Assembly (NCBI GenBank): GCA_964016885.1
Contig: OZ024764.1
Span: 5,394,001 to 5,458,000, forward strand
DNA length: 64,000 nt
Direction of reading: 5' to 3'
Source of the DNA: Eledone cirrhosa
Taxonomy: Eukaryota
In this document: positions 1 to 64,000 of the stretch, piece by piece
How the letters are laid out: each line of letters opens with the position of its first letter
How positions within the stretch are numbered: position 1 is the first letter of the stretch
Made by a program: the position numbers and the translations under genes
Notes under the pieces: model-generated
What the model was told of the DNA's origin: nothing
What the model saw: only the letters and a program-made list of their open reading frames with translations
Database searches by the model: none

Positions 1-184
1 CTTGTCTGCTGAATATAGTATGTTACCTTTACCACTGAGGGGTAAACAGTGAAACTGCCTGCCTAACACTTGTTGTACACCACTTACCATAACTCTAGCA
101 ACCCACCACATTTATTTCTACTGAATCTCATATTTGTTAAGTTTAACGTAGAGATTATAGTAATATCAATGTCTTGCTGTAGCT

Positions 185-1090
185 TATAGGGTAGGATACT
201 GTAGCGTAGGTTACCATAGGGCAGGTTACTGTAGGGTAGGTTACTATAGGGTAGGTTACCATAGGGTAGGTTACTGTAGGGTAGGTTACTGTAGGGTAGG
301 TTACTGTAGGGTAGGTTACCATAGGGTAGGTTACTGTAGGGTAGGATACTGTCTGGTAGGTTACCATAGGGTAGGTTACTGTAGGGTAGGTTACTGTAGG
401 GTAGGATACTGTAGGGTAGGTTACCATAGGGTAGGTTACTGTAGGTTAGGTTACTATAGGGTATGTTACCATAGCGTAGGTAAACTATAGGGTAGGTTAC
501 CATAGGGTAGGTTACTATAGAGTAGGTTATTATAGGGTAGGTTACCATAAGGCAGGTTATTATAGGGTAGGTTACTATAACATAGGTTACCATAGTGTAG
601 ATTACCTTAAATTAGGCTACCATAGGGTAGGTTACTATAGGTTGTTACCATATGGTTGGTTACCATAGGGTAGGTTACTGTAGATTAGGTCACCATAGGG
701 TAGGTTACTATAGGTTGTTACCATAGGGTAGGTTACTATAGGGTGTTACCATAGGGTAGGTTACTGTAGGGTAGGTTACTGTAGGGTAAGTTACCATAGG
801 GTAGGTTACCATAAAGTAGGTTACTGTAGGGTAGCTTACTATAACATAGGTTACCATCGGGTAGGTTACTATAACATAGGTTACCATAGGGTAGGTTACT
901 ATAACATAGGTTACCATAGTGTAGGTTACCATAGGGTGGCTTACCATGGGTTAGGTTACTATAGGGTTGGTTGCCATAGAGTAGGTTACCATGGGATAGG
1001 TTGCCATAGGGTATGTTACCATACCATAGGGCTGGTTACCATAGGGTAGATTACTATAAGTAGGTTACCATAGGTTTGTTAAGGTTAGGC
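185..1090. repeat. 15-bp minisatellite (TAGGGTAGGTTACCA/CTG)n
   Basis: About 60 tandem degenerate 15-mers. Confidence 0.95.
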
Positions 1091-1224
1091 TACGCTGGTT
1101 TACTCGGTGAGTTAAAACCCACTTGTGACTGTAGTGTTTTAGAAGAAGTGTCTTAATCTTTAGTGCGCCACTAAATTTTTTTAACTATTTCCCCTGAAAC
1201 TGCCTTATTTTTTGGGTGTCGTAT

Positions 1225-1860
1225 AGGACTATCTGGCATGTTTTCTATGGCTGGATGCCCTTCCTAACACCAACCACGTTTACAGTGTGGGGACTGGGAG
1301 GTTTTTACCATGTTAACTACACGGCCAATTTACAGCGTGGACTGTGTGTTTTATTGTCATGACACCTACACAACCTCATTTATTTAGAACTGTATGTTGT
1401 GTCACCAACATAACTTTACAGAGATGGGGGTGGTGTGGATGGGGTGGGGGGATGGGGGCGTATATTTGGTTAAGAGGTGCCTACTGACTGTAGGTTTCGT
1501 TTTGTACTTAGGCAAGGCGGGTCTTCTGTATTACTGCGTAGCGCCAAAGAGCTCGGTCCAGTGACATTGTCTTAGAGAGGTGTAAGTGTGTAAGGTCGGA
1601 CTTTATCAAATCGTCCCAGGTTTTTCTGGGTCTGCCTACTCCGTAACTTCCGTCAATTTTGATCACCCTGCACTTTTTGATACAGCTGTCGTCTTACATG
1701 CGCATCGCGTGACCATACCAACGTAGTCTTCTCTCGAGTAAACAGCATCTGATCCCTCTTATTCCTAATTTCTCACTTAGTTCATTTATGCTTTGCCGTT
1801 CACGTATATTACTATTACACATCCAGCGGCGTATTCATGCTTCGTTCCTCTCCAGTCTGA
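1225..1860 (-). mobile_element. RTE LINE 3' fragment
   Basis: Near-identical to the 3' region at 3330-3970; WYGH motif region and GGATGCCCTTCCTAACACCAACC 3'UTR. Confidence 0.85.
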
Positions 1861-1861
1861 A

Positions 1862-2765
1862 ACAAACTTCAAAAAATGAGACAACCACTTAATAACCTAT
1901 AGATCAAGTGAGCCCACCAGCCAGATAGATTTCATTGTTACCAGAAGACAGAGTGACTGTTATAAACACAAAGTCCCTCCCTAGTGAAGAATGCACCTCC
2001 CAACATACCTTAGGAGACAACCTGGAAGAAAAGAGTATAGATCAAAATCAAAAGGTCTTAAAGTCAATTTGGTAAAGACTAAAGTTCTAGTAAGTAGAAA
2101 GGAAAGCTGGGCCCAGATCTCTTCAGGTAAACTGTCCTGCTCAGTGATATATGCAAATGGCAATATATGTAAATGGCAAAACATAAATGTACTGGGAGAG
2201 AAATTAGGCATAAGAGGGATTAGATGCAGTGTGCAGGAGAGGGATTGTTTTGGTATGGACATGTGATATGTATGAAGGGTGACAGCAATATAAAAAGGTG
2301 CATAACGCACAAAGTTTACAGAAGCCGTGTAGTGGGCAGGTCTAGGAAGACTTAGGGTGAGGTAAGGAAAGCTGACTTTGTACAATTACACCTAGCTAAG
2401 GCAATGACACAGGATGGTGACCTCTGGCGCTATACACAATTATAGAGGACCTGCCCTCATAAATCCACGAGCTGAGGCATATATCTAGTATGTAACACCT
2501 TCCCCACCATCATCCCTCCCAAACACCTTAATTGATGTTATCATCCCACCCCTATAACTACATCCACAATCCACCAGACATTTTCCCTACCAACACCCCA
2601 CACAAGTTCTCAACCCTCACCATAAAGTGGTCCCACTGCAGCCATGACAAAGATGTCCAGTCCACACTGTACAGTGTTCATGTAGGTGTCCCTACAAAAA
2701 GCACCCAGCTCACTGTGTAAATGTGGTTGGCATTAGAAAGGACTTGCAACCATAAAAACCAAGCT
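1862..2765 (+). mobile_element. Degraded, internally deleted RTE LINE
   Basis: GLKVNLVKTKV and EKLGIRGIRC remnants plus a degenerate 3'UTR. Confidence 0.75.
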
Positions 2766-3240
2766 AAAGTCAGTTACATGTGAGTGAAACATGGTCCTCT
2801 GACCTGATCTCCCACAATGGGACAACCCAGCCAACACATTGCCATTTCTTAAGTGCCTTTCCAGAGATCAAGGTAACTGGCACACACAAGTCAGTCAGAG
2901 AATACCTTCTTTATTTAAGGCTTTTAACATCTGAAGCCAGATTTCATCTTCCCCAGCAGTTTTACTACATTTGAGCACTTTAACTGTTCTCGTGACCTCA
3001 GCCTCTGAGAGATTAGTCACCACTCCCAGATACACCTCATCTACATCCAAAGATGCTGTTGTGATCGGGTTTAGGAGGTCAGCAGCATATTCTCCCACCT
3101 TGTGAGGATGCACCTCTCTGAACACAGGAGTACCCCAGATTCATACTTGATAGCAGGTGTGGAGGAGGGCTTCATATTACGAAGTCGGTGGATGATCTGC
3201 CAAAACATTTTATGTGCATATGTATATATATATATATATA

Positions 3241-5080
3241 TCATCATCATCGTTTAATGTTCATCTTCTACGCTAGCATGGGTTTGGATGGGAATTTTCC
3301 CACTTGAGGCAAGATTGGTTATCTTGCTCGTATAGGACTGTCTGGCAGGTTTTCTACGGCTGGATGCCCTTCCTAACACCAACCACATTTACAGTGTGGG
3401 TCTGGGAGGTTTTTACTGTGTTACCTACACGGCCACATTACAGCCTGGACCGTGTTTTTTTTTTGTCGTGACACCTACACGACCTCATTATTTCGGGCTG
3501 GATGTTGTGGTACCAACATAACTTTACATCGAGAGGGGTGGTGTGGATGGGGTGGGGGTAGTTGGACGGGGGTGTATTTTGGTAAGAGGTGCCTACTGAG
3601 TGTAGGTTTCGCTTTGCACTTAGGCAAGGCAGGTCTTCTGTATTACTGCGTAGCGCCAAAGATCTCGGTCCAGTGACATTGTCTTGGAGAGGTGTAAGTG
3701 TGTGAGATCGGAATTTATCAATTCGTCCCAGGGTTTTCTGAGTCTGCCTACTCCGTGGCTACCATCTATTTTGATCGCCCTGCACTATTTATACAACTGT
3801 CGTCTTTCATGCGCATCACGTGACCATACCAACATAGTCTTCTCTCGAGTAAACAGCATCTGATCCCTCTTATTCCTAATTTCTCACTTAGTTCATTTAT
3901 GCTTTGCCGTTCACGTATATTACTATTACACATCCAGCGGAGCATGCAAACTTTGTTCCTCTCCAGTCTGCGTAGATCCTCTGCACACAATGCCCAGGTC
4001 TCACTGCCATGTAACATTGCTGTTCGTATGCAGGCATCATACAGCCTGCCTTTCATTTTTAGAGAGAACCCTTTAGCGGCCAATAGTGCTATAAGCTCTC
4101 TGAACTTTTTCATTCCAGTTCTGACTCTAGCTACTGTACTTTCAGAGCACCCTCCACCACTGCTGATTTTGTCACCCAGGTAACGGAACGTGTCCACTAT
4201 TTCTATAGAACCATCTGTGCAATGGAATGAGCTAGTATTTTGTGGGCACTTGCTGCAACTTATTGCATCTGAGCACCGGCCACATATAAAATCTATATTC
4301 TGAGTTAGCTTACCTGTGATCCCACTACATGTTTTATGCACCCACACTTTGCATTTGGGACATAAAAGGGAGTTTCTGCCTACTCCTTTCCTGAGCATGG
4401 CCATTTCCCAGATGGGACCAGTGCCCTATTTTCCCTCCTACATACTAGAACTTTAGTCTTAGACAGGTTAATTTTAAGGCCTTTTGATACTAGGCCATGC
4501 TTCCATGTTTCAAATTTCTTCTCTAGTTCAGCCATTGATTCAGCTATAAGCGTTAGATCATATGCGTATAGGAGTTCCCATGGGCAGCCGGTCTTGAACT
4601 CCTCTGTTATAGCCTGAAGGGCAATAATAAATAGGACGGGGCTAAGGACAAAGCGCTGATGAACACCAACTTTTACGCTAAACTCTTCACTATATTCGTT
4701 GTTAATTCTAACCTTGCTGACTGTTTCTTTATACATGGCTTGTATAGCTCTCACAAGCCATTCATCAACACCTAGTTTTCTGAGAGCCCACCAGATAATG
4801 GGGCGTGGGACTCTGTTAAAGGCATTCTCCAAGTCAAAAAAAGCTAAGTAAAGGGGTTTACTTTTAGCTAGGTACTTCTCCTGTAGTTGTCATACAATGA
4901 AAAGAGCGTCTGTGATACTTTTACCTGACACAAACCCAAACTGCATTTCATCTAGATCAATTCTCTCTCTGATTAGTTGCGCTATTACTTTTTCTGTGAC
5001 GCTCATGAACTGGTCAATTAATTTAATGCCTCTATAGTTTCCCCTATCTAGGGCATCTCCTTTACCCTTGTAGCAGTTAA
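3241..5080 (-). mobile_element. RTE LINE, 5'-truncated, frameshifted RT
   Basis: ORF pieces with GVHQ..VLSP, LYAYD, FRYLG, WYGHVMRM; (ATG)n tail at about 3241. Confidence 0.92.
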
Positions 5081-5499
5081 TGATGATGATATATATATAT
5101 AAAAGAAAAAGGATTTCGCTTCAAGCATATCTTTATACAATATGTATAAATATTTCGTATCTCCAAAGAAATACGGTTTTAGGAAGCCTTAGCTCTGCAA
5201 ACCCTGGGGGGCTAACGTCCTCTGGTGATGTCCAGCAGAAGCAAGGGGGACAACCGTCTATGCATTTCAGGCTTAACTGACCATCATCAGGACAGTCCCG
5301 CCCACTGCTTGTGACTGCTGGCCAGTTAAGTATGAAATGCATAGACGGTTGTCCCCCTTGCTTCTGCTGGACATCACCAGAGGCCTTGAAACCCTAAGTC
5401 CCTTTTGTTCTGTGTATGAACAGAAATAAATAATGTAATATATATATATGTATGTGTGTGTATCTATTTATATATTTAACTATATTTTTCTCATTACAG

Positions 5500-5532
5500 G
5501 ATACACTTCACTAATAGACAAAAGAAATTGAT
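5500..5532 (+). CDS. M13 gene exon (IHFTNRQKKLI, basic cytoplasmic segment before the TM)
   Basis: ttttctcattacag acceptor and gtaagt donor; ends in phase 2, matching the next exon. Confidence 0.65.
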
Positions 5533-6361
5533 GTAAGTGTTACCTTAACATACTGTCTAACCATTGTTTAATCTGCTCCTCCCTCTACCTCTCCCTTTAT
5601 ACACACACACACACACATATACCCCTATATATATATGTATACACACACAAATATATACACATATATACATATATATATACACACATATATATACATATAT
5701 ACAAGCGAGACACGGCCTGCTGACCAATCTCGCCTTAAGTGGGACAAAACCGTCCAACCCATGCTAGCATGGAAGATGGACTTTAAATGATGATGATATA
5801 TACACACTGACACATATATATATACATATATATATACACATATATATACGCATATATTTATATATATATATGAGTTCAAGTCCGCCGAGGTTAACTTTGC
5901 CTTTCATCTTTACGAGGTCGATAAAATAAAGTACCAGTGGTGCACTGGGGTAATCGCTGGCCTTGTGCCAAAAGTAGAAACTATAATTATATATATATAA
6001 CCAAAGATTAATATGGTTCGTTGATTACTCAACGAATACAGTTTTACAATAGATTAGAAGCACTCAACAGTGAAAGTTTTCCTGAACTTTTTAATATTAA
6101 CAAATGAAAAATATTCTCATAATCAAAATATATACTTTATTATATACATTTCAAAGGTATATGACATACCTCTACGGTCTTGATTATTCAATTCCAGTAT
6201 TGCAGTCACTGCCAATACTGGAATTGAAGAATCAAGACCGTAGCGCTATGTCATAATCATATATTTTGTCTGATGAGGACATACTGAAAAAACAACAATA
6301 TATATAATATAGTATATATTTTGATTATGCGAATATTTTTCATTTGTTAACATTTTGAATA

Positions 6362-6443
<82 letters not shown>

Positions 6444-6958
6444 ATGTATGTATAGGTAAAATGAATAATGAAAGAGTTGCAAGCCTTTAAAACATATCTT
6501 TATAAAGCTCTTACATATGTTATATATATATATATATATACAATATTAAATAAATGGAAAACTATATTTATAAAACCATATCTATTTCATTATATATATT
6601 TCGGGGATATCATATTAACAATATGCTATGCCTTCATCAGACAAAATACAATATAAACAGTTTTATAGATAAATATATTCGACTGCTAGAGTAAACCTCT
6701 TCAAATGAAGTCGATGTTTATTACGGTATGTCGAATATATTTATCTATAAAACTGTTTATATTGTATTTTGTCTGATGAAGGCATAGCATATTGTTAATA
6801 TGATATCCCCGAAATATATATAATGAAATAGATATGGTTTTATAAATATAGTTTTCCATTTATTTAATATTGTAAATATACTCCAAATATTTGTCGAGTG
6901 CTTTTATATCAGTTATAAATATTTACTAGTTGTAACCCAACAATTTTAAATATAACTT

Positions 6959-6996
<38 letters not shown>

Positions 6997-7101
6997 AACC
7001 AGTAAGACCCCTTACTGGTTCCTATTACCCACTCTACTACCTCAAGTATTGAGTACTTTGGTGCGTTATGGTCCACCTGGTTCCTTACCACATTTCCTTC
7101 G

Positions 7102-7157
<56 letters not shown>

Positions 7158-10100
7158 TCATTATCATTTTATGTCCGCTTTTCCCTGCTTGCAAGGGTTG
7201 GGCTCTCACCACCACTGGCCATGTTTTTCGTGGTCTTCCTTTTACTGGGATTTTTTAGCACCTCTTTACCCAGCGGTCATCCTCGATGCACATCACTTGT
7301 CCATACCATCTCAGTCTTCTCTCCTGCACACCACAACTCAATCCCCAGTTTCTCTCTCAACTCATCTATGGTCTTGTTGTTCACGCATATTGACACACAC
7401 ACACACATATATATATTAATTCTATTGACTGATTAATAGCTCTTGTTAATTTTAAAACCATTCTGTTGAGAGCTTAATTCGTTTTGTGATATTTTGCAAT
7501 TTTGCAATAACACACATACTGAATTCATCCGCCAAAACTAAGGGCTGCCCCCCCCCCCCCCTCTATCAAGCCCCACGTGGGTTTTGATAACGGTCAGTCC
7601 TTGGCTTGGCACTGAACTAAAAGCCTGTTGCAAAAGTGACTTCCTTGTTCGATCATCATACAAAAAGCTTAACATTATTTGTCTAAGTAGACAGTACTTG
7701 ATTTATGAGTTGCAGAAACCCAATACTGGATATTACCAACCTTCCAGGGGTCCGGGTATAATTTTCCATCATATTTTATTTGTTTAATAATAATAATGAA
7801 ATTATTGTGTAAAGTGCTCAGGTGCACTACAACTCGTCAATATAGTACATAGAATAATACACAAATGTCAGGGAAGTACATGTATGTATGTGTTAGCTGT
7901 TCTGTTGGCGGATCTCGGGAAGCATGGAGGCCTTAAAGGATGCAGTGTCTCGACAGCTAACAACCGATGCAGGTAGTTTCTTCCATGCTTCAGCAACTAT
8001 GAGCGTGAAAAAATGTTTCCGAAAGTCATGGGAACTGTGCTGTTTTCTTACTTTGTGGGCATGTCCACGTGTGTTAGACACATGGAAATCGAAAAGGAAC
8101 TCAGGGTTGTTGTTGGCAACATGGTTAACAATTTTGTGGGTGTTTACTAACTCAGTTGCCAGGCGTCGGAGCTTCAATGAATCCATACCCAGGGAAGCAA
8201 GGCGCTCAGAGTATGATAGATGCCTGATGGAGGGTATTCGCTTGGTTGCACGTCTCTGAACAGTTTCCAGGCGGTCAATGTCCTGAGCAAGATAGGGGTT
8301 CCAGACTGGTGATGCAAATTCTAAGTGTGGTCGCACCATAACTGTATACAGCCTTAAATAGATATCTGGAGAGCGGCTGACAAAGGTCTTGCTGAGTGAT
8401 GCTAAGACACCCTCGGCCCTCTTGACAATTTTAGAGACGTGCCTCATCCAACGCAAATCGCTGCTGACCGTAATGCCCAGGTCACGTTCACAGGAAGACT
8501 TCTTGATATTAGTGCTGTGGAGGGAGTATGTGGACGCTGGGTTTTTACTCCCAAAATGCATGGTGGTGCACTTGTCCACAGCTAGCTTGAGTTGCCAGTC
8601 TGATATCCATTGTTGCATTGTGTCCAGGTCAGACTGCAAGTAAGATCTATAGTGTTCAGGATCTGTCCTTTTTATCTCAAGGTACAGCTTGATGTCGTCT
8701 GCGTACTTTAGCACTGTGGCATTCCTTAAGTTGGCATCTATATCATTAATATATGCCACAAACAAAAGGGGGCCAAGAACAGATCCCTGTGGTACACCAG
8801 ATGACATCTCATATGGTGAGGAATGCTGTCCCAGAACCGTGACTACCTCTCTTCGACTGAGAATGAAGGACTTCAACCAGTTAAAAAGATCATCCTTCAC
8901 ACCCATTGCAGAGAGTTTTGCCATAAGCCTTTTGTGTGGCACAGAATTGAAGGCCTTCGCAAAGTCAAGGTAAACAACATCCACCCATGAGCCGCCATCA
9001 GTGATCCGGGTGATGTCCTCAAGAAACTCTATAAGTTGATCACAGCAGCTGGAGTTGGGGATAAATCCAAATTGCGAGGGCCGGATAAGACTGTGAAAGC
9101 TCCAGAAGTTCCAAAGTGTTTCTCTGACACAGGATTCCATCAGTTTGGCGATGCAACTAGTAAGACTGACTGGACGATAGTTCACAGGTGATGTGCGGTC
9201 ACCCTTTTTGAACAGAGGAATGACACTGGCAGTTTTCCACTGTTCTGGAGTAGCACTGTTGTTCAGACAGAATTGGAAGAAGCGTGATAACTGGTGTAGA
9301 AGGAAGTACCCACCACGTTTAAGAAGCAGGTACGTAACACCATCAAGACCAGGAGAGACATGGTTGCGTTTATTTTTTAGTTGACGTCGCAACATTGCAG
9401 GTGTAAATTCCATGGTTGTAATAGAGTTCGGTGTCATAGGTGGTGGAGATGGTACACTCTGGTCTTCAATAGTGAAAATGCCTGCATAGCATTCAGCAAT
9501 GAGCTCTGCGCATTCCTTGGCGTCGTCAGTAACCTGGCTTGTGTGGGGATTGCGAAGAGGACCAACTGGAGAGTGAGGCCTCTGCTTTGAGTGAACATAC
9601 TTCCAGAACACCTTACTGTCAGGGCTGGTTGCTATGCGCTGCTCAAATTGAAGCACTGCCTTTTTTGTCACCTGTTTGAGGTGGTTGGACGATCTATTTC
9701 GCCTCTTCCTATTAATGTCTGATTTGTGAAATTTGTACTCACGTTCAGCATTACGCCGTTCTTTTCTGGCAAGACGGACTGCTGCAGTCTCCCAAATTGC
9801 GCTTTTGGGATGTTTTTTCCGCTTATGTGGCACCGATGCTGCACATGCTGTCCATATTGAGCTCAGGATGTTCTGGAGTACAGTGTCGACATCTCCAGAG
9901 TCGTAGAACTCAAGCCAGTTTGGCCGTTGCAACTCGGTGCAGTAACAGTTCCAGTCTGCTTTATTCCAGTCAAAGTGAGCAGTTTGGAGATGGTTGTGGT
10001 TCTTGTTACTGCCCATGAGGGATAGATTGGCAATGATCATAGCATGATCAGAGTCACCTAAAGGTTCCTCAGCAGTAACACTAATGACCGTTTCAGGAGT

Positions 10101-12798
10101 AGTGGTGAAGAGCAGGTCCAAAGTGTTGTCACCTCTTGTTGGGGAGGTGACCACCTGGGACAAACTCGAGTCCAGCACCAGCTCAAGGAAGTCATTTGCA
10201 CTTGGCAGCCAACGAAAGGTCTCCCACTCAATCTCAGGGTGATTGAAGTCATCTGCAATGAAAACATAAGTGGCTGTCTTCCTGGCAGCAGCTCTGAAGA
10301 TATCACAAAGTTGAGTGTCCTGATGGTAATTTGGGGGACGGTAAACGACTCCAAGTAGCAGTGTTGACATGGTCATACGTATATCGCAGAAAAAAACTTC
10401 CTGCTGTGATTGGTTCAAATCAGCACAAGGAATTGCCGACAGATTTGACCGAACGTAGACCATTACACCACCACCATGATTAATACGGTCTTTACGAAAC
10501 AGGCTGTAGCCAGTCATGCTGAAAACCCCATCACAGAGTAAGGGATGTGCCCAAGTTTCCGTGACTGTAATGAAGTCCGAGTTGATACTTTTGACGTAGG
10601 AGTCAAAAAGATGAATCTTATTGCATAGACTACGTGCATTCAAGGACAACAATTTGTACTTTGATTCCAGTCTATGATTATGTGCAGGGGATGGCAGGTT
10701 GTTCTGATTTAGTTTCCCAGAGTTTTTTCAGTTTCTTTATTGTCAGTTGTTGTGGGTACAGTGTTTTCAGACCAGCTGGTGTCTCTTTTCCATGATTCGC
10801 CGGTATTCTCACACAAAATAGTGTGGTTTCTTTTCACGTGTGTGTATATGCATATGGTATATATCTGTATATAAATCTGTGTGTATATTGTTGTTTATAT
10901 GTTTTGTGGAGTACTTACTGCGATCCTTAAGGGATGTAGTGATTTGTTTTGTTTTTTTTCCTTTTTTCCCCGTCCATGTCCACACGTGGTTTGTTGGCGA
11001 AAATCAAGTCAAATTATATATACTTCGTTAAGATAATTCTATCTTGAAACTGGTACTAGTTGTCAGGGAACAGTCAAAGTAATTGTAATAATGAATATTG
11101 TAATCCATCTGACATGTGTTTAAAGGGCAGTTTTTGGTGAAAATATTATATTTTGTTTGGTCAAGACGTGGTCAAGCGAACTTCCTTGTTGCCATTTTGG
11201 CTGGCTAGACCCGAATTACTTGGTCGTTTCTATGGCTGTGCGGATAATGGTTTAACCATCGTCTCAGTGTGTTTGGCCTTTTAATTTATGTTGTTGCTCT
11301 AGTTCACTAGCTTCTATGGAGCGCTTGCCACACATCTCGGAAGTTGTTTTTCGCTAATTTCCAATAGCAGAAATGTGATTCTCGCTAATTTATATATATA
11401 TATATATATATACACGTATAAGGGATAACAAAATATCGTTATAGGTAATCCAGGTAGAGGTTGTGAATACTCTGTATTGTGATTAGTCTTAGTCTACGGC
11501 GTTGATTGACTCAACAAGAGGTTTCCGTAGGTGGCAAGTATTTGAGTTCTCTTGAATTCCTATGTAAGTTTATCTTGGAGTAATAATATTGAAAGTGTGA
11601 AGAATAACATCGTCAACAGTACAAAAACAGGTTTTTATTTACAGTATTAACAATTGTTTCACTGATTAAGTTGTCTAAAAATTGCTGAAAACTTGAAGCT
11701 GTGCCACTCAATCTACTATATATATTGGAAGTGGTCGGACGTTGTATATTTAAGTAAATAAGTAGGTGTAGTCGGATAAACGTCGAAACGGTTTGGTGGA
11801 ATGCAGCAATTATACAGTTATGCAGAATGACCCGAGGAGGCGTTGGGTTGACTTTCAAGCTACAAGCTTCCATGGTTACGGAGAAAATCGATGAAACAGG
11901 AATTTCCCATTCAAATTGAACTGAGAGTAATCTGTGAACGCAGAAGTAAATATTTCGAGAAACGTTGCAACCGAACGAAAACAGGAAGGCGATATTTTGG
12001 TTCGTGAAGACGTTCACTGGCAATGAACAGAAAAAAAGCGAGGATAATACGTCGTTATGTGGACCGAGAAGAACAATTTCATGCAGAGACAAGACCAAGT
12101 TTATGGTATAAATGGAGTCGTTAGACTAATATTCTATTTAAAATAACAGAATGATTTCCAGCCCCGGAGTTTAAGAATCATGTAAATAAAATTGTAAACC
12201 AAAATGGCAGAGGTTATTAAAATAGTAAAAGTAAATAGTGAAGATTTAGGCCAGTACATACGTATGCCCCGACGGACATACACATACATACGCACACACA
12301 AATACATACACACCCACAAACACACACACGCACGCATACGTATGTATAAACCTTATGCATTTCTACAGTATTTTCACCAAACTTAAGACATAGGTTACTT
12401 ATGTACTCCGGATGGTCATGGGCACTTTCATTTTTCCAGATATTGATTATAGGGCCTCCCGGCAGATAACCCCCTTTAACCACTTCCTTGGAGTCAACTG
12501 AAGCACTGCAGTGCAATGCAACAAAACGTTCTGGAGTTCGCAACTGATTTTCACAAAACCTGACACATGGGCTACGTTTGTTCTACAGATGAACGTGAAC
12601 TCTCAGAATTGGCACATATTGAGTAGGGGACCACTGGGGGCAGAAACCCCCTTTTGGAAAAAGCCGATGATTTTGTAAAAGAATAGTTTTCGAAGCAGCA
12701 CTGAAGTATTGACATAAATGTTATACACAACTGCTATTTGATACCCGAGCAAGTTTTAAATATGTTGTTAGCTTAACCAGATCATCAGAATATTTATA

Positions 12799-12848
<50 letters not shown>

Positions 12849-15800
12849 TGGCATTCATCAAGGCTCTGTGCTTAGCCCCCTCTTATTTATTATTGCCCTT
12901 CAGGCTATAACAGAGGAGTTCAAGATCGACTGCCCATGGGAACTCCTATACACAGATGATCTAACGCTCATAGCTGAATCAATGGCTGAACTAGAGAAGA
13001 AATTCCAAACATGGAAGCATGGCCTAGAATCAAAAGGCCTTAAAGTTAACTTGTCTGAGACTAAAGTTCTAGTTTGTAGAAAGCAAAATAGGGCACATGT
13101 GCCCTCAGGGAAATGGCCATGCCCAGTGTGTAGGGAAGGAGTAGGCAGAAATTCCATTTTATGTCCCAAATGCAAAGTGTGGGTACATAAAAGATGTAGT
13201 GGGATCACAGGTAAACTATCTAAGAACGTAGACTTTATATGTGGCCAATGCTCAGGTGCAATAAGTAGCAAGTGTCCAAAGGATACTAGTTCCTTCTATT
13301 GCCCAGATGGTTCTACAGAACACCCTCCACCACTGCTGATTTCGTCACCCAGGTAACGGAAAGTGTCTACTATTTCTAAATAGTAGATACTTTCCGTTAC
13401 CTGGGTGACTAAATCAGCAGTGGTGGAGGGTGTTCTGAAAGTACAGTATCCAGAGTCAGAACGGGATGGAAAAAGTTCAGAGAGCTTATACTGCTGTTGG
13501 CCACAAAAGGTTTCTCTCTAAAAATGAAAGGCAGATTGTATGATGCCTGTATACAAACAGCAATGCTACATGGCAGTGAGACATGGGCATTACGTGCAGA
13601 GGACCTGCGTAGACTGGAAAGGAACGAAGCATGCATGCTCTGTTGGATGTTTAATAGTAATATACGTGAACGTCAAAGCATAAATGAACTAAGTGAGAAA
13701 TTAGGAATAAGAGAGATCAGATGCTGTTTACTTGAGAGAAGACTACGTTGATATGGTCATGTGATGCGCATGAAAGATGACAGCTACATAAAAAAGTGCA
13801 GGGCGATCTAATTTGATGGTAGTTACGGAGTAGGTAGACCCAGAAAAACCTGGGATGATCTGATAAATTCCGACCTTACACACTTACATCTCTCTAAGAC
13901 AATGTCTCTGGACCGAGATCTTTGGCGCTACGCAGTAATACAGAAGACCCGCCTTGCCTATGTACAAAGCGAAACCTACAGTCAGTAGGCACCTCTTAAC
14001 CAAATATACACCCCAATCCACTACCCCTACCCTATCCTCCCACTCCCACCAACACCACCCCCTCTCTATAAAGTTGGTACCACAACATCCAGTCCAAATA
14101 AATGAGATAAATGAGATCGAGATTGTGTAGGTTTCACGAGAAAAAAACACACAGTCCACGCTGTAATGTTGCCGTGGAGGTAACACGGTAAAAAGTTTCC
14201 AGTTCCACACTGTAAATGTGGTTGGTGTTAGGAAGGGCATCCATGAGTCATTATGATAGATTACTAAATGAGGAGAATGCATGGGAAGAAGAGACCCTAC
14301 CCCAAGTAGACCCCATAGAGGGACCAGCAGTACAAGTCAGCAGCAGCATAGTAAGTAAGGCAATCAAAGATATGAAGATGGGGAGGCAACCGGTCCATCG
14401 GGTATAGCTGCTGAGATGCTGAAGGCACAGCTGATTAGGGACCGGGTGAAAATAGACGAGATGCAATTTGGGTTTGTACCAGGAAGAGGCACCACCGATG
14501 CCCTCTTCCTTGTGAGGCAATTACAGGAAAAGTACCTAGCTAAAAGTAAGGCACTCTACTTGGCATTTGTCGACCTTGAGAAAGCCTTTGACAGAGTTCC
14601 ACGTGCTGTAATCTGGTGGGCACTTAGAAAACTAGGAGTAGATGAATGGCTTGTGAAAGCGGTACAAGCCATGTATAGGGGAGCAGTCAGCAAAGTTAGG
14701 ATTAGCAATGAGTATAGCGAGAAATTTAGCGTACAGGTTGGGGTCCACCAGGGCTCTGTTCTTAGCCCTCTCCTGTTCATCATAGTCCTGCAGGCAATAA
14801 CGGAGGAGTTTAAGACCGGATGCCCATGGGAACTCCTGTATGCTGATGACCTCGCACTTATAGCTGAATCTATGGTAGAATTAGAGAAGAAATTCCAAAC
14901 TTGGAAGCAGGGACTAGAAAGAAAGGGTCTCAAAGTCAACATGACAAAGACTAAGGTCCATGTAAGTAGACGAGAAAACAGAACCCAGATCCCCTCAGGG
15001 AAATGGCCTTGCTCAGTATGTAGGAAAGGTGTAGGTAGGAACTCTATTCTCTGCCCCAAATGCAAACAATGGGTACACAAGAGATGTAGCGGGATCTCAG
15101 GAAGCTTAATTAAGAATGTAGGATTCACATGCAGCAGCTGTACTGAGACAGCAGGCAGCAAACAGCCACAGGAAACAAGTACCACCAATCTCTGGGAGGG
15201 CCCTGTAGAAACAGTAGACAGCTTCTGCTACCTAGGTGACCGAATTAGCAACGGGAGTGGGTGTTCAGAAAGTACAATAACTAGGGTAAGAACGGGATGG
15301 AAGAAGTTTAGGGAACTACTACCACTGCTAGCTGCAAAAGGCTTCTCCCTCAGAATGAAAGGCAGACTGTATGATGCTTGTATCTAAACAGCGATGTTGC
15401 ATGGTAGTGAGACCTGGGCGCTGAAGGTGGAAGACTTACGTAGATTAGAGAGAAACGAAGCCTGCATGCTCCGATGGATGTGTAACAGTAATATACGCAA
15501 ACGACAAAGCATAAATGAATTGAGAGAGACTGAGCATAAGAGGAATCAAATGCTGTGTGCAGGAGAGGCGGTTGCGCTGGTATGGACATGTGATGCGTAT
15601 GAAGGATTACAGCTGCATAAAAAGGTGCAGAGCACTAGAAGTTGATGGAAACCGCGGAGTGGGGAGCCCCAAGATGACCTGGGATGAGGTGATAAAAGCC
15701 GACCTTACCCAATTACACCTCTCAAAGACAATGACACACGACCGTGACTTCTGGCGTCACGCAGTAATACAGATGACCCGACCTCCCATGGGTACAAGCT

Positions 15801-16273
15801 GAAGCATATAGACAATATGCCCCCACACCGCAAGGTGGTCGTGGAGGTGCCACAGCAAAAAAGCACCCAGCCCACACTGTAAAGTGGACGTGTAGGCGCC
15901 ACGAAAAAGCACCCAGCACTCACTGTAAATGAGGTTGGTGTTAGGAAGGGCATCCAGCTGTAGAAATCAAGCCAGATCAGTTCCTGTATGAGCAAGGCAT
16001 GGTCAGCCGACCAGACACTGCCCACAACAGGACAACCCGTCTAACCCATGCTAGCGTGGAAGAACGGACATAAAACGGTGATGATGATGATCCAGCCGTA
16101 GAAAACCTGCCAGATAGTCCTATATGAGCGAGACACGGTCACCCGACCAACCTTGCCTCAAGTGGGACAACTCCCGTTTAACCCATGCTAGCGTGGAAAG
16201 TGGACGTTAAACGAGGATGATGATGATGATATGTATATTATTATTGTTATTATTATTATTATTGTTATTAATG

Positions 16274-16321
<48 letters not shown>

Positions 16322-19300
16322 TTTTTTCTCGTGCATTGGCTATACTCGATAATGAGGGGGCAGCCATCATGTATGTATGTATGTATGTTGTCAGGTCACC
16401 AGTTGGTGCTACTGGTAACATGATTCCCAGTACAACCTGTCTCATGGTCGGGTCGTTGGCGACTAAACTGGCAACCCCACCAAGGTTTCTTGGTGAGGAG
16501 GGTGACTTTGGACATCCTGCAGGACTAAAAACAAAATCTGTCAAAGATTTAAAAACCTATTAGTTGATGCTTTTGATCGTAAGGAAGAGCAATTAGAGAC
16601 ATACAATATAGAAGAACAGTGGGAACTCCTGAAAGTTAATCTGTTGAAGGTGAATGATGAAATCTGTGGCTGGAGCAGGCCGTTAGGCAGGAGGAGAGTG
16701 ACATGGTGGTGGAACAATAAGGTGGTGGAGTCCATCAAGGCCAAAAAGCAGGCTTGGAAAAAATGGCAGGATGGCGGTAGTACTATCGGGTAGCAAGGAG
16801 AGAAGCTAGACAACAAGTATACTTTACAAAGAGGGAAGCAGAGGATAGAAAGTTCAAGCATGTTCTACAATGCAAGTACCAAAGACGTGAGGTGTTCAGG
16901 ATTGTGAGACAATGTGTCAAGGAGACATGTGTCCGTAATGACGATGGCATACTTGCCCTCACTGATACTGATAAGAAGGTAGCTTGGAAGTGTCACTACG
17001 AAATACTACTGAATGAGGAGAATGAATGGAATAAAGATAGTCTGCCCCACATTGATCCAACAGAAGGACCAGCTGTGCAAGTTAACGGAAGGTATAATAA
17101 GTAAGGCAATCAGAGATATGAAGACAGGCAAGGCAGCTGGGCCTTTGGGGATAGTTGCTGAAATGTTGAAGGTATCTGGAATGGTGGGACATACTATGGT
17201 CACCCGGATAGTAAACCAAGAAATACAGAATGTGGTCATACCAAATGACTGGCGTAGCAGCATCATCATCAACTGTTACAAGGGCAAAGGAGACGCCCTG
17301 GATAGAGGCAACTATAGAGACATTAAGTTAGTTGACCAGGTCATGAAGGTCACTGAAAGAGTTATTGCACAAATAATTAGATACCAAATTGATCTAGATG
17401 AAATGCAGTTTGGGTTTGTGCCAGGTAAAAGTACCATGGATGCTCTCTTCCTTGTACGGTAACTACAGAAGTACCTAGCAAAAAGTAAACCCCTCTACTT
17501 AGCTTTTGTTGACTTGGAGAAAGCCTTTGACATAGTCCCCTGCTCCATTATCTGGTGGGTCCTTAGAAAACTAGGAGTAGATGAATGACTAGTGAAAGCT
17601 ATACAAGTCATGTATAAAGAAACAGTCAGCAAGGTTAGAATTAACAATGAACATAGGGAAGAATTTAGCGTAATAGTTGGTGTTCACCAAGGCTCCGTCC
17701 TTAGCCTCCTCCTCTTTATTATTGTCCTACAGGCTATAACTTCTATGTGCAGATGATCTAACTCTCATAGCTGAATCTATGGCTGAACTAGAGAAGTTCC
17801 AAACATGAAAGCATGGCCTAGAATCAAAAGGCCTTAGAGATAACTTGTTTAGGACTAAAGTTCTAGTATGTAGAAAGGAGAATAGGGCACAGGTGCCCTC
17901 TGCAAAATGGCCATGCTCAGTGTGTAAGAAGGGAGTAGGTAGAAATTCCATTTTATGCGCCAAATGCAAACTATGGGTACATAAAAGATGTAGTGGGATC
18001 ACAGGTAAGCTATCTAAGAATGTAGATTTTATATGTGGCCGATGCTCAGGTGCAGTAATTAGCAAGGGCCCACTGGATGCTATCTCCTACAACTGCCCAG
18101 ATGGTTGTATAGAAATGGTAGTCACTTTCCGTTACCTGGGTGACAAAATTAACAGTGGTGGAGGGTGCTCTGAAAGTACAGTAGCCAGAGTTAGAACCGG
18201 ATGGAAAAAGTTCAGAGAGCTAATACCGCTGTTGGCCACAAGGGGTTTTTCTTTAAAAAAGAAAGGCAGATTGTATAATGCATGTATACGAACAGCGATA
18301 TTACATGGTAGTGAGACATGGGTGTTGTGTACTGAAGACCTGCATAGATTAGAAAGAAATGATGCTTGCATGTTCCAATGTGCGCAAAAGGTGGAGCATA
18401 AACGAATTGAGAGAGAGACTAAGCATAAGAGGTATCAAATGTGTGTGCAGCAGAGGAGATTGCGTTGGTGTGGCATGTGATGCATATGAAGGACGATAGC
18501 TGTATAAAAAGGTGCAGGGCAATGAAAATTGATGGAAGCTACGGAGTGGGTAGACCAAGAAAAACCTGGGACGAGGTGACAAAAACTGACCTTGCTCACC
18601 TACACCAAGACAATGTCAATGAATCAAGATCTTTGGCGCCATGCAGTAATACAGAAGACCCACTTTCCCTTGTATACGAACTTAAACCTACAGTCAGTAG
18701 GCACCTCTTAACCCAATATACACCCCAAACCACACATCCTACCCCATCCTCCCATTTCCGTCCTCTGTAATGTGGTTGTGTCGGTGACACAGCAAAAGGC
18801 ACCCAGTCCACGCTGTAAAGTAGTCATGTAGGTGTCACGGTAAAAGGCTCCCAGTCCACACTGTAATGTGGTTGTGTCGGTGACACAGCAAAAGGCACCC
18901 AGTCCACGCTGTTAAGTGGTCATGTAGGTGACACAGCAAAAGGCACCCAGTCCACACTGTAAATGTGGTTGGTGTTAGGAAGGGCATCCAGCTGTAGAAA
19001 ACTTGCCACGGTCTCCTGACCAATCTTGCCTCAAGTGGGACAAAACCATCCAACCCATGCTAGTGTGGAAGATGGACATTAAACGATGATGATGATGTAT
19101 CATCATCATCATCATCATCAATTAACGTCCATCTTCCACACTAGCATGGGTTATATATACATGGCAGCTAAACATTTTGCAACATATTTTTCCATCTTTA
19201 AGTGTCTTCACCCTATTTCATAGAGACTCCGACCATAAACACATCACTATTTACATTAATTCTCTTCTATATTTTAAAACAGAGCCTTGCTGATGGCGGT

Positions 19301-22300
19301 AATAATCTTCATTACTATTATTACATCTATACTGATCAGCATATCTGGAAAGAGGAGTGATGAACATAATTTCGAAAATAATGCAACAAACTTAGGTAAA
19401 ATCTTTTTTCTTCGAAATAAATTTTTTATATTCATTCTTCTTATTTTTCATCATGAGAGTTCCGTCATTTTCTTTTCATCCAAATATTTTCACTCAATGT
19501 AGTTGCTAATTCATTGTTTTCTAATTTATAAAGGTGATGCACTATATAGAGGAAACTATAGAGGTATAAAGCTGATGGACCAGGTCATGAAAGTAACAGA
19601 AAGAGTTATAGCACAGTTGATTAGGGACCGGGTGAAACTAGATGAGATGCAATTTGGGTTTGTGCCAGGAAGAGGCACAACTGATGCCCTCTTCCTTGTG
19701 AGGCAGTTACAGGAAAAGTACCTAGCTAAAAGTACCTGGCATTCGTCGATCTAGAGAAAGCCTTTGACAGAGTTCCCCGTGCTATAATCTGGTGGGCTCT
19801 TAGAAAACTAGGAGTAGATGAATGGCTTGTGAAAGCTGTACAAGCCATGTATAGGGGAGCAGTCAACAAAGTTAGGATTAGCAATTACTATAGCGAGGAA
19901 TTTAGTGTACAGGTCGGTGTCCACCAGGGCTCTGTTCTTAGCCCACTTCTGTTCATCATAGTCCTGCAGGCAATAACGGAGGAGTTTAAGACCGGATGCA
20001 CATGGGAACTCCTGTATACAGATGACCTCGCACTTATAGCTGAATCTATGGTAGAATTAGAGAAGAAATTCCAAACTTGGAAGCAGGGACTAGAAAGAAA
20101 AGGTATCAAAGTCAACATGACAAAGACTAAGGTCCTTGTAAGTAGACGAGAAAACAGAACCCAGATCCCCTCAGGGAAATGGCCTTGCTCAGTATGTAGG
20201 AAAGGTGTAGGTAGGAACTCCATTCTCTGCCGCAAATGTAAACAATGGGTACACAAGAGATGTAGCAGGATCTCAGGAAGCTTAATTAAGAATGTAGGCT
20301 TCACATGTAGCAGCTGTGCTGGGACAGCAAGCAGCAAACAGCCATAGGAAACAAGTACCACCAATCTCTGGGAGGGCTCTGTAGAAACAGTAGACAGCTT
20401 CTGCTACCTAGGTGACCGAATTAGCAGCGGAGGTGGGTGTTTGGAAAATACAATAACTAGGGTAAGAACGGGATGGAAGAAGTTTAGGGAGCTACTGCCA
20501 CTGCTAGCTGCAAAAGGCTTCTCCCTCAAAATGAAAGGCAGACTGTATGATGCGTGTATACAAACAGCAATGTTACATGGTAGTGAGACCTGGGCACTGT
20601 CTGTAGAAGACTTACGTAGATTAGGAAGAAACAAAGCTGGCATGCTCCGATGGATGTGCAATAGTAATATACGCGAATGGCAAAGTATAAACGAACTGAG
20701 AGAGAGACTGAGCATAAGAGGAATCAAATGTTGTGTGCAGGAGAGAAGGTTGTGTTGGTATGGACATGTGATGCGTATGAAGCATGACAGCTGCATAAAA
20801 GGGTGCAGAGCACTAGAAGTTGATGGAAACCGCGGAGTGGGGAGACCCAAGAAGACCTGGGATGAGGTGATAAAAGCCGATCTTACCCAATTACACCTCT
20901 CAAAGGCGATGATGACACACGAACATGACCTCTGGCGTCACGCAGTAATACAGAGTACCCGACCTCCCATGGGTACAAGCTGAAGCATGTAGACAATATG
21001 CCCCCACACCCTCCCACGGCAAAAAAGCACCCAGCACTCACTGTAAAGTAGACATGTAGGCGCCACGGAAAAAAAGCACCCAGCACTCACTGTAAATGAG
21101 GTTGGTGTTAGGAAGGGCATCCAGCTGTAAAAATCAAGCCAGAATCAGTTCCCGTATGAGCAAGACAAGGTCAGCCGATCGGACACTGCCCACAACAGGA
21201 CAACCCGTCTAACCCATGCTAGCGTGGAAGAACGGATGTAAAACGATGATGATGATATATATATATATAATTAGAATGTTGCGTTAAAAACTCACAATAT
21301 TCCCTTATAATCAAATAAACTCAAGGAAGAAATTCTGAGCTCTTTATAACATAGTAATATACACACATATATATAAAACCACCAGAGTAATGAATATATT
21401 AACTACAGATAGAATGGTTTATACAAATTAATTAAAAGAATAAATCAAAGTATACAAACCGACTATAATAACTATTCACATCCAGACATGTTCAGACCTG
21501 GGCAGAGGTTGTGAGAACTGACCTCAAATCACTATGTTTCACAGAGGTGATGACAAAGGATCGCGACATGTTGAAAGATTTCTTCTGAACCGGTTCAGAC
21601 AGTCGGATAACATGGCCCAGGTCTTGCTAGTGTGGAGCAACACACTTCTCACACAGGAGTTGTAAATCTGCCCCTTGGTGACTTATGGCAGCCAGCGTGT
21701 CTCGGAGATTGGGTAAAGCTGCCTAACCTTGTTCCATGTGGAGTTGCACCACACAATGGCAGCGAACTCAGCTCTACCTCCAGCCAACAACATGGGTTTG
21801 GTTTGATATTCCTAGAACATTACAAAATATGGCAGACTCTGATCAGAGATTAACAGGTCTACAAGAGCTTGCCCACAAACATGTCTACACTCGACTACAC
21901 TGGATGATCAAGAAAGAGACCGACGCTCTCAAAGAAGCAGGCCATATCACTAATACCCTTCCCTTCATGTGACATCACAGCCACAATATTTCTGGCAAGG
22001 CCCCCATAACTCCACAATAGTTATATTATTATAGGCAATGTTCATTCACTGTATTGAAAATTGATGTTTTAAATCTATAAGAATTACACCTTAAAGAAGA
22101 TGTTTTGCATTAATTTGCCTTCAATGAACACAACCGTGTTTAGGAGTATTTGATGTCATCAGAGTCCAACATACACTGGGTATTTTGACTCTTAACTGTA
22201 ACACCTTCTCACTGGTGGCCAAATCACTGCTTATCTCTCCTGCTACATATTCAACAAGATTATCAATAGATATTTTTGTTCTTACTCTAACCCATCATTT

Positions 22301-25300
22301 CTGTGAATATTTTCAGACAACCAAAACATGGCTTGTGAGGATTTCTGGAAATATAGTTTTGATATCACATCATTGAAGAAGGATGTAAAAGCTGATATGC
22401 AACATTCCACTAATGCAGTGGTTATGGGTATCTATTAAACTTATAATATCTTCAACAAGTTGCAATCAACCTATTGGTAGTCAGACAGAATGCTTTGCAG
22501 CATAAAGTAACGGCCCTTTACATTCTGAGTTCAAATCCTACTGTGGTTAGCTCTGCCTTTCATCCTTACGGGGTTGATAAAATAAAATACCAGTCATGCA
22601 TTGGGCTCGATTTAATCGGACCCCTCCCCCTCACCAAAATTGCTGACCTAAATCAAAAACCATTACTACTACTACTATGTTGTCCTTAGGGCATACTCCT
22701 TGTCGTGGCCACAAGAGTGTCAGTTGCAAAGCTTGGCTAGATATGATGAGGAAGGATAAAAGTAACTGGGTGATGAGATTAAAGCTAGTGGTGGATGTTG
22801 TGAAGAGAAATGGAATGATATGGTTGGGTCATGTGTTGAGGAAAGATAAAAGTGACTGGTTGAGAGAAATAGAACTAGTGATGGATGTTGAGATGAGAAA
22901 TTGAATGAGATGGTTGGATGATGATTTGAAGAATGATGAAAGTGACTGGGTGAGAGGAGTAGAGCCAGGGATGAATGTTGGTGCCAAGCTCTATCAGCCA
23001 TTGCATTTCCCTTGGACAACATTATATACAGTGTATATATATTGTGTATATATAGAGTCTATATGAATTACAACATCACTAGAGCCAAGCTGAATTGGCC
23101 ATTGCCTTTCCCTTGGACATCATCAGTGGCATATAGAAGGGAGACTGGTATGCATGGGTGACTGCTGTCTTCCATAAAAACACATTGTGCCTTGGAGGGC
23201 AACTTTCTAGGTGGAAATCCATGGTCATTCATGACTGAAGGAAGCAACAAATCTGGATGTGAGCTCTTAATTGCACAAGGTAAACACTCAGAGTTATAAA
23301 TAATATAGGGGATATTTCTTAGCCCTTTAGCATTTAAACCGGCCATATCAGACCAGAATTCTCTCACCTCTTTCTGTTCAAACCGGCTGTAACCGGCCAC
23401 TTAAACTAATGTTAAGGTACTGTGCTCAAAATAAATAATATCAAAGACTCATAGATTCCATATTATGTGAGATATTATGTAAGGTAAAGCTTTTACTGTG
23501 AAAATACAATACTTTATATAGAGTAATGTAAATGTTATGTGAGATATTATGTGAGGTAAAGTCTTTACCATGAAAATACAATAGTGTATATAGAGTAATG
23601 TAAATGTTATGTGAGATATTATGTGAGGTAAAGCCTTTACCATGAAAATACAATAGTGTATATAGAGTAATGTAAATGTTATGTGAGGTAAAGCCTTTAC
23701 TGTGAAAATACAATAGTATATATAGAGTAATGTAAATGTTATGAGATATTATGTAAGGTAAAGCTTTTACTGTGAAAATACAATACTTTATATAAAGTAA
23801 TGTAAATGTTATGTGAGATATTATATGAGGTAAAGCCTTTACCATGAAAATACAATAGTGTATATAGAGTAATGTAAATGCTAAAGGGTTAAGTTATCCA
23901 TTCTAGATGGTAGCACTGTTGTAATCTTACAGAAAGTTTTATAATTTTGTTTTATCTAACAGGTTTACTGGAAGAGCCACATTCAATATTTGATATACAG
24001 CCTGTTATAATAGCCAAGAGGTTGTACACTTCTTGCAAAAATAGAGGTTTGTATATTTTACTTTCTTGTTCAGAAACAAAAGGTCTTACATACAACAACT
24101 GTCTCATTCCATTTCTCTTTACAACATTAGCCACAGGTTCTATTCCTCTCAGCCAGTTATTTTTATCCTTCTTCAACACATGACCCAACCATCTCATTCC
24201 ATTTCTCTTTACAACATTAGCCACAGGTTCTATTCCTCTCAGCCAGTTATTTTTATCCTTCCTCAACACATGACCCAACCATGTCATTCCATTTCTCTTT
24301 AAAACATTCATCACAGGTTCTATTCCTCTCAGCCAGTTATTTTTATCCTTCCTCAACACATGACCCAACCATTTCATTCCATTTCTTTTACAACTTTCAT
24401 CGCTGGCTCTGTTACTCTCACCCAGTCACGTACAATCTTCCTCAACACATCGATTGTTTGTTTTTGTTTTGAACTGTTTTTGTTTCACATTTGAAAAGAG
24501 GGCTATAGCCCTGAAATATCATATTGAAATATACTGGGTACAACATTAGTTTATTTTGTTTTATTTGTCATCTTTTGCCCTTTATATATTTCTACTGCAT
24601 TGTACTGGCGTCACGCAGTAATACAGAGTACCCGACCTCCCATGGGTACAAGCTGAAGCATATAGACAATATGCCACCCCACCGCAAGGTGGTTGTGGAG
24701 GTGCCACGGCAAAAAAGCACCCAGCCCACACTGTAAAGTGGACGTGTAGGCGCCACGAAAAAGCATCCAGCACTCACTGTAAATGAGGTTGGTGTTAGGA
24801 AGGGCATCCAGCTGTAGAAATCAAGCCAAATCAGTTCCTGTATGAGCAAGGCATGGTCAGCCAACCAGACACTGCCCACAACAAGACAACCCGTCTAACC
24901 CATGCTAGCGTGGAAGAACGGACGTAAAACGGTGATGATGATGATGATGATGTACCAAGCTTTTTTTAAAACTCATCGGTTTTTTTATTACGCATTTCAC
25001 AATGCTTCAGATTAACTGTACTAATATATATATATATCAATCAAAGTAAACAAGATATCATTTAAGGTTATCTAAAATCAGGTTACAAGTAATCTGTACC
25101 GAGGGATATTTCAATGTGCAGTGCTATGTTGAGTCAAGAAGATGTTTACTTAGGTTTTTCGGAGGGTTGATTCCAGAAAGTACCGTGGTTAGTAGTTATT
25201 GGAGTATTAATAACAGGTAAAGGATGATTAACATGGATAAGCAATATAATAGGGTTTTATTCCAAGCATTAACATGTTTCATCACTTAATATGCAATTAA

Positions 25301-25465
25301 TTATGTCTTGAAATCACTATTGTCTATAGTTGATTGGTTATAGCGATTTCAAGACATAATTAATTGCATATCAAGTGATGAAACATGTTAATGCTTGGAA
25401 TAAAACCCTATTATATCGCTTGTTCGTGTTAATAATCCTTTACCTGTTATATATATATATAATAT

Positions 25466-25530
<65 letters not shown>

Positions 25531-26100
25531 TAGGAATTAGCTTCATGCATAGCTGTATACAGATATGTATTGAAATGTTGTATTTCTAAAGAAATACAGT
25601 GTGTTTATGGATAAACATTTAGAAAGCCGTGGCTATGCAAAACACTGGAGCTAATGCCCTCTGGTGGTGTCCAGCAGAAGCAAGGGGAACAATCATCGAT
25701 GCATTTCGAACTTAACTGGTTCCCATCAGGACGATCACTCCCATGCTTGCAACTGCTGGACTTGAAAACAGTCGAGAATATAGTTTTCTCGTCTGTGTAA
25801 ATGAGGTGATTAATCTCATTTGCATATAAAGCTGCATAAGTTGGCTCAACTTATAATAGAATAGAATTAGGATTTAGCTTCATGTATTGATAATGTGATA
25901 TCGAATATAAATGGATATTAGTCCATTAAAAATAAATAAGTGTGTCAATACTTATTTATTTTTGATGGTCTAATATCAATTTATATTCAATATCACAACA
26001 TCAATGTACACTCTTACGGGCGCAATATTTGAAACATTTGTTAGCCATTCAATATATACATGTATTCATAAATCTTTGTTGTGCTCTCCAGCATCTTAAT

Positions 26101-26165
<65 letters not shown>

Positions 26166-29100
26166 TGGTGATCGATTAGTATAGTATTGGTGATCGATTG
26201 ATGCAAAAACAGGCGGGTACCGATCTCTAGACCTACCAGTTCAGAGAAACAATTGTCAGCAATGTGAATAAAGCCCTTATTGTATAGCAAACCATGTCAC
26301 TCTTCTTTCTTGATATATATATGGAGGCACATGGCTTAGTGGTTAGAACATTGGCCTTGCAATCGCAAGGTTGTGAGTTCAATTCTCAGACTGGGTGATG
26401 TGTTGTTTCCTTGAGCAAGACACTTTATTTCACATTGCTCCAGTTTACTCAGCTGTAGAAATGAGATGATAGGGACTGGGGTCCCTATCATTCCACTGCA
26501 AAGTGGTCGTGGAGGTGCCACGGCAAAAAAGCACCCAGCACTCACTGTAAATGAGGTTGGTGTTAGGAAGGGCATCCAGCTGTAGAAATCAAGCCAGAAT
26601 CAGTTCTCGTCCCACCCTTGCTAGCAGGGAAAAGCGGACGTAAAATGAAATGATGATGATGATGATGAATAACAATACTAACAATACTAGCAATACTACA
26701 ATAAATTAGCCAGACCATAAATATTTAAAATAATCACATCAATCTAAGTAAGACAGAGTATACTGATGACTTTAGCATGTAAAACGAGCTGATACGAAGC
26801 AGATGTATGAAATTGACATGTAAAAGTTATCATGGGGTGTATTATATATAGTGTAGAGATAACCTGGGGCTTGAAACAATGGACCATTTACTTTACTGTA
26901 GGTTTGCTGACCGTAAGAATTATTTATTATCTGACAGATAAAATATTTTCATTGTAGTGAGGATGGCAATTTTTTATGTGGTGTAAAGCGGATTCTTTAT
27001 TTAAGTGATCTATATTAGATGAAGGGATTGTTAGTTCGAATCATGGGGTTGTTTAGCTTTCACAGCATCAATAACACAGCATGCATGGATAAGACAACAA
27101 TAATAATAATAATAGCAATATAGTAAGTAAGTTAATACAGAGGTTAAGAAGCAAGGTATATATAGAGAGAACATAATGACTACAATTACGGATACATTGG
27201 GGTGGTCATTATAACAACAGAGGGAAGGTGATATCTCAAGGACTGTGGTAGTAGTCAAATAATGTACTTGGAATTAAGTTCGTCTGTTGAGAATCAAGAG
27301 TGAGGAAGTTGTGTTGACAGCAGCCGAGAAGAGATATATTTATGGGTTGATAAGATATTTGCAGACATTACTGTGGTATAGAACAAGATAGAAAGGTCAA
27401 TTTTCTGCAGACACAGGATCGCTACTAAATTCACAAGATTTAAGCCACCGTGATTCGAACCAACATAACTTAGCATTCAACATATGAAATCCGCACTCTC
27501 ACACAGACCACCACAGAACTATAATATTCTTTAAGCAGCTTCTAGACTCCTTAATTCTATACCACAGTAATGTCTGCAAATATCTTATCAACCCATAAAT
27601 ATATCTCTTCTCGGCTGCTGTCAACACAACTTCCTCACTCTTGATTCTCAACAGATGAACTTAATTCCAAGTACATTATTTGACTACTACCACAGTCCTT
27701 GAGATATCACCTTCCCTCTGTTGTTATAATGACCACCCCAATGTATCCGTAATTGTAGTCATTATGTTCTCTCTATATATACCTTGCTTCTTAACCACTG
27801 TATTAACTTACTTACTCTATTGCTATTATTATTATTATTGTTAACTTTGCCTTTCATCCTTACGGGGTCGATAAAATAAAGTACCAGTAATGTACTGGGT
27901 AATTGCTGGCCTTGTGCCTAAAGTAGAAACAATTATTATTATTGTTATAATGACCACCCCAATGTATCCGTAATTTCAATTTGGCCGCACATGTGTGAAG
28001 ACAGACAAGTCTGCGGGGGAAACGGTTCGTAGCTTTAAGCTGTTTTAAAGTGTCTTTTTTTTGTATTTTCTTGTCATAAACGAAACTTAAGGTACACATC
28101 TTGATTTAAAGAGAGGGATACCTCTCAATATTCGGGCTTTAAGCCCGAATATTCAGATTTATTTTTAAAATCTTCGAAAAAAAATCGCTTCCCCACCAAA
28201 AGAAAATTATGGAAATTTTCGACCTTGAAACGGTAAACAACGTTCAGGTCAAAAGTTTAAAGGCAGCCACTGCAGATTTCACCACGACTACGACAGCTAC
28301 AGTCATGCCTGTCATCCACTCTACTGAATGTGAAGGCAAAACTAAAAAGCTACCATCACAATCTTCTGGCATAGCAGCAGTATCATCTGAAAACGACATC
28401 ACCACCACCACCGCCACCACCACCACCACCACAACTCAGAGCAATAACGACAAAAACACCGACAGCTTCAATGTAAACAAGGATGGCGGTGGCAACAGCA
28501 AGAATGACAACAACAACAATAAGAGCATCAGAAACACCACATTTGCTGCAGCAGCAGCAGCAAAAACAAAGCGCTTATTGAATATCGATATTGATATTAG
28601 CGATAAAGACGAACAGTTAGCCAAAGCGTGGAGGCTAATTAAACGGGAGAAGTCCTGGGCAAACCTGACCATCCCGGACGAGGCAATAGCGGCCATGCAA
28701 AGGAGGACGGTGCTCTTTCGATGTATTTCGGTGCAGACACGAAAAGTGGAACTTGCGAGCCAACAAGAGGTAGAGGCTGCGTTGGAGTACATCGGAAGTA
28801 ACATAGAGTACAAAGCAAGAGGCAAACAGTTCGGTACCATCTCGGTACTTTTCAAATCCGAGGCCCTCGCTATTAAGCACTCGGTGACCCCCTGCAGAAC
28901 GGAATGCATTATCATGCATCCGTCCTATATGGGTAAAAGGACAGTGAAGGTACGCATTCCCAGCATCCCACCAGGAATGAACATATGGTGGCTGCTGGGA
29001 TGCGTAATCGAGGAGGGGACAGACACCACCCCCCTGGACATCAAAAGGACAGAGAGAGAAGACTGGTCCGGAATGGATTTGGAGATTCTTCTCCAAATGA

Positions 29101-32100
29101 AACCGGAGGATATAAATAACATCCCAGATTTTGCCCGCCTGCAGGACGGGACAACAATCCAACTAATGATTGACGGAAGAAGGCCACGCTGCTTCGTTTG
29201 TGGGGAAGCCACGCATCTTCAAGCCTTCTGCCCTCAGCGCAAAAATGCAGGGGGTCGCAAACCTCCTTTGTTGCCAACGCCAGTGTCAGCACGGAAAGCT
29301 GCACCACCACCACCACCAAAAACAACATCAACAAAAACACGGACACCAACATCAAAAGCAGCCGGATCACCACCAACACCAAAACCAATCCAAGGAGAAA
29401 ACGAGGAAAGCTCTCCCACTCCCCCTACCCTCCCCCCAACTATATACATAGACAAAAAAAAAATAAACGCACACACAGACACAGACCCTTTGTCTTCCAG
29501 CAGCGAAGATGAAGGAAAACCCAAAAGTGCAAAAAAACAGAAAACTCACACAAAAAAAAAAGCCCCTACAAAACACAAAAACACACACAACAAAAAATAC
29601 AGACAGTTCCCCAATAACATCAGCACCATCGACACCACCTCCACAATCCCCGAAACGCAAACAACCTAAACAAACACAAGTACAAATAAACACACAAATA
29701 CCTGAAATTGCAGACACCACACCTACAACAAACATAGACATACCCGAAACAACACCACCAAAACCATCGCCACCACCTTCACCAAAACGAAAACAAATAA
29801 AACCACACCAACAAAATGTTAAAAACTTCGTGCTTGTCAGAAGGGCCAACGATAAACTGATGGCCCTCTTAGCGCGAAGCGAGGACATTCAAACAGAGGC
29901 GGAGATTTTTGAAATGAGCACATTTTGCGTGCCAGAAGATTTGCTTCTGGTCCGAATGTCACTCAATTCTTTCAAAGAAATTCGAGAGAGCTTTCCTCAA
30001 GACGTGGGAAACCCGAATGTGAAACCCACATCAAGACTTTTAAAGGGGTTCCCAAAAGAAACCCCACCAACCATGGAGGTCGAACCACCCGACCTTCACA
30101 AGACCCGGGAGGTAAGTAAACCTTCCCTCTCTCTCTCTTAGCTTACCAATATGGCTATATTAAGAGTAGGAAGTTTAAATGTTTGCGGCCTGGGGTCACC
30201 CTGGAAGCAGGGTCGCCTGCTCAACGACCTCCGGTCGCTGGAAATGGATGTGATTGCCGTAAGCGAGACCAGAATTTCCGACACGCGTGCACTAGCCCCC
30301 ATTTTCGACGACTATCAGATCTTCGCATCTGTTAGCAGGCCGGGAATGGGGGGTGGGGTGGCAGTGCTGTTTAGGAAAGGACTGGATCTCGAGGTAAGGT
30401 CGATCTTCCGGGACCCGGACGGTAAGTTGGTGGTCTTGGATGTGAGCAGTAGCGAAGGTGGTGCCATTAGACTGTTGGCCGCCTACGCCCCTACAGGGGC
30501 CGGACGACCTGACTTCTTTAGGCGCCTGGAGACCTTTCTGGGTACGTCTCGCCCTTTACTGTTAGCGGGGGACTGGAATGGCATCTTACACGCCCGCTGG
30601 GATTGTGTGGGAGTAGCCGATAGGAGCGGGGGGGGGGGGGTGCAAAAGCCTCAAGCACCTACTCAGCCAGTTCCAACTGTCTGACAGGTATCGACTAGAT
30701 TTCCCCAATGTGCCAGTATGGACATGGACCAACCGAATGGGGTCATCTAGATCGTATATAGACAGAATCTTCATTAGGAAAATAGATAGAAATAGTGTGG
30801 GCTGTCCACTTTTTAAAACGGTCGCCTATTCAGATCACAAATTTGTGATCTGTACGGTCGACCTAAATAAAACGCGTAGGTTAGGACCGGGTTACTGGAA
30901 GCTGAACATGTCATTTCCGGCACGTAAGGCTTACAGGGACCGAGTCAATAAGTTAGTTAAGCAAAAGTTGACAGGGGGGATCATCAACAACAGATGGTGG
31001 GGGGCTCTCAAAAGAGAGATTAGAGTAACTTCGATAGAGTTCAGCAAAGAACTAGCGTTAGAGAAAAATAGAAAGGAGGGGGAGCTGGTAGATAAGTTAG
31101 ACGAGGCTATTTATAGTGGCATTGCAACTGACGTGCTAGCGGCAAGAATGGCATTAGACCATTTCTTCAATGCCAAACACGAAGGTTGCATTGTCAGAGC
31201 TAAGGCGCGTGCGCTGAGAAACGAGGGAACTAAAGCTGTTCGATGGGCCCGCGTGGCGGAGGCGCAGCATGGTAATAAAACCACAATTCGGTCTTTGGCG
31301 GACCGAGACGGACACGAGATAAGCGATTCCAAGCGGATGTGTGAGGCCTTTCGCCAGCACTTTGCTCGGGGAGAGTGGCGGGTCAGAGAGAGTAGCGGAT
31401 TTCAGTCCCTACCTTGACGGCTTGCCGCGCATCTCGACGGTCGACGCTGAGCGCTGCGAAAGGCCGATTACTTCAGCCGAAATTCAGGACGCCCTTGTCG
31501 GCTGCATGAGGCGCAAGTCACCAGGCTTGGATGGCCTGCCCTACGAGCTTTACGTAAATATACCAGACTTGTTCTCCGAACTCCTTGAAGCACTCTACTG
31601 TAACTGGCAGCAGAATGAGAGTATTCCCAGTTCTGTGAGCAGGGGATTGGTGACGCTGATAAGGAAAGACGAAAACAAGAGGGATACATTAGACAACTTC
31701 AGGCCCATAACTCTGCTCAACACAGAGTTTAAGATTTTGGCCAAGGTGTTAGCAAAGAGATTGGCGCTTGTCGTCGAGGATTTGGTTGGGGAGGCGCAAA
31801 CTTGCGCAATCCCAGCCAGGTCCATACACGACAATCTCCACCTCATGCGATACATCATAGAGAGGGTAGGGTGTAAACCTGGCTTCGGTGGGGCACTGAT
31901 CAATTTAGATCAAACGAAAGCATTCGATAGGGTCGACCATCGGTATCTGGAGTTTGTCCTCAAAGCAGCTGGCTTCGGCCCTGTCTTTAGAAGCTGGATC
32001 GTTGCAATGCACAGCGGCACACACTCGGTGGTCAAAGTTAATGGCCACCTCTCGGAACCATTTCGGCTCTCCCGATCGGTCCGTCAAGGGTGCCCTCTCT

Positions 32101-35100
32101 CTTCCCTTCTGTACGTATTGACTCTCGAGCCTTTACTGCGGAAGCTGGAGCTGTTGCAGGGCATCCCGCTCGAACCGGGACGTGGAAAGGCGGTGTCAGC
32201 TTATGCGGACGACATCACCGTGATGGTGTCGAACACCTCAGAAATCGAGGTGGTCGGCACCTTATTGAAAGAATATGAAAGGTTGACAGGAGCCAAACTT
32301 AACCCGGAAAAGTCGGTGGGCTTGCAGCTCGGAACCTGGAGAGGCAAGCCCATTCCGTCCAACAGCGTCGTGGGGCGCTGGACGGACGGACCAGTAAAGT
32401 TGCTCGGGGTTTGGTTCGGACCAGACCTCCAGGTGGAAAAGAATCGGGACGAGGTAACGAGCAGAGTAGCCAGTCTCAGCCAAAAATGGGCTGGGAGGAA
32501 GCTATCACTGAAAGGCCGCGCGGAGGTGGCGAATGCGTACATCGCGTCCGTCATCTATTACCGCCTAACCGTCGTGCCTTGCCCCCGTCAAGTTGGAACG
32601 GCTCCTCTTCAAATTCTTGTGGAGGGGACAAGTTCTGTTGGTGAGGCGGTCCATCTGCTGCCAGCACCCTCTATACGGAGGGCTGGGCATGCCGTGGCTA
32701 ATGATGCGCAGACATGCGTTGAGGCTGCGACATCTCCAGATATTCTGCCTCAATGGTGAACAGGTGTGGTCGCCGTTTATCAGACAGGCCTTTCCGCAGC
32801 TCATTTCTTTGACTGAGCTGCAGTCCTGGGTCAAGAAGAGACCGAGACTGGGTGACTGGCACCTGGAATGTTGCCAGGCACTCACTGCCCTCTACCAAGT
32901 GAGCAATGCGATCAGTGGAACTTCCACTCTCGAGTTTTATAGAGGATTAGTGGTGGGCAAGTGCGATGACGCACTCGGAGAAGCTTTGGGCCTCGACGAA
33001 GTCGAACTGACCAGTCTGTACCGGAGGACTTTTGAGCCGGGGACGATGGACAATTTCCAGAAATCCCTCGCTTGGCAGTGCTACCGGGGGGCACTGCCGG
33101 TTCAGGATAAACTCTACAGGCACGGAAGTGCTGTCAGACGGACCTGCCCAAGATGCGCACAGAACGACGAAACCGTTCTGCACGCACTTGTCCAATGTCC
33201 GTGCATTACTGACTTGTGGAGTTATATCGAACAGCTACTGTCGCGTGTGGCACAAATCCAGTTATCGGCCGAGTCCATAGTGAAGATCGAGCCGCCACCT
33301 TCCTTAGGTCAGGAAGAGCAGGACATTTTCCTCTGTCTGGTGGCAGTTGCGAAAGAGATTATATGGTGGACCAGGTTGAAAGGACTAAAGACAGACACTT
33401 TTCTCTTCGGCCAATCCCTCATCAACTTCTTCAAGTTTCACCTGGAAAGGAGGGTGAGGGTGGAGAGAGAAGTGCTGCCCCCCAGTACATTTGCTAAAAG
33501 GTGGGTGAATGTGGCAAGAATGGCTCGTGTGAATGGGCCTACTCTGACCATGCGCCTATAGGCTGGCTAACTTGAGGAGAGGGGTGCTCTCTTGGGTGCC
33601 CTAGAAGCGCAGGGTGGTTCAGGATTGGTGGGGTACCCGAATCACCCCAGGGTCGTCCACCCCCTATCGGGGAATTTATTTTGTTATATTTTGCATAGTT
33701 TATTTTATATTTTATATTTTCATTGTTAAATTAGTCTTGCCATTGTGCACTTTTACTCGACCTTATTGTAAACCCCCACTGTCCCTGTCTTTGTATAGTC
33801 CCCTACATGTCGGCCCTTGTGGCTAATAAATGAAATCATTATTATTATTATTGTTTATTATCCATGCATGCTGTGTTATTGATGCTGTGAAAGCATAGTA
33901 TATATAGAGTAATGTAAATGTTATGTGAGATATTATGTGAGGTAAAGCCTTTACTGTGAAAATACAATAGTATATATAGAGTAATGTAAATGTTATGTGA
34001 GATATTATGTGAGGTAAAGCCTTTACTGTGACAATACAATAGTATATATAGAGTAATGTAAATGTTATGTGAGATATTATGTGAGATAAAGCCTTTACTG
34101 TGAAAATACAATAGTATATATAGAGTAATGTAAATGTTATGTGAGATATTATGTGAGGTAAAGCCTTTACTGTGAAAATACAATAGTATATATAGAGTAA
34201 TGTAAATGTTATGTGAGATATTATGTGAGATAAAGCCTTTACTGTGAAAATACAATAGTATATATAGAGTAATGTAAATGTTATGTGAGATATTATGTGA
34301 GGTAAAGCCTTTACTGTGAAAATACAATAGTATATATAGAGTAATGTAAATGTTATGTGAGATATTATGTGAGGTAAAGCCTTTACTGTGACAATACAAT
34401 AGTATATATAGAGTAATGTAAATGTTATGTGAGATATTATGTGAGGTAACGCCTTTACTGTGAAAATACAATAGTATATATAGAGTAATGTAAATGTTAT
34501 GTGAGATATTATGAGGTAAAGCTTTTACCATAAAAATACAATAGTATATATAGAGTAATGTAAATGTTATGTGAGATATTATGTGAGGTAACGCCTTTAC
34601 TGTGAAAATATAATAGTATATAAAGAGTAATGTAAATGCTATGTGAAATATTATGAGGTAAAGCCTTTACTGTGAAAATATAATAGTATATATAGAGTAA
34701 TGTAAATGTTATGTGAGATATTATGAGGTAAAGCCTTTACTGTGAAAATACAACAGTATATATAGAGTAATGTAAATGATGTGAGATATTATGTGAGGTA
34801 AAGCCTTTGCTGTGAAAATACAATAGTATATATAGAGTAATGTAAATGTTATGCGAGATATTATGAGGTAAAGCCTTTACTGTGAAAATACAACAGTTTA
34901 TATAGAGTAATGTAAATGTTATGCGAGATATTATGAGGTAAAGCCTTTACTGTGAAAATACAGCAGTATATATAGAGTAATGTAAATGTTATGCGAGATA
35001 TTATGAGGTAAAGCCTTTACTGTGAAAATACAACAGTATATATAGAGTAATGTAAATGTTATGCGAGATATTATGAGGTAAAGCCTTTACTGTGAAAATA

Positions 35101-38100
35101 CAGCAGTATATATAGAGTAATGTAAATGTTATGCGAGATATTATGAGGTAAAGCCTTTACTGTGAAAATACAGCAGTATATATAGAGTAATGTAAATGTT
35201 ATGTGAGATATTATGTGAGGTAAAGCCTTTACTGTGAAAATACAATAGTATATATAGAGTAATGTAAATGTAATGTGAGATATTATGTGAGGTAACGCCT
35301 TTACTGTGAAAATACAATAGTATATATAGAGTAATGTAAATGTTATGTGAGGTAAAGACTTTACTGTGAAAATACAATAGTATATATAGAGTAATGTAAA
35401 TGTTATGTGAGATATTATGTGAGGTAAAGCTTTTACTGTGAAAATACAATAGTATATATAGAGTAATGTAAATGTAATGTGAGATATTATGTGAGGTAAC
35501 GCCTTTACTGTGAAAATACAATAGTATATATAGAGTAATGTAAATGTTATGTGAGGTAAAGACTTTTCTGTGAAAATACAATAGTATATATAGAGTAATC
35601 ATCATCACCATCACCGTTTTACGTCCGTTCTTCCACGCTAGCATGGGTTAGACGGGTTGTCTTGTTGAGTGCAGTGTCCAGTCGGCTGACTATGCCTTGA
35701 TATGTTAAAGGGCTAAATAATGATAAAGTAACCAATATCTATAAGAAACTAATGTTTTAGCTTTCTATTTCAGGAAGCAAATTGGAAACACTGATCTCCT
35801 CACTGAATTATATTCTGACTAATTTCCATTTGGACAATCATGCAAACCATAGCAATATTTTACATAAATATTTACATCTCACTGGTCAGTTGCCTTGGAC
35901 TAAGTACCAAATATGGAAAGATACAAGCAAGACTGGCAAAGTTTATATCAAGGTAAGTAATTCTTTTTTTATAAGGTGGTAAATTGGCTGAGTCATTAGG
36001 ACATTGGAGGAACTAAATATACAGCTGGCACACTTGGGGCCCTCATTGTGGGGACTGTTGAACACATACCAACCCACATACAGCGTTATGGGCTTTTTAA
36101 ATGTTCCATCAGCAACACAGAAGTGTTCATGAGAGTGTATGTGGTCTATAAGATGGAGTTTGAATAACAACCTTGGTTTTCTTTTTGTATTGATTATATA
36201 TATATATACGGGTGTGTGTTAATTATATGTGTGTGTTGATTATATATATATATATATATATATATACATACGGGTGTGTGTAACAAACCAGCAAGTCAGG
36301 AACCGCACCAACCAGCAGCTAGTCTCTTCTACCATCTGCAAGTGACGCCTGGGCTGGTTTGGACTTTGAGACTTCCCCCGGAGAGACTGGCAAACCAAGA
36401 AATAAATGGAGCCCGTAGGGAAGCAGACGGAGAGAGCAACCCAAAATGAACTGGCGCTAGACAGTTGAGAGGGACCTGCGAGCGACAAACAGACAATGGC
36501 GGGACGCTGTGCAACTGGCTGCTGACCGAACGCGATGGAACACGACGATTGCCTCATGCGTCGCAAGACGCGGGAGCTTCTGAGTCTGAAGTATTAAGTA
36601 TTTCCATAGAAAAAGTAAAGGAAAGAAGAATGCTCAATGTATTGTACAGAGCTATTTAATTATATAGTATGATTATAAGAGAGGTTCTTAGAGAAAAATA
36701 AGCCACTATACTTAGCCTTTGTTGACCTAGAGAAGGCCTTTGATAGGGTACCCCAATCTGTCATCTGGTGGTCCCTAAGGAAACTAGGTGTTGAGGAATG
36801 GCTTGTGAGGACAGTGCAAACTTTGTACAGAGGCACTGTCAGTAAAGTCAGGGTAGGAATGGAGTTTAGTGAGGAATTCCAGATACAAGTAGGAGTACAT
36901 CAATGTTCGGTCCTCAGCCCACTCTTGTTCATTATAGTCCTCCAAGCCATAACAGAGGAGTTTAAGACTGACTGTCCATGGGAACTTCTCTATGTTGACG
37001 ATCTGGTTCTTATAGCAGAATCAGTAGAGGAGCTAGAGAATAAATTCTGGCTATGGAAACAGCAGTTGGAGTCAAGAGGACTGAGAGTGAATCTAGCTAA
37101 GATAAAAGTGTTGATGAGTAGAAAAGAGGACAAAACTCTGATTCCGTCAGGGAAATGGCCATGTTCGATATGCAGAAAAGGAACTGGCATAAATTCTATA
37201 AAATGCACACAATGCAGATCCTGGGTACACAAAAGATGTAGTGGGATAGCAGGCAAACTAACAGGTAGGGAGAAATACGTATGCAGTAGATGTACAGGAA
37301 AGTAGACAGTAGAAGTCGCATTCAAATGCAGGTGGATGCTATAGAAGTGGTGGACAGCTTTCGGTACCTAGGTGATCAGATTAGCATGGGAGGGGGTGTT
37401 CCGAGGCCATAGTATCTAGAATAAGGACAGGTTGGAAGACGTTTAGGGAGCTGCTTCCTCTGCTGATGAAGAAGGGTTTCTCCCTGCGTATAAAAGGCCG
37501 GTTATATGATGCCTGTGTGAGGAGCGCGATGCTGCATGGTAGTGAGACATGGGCAGCAACTGCAGAGGATATGCGACGGCTGGAGAGAAATGAGGCAAGC
37601 ATGCTCCATTGGATGTGCAGTGTCAATGTGCATGAACGACCGAGCATGGATGTGTTGAGAGAGAAATTGTGCCTGAGAGGGATAGAATGTAGTGTGCGAG
37701 AGAGGAGACTGAGGTGGTATGGACATGTGATGTGTTGAGAGAGAAACTGTGTCTGAGAGGGATAGAATGTAGTGTGCAAGAGAGGAGACTGAGGTGGTAT
37801 GGACATGTGATGCGCATGGAGGATGACTGATGGGTGAAGAAGTGCCAGTTGAAGGAAGACGGGGTAGAGGTAGACCACGAAAAACATGGGCGGAAGTGGT
37901 GAGAACAGACCTCAGATCGCTGAAGCTCACGGTGGAGATGACGAAGGACCGTGACAAGTAGAGAGATGCTGTGCTGAATATGACCCGTCCCACCCTTGCA
38001 AGCAGGGAAAAGCGAACGTAAAATGATGATGATGATGATTATATCATTGCCAAAGGTTTCAAGAAACTAGATGATCATTGTAGGAAACATCCAGCTCGTT

Positions 38101-41100
38101 CGTCAAAATAATTTGTAATAGTTCTGTCTGACGAACAAGCTGGATGTTTCTTACAAGGATGATCTGGTTTTTTGAAACCTTCAGTAATGAAATAATTATA
38201 TTGTGTTGTTTATTATGTAAAATATACGTAAATATACATATATATATATTTGAAAAAAGGAAAAGAATGACTTCACTGGTAGTTGGTATTCTAAACAATT
38301 TAATTTTACAATTTCACAATTTTGTTATGTACATCTACATAACAAAATTGTAAAATTATAAAACTAAATTGTTTAGAATACCAACTACCAGTGAAGTCAT
38401 TCTTTTCCTTTTTTTCAAATATACCTAACTGTACCAAGGATTTCACACATTTTCCAATCTCTCTCCCTCTCTCATATATATAAGTATAAAGTTCCCAGTC
38501 CACACTGGAAAGTCGTCGTGTAGGTGTCACAACAAAAAGCACTCAACATGTACTGTAAAGTGCCCATGTAGGTGCCATAACAAAAAGCACCCAGTACACA
38601 GTGTAAATGTGGTTGGTATTAGGAAGGGTATCCAGCTGTAGAAACCAAACCAATGTCAGTTCTCTATGAGCTAGACATGGTCATCTGACTTGGTTTGTCT
38701 CACAACAGGGCAACTTGTCTTACCAATGCTAGCAGAGAAATGAACATTAAACAGTGATGATGATATATGTAATTATGTTCTATCTGTCTTGCCCCTGGAA
38801 AAAAAATATAGTAGACACTTGACAAAAGGCCCATGTAGTTTGGCTTTACCTGAAACTACACGGTTATGAAACAAACTCCTTAGCCCCACAGCCACCAAGT
38901 CTGCATAATATATTTTAATATGTTTTCATATGCCAACTATTTTCAGCTGCAACTTATTTTTAATGTTCAACTCCCTGATAGTTATCTTGAAACTCTACAT
39001 AACATGTTTCCAAAACATGTTAATCCTGAAACAATACAGGAATTTTATAAGCAAGTATCAACAAAGGTAAGCCAATTTTGATATTGTAGCAGTTCTATAA
39101 GTCTTCTTGGTTTGAGATTTTCCCTTTAATGTTCAAACCGGCCAAAACCGGCCAGAATTTTCTACCCTTTTCTGTTGAAACTGGATATAACTGGTCATTC
39201 AAACTGATGTTAAGGTATTGTTCTCAAAATAAATACTTTCAAAATCTCATAGATTCGATATCATGTGAGATAATTATGCGAGGTAAAGCCTCTACCATGA
39301 AAATATAATAGTATATATAGAGTAATGTGTATGTTAAAGGGTTAAGCTGGCATGATGATATCATAGTGATTGCCAAATCTTCAGTCCAGAAAGTTGGTTC
39401 ACTCTGTTGTATAAGAATATCTTATTTCTTTATAAATTTACCAAATAGATTGAATAAGAAAATACTGTATACACTCATATGTGGTATGTGTTGCATGTAT
39501 TAGCAACAGAATTTTTAAGTGAAGTACTAAAATATTTTCACTTTGGTGGTGAATATTACACCTGTTTCACTTTGGTGGTTAATATTACACCGGTTTCACT
39601 TTGGAGGTGAAAATTACACCTGTTTCACTTTGGAGGTGAAATTTGTTTTTCTTATTGCTTTCTGTGTTTTGAATGAATATGGCCTTCAAAAGAGTCAGAA
39701 ATTGGTAAAAACATTATGTAATGGAGTTGTGAAACAAAAACTATTCTTTAAATGACACTTAAAACCTTTTAAATATCAAAATATAAAAACTTTATAAATA
39801 TATTCTCCATTCATGAGAATTTCACAACTGCACCATCTAAACATAATGTGTTTATATGTTGCCTTGTCTTATATACAGGGTTTGGATTTTTGCCCATCTC
39901 TCAGACATAAAATGGTGGAGGTCAGCTCTTATTTGTTTATATACAGTAGTTAGAAATGTTGTTCTATAGAGGCAGTCAGATGACTCTATCTAGTGTTGAG
40001 AACTTAATGAAAGTGTAAAGATCAGATAGAAAATATATGATTGATGGAGAAAATAGTAATAAATGTTGATTCTCTTCCTTGTTTGTTTTACCTCTTTAGA
40101 GACAGAGTGATAAAATACCAGCTATTTATACTACTGATCAACTAAGGACGATATTATCTGCTGTAAGTATACATACAATATTTTGACAGCACACTAGCCA
40201 AGTCAACAACACATACATATCTTTTGAGAGTGTATAGCTTAGTGGTTGGAGAGTTGGTTTCGCAATCATAAGGTTGTAAATTCAATTCTCAGAAGAGGGG
40301 ATGTGTTGTTTCCTTGAGCAAAACACTTTATTATTCATGTTGCTCCCATTCACACAACTGTAGAAATGTGATGCCAAGCACTATTAGACTTTACCTTGGA
40401 CAACATTAATGGTATGAAGAAGGTAAACTGATGTACATGGGCAACTGTTGGTCTTTCACAAAAACACCTTGCCCAGACTTGTGCCTTGTACTTGTACTTT
40501 CTAGGTGCAAGTCCCATAATTCAGAGCATACTTATACACTGTTATCATGGGAACAACAATAATTATATTTTGTAATACATATGACGAGGCAGGAGACAGA
40601 AATTTTCTCATATTAATTAAATTCTTGCCTATACTACAGTTTTAAACCAAGAGAAAAATACTATTTACCATAATTAAAATATACCAGATAATTAGTAAAT
40701 TTAAGATAATCTTCATCATCAGTAGACATGTTTTTTAGTGCAACAAAATAAATATTATCTCGCTCTCTCTCTATATATATATTATGGAGGCACATGGCTT
40801 AGTGGTTAGAGCATTGGCCTTGCAATCGAAAGGTTGTGAGTTCAATTCTCAGACCGGGTGATGTGTTGTTTCCTTGAGCAAGACACTTTATTTCACATTG
40901 CTCCAGTTTACTCAGCTGTAGAAATGTGAAAGTGGTCGTGGAGGTGCCACGGCAAACAAAAAAAAGCACCCACCACTCACTGTAAATGAGGTTGGTGTTA
41001 GGAAGGGCATCCAGCTGTAGAAATCAAGCCAGAATCAGTTCCCGTCCCACCCTTGCAGGCAGGGAAAAAGCGGACGTAAAATGAAATGATGATGATGATG

Positions 41101-44100
41101 AAGCAATCACAGGGGAGGGATAATTTGTAAAGTGTTTCATGTGTTTATTTTAAATATATATATATATCTCAATCAATTTCATTCATTTCGTTTTTACGCC
41201 CGCTTTTTCTCTGCTTGCAAGGGTGGGAGACGGGAACTGATTCTGGCTTGATTTCTAGAGCTGGATGCCCTTCCTAACACCAACCTCATTTACAGTGAGT
41301 GCTGGGTGCTTTTTTGCCGTGGCACCTCCACGACCACTTTGCAGTGGAATGATATGAACCCCAGTCCCTATCATCTCATTTCTACAGCTGAGTAAACTGG
41401 AACAATGTGAAATAAAGTGTCTTGCTCAAGGAAACAACACACCACCCGGTCTAAGAATTGAACTCACAACCTTTCCATTGCCAGGCCAATGCTCTAACCA
41501 CTAAGCCATGTGCCTCCATATATGTCAATCAATTTCTAGTTTATATAAAATGCTCGGATCTATTCATTGGAATCTTTGAGCTTATTCTACGGTGGATATG
41601 GTGCATGTCTCGGACATGACTCCCTTAATTTAACTAAATTTTGGATATATACACAGCCCCTTAATTGTAGAGCTAACTCAGTTGAAAGGACTCGGCTGCT
41701 ATTTCTAGCTGTCGATAACCCTATTCACGCCACTGGGATGACGTTGACACGATGTGTGTAGTTTTAGGGATGCAACACGTGCAACTGGTCATTTGCAGAT
41801 TTGCATTTGATGTGTAAACACAGATAGTTGATTCTTCCCCCCTTGCTGAAGATCCGGGATTTTGACTACTGTGACTTTACGGATTAATGGTGAAATATAT
41901 TTCTCTATACAAGGAAGATTAATCATTTTTAAAAGGTAATATTTGAAGTTCTAGTTAAACTTTAATTAGTTACCTACCTAGCTATGTGTAATTACACACT
42001 TTACAAATTATTCCCTGTGATTGTTTCATATGTTTATTTTAAAAATATATATATGTCAATCATATATATGTTTGTGTATGCGTTTGTGTGTGTGTGTTCA
42101 TGTCTGTGTGTTTGTATTCTATCTTTGCTCACTAGTGTGTGTTTATGTGTGGTTGTTGTTGTACCTGTGTATATTTATATTTACCTTAGGTCAGTATTGT
42201 GTGTTTATGTATGGTTGTTGTTGTACCTGTGTATATTTATTTATATTTACCTTAGGTCAGTATTGTGTGTTTATGTATGGTTGTTGTTGTACCTGTGTAT
42301 ATTTATTTATATTTACCTTAGGTCAGTATTGTGTGTTTATGTATGGTTGTTGTTGTACCTGTGTATATTTATTTATATTTACCTTAGGTCAGTATTGTTT
42401 GTGTATGGTGGTAGTTGTTATTCCATTCATTTTTTCTGTTTAGCTTTGGCCTTCTAAGTTCTATTTCACTGGCCTCTCTGATTTACCTATCTGCTGGGTC
42501 ATTTCTATGTTTATATATTATTTTAATTTCTATGTTGTCTATGTTACCATCATGTCTTTGTCCGGCATGTTTGTATAGTAGCGAACTGTCTTTTTGTCCT
42601 TTTAGTTTCCCCCCAGTGTTGGTCTAATCTCTCTCCTATGCTACGAGCTGTCTCACCTATGTATGTCATTGTCATGTTTCTGCAGGTAACCTCTGTACAT
42701 CTTATGCTATAGACTACATTTCTAGCTTTACAGTTTATTTGTGGATTTATTCCACAAACACATTTCTTATTCATACAGTGGGTTTTCTTAAAGGGGTAAA
42801 ACACACACACAGACGCATGCACAGAGACAAGAATAAATAAATAAATAAAAATGGAATAGACATTACAACACAATGGGAGGAAACGTAATAGTACCCCTGA
42901 TGATGTCACAGGTGTGTGATGAAAGAACTTTGATAGACTATATATATATATATATTAACCATTGGTCAACTAATGATAAACATTGATTTCCAGCTAAATT
43001 AACTATAGAGATATAAAATATACAGTGAATGTGTTTTATTATTTATTAGGGTGGTGAATTGGCAGTAACGGTAGAGGGTTGGATGCCATGCTTTCTAGCA
43101 TAGTTACATCCCTTTACAGTCTGAGTTCAAATCCCGCCGAGGTTAACTTTGCCTTTCATCCTTACGGTTTCGATAAAATAAAGTACCAGTAATGTACTGG
43201 GTAATTGCTGGCCTTGTGCCTAAAGTAGAAACAATTATTATTTCTGACAATATAACAATATGACCCTCCCTAAATATAACAATATATATATATATATATA
43301 TACAGGGTGGGTGGAAAGTAACGCCCTATTGAAAATTACTTTTGGCCTAATATGACCACTTTGGACAACCTCAATGACCTCAGATTCATGCATGCACTCT
43401 TTGTGAGTGGCTTCATGTCCATTTTCCAGGATGTTCGCTAGGCTGTCAAATAAAATGTTTTATGAAAATTGACCAATAATTGATACATTTTGTAACAACT
43501 TTAAATCGGTAGTTTCTTTCCACCCACTCTGTATATACACTTGTTTTATGCCATGCAGTGAATTATATCTGATATAGTAGAAGAGAGAAGACTGCATTGG
43601 TATGGACATGGGATGCACATGGATGATGACTGAGGGGTAAAGTGCCAGGAAATCCCAGTGGAAGCAAGCCACAGTAGAGGAAGACCAAGGAAGACGTGGC
43701 CTGAGGTGGTGCAAGCTTATCTGAAATTGCTTAAACTCAACAGAGATGACAAAGGATCGTGGCAAGGGAAGAGCTGTGCTGTAAAAAGATCCGTCCAATC
43801 CCTGCAAGTGTATGTAAAAACGATGATGGTGGTGGCTGTGGTGATGTTGGGGGCAGGGGGTCTAATTGTTTGTGTCTTTGCCTACCTCAGCCCAAAGAAA
43901 ATATTAAATTAGTTTCTTTTCTTATTTACAGTTTGATCTGGTTACCCTATTTGAGGACATACTGAATGTGGCCAATGAAGACATCAACAATGTTTATTTT
44001 GTAATAGAAGACATAAAGACCCTTAAATGGTTGAACAATATCATACGGGAAACAGAGCAAAAGTAAGGTCTAAATTTTTATTCTATTACAGATTTCTCAT

Positions 44101-47100
44101 TAGGCTGTGCCCATTCTAGGACACTGCCTTAAAATTGATCATATTGACCCTAATATATTTTTTCAAGTTATATTTTGTGTGGTGGGCTTTGGTTGGTATA
44201 GGTTTGTTGTTTTCATTTACCTTTATTTATGTGTATATATAATCGTTATCATCATTTTACACCTGCTTTTCCCTGCCTACAAGGGTGTGACGGGATCTAT
44301 TCAGTACAGTCATGGTCTTTCGTCATCTCCTCTGCAAGCTTCAGTGATCTGAGATCAGCTCTCACCACCTCCGTCCATGTTTTCCATGGTCTTCTTCTAC
44401 TGCATCTTCCTTCCACTGGGATTACTTGGCACTTCTTCACCCAGTGGTCATCATCCATGCACATCACATGTCCATACGAACGTAGTCTTTTCTCCAGCAC
44501 ACTACAATTTATTCCTCTTATACACAGCTTCACTCTCAACTCGTCCATGCTTGGTCGTTCACACACATTGACATTGCACATCCATCGGTGCATGCTTGCT
44601 TCATTTCTCTCCAGCCTTCGCACATCCTCCACAGTTGCTGCCCATGTCTCACTACCAAGCAGCATCACACATCTCACACAGGCATCATACAACCAACCTT
44701 TTGTTCATAGGGAGAGGAATGTAGTTCAATTATTCATAGCTGCTGCTGGTCACTTCTTTTATGTTTATAGGGGTATTTTACCTAATTATCTGAGCTATTA
44801 ACATTTATAGCAATTAATTTTCTATGTAATTAATTTTATATCTCGCTCATTCCATTTATTACTACTAAATTTTCATTTCAGGGATTTCCTGATTCTAGTG
44901 TTTCTCGAAATATTTGGCAATCTTTTCTCAGATTACCCAAATCTTTCCAACCAACCAGTGGAACACTTTGAGGTGATTATGTAGCTTTAGTCTGCTTCAC
45001 CAACTTTTTTTAATCTTTTTTGTTGTTACCTCTCATTGATGTTTTATAAATATTTTCATGGGAACTTTTCTTTGTTGCCTCATTTCCATGAGTTTGTAAG
45101 ACTTCACTTACACTTAACAGTGTGTAGGATAACTTGCACAATCTTTGTTCACATATAAAAACATAATAACAACAATGATAAAATATAATAAAATATCTAT
45201 TGTAGTTTCCTGGTTAGTCAGAGTATTTCTTCATGTCTTGGGAGGATCGTGCTTGCGGTGCAATCCCAATAAATAAATAAAAACTTTTCAAAAGTTACTG
45301 CCCTCGCATGGCCACAACCTAAATGCTATAAAAACTATACACATATCTTTATTTATTTGTGTATTATGATTTTATATTTATCAACTCTTTTCTCCTTATC
45401 AGTTTATTAATTCAACAAAAGAAACTAACTTGTGTTTCAACATTGCGACACTGATGAATGATGTACTCAGCTGGATGTATAGAAGAAAACATTTTGATGT
45501 GCAACAACATTACATGGTAAATAGAATAATGTTTCTGTAAGATAATGACAAACAGTGCTGGACTTACCTTACTTTAAAACTTAGGACCACACACCTCAGG
45601 AGCCTCAATTTAAAAATAAATATTTTAATTTTTCTATCTGCAAATGGAAAAATCAATTCATTAGTTAAAAGGAACATTTTGTAATAATTTATTTTTCTCT
45701 TAACATTTATTTCACTAGCCATATATTAAATTAAATTATAATAAAGGTGCATAAAAGAAAAAGGATCATACACAATTTACAAAGAAAAGAATAAAAAGTT
45801 CTCAGGAATGGAGTTAAGTAGTTTATTATAACCTTAATTTATTTTTATGTCCTGATATTTCAAGATTAACATCTCTTCTTCCAACGAAAATAAAGGAACT
45901 ATTCCAGTGTCTCATGCAACTTGCTATACCATGCTGCCCAGAAGTAGTTTTATTATTAAAACTACATATGTATTTAAATATACTAGCTGGACCCGTGAAA
46001 AAATTCACGGATAATCCCGTCTCTCTCTATTAAAACCCCCCTCTCTCTATATAGAAACCCATCCCTTTCTCTATATATTAAAACCACCCTCTCTATATAT
46101 TATAACACATGGAATTCTTGTGCTGCAGTGGCCCTTAAATTAAATTTTAACACTTCCTTATGACATACAAACTTTATAACTGCTGTTTGTAGTTTAAACC
46201 CATTTATTTGTTATTGTTTTTAAAAACCTGCCCAAATTGTTGTGCACCTTATAAACCATCAAATATGGTACATCCATGTATAGATACAGTTCTCTTTTCT
46301 TTATATTGTATATCCAGGCCGATTCCATTGGTGTTTATCTGTTGGAAGCAACAAAAGAAGTTATAGAAGAAACTGACTGGTTAGACAACTGGAGTAAAAC
46401 ATCTGCCTTAGCAAAACTCAAGGTAAATTTTTCTGCAGGGACTTTTCCTTTTTTTAAAAATTATTTACTGGTTTCAGTCATTAGACTACGGCCATGTTGG
46501 GGGAACCACACTCTTTTATTTATTTACTGGTTTCAGTCATTAGACTACGGCCATGTTAGGGGTACCACACTCTTTTATTTATTTACTGGTTTCAGTCATT
46601 AGACTACGGCCATGTTAGGTGTACCACACTCTTATGAGAGGGTCTGGTCAGTTGGCCATGCGTACCCTGCTTGTAGTAGAACTATAAAACTAGATGGTCC
46701 CATTAGGAGGTAGGTCTGGCCAGTTGGCCACGTTGTACCCTGATCATAGTGGGACCTGTGTTTTGGTTGGGATTTTTACAATTGCTGGATGCCTTTTCTA
46801 ACACCAACCACACGAATATTGTGGGACTGGGTGGTCCCACTTATGAATCAAGTCTGGCAAGTAGTGAGCCTTGTTACTCTGGAGTTTCACCTGCAGGATC
46901 ATCAGACAAGAGTCTTATCTGATGAGCCTGCAAGTGTGTAAGTGAAACTCCAGAGTAACAAGGTTCACCACTTAGTCATAATAAATGAATATTCAAACTC
47001 TACTTCAGCATTGAGTACTTTTTCTCACATTCATCAATAACACACGGATAGATATATTTCTTATTCTCCAAAATGGCTGACAGAATTCACATATTTTTCA

Positions 47101-50100
47101 TCAAAACTTTCTCAAAATCTTTTCTCTGTTCCTTCCTCTTCTTACTCTCTATCTGTCTATTTCACCTTTTATTTCTCATTCTATCCTCTGATGGTTATTT
47201 CTTTACACACCCACACACATATATTTAGTGTATATGTGTGTGTATATATATCATCATCATCATCATCATCACCGTTTTACGTCCGTTCTTCCACGCTAGC
47301 ATGGGTTAGACAGGTTGTCCTGTTGTGGGCAGTGTCTGGTCGGCTGACCATGCCTTGCTCATACAGGAACTGATCTGGCTTGATTTCTACAGCTGGATGC
47401 CCTTCCTAACACCAACCTCATTTACAGTGAGTGCTGGGTGCTTTTTCGTGGCGCCTACACGTCCACTTTACAGTGTGGGCTGGGTGCTTTTTTGCCGTGG
47501 CACCTCCACGACCACCTTGCGGTGGGGGGGGGGGGGATATTGTTTATATGCTTCAGCATGTACCCATGGGAGGTCGGGTACCCTGTATTACTGCGTGACG
47601 CCAGAAGACACGGTCGTGTGTCATTGACTTTGAGAGGTGTAGTTGGGTAAGGTCGGCTTTTATCACCTCATCCCAAGTCATCTTGGGTCTCCCCACTCCG
47701 CGGTTTCCATCAACTTCTAGTGCTCTGCACCTTTTTATGCAGCTGTCATCCTTCATACGCATCACATGTCCATACCAGCGTAACCGCCTCTCCTGCACGC
47801 AGCATTTGATTCCTCTTATGCTCAGTCTCTCTCTCAATTCCTTTATGCTTTGTCGTTCACGTATATTACTGTTACACATCCATCGGAGCATGCAGGCTTC
47901 GTTTCTCTCTAATCTACGTAAGTCTTCCACCTTCAGCGCCCAGGTCTCACTACCATACAACATCGCTGTTCGGATACACGCATCATACAGTCTGCCTTTC
48001 ATTCTGAGGGAGAAGCCTTTTGCAGCTAGCAGTGGTAGTAGTTCCCTAAACTTCTTCCATCCCGTTCTTACCCTAGTTATTGTACTTTCTGAGCACCCAC
48101 CTCCGTTGCTAATTCGGTCACCTAGGTAGCAGAAGCTGTCTACTGTTTCTACAGGGCCCTCCCAGAGATTGGTGGTACTTGTTTCCTGTGGCTGTTTGCT
48201 TGCTGTTTCAGCACAGCTGCTGTATGTGAATCCTACATTCTTAATTAAGCTTCCTGAGATCCCGCTACATCTCTTGTGTACCCATTGTTTGCATTTGGGG
48301 CAGAGAATGGAGTTCCTACCTACACCTTTCCTACATACTGAGCAAGGCCATTTCCCTGAGGGGATCTGGGTTCTGTTTTCTCGTCTACTTATAAGGACCT
48401 TAGTCTTTGTCATGTTGACTTTGAGGCCCTTTCTCTCTAGTCCCTGCTTCCAGGTTTGGAATTTATTCTCTAGTTCTACCATAGATTCAGCTATGAGTGC
48501 GAGGTCATCAGCATACAGGAGTTCCCATGGGCATCCGGTCTTAAACTCCTCCGTTATTGCCTGCAGGACTATGATGAACAGGAGAGGGCTAAGAACAGAG
48601 CCCTGGTGGACCCCAACCTGTACGCTAAATTCCTCGCTATACTCATTGCCAATCCTAACTTTGCTGACTGCTCCCCTATACATGGCTTGTACCGCTTTCA
48701 CAAGCCATTCATCTACTCCTAGTTTTCTAAGAGCCCACCAGATTACTGCACGTGGAACTCTGTCAAAGGCTTTCTCAAGGTCGACAAATGCCAAGTAGAG
48801 TGGCTTACTTTTAGCTAGGTACTTTTCCTGTAATTGCCTCACAAGGAAGAGGGCATCAGTGGTGCCTTTCCCTGGTACAAACCCAAATTGCATCTCGTCT
48901 ATATTCACCCGGTCCCTAATCAGCTGTGCTATAACTCTTTCTGTTACTTTCATGACCTGGTCCATCAACTTTATACCTCTATAGTTTCCTCTATCTAGTG
49001 CATCGCCTTTACCTTTGTAGCAGTTGACAATGATGCTATTGCACCAATCTTTTGGTATGGCCCCCTCTAGTATTACCTGGTTAACGATACGTGTGGTTAT
49101 AGTGTGACCTACAGACCCAGATGCCTTCAGCATCTCGGCAGCTACACCCGATGGACCGGTTGCCTTCCCTATCTTCATATCTCTGATTGCCTTACTTACT
49201 ACGCTGCCGCTGACTTGTACTGCTGGTCCCTCTATAGGGTCTACTTGGGGTAGGGTCTCTTCTTCCCATGCATTCTCCTCATTTAGTAATCTATCATAAT
49301 GACTCTTCCATGCATCTTTCTTCTCAGCACTTGTGAGGGCAAGCTCACCTTTATCATTCCGGATACACTTCTCTCCAATGACATCACAACTATCTCTGAC
49401 ACACTGCCTCGCAATCTTGAATACCTCCTGTTTCTGGTCCTCACGTTGTAAAACATGCTTGAATTTTCTATCCTCTGCTTCCCTCCTAGCTAAGTATACT
49501 TGTCGCCTAGCTTCCCTCTTGGTCTCTATGTAATGTACCCTGCTCCCCCCGTTCTTCCATTCTTTCCATGCCTGTCTCTTGGCCTTGACTGCTTCATCTA
49601 CCTTATTGTTCCACCACCAAGTCACTCTCCTCCTGCTTGAGGTCTTACTCCAGCCACAAACCTCATCCGTCGCCTCTAGTAAGTTATTTTTTAGGAACTC
49701 CCAGTTCTCTTCTACGTTAAATGTCTCTATCTGTTCTTCTTTACTGTCGTAGGCGTTGAGTAAAATATCTTTAAATCTGTTACTGGTTGAGGGGACTTTC
49801 AGCTTCCAGATCTTTCTTCTCCAGGTTGGCCTCTGTTTCAGGGCTCGTCTAGTTCTGACCGTGAGGTCGCTGACAACTAAGCTATGTTGGGATGTACATT
49901 CCTCACTAGGGAAGGCTTTTGTGTTTACGACCGTCCATCTGTCACGTCCTCTGATGAGGATAAAATCTAGCGTATCTGTTATTCTTTCCCAATATAATAT
50001 ATATATAATAATAGTTTCACCTCACTAAGACAATGTCACTGGATCAAGATCTTTGGCACCACACAGTAATACAGAAGACCCGCCTTGCCTATGTACAAAG

Positions 50101-53100
50101 CGAAACCTACAGTCAGTAGGCACCTCTTAACCAAATATACACCCCATCCCACTGCCCCTACTCCATCCTCCCATTCCCACCAACACCACCCTTTCTCTGT
50201 AAAGTTATGTTGGAACCACAACATCCAGACCAATCTAAAGAGGTCGTGTAGGTGTCACAACAAAAAACACCCAGTCCACACTGTAAAGTGGTCGTGGAGG
50301 TGCCATGGAAAAAAAGCTGATACCAATCAAATTGTTTGAGACAATCACAAAACACTCAGTGGTGCAAAACTTTAATACATTTTCATCCAGAGTAAACATA
50401 AAATTAAGAAAGAATAAAACAAGCAAATGAATGTGGCCATAGTTTCTAGCACAACAACAGTAAATACAAACAGGTAGGAGACATATATAGCGTGTGTTTT
50501 GTATACATGTGTGTATGTGTGTACACTTCACTTTTCAGTTTGTTGTCCTATGTATTACCATTTGTATTTTTATCAAATATTTTTGTTCAGGAGCTGGGAA
50601 ATAATATCAATATAGGTGTTCCTCAACCAAACCTTATCAAAGCAGACTTAATTAGAGGATATCAAAATGTAAGCTCACTTTTAACCTATCTTTCTAGAAA
50701 TTATTTCTCATGTTTACATTTAAATGATGTTGCTATGTGTATCTGGTTTAGAGTAGACACACTGTATCCTAGTGTCTTGTAAGAGGTAACTAAAAGGAAG
50801 GGTATTCAGTCGGAAAATATTGCCCAAAAGAAGACCCTGTGCTGTGTATGAAGTATATCATTAGGCCCACAAGGTTAACTCCCTGCTTTCGTATAGTAAT
50901 AAGGGGATTAAAACAGTTGGAGCTGCATGTGTATGTATGTAGTATTTTAGTTTTACGTTCTTCTGCGCCGTTCGGCACATCGAGCAGTAAGTAGTCACCA
51001 ATGGTCACGATAAGTGGCGCCTTTTTCGTATCCGTGCCAAGTGATGTTGGCTGCCATCTGGTCTTTTCGGAACATTCACTGCCAGGTGATCCTGGGGCAA
51101 CCCCACCTCCGTTTGCTGCCAGGTGGAGTCCAGTTCAACGCTGTTTTCGAGTGTTGTTTGTCGGGTAGGCACAGAATATGGCCAGCCAGGCGGCACTGGC
51201 ATTCCGTGACCATCTTCTGTAGCCTCCATGACTCGGCTCTCAGCAGGATTTCCTCGTATTTGCACCTGGTCGCGCCAGGACGCATGAAGGATCATGCTGT
51301 GCTCTTCCAGGTTTCACTTGCAGCACTGTTGGCAGTGCGATGTTCTTGTACAGGCACAGCTTGATCCTGGTGCTGATGCATGAAGATGACCAGACTGGGC
51401 GCATCTGCTGGAAAACTGCGGCTCCTTTACCGATCCAACAGTTGATATCATTGCTATTGCTTGCCAGGATGCTGTCCAGATAGGTGAAGTGATCGACTTC
51501 TTGCAGGTCTTGGTTGATTCTGATTGCTGGACCTGTATTGTTCACTGTTCTTATCACCTTGGTCTTTTTGGTGTTGATTCTCAGGCCGATCTTTTGCACA
51601 CCCTCTTGCAGATCTGCAGGGTGTTTAGCGATCAAAGCAATGTCATCAGCATACCAGTTCCCTCAGCCTCGACTGGCCTCTCCATGGGATTCCTCGACCG
51701 GGTCCTTCATCTGTTCGCCTTAGAATGAAATCAGCTGTCAACAGAAACAGCAACGGGTAGAGAATGCAACCGTCTGACTCCGGAGACAATGTCAAAGAAC
51801 TCCGTCACACCAGACTCAGCTTGCACGCAGCAGCTAGAGTCTACGTACAGGGCCTTGAAAATGGCGATGAATCTTGCACGAATGCACTATGAGTGCGCGA
51901 TATTTCACATCGATTCCCAATGTACACTGTTGAAGGCTTTCTGGAAATCAATGAAGTTGACCACCAAAGGTTGCTGGAATTCAATGCAGAGTTCAAAGAT
52001 GTTGCGTAGTGTGAAGATCTGTTCGGTACCAGAGTAATTGTTTCGAAAGCCGGCTTGTTCTTCCCGGAGCACAGAGTCGACAGCCTGCCAGAGTCAACGT
52101 AACAGCACAGTACAGAATGCCTTGCGTGGCACTGACAGCAATGTGATACTAAACCAGATTAGTTGCAGTCGGCCAGATTTCCCTTCTTCAGCAGTTTGAC
52201 GATGACACCGCGTTGTTATGTATATATGTATATTTTTCTGGTTTTATTGTTTTGTAATGGTCAATTGGCAGAATCAGTAGAGCGTCACACACCATACTTT
52301 ACAGCATAGAGTTGCTTCCCTTTACATTCTGAGTTCAAATCACGCTGAGGTTAGCTTTGCCTTTCAACCTTATGGGGTTGATACAATAAAGTACCAGTAA
52401 TGCACTGAGGTCAATTTAATCGACTTTCCCCTCCCCACAAACTGTGCCTAAGGAAGAAATCATTATTTTATAAATGTTCACCAATAGAGGGAGCCAGTTT
52501 CTAACATAGAAACAAGACTCTTTCAACTATGTAAATATGTATGAATATGTTTGTGTGTATGTGTGTGCTGGAATTGATGTTGTTTGTGTGAATCTGGATG
52601 TTTTGAATTATATGTGTACATTTGATGAGTTGTAGTGCACCTGAGCACTGTACACAATAATTTTCATTATCAGATGCATGTATCTATACATGTGTATATA
52701 CAGTTATGACATGCTAAATTTCTGAAATGTAAAACCTGCTACTTGAAATGTTGAGCTGGGGCATGGTGCACAAAAGGTTAGGAACCACTTATATCCAGGA
52801 TAATTAATATAGAGTGTAAAACAGTGGTTCCAAACCTTTTGTGCACCATGACACAACTTAACATCTCAAAAATTGTTATGTCCACTTTCCATATGAAATT
52901 TCCCAGCTTCAATATGACAATGCCTGCCTTTGATATGACAATGTCCCCTTTGATATGACAATGTCCCCTTTGATATGAATACAGCAATGATTAACTGCAA
53001 AGTATAAACAAATTGGTGTATAGGTAGTGCCAGATGCACAATAACATGTACAAGTGAGACAGGAGTTTCTGACAGTAATGACTACCATATAGGTGGTGTC

Positions 53101-56100
53101 AGATGTACAATAACATGTGGTGGAGGAGGTGAGACAGGAGTTTCTGACAGTAATGTGTACCATATAGGTGGTGTCAGATGTACAATAACTTGTGATGGAG
53201 GAGAGACAGGAGTTTCTGACAGTAATGTGAACCATACAGGTGGTGTCAGATGTACAATAACATGTCGTGGAGGAGGTGAGACAGGAGTTTCTGACAGTAA
53301 TGTCTACCATATAGGTGGTGTCAGATGTACAATAACATGTGGTGAAGGAGGTGAGACAGGAGTTTCTGACAGTAATGTGTACCATATAGGTGGTGTCAGA
53401 TGTACAATAACATGTGGTGGAGGTGAGACAGGAGTTTCTGACAGTAATGTCTACCATATAGGTGGTGTCAGATATACAATAACATGTGGTGGAGGTGAGA
53501 CAGGAGTTTCTGACAGTAATATGTACCATACAGGTGGTGTCAGATGTACAATAACATGTGGTGGAGGTGAGACAGGAGTTTCTGACAGTAATGTGTACCA
53601 TACAGGTGGTGTCAGATGTACAATAACATGTGGTGGAGGTGAGACAGGAGTTTCTGACAGTAATGTCTACCATATAGGTGGTGTCAGATGTACAATAACA
53701 TGTGGTGGAGGAGGTGAGACAGGAGTTTCTGACAGTAATGTGTACCATATAGGTGGTGTCAGATGTACAATAACATGTGGTGGAGGAGGTGAGACAGGAG
53801 TTTCTGACAGTAATGTCTACCATATAGGTGGTGTCAGATGTACAATAACATGTGGTGGAGGTGAGACAGGAGTTTCTGACAGTAATGTCTACCATATAGG
53901 TGGTGTCAGATGTACAATAACATGTGGTGGAGGTGAGACAGGAGTTTCTGACAGTAATGTCTACCATATAGGTGGTGTCAGATGTACAATAACTTGTGGT
54001 GGAGGTGAGACAGGAGTTTCTGACAGTAATGTCTACCATATAGGTGGTGTCAGATGTACAATAACATGTGGTGGAGGTGAGACAGGAGTTTCTGACAGTA
54101 ATGTGTACCATATAGGTGGTGTCAGATGTACAATAACATGTGGTGGAGGTGAGACAGGAGTTTATGACAGTAATGTCTACCATATAGGTGGTGTCAGATG
54201 TACAATAACATGTGGTGGAGGTGAGACAGGAGTTTCTGACAGTAATGTCTACCATATAGGTGGTGTCAGATGTACAATAACATGTGGTGGAGGTGAGACA
54301 GGAGTTTCTGACAGTAATGTCTACCATATAGGTGGTGTCAGATGTACAATAACATGTGGTGGAGGTGAGACAGGAGTTTATGACAGTAATGTCTACCATA
54401 TAGGTGGTGTCAGATGTACAATAACTTGTGGTGGAGGTGGTGAGACAGGAGTTTCTGACAGTAATGTCTACCATATAGGTGGTGCCAGTGGTGGAGGGGA
54501 GACAGGAGTTTCTGACAGTAATGTGTACCATATAGGTGGTGCCAGCGGTGGAGGGGAGACAGGAGTTTCTGACAGTAATGTGTACCATATAGGTGGTGTC
54601 AGATGTACAATAACATGTGATGGAAGGGAGACAGGAGTTTCTGACAGTAATGTGTACCATACAGGTGGTGTCAGATGTACAATAATATGTGGTGGAGGAG
54701 GTGAGACAGGAGTTTCTGACAGTAATGTGTACCATATAGGTGGTGTCAGATGTACAATAACATGTGGTGGAGGGGAGACAGGAGTTTCTGACAGTAATGT
54801 CTACCATATAGGTGGTGCCAGATGTACAATAGCATGTGGTGGAGGTGAGACAGGAGTTTCTGACAGTAATGTCTACCATATAGGTGGTGCCAGATGTACA
54901 ATAGCATGTGGTGGAGGTGAGACAGGAGTTTCTGACAGTAATGTCTACCATATAGGTGGTGCCAGATGTACAATAGCATGTGGTGGAGGTGAGTCAGGAG
55001 TTTCTGACAGTAATGTCTACCATATAGGTGGTGCCAGATGTACAATAGCATGTGGTGGAGGTGAGTCAGGAGTTTCTGACAGTAATGTCTACCATATAGG
55101 TGGTGTCAGATGTACAATAACATGTGGTGGAGGTGAGACAGGAGTTTCTGACAGTAATGTGTACCATATAGGTGGTGTCAGATGTACAATAACATGTGGT
55201 GGAGGAGGTGAGACAGGAGTTTCTGACAGTAATGTCTACCATATAGGTGGTGTCAGATGTACAATAACATGTGGTGGAGGTGAGACAGGAGTTTCTGACA
55301 GTAATGTGTACCATATAGGTGGTGTCAGATGTACAATAACATGTGGTGGAGGTGAGACAGGAGTTTCTGACAGTAATGTGTACCATATAGGTGGTGTCAG
55401 ATGTACAATAACATGTGGTGGAGGTGAGACAGGAGTTTCTGACAGTAATGTGTACCATATAGGTGGTGTCAGATGTACAATAACATGTGGTGGAGGAGGT
55501 GAGACAGGAGTTTCTGACAGTAATGTGTACCATATAGGTGGTGCCAGATGTACAATAGCATGTGGTGGAGGTGAGTCAGGAGTTTCTGACAGTAATGTCT
55601 ACCATATAGGTGGTGTCAGATGTACAATAACATGTGGTGGAGGTGAGACAGGAGTTTCTGACAGTAATGTGTACCATATAGGTGGTGTCAGATGTACAAT
55701 AACATGTGGTGGAGGTGAGACAGGAGTTTCTGACAGTAATGTGTACCATATAGGTGGTGTCAGATGTACAATAACATGTGGTGGAGGTGAGACAGGAGTT
55801 TATGACAGTAATGTCTACCATATAGGTGGTGTCAGATGTACAATAACTTGTGGTGGAGGTGGTGAGACAGGAGTTTCTGACAGTAATGTCTACCATATAG
55901 GTGGTGCCAGTGGTGGAGGAGGAGAGACAGGAGTTTCTGACAGTAATGTGTACCATATAGGTGGTGCCAGTGGTGGAGGAGGGGAGACAGGAGTTTCTGA
56001 CAGTAATGTCTACCATATAGGTGGTGCCAGTGGTGGAGGGGAGACAGGAGTTTCTGACAGTAATGTGCACCAAAGTTGCCTTGGTGTAAATGTAATAAGG

Positions 56101-59100
56101 TAAAACCTGAAGTTTGTTCTAATTAACATCATTTTCAATCTGCACCCCTGAAATATTGAAATTGTTCCCCTGTAGGGTGTGCACTACATCTTGGGAATCA
56201 CTGCGTTACTCTTTATATTAATTATCTTGTATATTTGTAATTCTCTTTATATTTCAGGTATATCTCACCGACAGTTTTCACCTGAATGTCTTCACTGTGG
56301 CTTTACGATACACAAAACTCTGGATATTGACCAAGTTTCATAGAAGAAGGTGAATTATTCCTTTAACATTTAAACTAGCCACATCTGGCCAGAATTCTCT
56401 CATCTCTTTCTGTTCAAACCAGTTGTAACTGGCCACTCATAATTATGTTAAGGTATTGTTCTCAAAATATATAATATCAAAATCTCATAGATTCGATATT
56501 AGGTGAGATATTATGTGACGCAAAGCCTTTACTGTGACAATACAATAGTATATATAGAGTAATGTAAATGTTATGTGAGATATTATGTGGGGTAAAGCCT
56601 TTACTGTGAAAATACAATAGTATATATAGAGTAATGTAAATGTTATGTGAGATATTATGTGGGGTAAAGCCTTTACTGTGAAAATACAATAGTATATATA
56701 GAGTAATGTAAATGTTATGTGAGATATTATGTGAGGTAAAGCCTTTACTGTGACAATACAATAGTATATATAGTGTAATGTAAATGTTATGTGAGATATT
56801 ATGTGAGGTAAAGCCTTTACTGTGACAATACAATAGTATATATAGAGTAATGTAAATGTTATGTGAGATATTATGTGAGGTAAAGCCTTTTCTGTGAAAA
56901 TACAATAGTATATATAGAGTAATGTAAATGTTATGTGAGATATTATGTGAGGTAAAGCCTTTTCTGTGAAAATACAATAGTATATATAGAGTAATATAAA
57001 TGTTATGTGAGATATTATGTGAGGTAAAGCCTTTTCTGTGAAAATACAATAGTATATATAGAGTAATGTGAATACTAAAGAGTTAATTGAAGTTTTATTC
57101 ACACAGAGACACATACATATTAAAAGAAACGATGAAGTTTCTTTTACATGTAGTTAGTTTTTTATTGTGTAACTATCTGCTACATGCATTTCATAGAGGA
57201 TTGGCTCGGAGTCCCCCACAGAATAATATCTAACAAGGGGAGAAACAGAAAAGAAGAAATTTGCACATGTTCTATGGATGCAGTTTGAAGTATTGCCAGG
57301 TAGAAGTATTACTAATGCCCTCTTTCTAGTGAGACAACTACAGGAGAGGCATTTAGTTAAGGGTAAACCACTGAACCTAACATTTGTAGATCTAAAGAAA
57401 TACTTTGACAGGGTCCCACTTAGGAAACTTGGTGTAGATGAATGGCTTGTGAGGGTCTGCAGGCCATGTTGAGCTTTTAATATATCAAATGGTTCCGGCT
57501 GCTTACTTTTTTAGAAGCTGTACATTCTGTTTGTACTGGGAGCCTTTTTACCGTGTCTCCTACATGACCACTTTACAATGTGGACTGGGAGCCTTTTTAC
57601 CGTGTCTCCTACATGACCACTTTACAGTGTGGACTGGGAGCCTTTTTACCGTGTCTCCTACATGACCACTTTACAGTGTGGACTGCGAGCCTTTTTACCG
57701 TGTCTCCTACATGACCACGTTTACAGTGTGGACTGGGAGCCTTTTTACCGTTTCTCCTACACTACCACTTTACAGTGTGGACTGGGAGGCTTTTTATTGT
57801 GTCTCCTACACGGCCACCTTACAGTGTGGACTGGGAGCCTTTTTACCCTATCTCCTACACGACCACCTTACAGTGTGGACTGGGAGCCTTTTTACCCTAT
57901 CTCCTACACGGCCACCTTACAGTGTGGACTGGGAGCCTTTTTACCCTATCTCCTACACGACCACCTTACAGTGTGGACTGGGAGCCTTTTTACCCTATCT
58001 CCTACACGACCACCTTACAGTGTGGACTGGGAGGCTTTTTACCCTATCTCCTACACGACCACCTTACAGTGTGGACTGGGAGCCTTTTTACCCTATCTCC
58101 TACACGGCCACCTTACAGTGTGGACTGGGAGCCTTTTTACCCTATCTCCTACACGACCACCTTACAGTGTGGACTGGGAGCTGGTGGAGTACAGATGATT
58201 CTTTACTATCTTGAAGCTCTCGCCAGTGTTTATTTATCCGTTCTCCTATACTACGAGCTGTCTCACCTATGTACACTATAGTCTTATCTCTACATTGTCC
58301 TTCAGTACATCTTATGCTATATACTACATTTCTAGTTTTACAGTTAATATGGGGGCTTAATTTACAGATTATACATTTCTTATCTATACAGGGAGGTCTT
58401 TGAAAAGGGTATGTATTGCTAATAAGTGTTTTTATGGAGGTACCTGGTCTTTCTACTATCTTAATATTGAGTTTATGTTTATCTAGGGCCCTTCTAAATT
58501 TGTAAGTTAATTCACCTATAGGGGTTGTATTGATGAACATTACACTCTGGTATTTATTGCTATCATACCATGAGTTTATTCTATTAACCTTATTCCTAGT
58601 TCTTTCTATTCTATTCCAAAATTTGCTCCTATACAAGGAGCAGGTCCCATTTGTATCATTATTTACCATTTTTTACCATTTGGTTCTGGCTCCTCTATAT
58701 ACTCTGATTTTATCTCTCTGATTGTAACCAGAGAACTTCATACGGTAGATGAAGTGTTGTAAGTGTCTCTTTAGTTCTTTGGGGTTGCACATGCAGGACA
58801 CGTTTCTCATCACCCGTACCAAATCCGCAATCAGTATGTTGATTTTGGTGTGGTCCTAAACAGCTGAGTTTCGGTGGATCAGATATTTGGAAGTCATGGG
58901 TTTGGCATAATGGGAATGGAGTATTTGTTTTTTGTTATTAATGGTTTCTAACCAGAGCTCTGTGTCTAGTACAGGTAATCGATGGTTGGGGTGTTTGCTT
59001 GGGTAGTCTATAGTAACTCTAATACTCTGGTGGATGGAGTTAGCTATTTGCTGGATGCTTTCCATGGTGTTTTTCTCTAATTCCTGACTGTTCTCTAGTA

Positions 59101-59997
59101 GGGGTGTTTTTACTACGATGTTTATATCATCAACGTAGCGGGAGTACATTATCAGGGTTAAGAGGTTGCTGTCTTCTAATTGTTCTTTAAGTTTAAGTCT
59201 ATTGTCCCACCATACCATGAATAGGTTAGCTATGTCACCTGCAATGCTAACACCAATGGCTGCTCCCTCCTCTTGGGCATATGTTTTTCCATTAAATTTG
59301 AACATATGTTCCTTAAGGGTTAATTTTATACTGGCCCCCACTGCATGTGCAATCATTTTCTTTAGTTCATCATAGTTTTCGGGGGTCCATACGGCTCTGG
59401 TCCACCCGTTCCATCTATCTGTGTGGGTTTTCTTGGCCATTGAGGTAATGGTAGGTAGTCTGTCCCTTGCTGGTCTTGTAGGGCACAGGTTGCTAAGGTC
59501 ATATGTATCTAGATAATCATTACTATAAGTAAGTTTAAGTAGGAGTCCCAGCTCACTGGTATCAATCCCACGGAATTCAACATTGCTCTCACTGATAATT
59601 TCTACGCATTTCTTCACAGCAAAATCCACGTCAATGGATGGATATAGGGACACAACATCCATACTACCTATTATACAGTTTGTTAGGTCCCTAGATCGGT
59701 TACTTTCGCTGATTCTGCTGAGGAGGTCCTCCGTGCTGTCACATATATCTGGGGACATTTCAATGATGGGGCATATGATTAGGGAGAGGAAGTAGGAAAG
59801 TCTGATGTACTTAGGCAATTTCATTTCACAGTCTACCAGAAATAATTGTAAGTGATTAAAAATAAAGGAAAACAAGGAAAGTTGTAAAACAGTGAGAAGT
59901 TTGTTCTTTGAGAATAATTCTGTTTACTTCACTATTTTCAGCTCCATTCCAAATGAAATGGCCGTCAATGCATTTTATTATCCAGATAATTCTATCT
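5500..59997 (+). CDS. M13 family (neprilysin/endothelin-converting enzyme-like) type II membrane metallopeptidase, partial, 14 exons in window
   Basis: Manually spliced exons 5500-5532, 19283-19395, 22317-22427, 23963-24046, 35774-35952, 38947-39066, 40100-40162, 43932-44062, 44882-44972, 45403-45516, 46318-46422, 50591-50668, 56258-56349, 59942-59997. All have AG/GT borders and consecutive phases match, giving one stop-free frame with M13 motifs in the expected order: TM helix, ACEDFWKY, LLEE..AKRLYTSC, FDL, C..MY..HF, DWLD..K..A.AK, IGVP, VNAFY. Confidence 0.88.
5872..5985 (+). mobile_element. Meta-domain tRNA SINE fragment
   Basis: B box GAGTTCAAGTCC followed by GCCTTTCATC..GGTCGATAAAATAAAGTACCAG; related copies at 22475, 27838, 43049 and 52258. 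Confidence 0.7.
6765..6830 (+). ncRNA. Type I hammerhead ribozyme motif (mirror copy on - strand at 6583-6648)
   Basis: Stem I TATTTTGT/ATGAAATA; CTGATGA at 6773; stem II GGcATAgCATATT/AATATGaTATCC; GAAA at 6811; palindromic stem III TATATA; NUH = AUA. Confidence 0.72.
7787..10830 (-). mobile_element. CR1-clade LINE with an uninterrupted ORF2
   Basis: ORF2 below; 3'UTR ending ...GAGCACTTTACACAATAATTTCATTATTATT; the same 3' end recurs on + at about 52620-52670. Confidence 0.9.
7893..10652 (-). CDS. CR1-like ORF2: APE endonuclease + reverse transcriptase (919 aa)
   Basis: LNARS, VTETW, VYRPP, DFN, LDL, SDH; YRPVSLTS, LDFAKAF, GVPQGSVLGPLLF, YADD, RDLGI, TRGH. Confidence 0.93.
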   Translation of the reverse strand: MLSLNARSLCNKIHLFDSYVKSINSDFITVTETWAHPLLCDGVFSMTGYSLFRKDRINHGGGVMVYVRSNLSAIPCADLNQSQQEVFFCDIRMTMSTLLLGVVYRPPNYHQDTQLCDIFRAAARKTATYVFIADDFNHPEIEWETFRWLPSANDFLELVLDSSLSQVVTSPTRGDNTLDLLFTTTPETVISVTAEEPLGDSDHAMIIANLSLMGSNKNHNHLQTAHFDWNKADWNCYCTELQRPNWLEFYDSGDVDTVLQNILSSIWTACAASVPHKRKKHPKSAIWETAAVRLARKERRNAEREYKFHKSDINRKRRNRSSNHLKQVTKKAVLQFEQRIATSPDSKVFWKYVHSKQRPHSPVGPLRNPHTSQVTDDAKECAELIAECYAGIFTIEDQSVPSPPPMTPNSITTMEFTPAMLRRQLKNKRNHVSPGLDGVTYLLLKRGGYFLLHQLSRFFQFCLNNSATPEQWKTASVIPLFKKGDRTSPVNYRPVSLTSCIAKLMESCVRETLWNFWSFHSLIRPSQFGFIPNSSCCDQLIEFLEDITRITDGGSWVDVVYLDFAKAFNSVPHKRLMAKLSAMGVKDDLFNWLKSFILSRREVVTVLGQHSSPYEMSSGVPQGSVLGPLLFVAYINDIDANLRNATVLKYADDIKLYLEIKRTDPEHYRSYLQSDLDTMQQWISDWQLKLAVDKCTTMHFGSKNPASTYSLHSTNIKKSSCERDLGITVSSDLRWMRHVSKIVKRAEGVLASLSKTFVSRSPDIYLRLYTVMVRPHLEFASPVWNPYLAQDIDRLETVQRRATKRIPSIRHLSYSERLASLGMDSLKLRRLATELVNTHKIVNHVANNNPEFLFDFHVSNTRGHAHKVRKQHSSHDFRKHFFTLIVAEAWKKLPASVVSCRDTASFKASMLPEIRQQNS
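12845..16230 (+). mobile_element. RTE LINE (12845-14243, resuming 16091-16230) with a second RTE nested in its 3'UTR
   Basis: RT remnants; the 3'UTR breaks at GGGCATCCA (14243) and resumes as TCCAGCCGTAGAAAACC after 16090. Confidence 0.85.
14244..16090 (+). mobile_element. Nested RTE LINE (same family as 47250-49970)
   Basis: ORF 14416-15387 with QFGF, FVDLEKAFD, GVHQGSVLSP, YADD; (GAT)n tail. Confidence 0.92.
16540..19097 (+). mobile_element. RTE LINE, degraded
   Basis: TWWWN, NYRDIKL, RT and WYGH-like remnants; 3'UTR with four ~48-bp repeats and a (GAT)n tail. Confidence 0.9.
19283..19395 (+). CDS. M13 gene exon, signal anchor (ALLMAVIIFITIITSILISISGKRSDEHNFENNATNL)
   Basis: aaacag / gtaaaa borders; about 20 hydrophobic residues; phases fit both neighbours. 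Confidence 0.8.
19530..21257 (+). mobile_element. RTE LINE, 5'-truncated
   Basis: NYRGIKLMD, GVHQGSVLSP, LYTDD, WYGHVMRM; (GAT)n tail. Confidence 0.92.
22317..22427 (+). CDS. M13 gene exon (DNQNMACEDFWKYSF...)
   Basis: ttttcag / gtatct borders; matches the M13 PC(D/E)DF(Y/F)xYAC motif. Confidence 0.85.
23323..23888. mobile_element. piggyBac-like MITE with about 6 internal 72-bp repeats
   Basis: TIRs CCCTTTAGCATTTA / TAAATGCTAAAGGG with TTAG/TTAA flanks. Confidence 0.75.
23963..24046 (+). CDS. M13 gene exon (GLLEEPHSIFDIQPVIIAKRLYTSCKNR)
   Basis: ctaacag / gtttgt borders; M13 KAKxLYxSC motif. Confidence 0.87.
24101..24450 (-). repeat. 90-bp tandem repeat (about 4 copies) derived from the LINE C-terminal WLGHVLRK region; inverted relatives at 22735-22985
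   Basis: Units start at 24101, 24191, 24281 and 24371; translate as MRWLGHVLRKDKNNWLRGIEPVANVVKRNG. Confidence 0.85.
24606..24951 (+). mobile_element. RTE 3'UTR fragment
   Basis: Near-identical to 15750-16090; (GAT)n tail. Confidence 0.9.
26323..26667 (+). mobile_element. tRNA-derived CORE-like SINE with RTE-derived 3' tail
   Basis: A box TGGCTTAGTGG, B box GAGTTCAATTC, CCTTGAGCAAGACACTT core, RTE 3'UTR segment and (ATG)n. Confidence 0.85.
28209..30141 (+). pseudogene. Tx1-like ORF1 (gag-like; zinc knuckle CFVCGEATHLQAFC; P/T/K-rich), frameshifted in an A-rich tract near 29540
   Basis: ORFs 28209-29669 and 29509-30141 overlap across A-runs. Confidence 0.8.
30151..33561 (+). pseudogene. Tx1-like ORF2 (APE endonuclease, RT, C-terminal CPRC..H..C finger) with about 3 frameshifts
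   Basis: SLNVCG, SET, AYAP, GDWN, SDH, SPGLDG, FRPITLLN, LDQTKAFD, VRQGCPLS, YADD; frame breaks near the poly-G at ~30630, ~31370 and ~32590. Confidence 0.9.
33894..35712. repeat. 72-bp satellite array (about 24 units) from the piggyBac-like MITE; right TIR near 35702-35712; inverted RTE tail at 35598-35699
   Basis: Unit GTAAAGCCTTTACTGTGAAAATACAATAGTATATATAGAGTAATGTAAATGTTATGTGAGATATTATGTGAG. Confidence 0.95.
35774..35952 (+). CDS. M13 gene exon (GSKLETLISS...KDTSKTGKVYIK)
   Basis: tttcag / gtaagt borders; open frame with compatible phases. Confidence 0.8.
36690..38040 (+). mobile_element. RTE LINE, third subfamily, with a ~79-bp internal tandem duplication (about 37650-37810)
   Basis: FVDLEKAFD, GVHQCSVLSP, LYVDD, WYGHVM twice; (GAT)n tail. 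Confidence 0.9.
38120..38193 (+). ncRNA. Type I hammerhead ribozyme motif
   Basis: CTGACGA at 38128; stem II AAGCTGGAT/ATCTGGTTT; GAAA at 38174; C-CTTCA-G; GUA; imperfect stem I GTTCTGT/ATGAAAT. Confidence 0.6.
38947..39066 (+). CDS. M13 gene exon (LQLIFNVQLPDSY...FYKQVSTK)
   Basis: ttttcag / gtaagc borders; 120 nt, phase 0-0. Confidence 0.75.
39122..39341. mobile_element. piggyBac-like MITE, single-unit form
   Basis: CCCTTTAATG...ATGTTAAAGGG-TTAA; same body as 23323. Confidence 0.75.
40100..40162 (+). CDS. M13 gene exon (RQSDKIPAIYTTDQLRTILSA)
   Basis: cctctttag / gtaagt borders; 63 nt, phase 0-0. Confidence 0.75.
40786..41100 (+). mobile_element. CORE-like tRNA SINE with RTE tail
   Basis: Near-identical to 26323-26667. 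Confidence 0.85.
41177..41517 (-). mobile_element. CORE-like tRNA SINE with RTE tail
   Basis: Reverse complement of the same SINE. Confidence 0.85.
42135..42410. repeat. Minisatellite, about 63-bp unit, about 4 copies
   Basis: Repeated TTACCTTAGGTCAGTATTGTGTGTTTATGTATGGTTGTTGTTGTACCTGTG. Confidence 0.9.
42430..42800 (-). mobile_element. Penelope-like GIY-YIG endonuclease fragment
   Basis: NCKARNVVYSIRC...TYIGETARSIGERLDQHW; homologous to 58190-58420. Confidence 0.85.
43049..43240 (+). mobile_element. Meta-domain tRNA SINE
   Basis: A/B boxes plus GCCTTTCATCCTTACGG..CGATAAAATAAAGTACCAG. Confidence 0.72.
43303..43531. mobile_element. Tc1/mariner-type MITE
   Basis: TIRs CAGGGTGGGTGGAAAG / CTTTCCACCCACTCTG flanked by TA. 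Confidence 0.7.
43932..44062 (+). CDS. M13 gene exon (FDLVTLFEDILN...NIIRETEQK)
   Basis: tttacag / gtaagg borders; corresponds to the M13 FDW...L..T region. Confidence 0.82.
44245..44720 (-). mobile_element. RTE 3' fragment (a + strand relative lies at 43580-43830)
   Basis: LYDACVR, GSETW and YGHVM motifs. Confidence 0.85.
44882..44972 (+). CDS. M13 gene exon (DFLILVFLEIFGNLFSDYP...HFE)
   Basis: tttcag / gtgatt borders; phases fit. Confidence 0.75.
45403..45516 (+). CDS. M13 gene exon (FINSTKETNLCFN...WMYRRKHFDVQQHYM)
   Basis: ccttatcag / gtaaat borders; C....LYV..F-like motif. Confidence 0.82.
46318..46422 (+). CDS. M13 gene exon (ADSIGVYLLEATKEVIEETDWLDNWSKTSALAKLK)
   Basis: atccag / gtaaat borders; matches the WMD..TK..A..K motif. 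Confidence 0.87.
46460..46635. repeat. Tandem triplication of a ~57-bp repeat end
   Basis: TTTACTGGTTTCAGTCATTAGACTACGGCCATGTT x3. Confidence 0.85.
46870..46910 (-). ncRNA. Minimal type I hammerhead ribozyme motif
   Basis: Minus strand reads CTTGT-CTGATGA-tCCTGCAGGt-GAAA-CTCCAGAG-TA-ACAAG: perfect stem I, complete core, GUA site. Confidence 0.8.
46914..46962 (+). ncRNA. Minimal type I hammerhead ribozyme motif
   Basis: CTTAT-CTGATGA-GCCTGCAAGTGTGTAAGT-GAAA-CTCCAGAG-TA-ACAAG. Confidence 0.75.
47250..49970 (-). mobile_element. Young 5'-truncated RTE LINE with an intact 690-aa RT frame (47553-49625)
   Basis: TWWWN, NYRGIKL, QFGF, FVDLEKAFD, GVHQGSVLSP, YADD, FCYLG, WYGHVMRM; (ATG)n tail. Confidence 0.95.
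50020..50330 (+). mobile_element. RTE 3'UTR fragment
   Basis: Matches 13890-14180. Confidence 0.8.
50591..50668 (+). CDS. M13 gene exon (ELGNNINIGVPQPNLIKADLIRGYQN)
   Basis: ttgttcag / gtaagc borders; IG(Y)P motif. Confidence 0.82.
50950..52215 (-). mobile_element. Old RTE-clade LINE of a different family (no finger insertion)
   Basis: GLRINTKKTKV directly followed by VDHFTYL; RLAGHIL, WTPPGSKRRWGCPRITW. Confidence 0.8.
53030..56070. repeat. 72/75-bp satellite (about 42 units, with shorter variants) inside hAT-like termini CAGTGGTTCC (52822) / GGGAATCACTG (ending 56203)
   Basis: Unit GAGACAGGAGTTTCTGACAGTAATGTCTACCATATAGGTGGTGTCAGATGTACAATAACATGTGGTGGAGGT. Confidence 0.95.
56258..56349 (+). 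CDS. M13 gene exon (VYLTDSFHLNVF...KFHRR)
   Basis: atttcag / gtgaat borders; phase 0-2. Confidence 0.78.
56359..57082. mobile_element. piggyBac-like MITE with about 8 internal 72-bp repeats
   Basis: (T)CCTTTAACATTTAAAC...AATACTAAAGAG-TTAA; same body as 23323 and 39122. Confidence 0.75.
57533..58180. repeat. 49-bp minisatellite (about 13 units) derived from the RTE 3'UTR repeat
   Basis: TTACAGTGTGGACTGGGAGCCTTTTTACCCTATCTCCTACACGACCACC; compare 1280-1330 and 3389-3440. Confidence 0.92.
58185..59810 (-). mobile_element. Penelope-like element, RT + GIY-YIG, with two in-frame stops
   Basis: SMDVVSLYPSI, QEEGAAIG, RYVDD, LPVLD, HYAKP; the same frame continues through two stops into NVVYSIRC..YIGETARSIGERINKH. 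Confidence 0.9.
59942..59997 (+). CDS. M13 gene exon (SSIPNEMAVNAFYYPDNSI)
   Basis: ttttcag / gtaagt borders; hallmark VNAFY substrate-binding motif of neprilysins. Confidence 0.9.
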
Positions 59998-60077
59998 GTA
60001 AGTATTTATCTATTTTTTGTTAACATTAAAGAAATTGAATTTGTCTATCTATCTGTCTGTTTATTTATCTATACCCA

Positions 60078-63000
60078 ACACTGACATAAACATACCGCCA
60101 CAAATGACAACCAGACCAACAACACAATCACCACCAACACAACCAGACATTTCACCAACAAAACAAACACCCACACCACCACAATCACAAACCCCAACCA
60201 CAAAAAGAAAACTACAAACAGAAATAGCACACGGAAAAAAAAAAAACACATTACACATATATAAGAACCACAAACAAAAAACTGGTGGAAACTGTCCGAA
60301 AGGACCTGACCATCCAAACAGGAGGGAAAACCCACCCACAAACCTGAAACAAATTTGGGTCACAACCCTACAAAACGAAACTATGAGACAGAACTTCCCA
60401 CATGATGTGGGCCCTCCTTGTCAAAAATGCCTTAATTGTGTTCTGCTAAAAGGAATCCCTCCCTCCCTAAACACCCCCAATCTGGACATGAAGATCAAAC
60501 AACCCAACCTCCAGGAAACTAAAAGTTCCTGCCTTTTTCTCTCTCTAACTCTTCTTCACCAACATGGCGACTATACAAGTTGGATGTTTGAATATACGTG
60601 GCCTAGGCATGCCCTGGAAACAGGGCCAGGTTCTAAATGATTTCAAGTCACACTGTATAGATGTGATAGCCGTCACCGAGTCCAGGATTCATAACAAGCA
60701 GCAGTTAACCCCCATGTTAGATGACTTTGAGATCTACGCATCTCTCTGTCAGCCAGAAGGTAGAGGGCGAGTTGCTGTTTTGTTTCAGAAAAACTTGGAT
60801 CTCAAAGTACTTGGACTCAGAGGGCAATTTGGTGGTCCTAGATGTGAATGGTGGTGAAGATGGAGCTTTCTGACTGGTGGCCATATATGCCCTGAATAGA
60901 ACATCGTGACCAGAGTTCTTTAAGCGTCTGCAGCCATTCCTGGGAACGTCTCACTCTTTACTGTTAGCGGGGGACTGGAATGGCATCTTAGATACACGTT
61001 GGGACTATGTAGGAGCTTGTGATAATAGAGGGGGGGGGGGTGTAATAGCCTCAAATATCTTATCAGCCAATTCCAAATGGCTGATAGATATCGACTAGAT
61101 TTCCCAAGTGCACCACTGTGGACGTGGAGCAACCGCACTGGGCCTTCTAGATCGTATTTAGATAGATTTCTAATTAGAAGAAACGAGAGGGAAACGTTAA
61201 GCTGTCCATAAATGCACATAGTTGCCTATTCAGACCACAAATTAATGACCTGCATAGTCAACACAGACAAGGACCTGGATACTGGAAGCTAAACATGTCG
61301 TTCCCAACACGTAAAGCCTACAGTAAACGCATTAGCACTTTAGTTAAACGCCAGTTGATGTGGGGACATCATCAACAACAGCTGGAGGTGCTCTCTCAAG
61401 AGAGCAATTAGAGTAGAACAAAACTGAAAAAGAACTGGTAGCCAAAGTAGAAGAGACACTTAGGAATGGCAGTACAGCTGACGTGCTAGCAGCGAGTTCT
61501 TCAACATGAAACACGAAGGTTGTATTGTCAGAAGTAGAACACATGCTCTAAGAAATGAGGAAGCCAAAGCTGTTAGCTGGGCCCATATGGCAGAGGCGAA
61601 GAGTGGCAACAAATCCACAATTCGGCCTTTGCAAGACAAAGATGGACGCATTTTACTTGAATCCAAGCAGATGTGCACGGCCATCCAACAGCACTTTACA
61701 CAATTGTTCGGGCAAAGCAGTATGTCAAGGGAGGTGATGGACTTCAGTTCCTACCTCGATCGCCTACCATGACTCTCGAGGACGGATGCAGAGAGCCGCG
61801 AAAGGCCGATCACAGCGGGCGAAATAGAAGATGCCCTATGCTGCTATGGGAAACGCAAATCGCCAGGTTTAGATGGTCTACCCTATGAGTTTTACATAGG
61901 CATGCCAGACTTGTTCTCTGGCGTCCTCGAAGCAGTCTACTGCAACTGGCAGCAGAACAGGAGGATTCCCAGTGCTGTAGGCAGAGGTATAGTAACGCTG
62001 ATCAGGAAAGATGAGAACAAGGGGGGGGGGGTTAAGATAAACAATTTCAGGGCTATAGCTCTGCTCAACACAGGGTTAAAGATTTTGGCCAAGGTGTTAG
62101 CAACGAGGCTGGTGCTTGTCGTCGAGAACCTGGAGGGGGAAGCACAAACGTGTACAATCCCAACCACGTCCATACACGACAATCTCCACCTCATGCGATA
62201 CATCATAGAGAGTGTAGGGTGTAAACCTGACTTCGGTGGGGCTTTGATCAATTTAGATCAGTCTAAGGCATTTGATAGGGTCGACCATCAATACTTAGAA
62301 GCGGTTCTCAAGATGGCAGACTTTGGTCCAGTCTTCAGAGGCTGGATTGCTGCCATGCACACCAGCATCTGCTCGGCAATCAAGGTGAATGCGTTCCATC
62401 CATCGAGGATGCCCCCTCTCCTCCATTCTGTATGTGCTGACTCTCAAGCCACTACTACAGAAATTGGAACTATTGCAAGGCATCCCAATCAAACCAGGAA
62501 TGCGAAAAGCAGCATCGGCCTATGCTGACGACGTGACCGTAATGGTGTCGAAAGCCTCGGAAATCAGGGTAATCAACAACTTATTACAGAAATATGAAAC
62601 GTTGACAGGAGCAAGACTAAAACTGATCAAGTCTTTTGGTTTGCAACTCGGTACATGGAGAGGCAAACCCATGCCTTCCGACAGCGTCGTTGGACGCTGG
62701 ACAGAAGGACCAGTGAAATTGCTCAGGGTCTGGTTTGGACCAAACCTCAAGGTGGACAAAAACTGGAACGAGGTCACGGCGAAGGTGTTTGCACTCACCC
62801 AGAAGTGGGCTGAGTGCAAACTCTCCTTAAAAGGTCGAGCAGAGGTAGCAAACACTTACATAGCTTCCGCCATCTACTGCCACTTGACAGTTGTGCCTTG
62901 CTCCCGTGATCACCTCACCAAGATGAAGCATCTTCGCTTCAAATTCCTCTGGAAGAGGCTCCATTGGTGAGGAGATCCATCTGCTGTCAACACCCTTCTA

Positions 63001-64000
63001 AAGGAGGGCTGGGCATGCCGTGGCTGATGATACGCAGACATGCGCTGAGGCTACGCCATCTCCAGATATTCCTGACCAGCGAACCGGTGTGGTTGTTGTT
63101 TGTGAGACAAGCTCTCCCACAACTCGACTCACTAACAGAGCTGCAGCCTTGGGTCAAGCGAAGACCGAAAATGGGCGCCTGGCACCTCAAGTGCCTTCAG
63201 GCATTCACAGCCCTCTACCAAGTGGAAATCATCGGAGACTCCACATCGACCTTCTATAGGGGATTAGTGGAGGATAAGTGCAACGATGTTCTCTGGGAAA
63301 CTCTAGTCATTGAGGAAGACAAACTGACCAGTCTGTTCGGGAGGACTTTCCGCCCAGGGCCTATGGATAGCTTCCAGAGGTCTCTGGGCTGGCAGTGCTA
63401 CCGAGGAGCTCTACCAGTTCGACACAAAATCTACAGGCACAGACGCCCTGGCAGAGATCCTGCCAAAAGGACCTGTCCAAGATGCGAGCAGGACATCAAA
63501 ACCGTTCTGCCCATAATTGTTCAGTGCCCAGGGATGACCGACCTGTGGAATTATGTCGAACAGCTACTATCACGTGTGGGATACATGCAGTTGTCAGCCG
63601 AGTTCATCGTGAGGATCACCCCACCACCTTCATATATGAATGAAGGAGAGGCAGTTTTCCTGTCTGGTGGCTATGGTGAAAGAGGTAATATGGTGGGCGA
63701 GGTTAAAAGGACTGAGGGCAAACACCTTTCTCTCCGGACTACGACTTATCCCCTTCTTTAAGTATCACTTCAGAAGGAAGAGAGAGAGAAGTGCTACACC
63801 CCAGTAAATTCACTGAAAGGTGGGTGAATGTGGCAAAAATGGCCCGATTGAATGGGCCTTCTCTGTATATAAACCTGTAGGTTGAGGAAGATAAACAAAG
63901 CGAAGACGGGAACACCTACAAAAAGTCTTCCTGGTGTTAAGGGTTGTTCTATCTACAGGGTGTAAAACAACCCTGCAGTAACGTTCCCCCCTATTGGGGA
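60078..64000 (+). mobile_element. Second, more decayed L1/Tx1-clade LINE (ORF1 3' part and ORF2)
   Basis: Collinear with 29600-33600: MATIQVGCLNIRG, LDQSKAFD, YADD, CPRC; many frameshifts and stops. Confidence 0.9.

Follow-up and report, generated by a model that had tools for sequence, protein, structure and literature searches.

A probable head-to-head remnant of a Penelope-like element, with two decayed hammerhead motifs, in an M13 peptidase intron of Eledone cirrhosa

The minimal type I hammerhead ribozymes (min-HHRs) of metazoan Penelope-like elements (PLEs), as described by Cervera and de la Pena (2014, PMC4209133), combine a short stem I with a longer stem II and a weak stem III. Most copies reported there are solo; monomers showed no cleavage and dimers cleaved little. 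Opposite-strand pairs of motifs, about 100-700 bp apart, are ascribed there to truncated PLEs. For endonuclease-positive PLEs, head-to-head pseudo-LTRs (pLTRs) with a one-sided tail have been described (PMC3846280, PMC8557442), and self-priming has been put forward as an idea for the inverted copies (PMC3846280). In vitro, the Anolis PLE Poseidon shows extension on both strands and two RT start sites downstream of its hammerhead (Frangieh 2024, PMC11167929). The non-LTR retrozymes, as presented in PMC7229834 and bioRxiv 10.64898/2026.07.22.740005, are non-coding, PLE-related, carry type I hammerheads and are arranged as same-strand tandem repeats.

In the 64,000-nucleotide stretch of Eledone cirrhosa DNA analysed here (the window, to which all positions refer unless a contig is named), two hammerhead motifs lie on opposite strands within an intron of an M13 peptidase gene. 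They are probably the remains of an old, dead PLE-end insertion, two short hammerhead-bearing pseudo-LTR copies joined head-to-head before the gene was quadruplicated. The unit is a further family within a known kind of PLE leftover; both opposite-strand min-HHRs and head-to-head pLTRs with a one-sided tail have already been published. The window family resembles the min-HHRs of PMC4209133 in its stem proportions, in its solo copies and in having dual opposite-strand motifs near each other. Unlike the pairs described there, the window pair is just 3 nt apart, the family has a pyrimidine mismatch at positions 10.1-11.1 in place of G-C, and its stem III loop, CCAG, is not palindromic. Pyrimidines occupy 10.1/11.1 in 31 of 35 stem-filtered hammerheads, a set enriched for the window family, and a U-U at these positions is reported for an axolotl retrozyme hammerhead (PMC7229834). 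With the head-to-head pLTR insertions of PMC3846280 and PMC8557442 the family has in common the 5'-to-5' inversion, palindromic or microhomology junctions, an extension of one arm and AT-microsatellite targets; it differs in consisting of pLTR sequence only, with no ORF and no parent found, and in the length by which the long arm exceeds the short one, about 55 nt where those papers give 30-40 bp. Like the non-LTR retrozymes of PMC7229834 and bioRxiv 10.64898/2026.07.22.740005 it has a type I hammerhead, is non-coding and is PLE-related, whereas its copies are inverted and dispersed. The main texts within our scope, to which most subscription papers do not belong and whose supplements may list such families, contain no account of the window family or of a stop of short copies at the transcription start.

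Two complete, divergent type I cores had been proposed here by the initial annotation, and both are present. The plus-strand core starts with CTGATGA at 46919 and continues through GAAA (46944-46947) and stem III with its loop, CTCCAGAG, to a GUA ending at 46957, after which cleavage is predicted; its stem I is formed by 46914-46918 paired with 46958-46962. The minus-strand core occupies 46905-46875, with a stem I extending to 46910 and 46870. Each motif has the CUGANGA, GAAA, UH core and open stem I of a minimal type I hammerhead, and all core nucleotides are intact in both. The two cores form the arms of a single inverted repeat. The left, short arm (46856..46911, minus strand, outer end approximate) is an inverted PLE-end copy, and the right, long arm (46908..47050, plus strand) carries the hammerhead followed by the family tail, with AATAAA at 46980 and ATTGAGTAC at 47010, and stops at the family's long 3' end, ahead of an AT-rich repeat. 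The AATAAA-bearing tail that had been noted earlier, with ATTGAGTACTTTT at 47010, is also borne out. The head-to-head junction (46908..46914, strand not assigned) falls within the 5' strand of stem I of both arms.

Both hammerheads are decayed. In the minus arm, a deletion of 8 nt between two TGCA repeats has reduced stem II to 2 bp; in the plus arm, stem I is interrupted by an A-C mismatch and stem II by a C-A mismatch. Stems I and II are intact in well-kept arms of the family, and the fold energies of the window hammerheads are +2.7 (plus) and -1.4 (minus) kcal/mol, compared with -9.4 kcal/mol for a well-kept arm. A loose core pattern matched the window 12 times, against a shuffle mean of 6.1 and with at least 12 matches in 11 of 100 shuffles, which is not above chance, and an Rfam scan of 44000-50000 returned no hammerhead family at E<=5, the hairpin matching mir-395 weakly. 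We therefore judge the pair to be real from its stems, the family of exact matches and the inverted repeat, and not from the core pattern alone. An assembly artefact is unlikely, since contigs from three runs of one sample, which may be the one from which the window was built, reproduce 46866-46971 without a difference.

The 21-nt core has 663 exact matches in the 3.0 Gb genome and none in a reversed control. Three near-identical copies lie on the same contig as the window copy and share flanks and the M13 exon with it; its closest full-length relatives are otherwise about 80% identical to it, and on these sequence comparisons the window family is an old, dispersed repeat. Among 70 copies chosen on the core alone from the 100 matches listed, all on contig C1, an inverted adjacent arm was found in 29 with a strict score and in 36 with a lax score that 4 of 240 controls also passed; a motif-based count, with one duplicate dropped, gave 37 of 69. 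These inverted arms, together with the inverted repeat itself, support the earlier reading of a PLE pseudo-LTR accompanied by a partial copy in inverse orientation. The arm-to-arm span varied from 46 to 102 nt over the 43 loci in which both arms are exact, four of these being the window and its duplicates, and this variability indicates that the pair is not a fixed unit and was formed anew at each insertion. The fixed terminal inverted repeats and fixed interior of a DNA-transposon MITE are lacking, as arm lengths differ and the centre varies. In one subfamily (L034, L036, L056, L085, L097, L099, L026) the whole back-to-back unit has common diagnostic changes, a common left flank and a MITE-like neighbour; the common changes and flank suggest that there the unit spread inside a larger repeat. 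A 3' extension in one subfamily was considered as a PLE tail and rejected, being an adjacent MITE-like insert.

Counted from the C of CUGAUGA, the 3' ends of the arms fall into two clusters, at about +70-75 and +125-131, and the 37 pairs comprise 28 long-short, 8 short-short and 1 long-long combinations (Fisher p=0.0006). On the 5' side, no common sequence was seen upstream of about -11 in 113 flanks, save in duplicates and one SINE pair. Many pair junctions are near-perfect palindromes, and many inverted arms have their inner end far from the start of the other arm. By eye, microhomology is visible at the junction in L181, L182 and L188, the flanks have AT-rich or (TA)n neighbours, and no target-site duplication was seen. 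Same-strand tandem copies were found neither in the loci read nor near the window pair. Covariation was weak in 66 arms whose rows were picked on stem I/III sequence: double-change cells numbered 14 against 7.7 in shuffles (12/500), and the other four of five measures were not above shuffles.

The membership of the window family among PLEs is argued from its architecture and from its sister families, because no coding parent was found. None was present at 50 GIY-YIG loci (of 150 listed, from 10,597 candidates) or near about 110 family loci, tblastn of the window's PLE proteins against 100 loci gave no match, and a TATA-plus-core pattern returned 13 loci with upstream sequence common only to one duplicate pair. 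The first sister, family C, carries its hammerhead after a GIY-YIG ORF that shares 80% identity with the PLE of the window (59923-58145). Its copies include a long inverted one with the end of the ORF (L268) and a short back-to-back pair (L272). At a further locus (L165), two inverted 402-aa ORFs ending in GIY-YIG are each followed by a hammerhead. In one PLE family (L121-L148) the 3' UTR has, by eye, an apparent U3-A8 hammerhead variant.

Family E, the second sister, is younger than the window family and has 12,625 exact matches; 17 back-to-back pairs (34 matches) were present among the first 100 matches listed, and long-short combinations accounted for 14 of 15 arm views, in which four loci are counted twice. 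The similarity of family E to the window family is marginal, with a score of 65 against a shuffle mean of 37 and a maximum of 67 in 300 shuffles. Nineteen of 30 family E arms begin at -12 to +8, near an Inr-like A located 6 nt ahead of CUGAUGA, and the other 11 have a long upstream part bearing a CCAAT and a TATA box, with the Inr-like A 30 nt (6/11) or 32-37 nt (5/11) below the TATA. We take these CCAAT, TATA and Inr-like motifs to be a putative promoter. About 620 nt of upstream sequence is held in common by L225-L254, without an ORF and with the TATA/Inr-like promoter just upstream of the hammerhead. Family E showed no tie to any ORF. A reading of family E as the end of a coding PLE (L167, L233) was rejected, since in L167 it is itself a back-to-back insertion and the L233/L268 ORF has its own family C hammerhead.

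From the structure of the copies, we infer the following insertion mechanism. The PLE endonuclease/RT would nick both strands at an AT-rich site, and reverse transcription of the element RNA would be primed two times, from separate internal start sites, to give a short and a long arm. Each cDNA would run toward the 5' end of the RNA, whose probable position is immediately upstream of stem I; the two cDNAs would then be joined head-to-head, often at a microhomology. The two RT starts and both-strand extension of Poseidon (PMC11167929) would yield just such a combination of one long and one short arm; unlike in Poseidon, no ORF begins in the hammerhead of the window family. The 5' limit of the short copies is fixed, and its position agrees with the transcription start predicted for family E. 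This suggests a more specific reading, to which we give an even chance, in which back-to-back hammerheads represent promoter-proximal run-off cDNAs whose synthesis was primed twice, from two internal sites, and halted at the transcription start. If so, genomic copies would map the start sites of PLEs. Taken singly, the window locus is of little consequence, being a PLE leftover of a known kind that is present in hundreds of copies. Taken together, the pairs lend genomic backing to the in vitro mechanism of both-strand extension from two start sites, and they point to a rule whereby short copies end at the transcription start of the element.

Much of the same evidence could be read in other ways. 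The family might be a stand-alone, non-autonomous mini-element of about 140-150 nt, with its own transcription and mobilised in trans by PLEs, in which case the window copy would still be a dead double insertion. The fixed 5' limit would follow naturally, the failure to find a parent ORF among the 50 GIY-YIG loci agrees with it, and no copy with a long upstream part was seen in the 113 flanks, against 11 of 30 arms in family E. However, without same-strand tandem copies in the loci read there is no apparent upstream source of a promoter, at about 80% identity the family is old enough for a parent to have been lost or become rare, and the coding family C yields the same short products; we hold this reading to be possible and somewhat doubtful. 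For the inversion step, the main rival is fold-back self-priming, or template switching, of one cDNA in place of two primed cDNAs. The near-perfect palindromes at many junctions are what it would produce, yet in its simple form fold-back does not itself predict arms ending at two fixed points (28/37), and the frequent distance between the inner end of the inverted arm and the start of the other arm also speaks against it. It seems to us rather unlikely.

Transcribed together, the two arms are predicted to form one long hairpin (46853..46976, about -70 to -78 kcal/mol) that sequesters the core on either strand. Folding gave -70.6 (plus) and -77.7 (minus) kcal/mol, with z of -11.8 and -13.9, and the predicted pairing probability of each core base in the two-arm RNA is P>=0.84, whichever strand is transcribed. 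Because the arms diverge, the antisense arm is transcribed first whichever strand is read, and in folded prefixes CUGAUGA is predicted to be captured before the ribozyme is complete; together with the pairing of the core, this would leave the ribozyme permanently off. In the M13 pre-mRNA the ribozyme would thus neither fold nor cut, and the intron would be spliced normally. The initial annotation had proposed a tiny bidirectional retrozyme whose plus copy could be switched off by the antisense arm. The folding of that arm over the core agrees with our predictions; with a core predicted to be always off and helices that have decayed, a role of the pair as a gene switch is unlikely. Nor is the unit a retrozyme, because release of a monomer or circle needs same-strand tandem hammerheads and here there is one per strand, in pairs whose spacing varies among loci. 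The intact core nucleotides of both arms and a stem III loop that can pair as a dimer (-7.2 kcal/mol, computed) are the points in favour of an active retrozyme working in both directions or of a self-cleaving switch gated by the antisense arm. Set against the sequestered core, the poor fold energies and the absence of monomer cleavage, with low dimer cleavage, among min-HHRs in PMC4209133, they leave such activity highly improbable.

The position of the insert within an intron of a plus-strand M13 peptidase gene, as claimed earlier for the plus copy, is supported by the flanking M13 exons and by the borders of contigs from run X4. The exon upstream of the insert (46318..46423, plus strand) has a weak match to Peptidase_M13_N (E 0.0099, below the cut-off), its 3' border is as in other M13 exons, and the intron starts at 46424. 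The X4 contigs, from a run whose kind is not on record, depart from the genome exactly at 46317 and 46423, and their upstream loose end matches 45493-45508, as expected of spliced RNA; a search of the window and of 272 loci did not recover the exon following 46423 in this run. Downstream, an exon with a VNAFY motif and AG/GT borders (59942..59997, plus strand) had no Pfam match, and C-terminal M13 exons lie on the same strand at C25:5617950 and 5629399, with counterparts, assigned by collinearity, in three paralogs. Searches by tblastn and with small profiles from the M13 paralogs gave few further exons. The zinc motif reads GHKIFH, GHEIFH and GHQIFH in three paralogs (L286, L284, L282; C25:5617950, 25339006, 7538110), and two of these three, whose motifs lack the catalytic Glu, are likely to be inactive peptidases.

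The insert is present in all four M13 paralogs and is therefore older than the gene duplications. Over the 124-nt hairpin there are no differences between the window and any of the three paralogous copies. The most distant paralog has diverged by 5.4% over 9.6 kb of collinear sequence, which at a uniform rate gives P of about 0.001 for an identical 124 nt, and neutral decay predicts an unchanged hairpin at about 5% divergence poorly. This raises the alternative that the PLE debris was co-opted, with selection in the M13 genes maintaining the hairpin as a double-stranded RNA within the intron that acts, for example, in editing or splicing of the upstream exon. Another subfamily, in which hairpins diverge by 9-20% and tails by 10%, fits with this insofar as hairpins that diverge like their tails are not generally protected. 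Against selection, the same 9.6 kb alignment contains two longer identical runs, of 233 and 185 nt, so that divergence is patchy, as with gene conversion, which could explain the unchanged hairpin. Moreover, just one paralog comparison is informative, the closer copies giving P=0.06 and 0.77, and two further duplicated loci gave no information on whether hairpins are conserved. We consider co-option very unlikely; if the conservation does reflect selection, a ribozyme-bearing transposon end would have been turned into a host RNA structure. The two longest identical runs correspond to window positions 39810-40042 and 40418-40602 and may be small exons or conversion tracts.

Several other elements lie in the window. 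The sequence to the right of the insert was considered as part of it and rejected, as it belongs to a separate insertion, a fragment of a second hammerhead-bearing repeat (family B; 47062..47193, plus strand) cut off at CTGATG. Family B is abundant, with 929 first-look candidates, and its relatives have a fixed 5' start, a CAAAATGGC motif, which we presume to be YY1-like, and a hammerhead-like core. A broken PLE with RT and GIY-YIG parts (59923-58145, minus strand) lies in the M13 gene beside the VNAFY exon. At 42553-42954, a 5'-truncated GIY-YIG PLE fragment on the minus strand is accompanied by an inverted, family C-like hammerhead (42897-42942, plus strand). A further hammerhead-like core, with a palindromic stem III, is found at 5249-5290 on the minus strand. 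The window also contains minisatellite arrays of 72, 72/75, 49 and 15 nt and many LINE fragments (23316-24033, 33774-35699, 52973-56100, 56352-57072, 57426-58279 and 92-1120).
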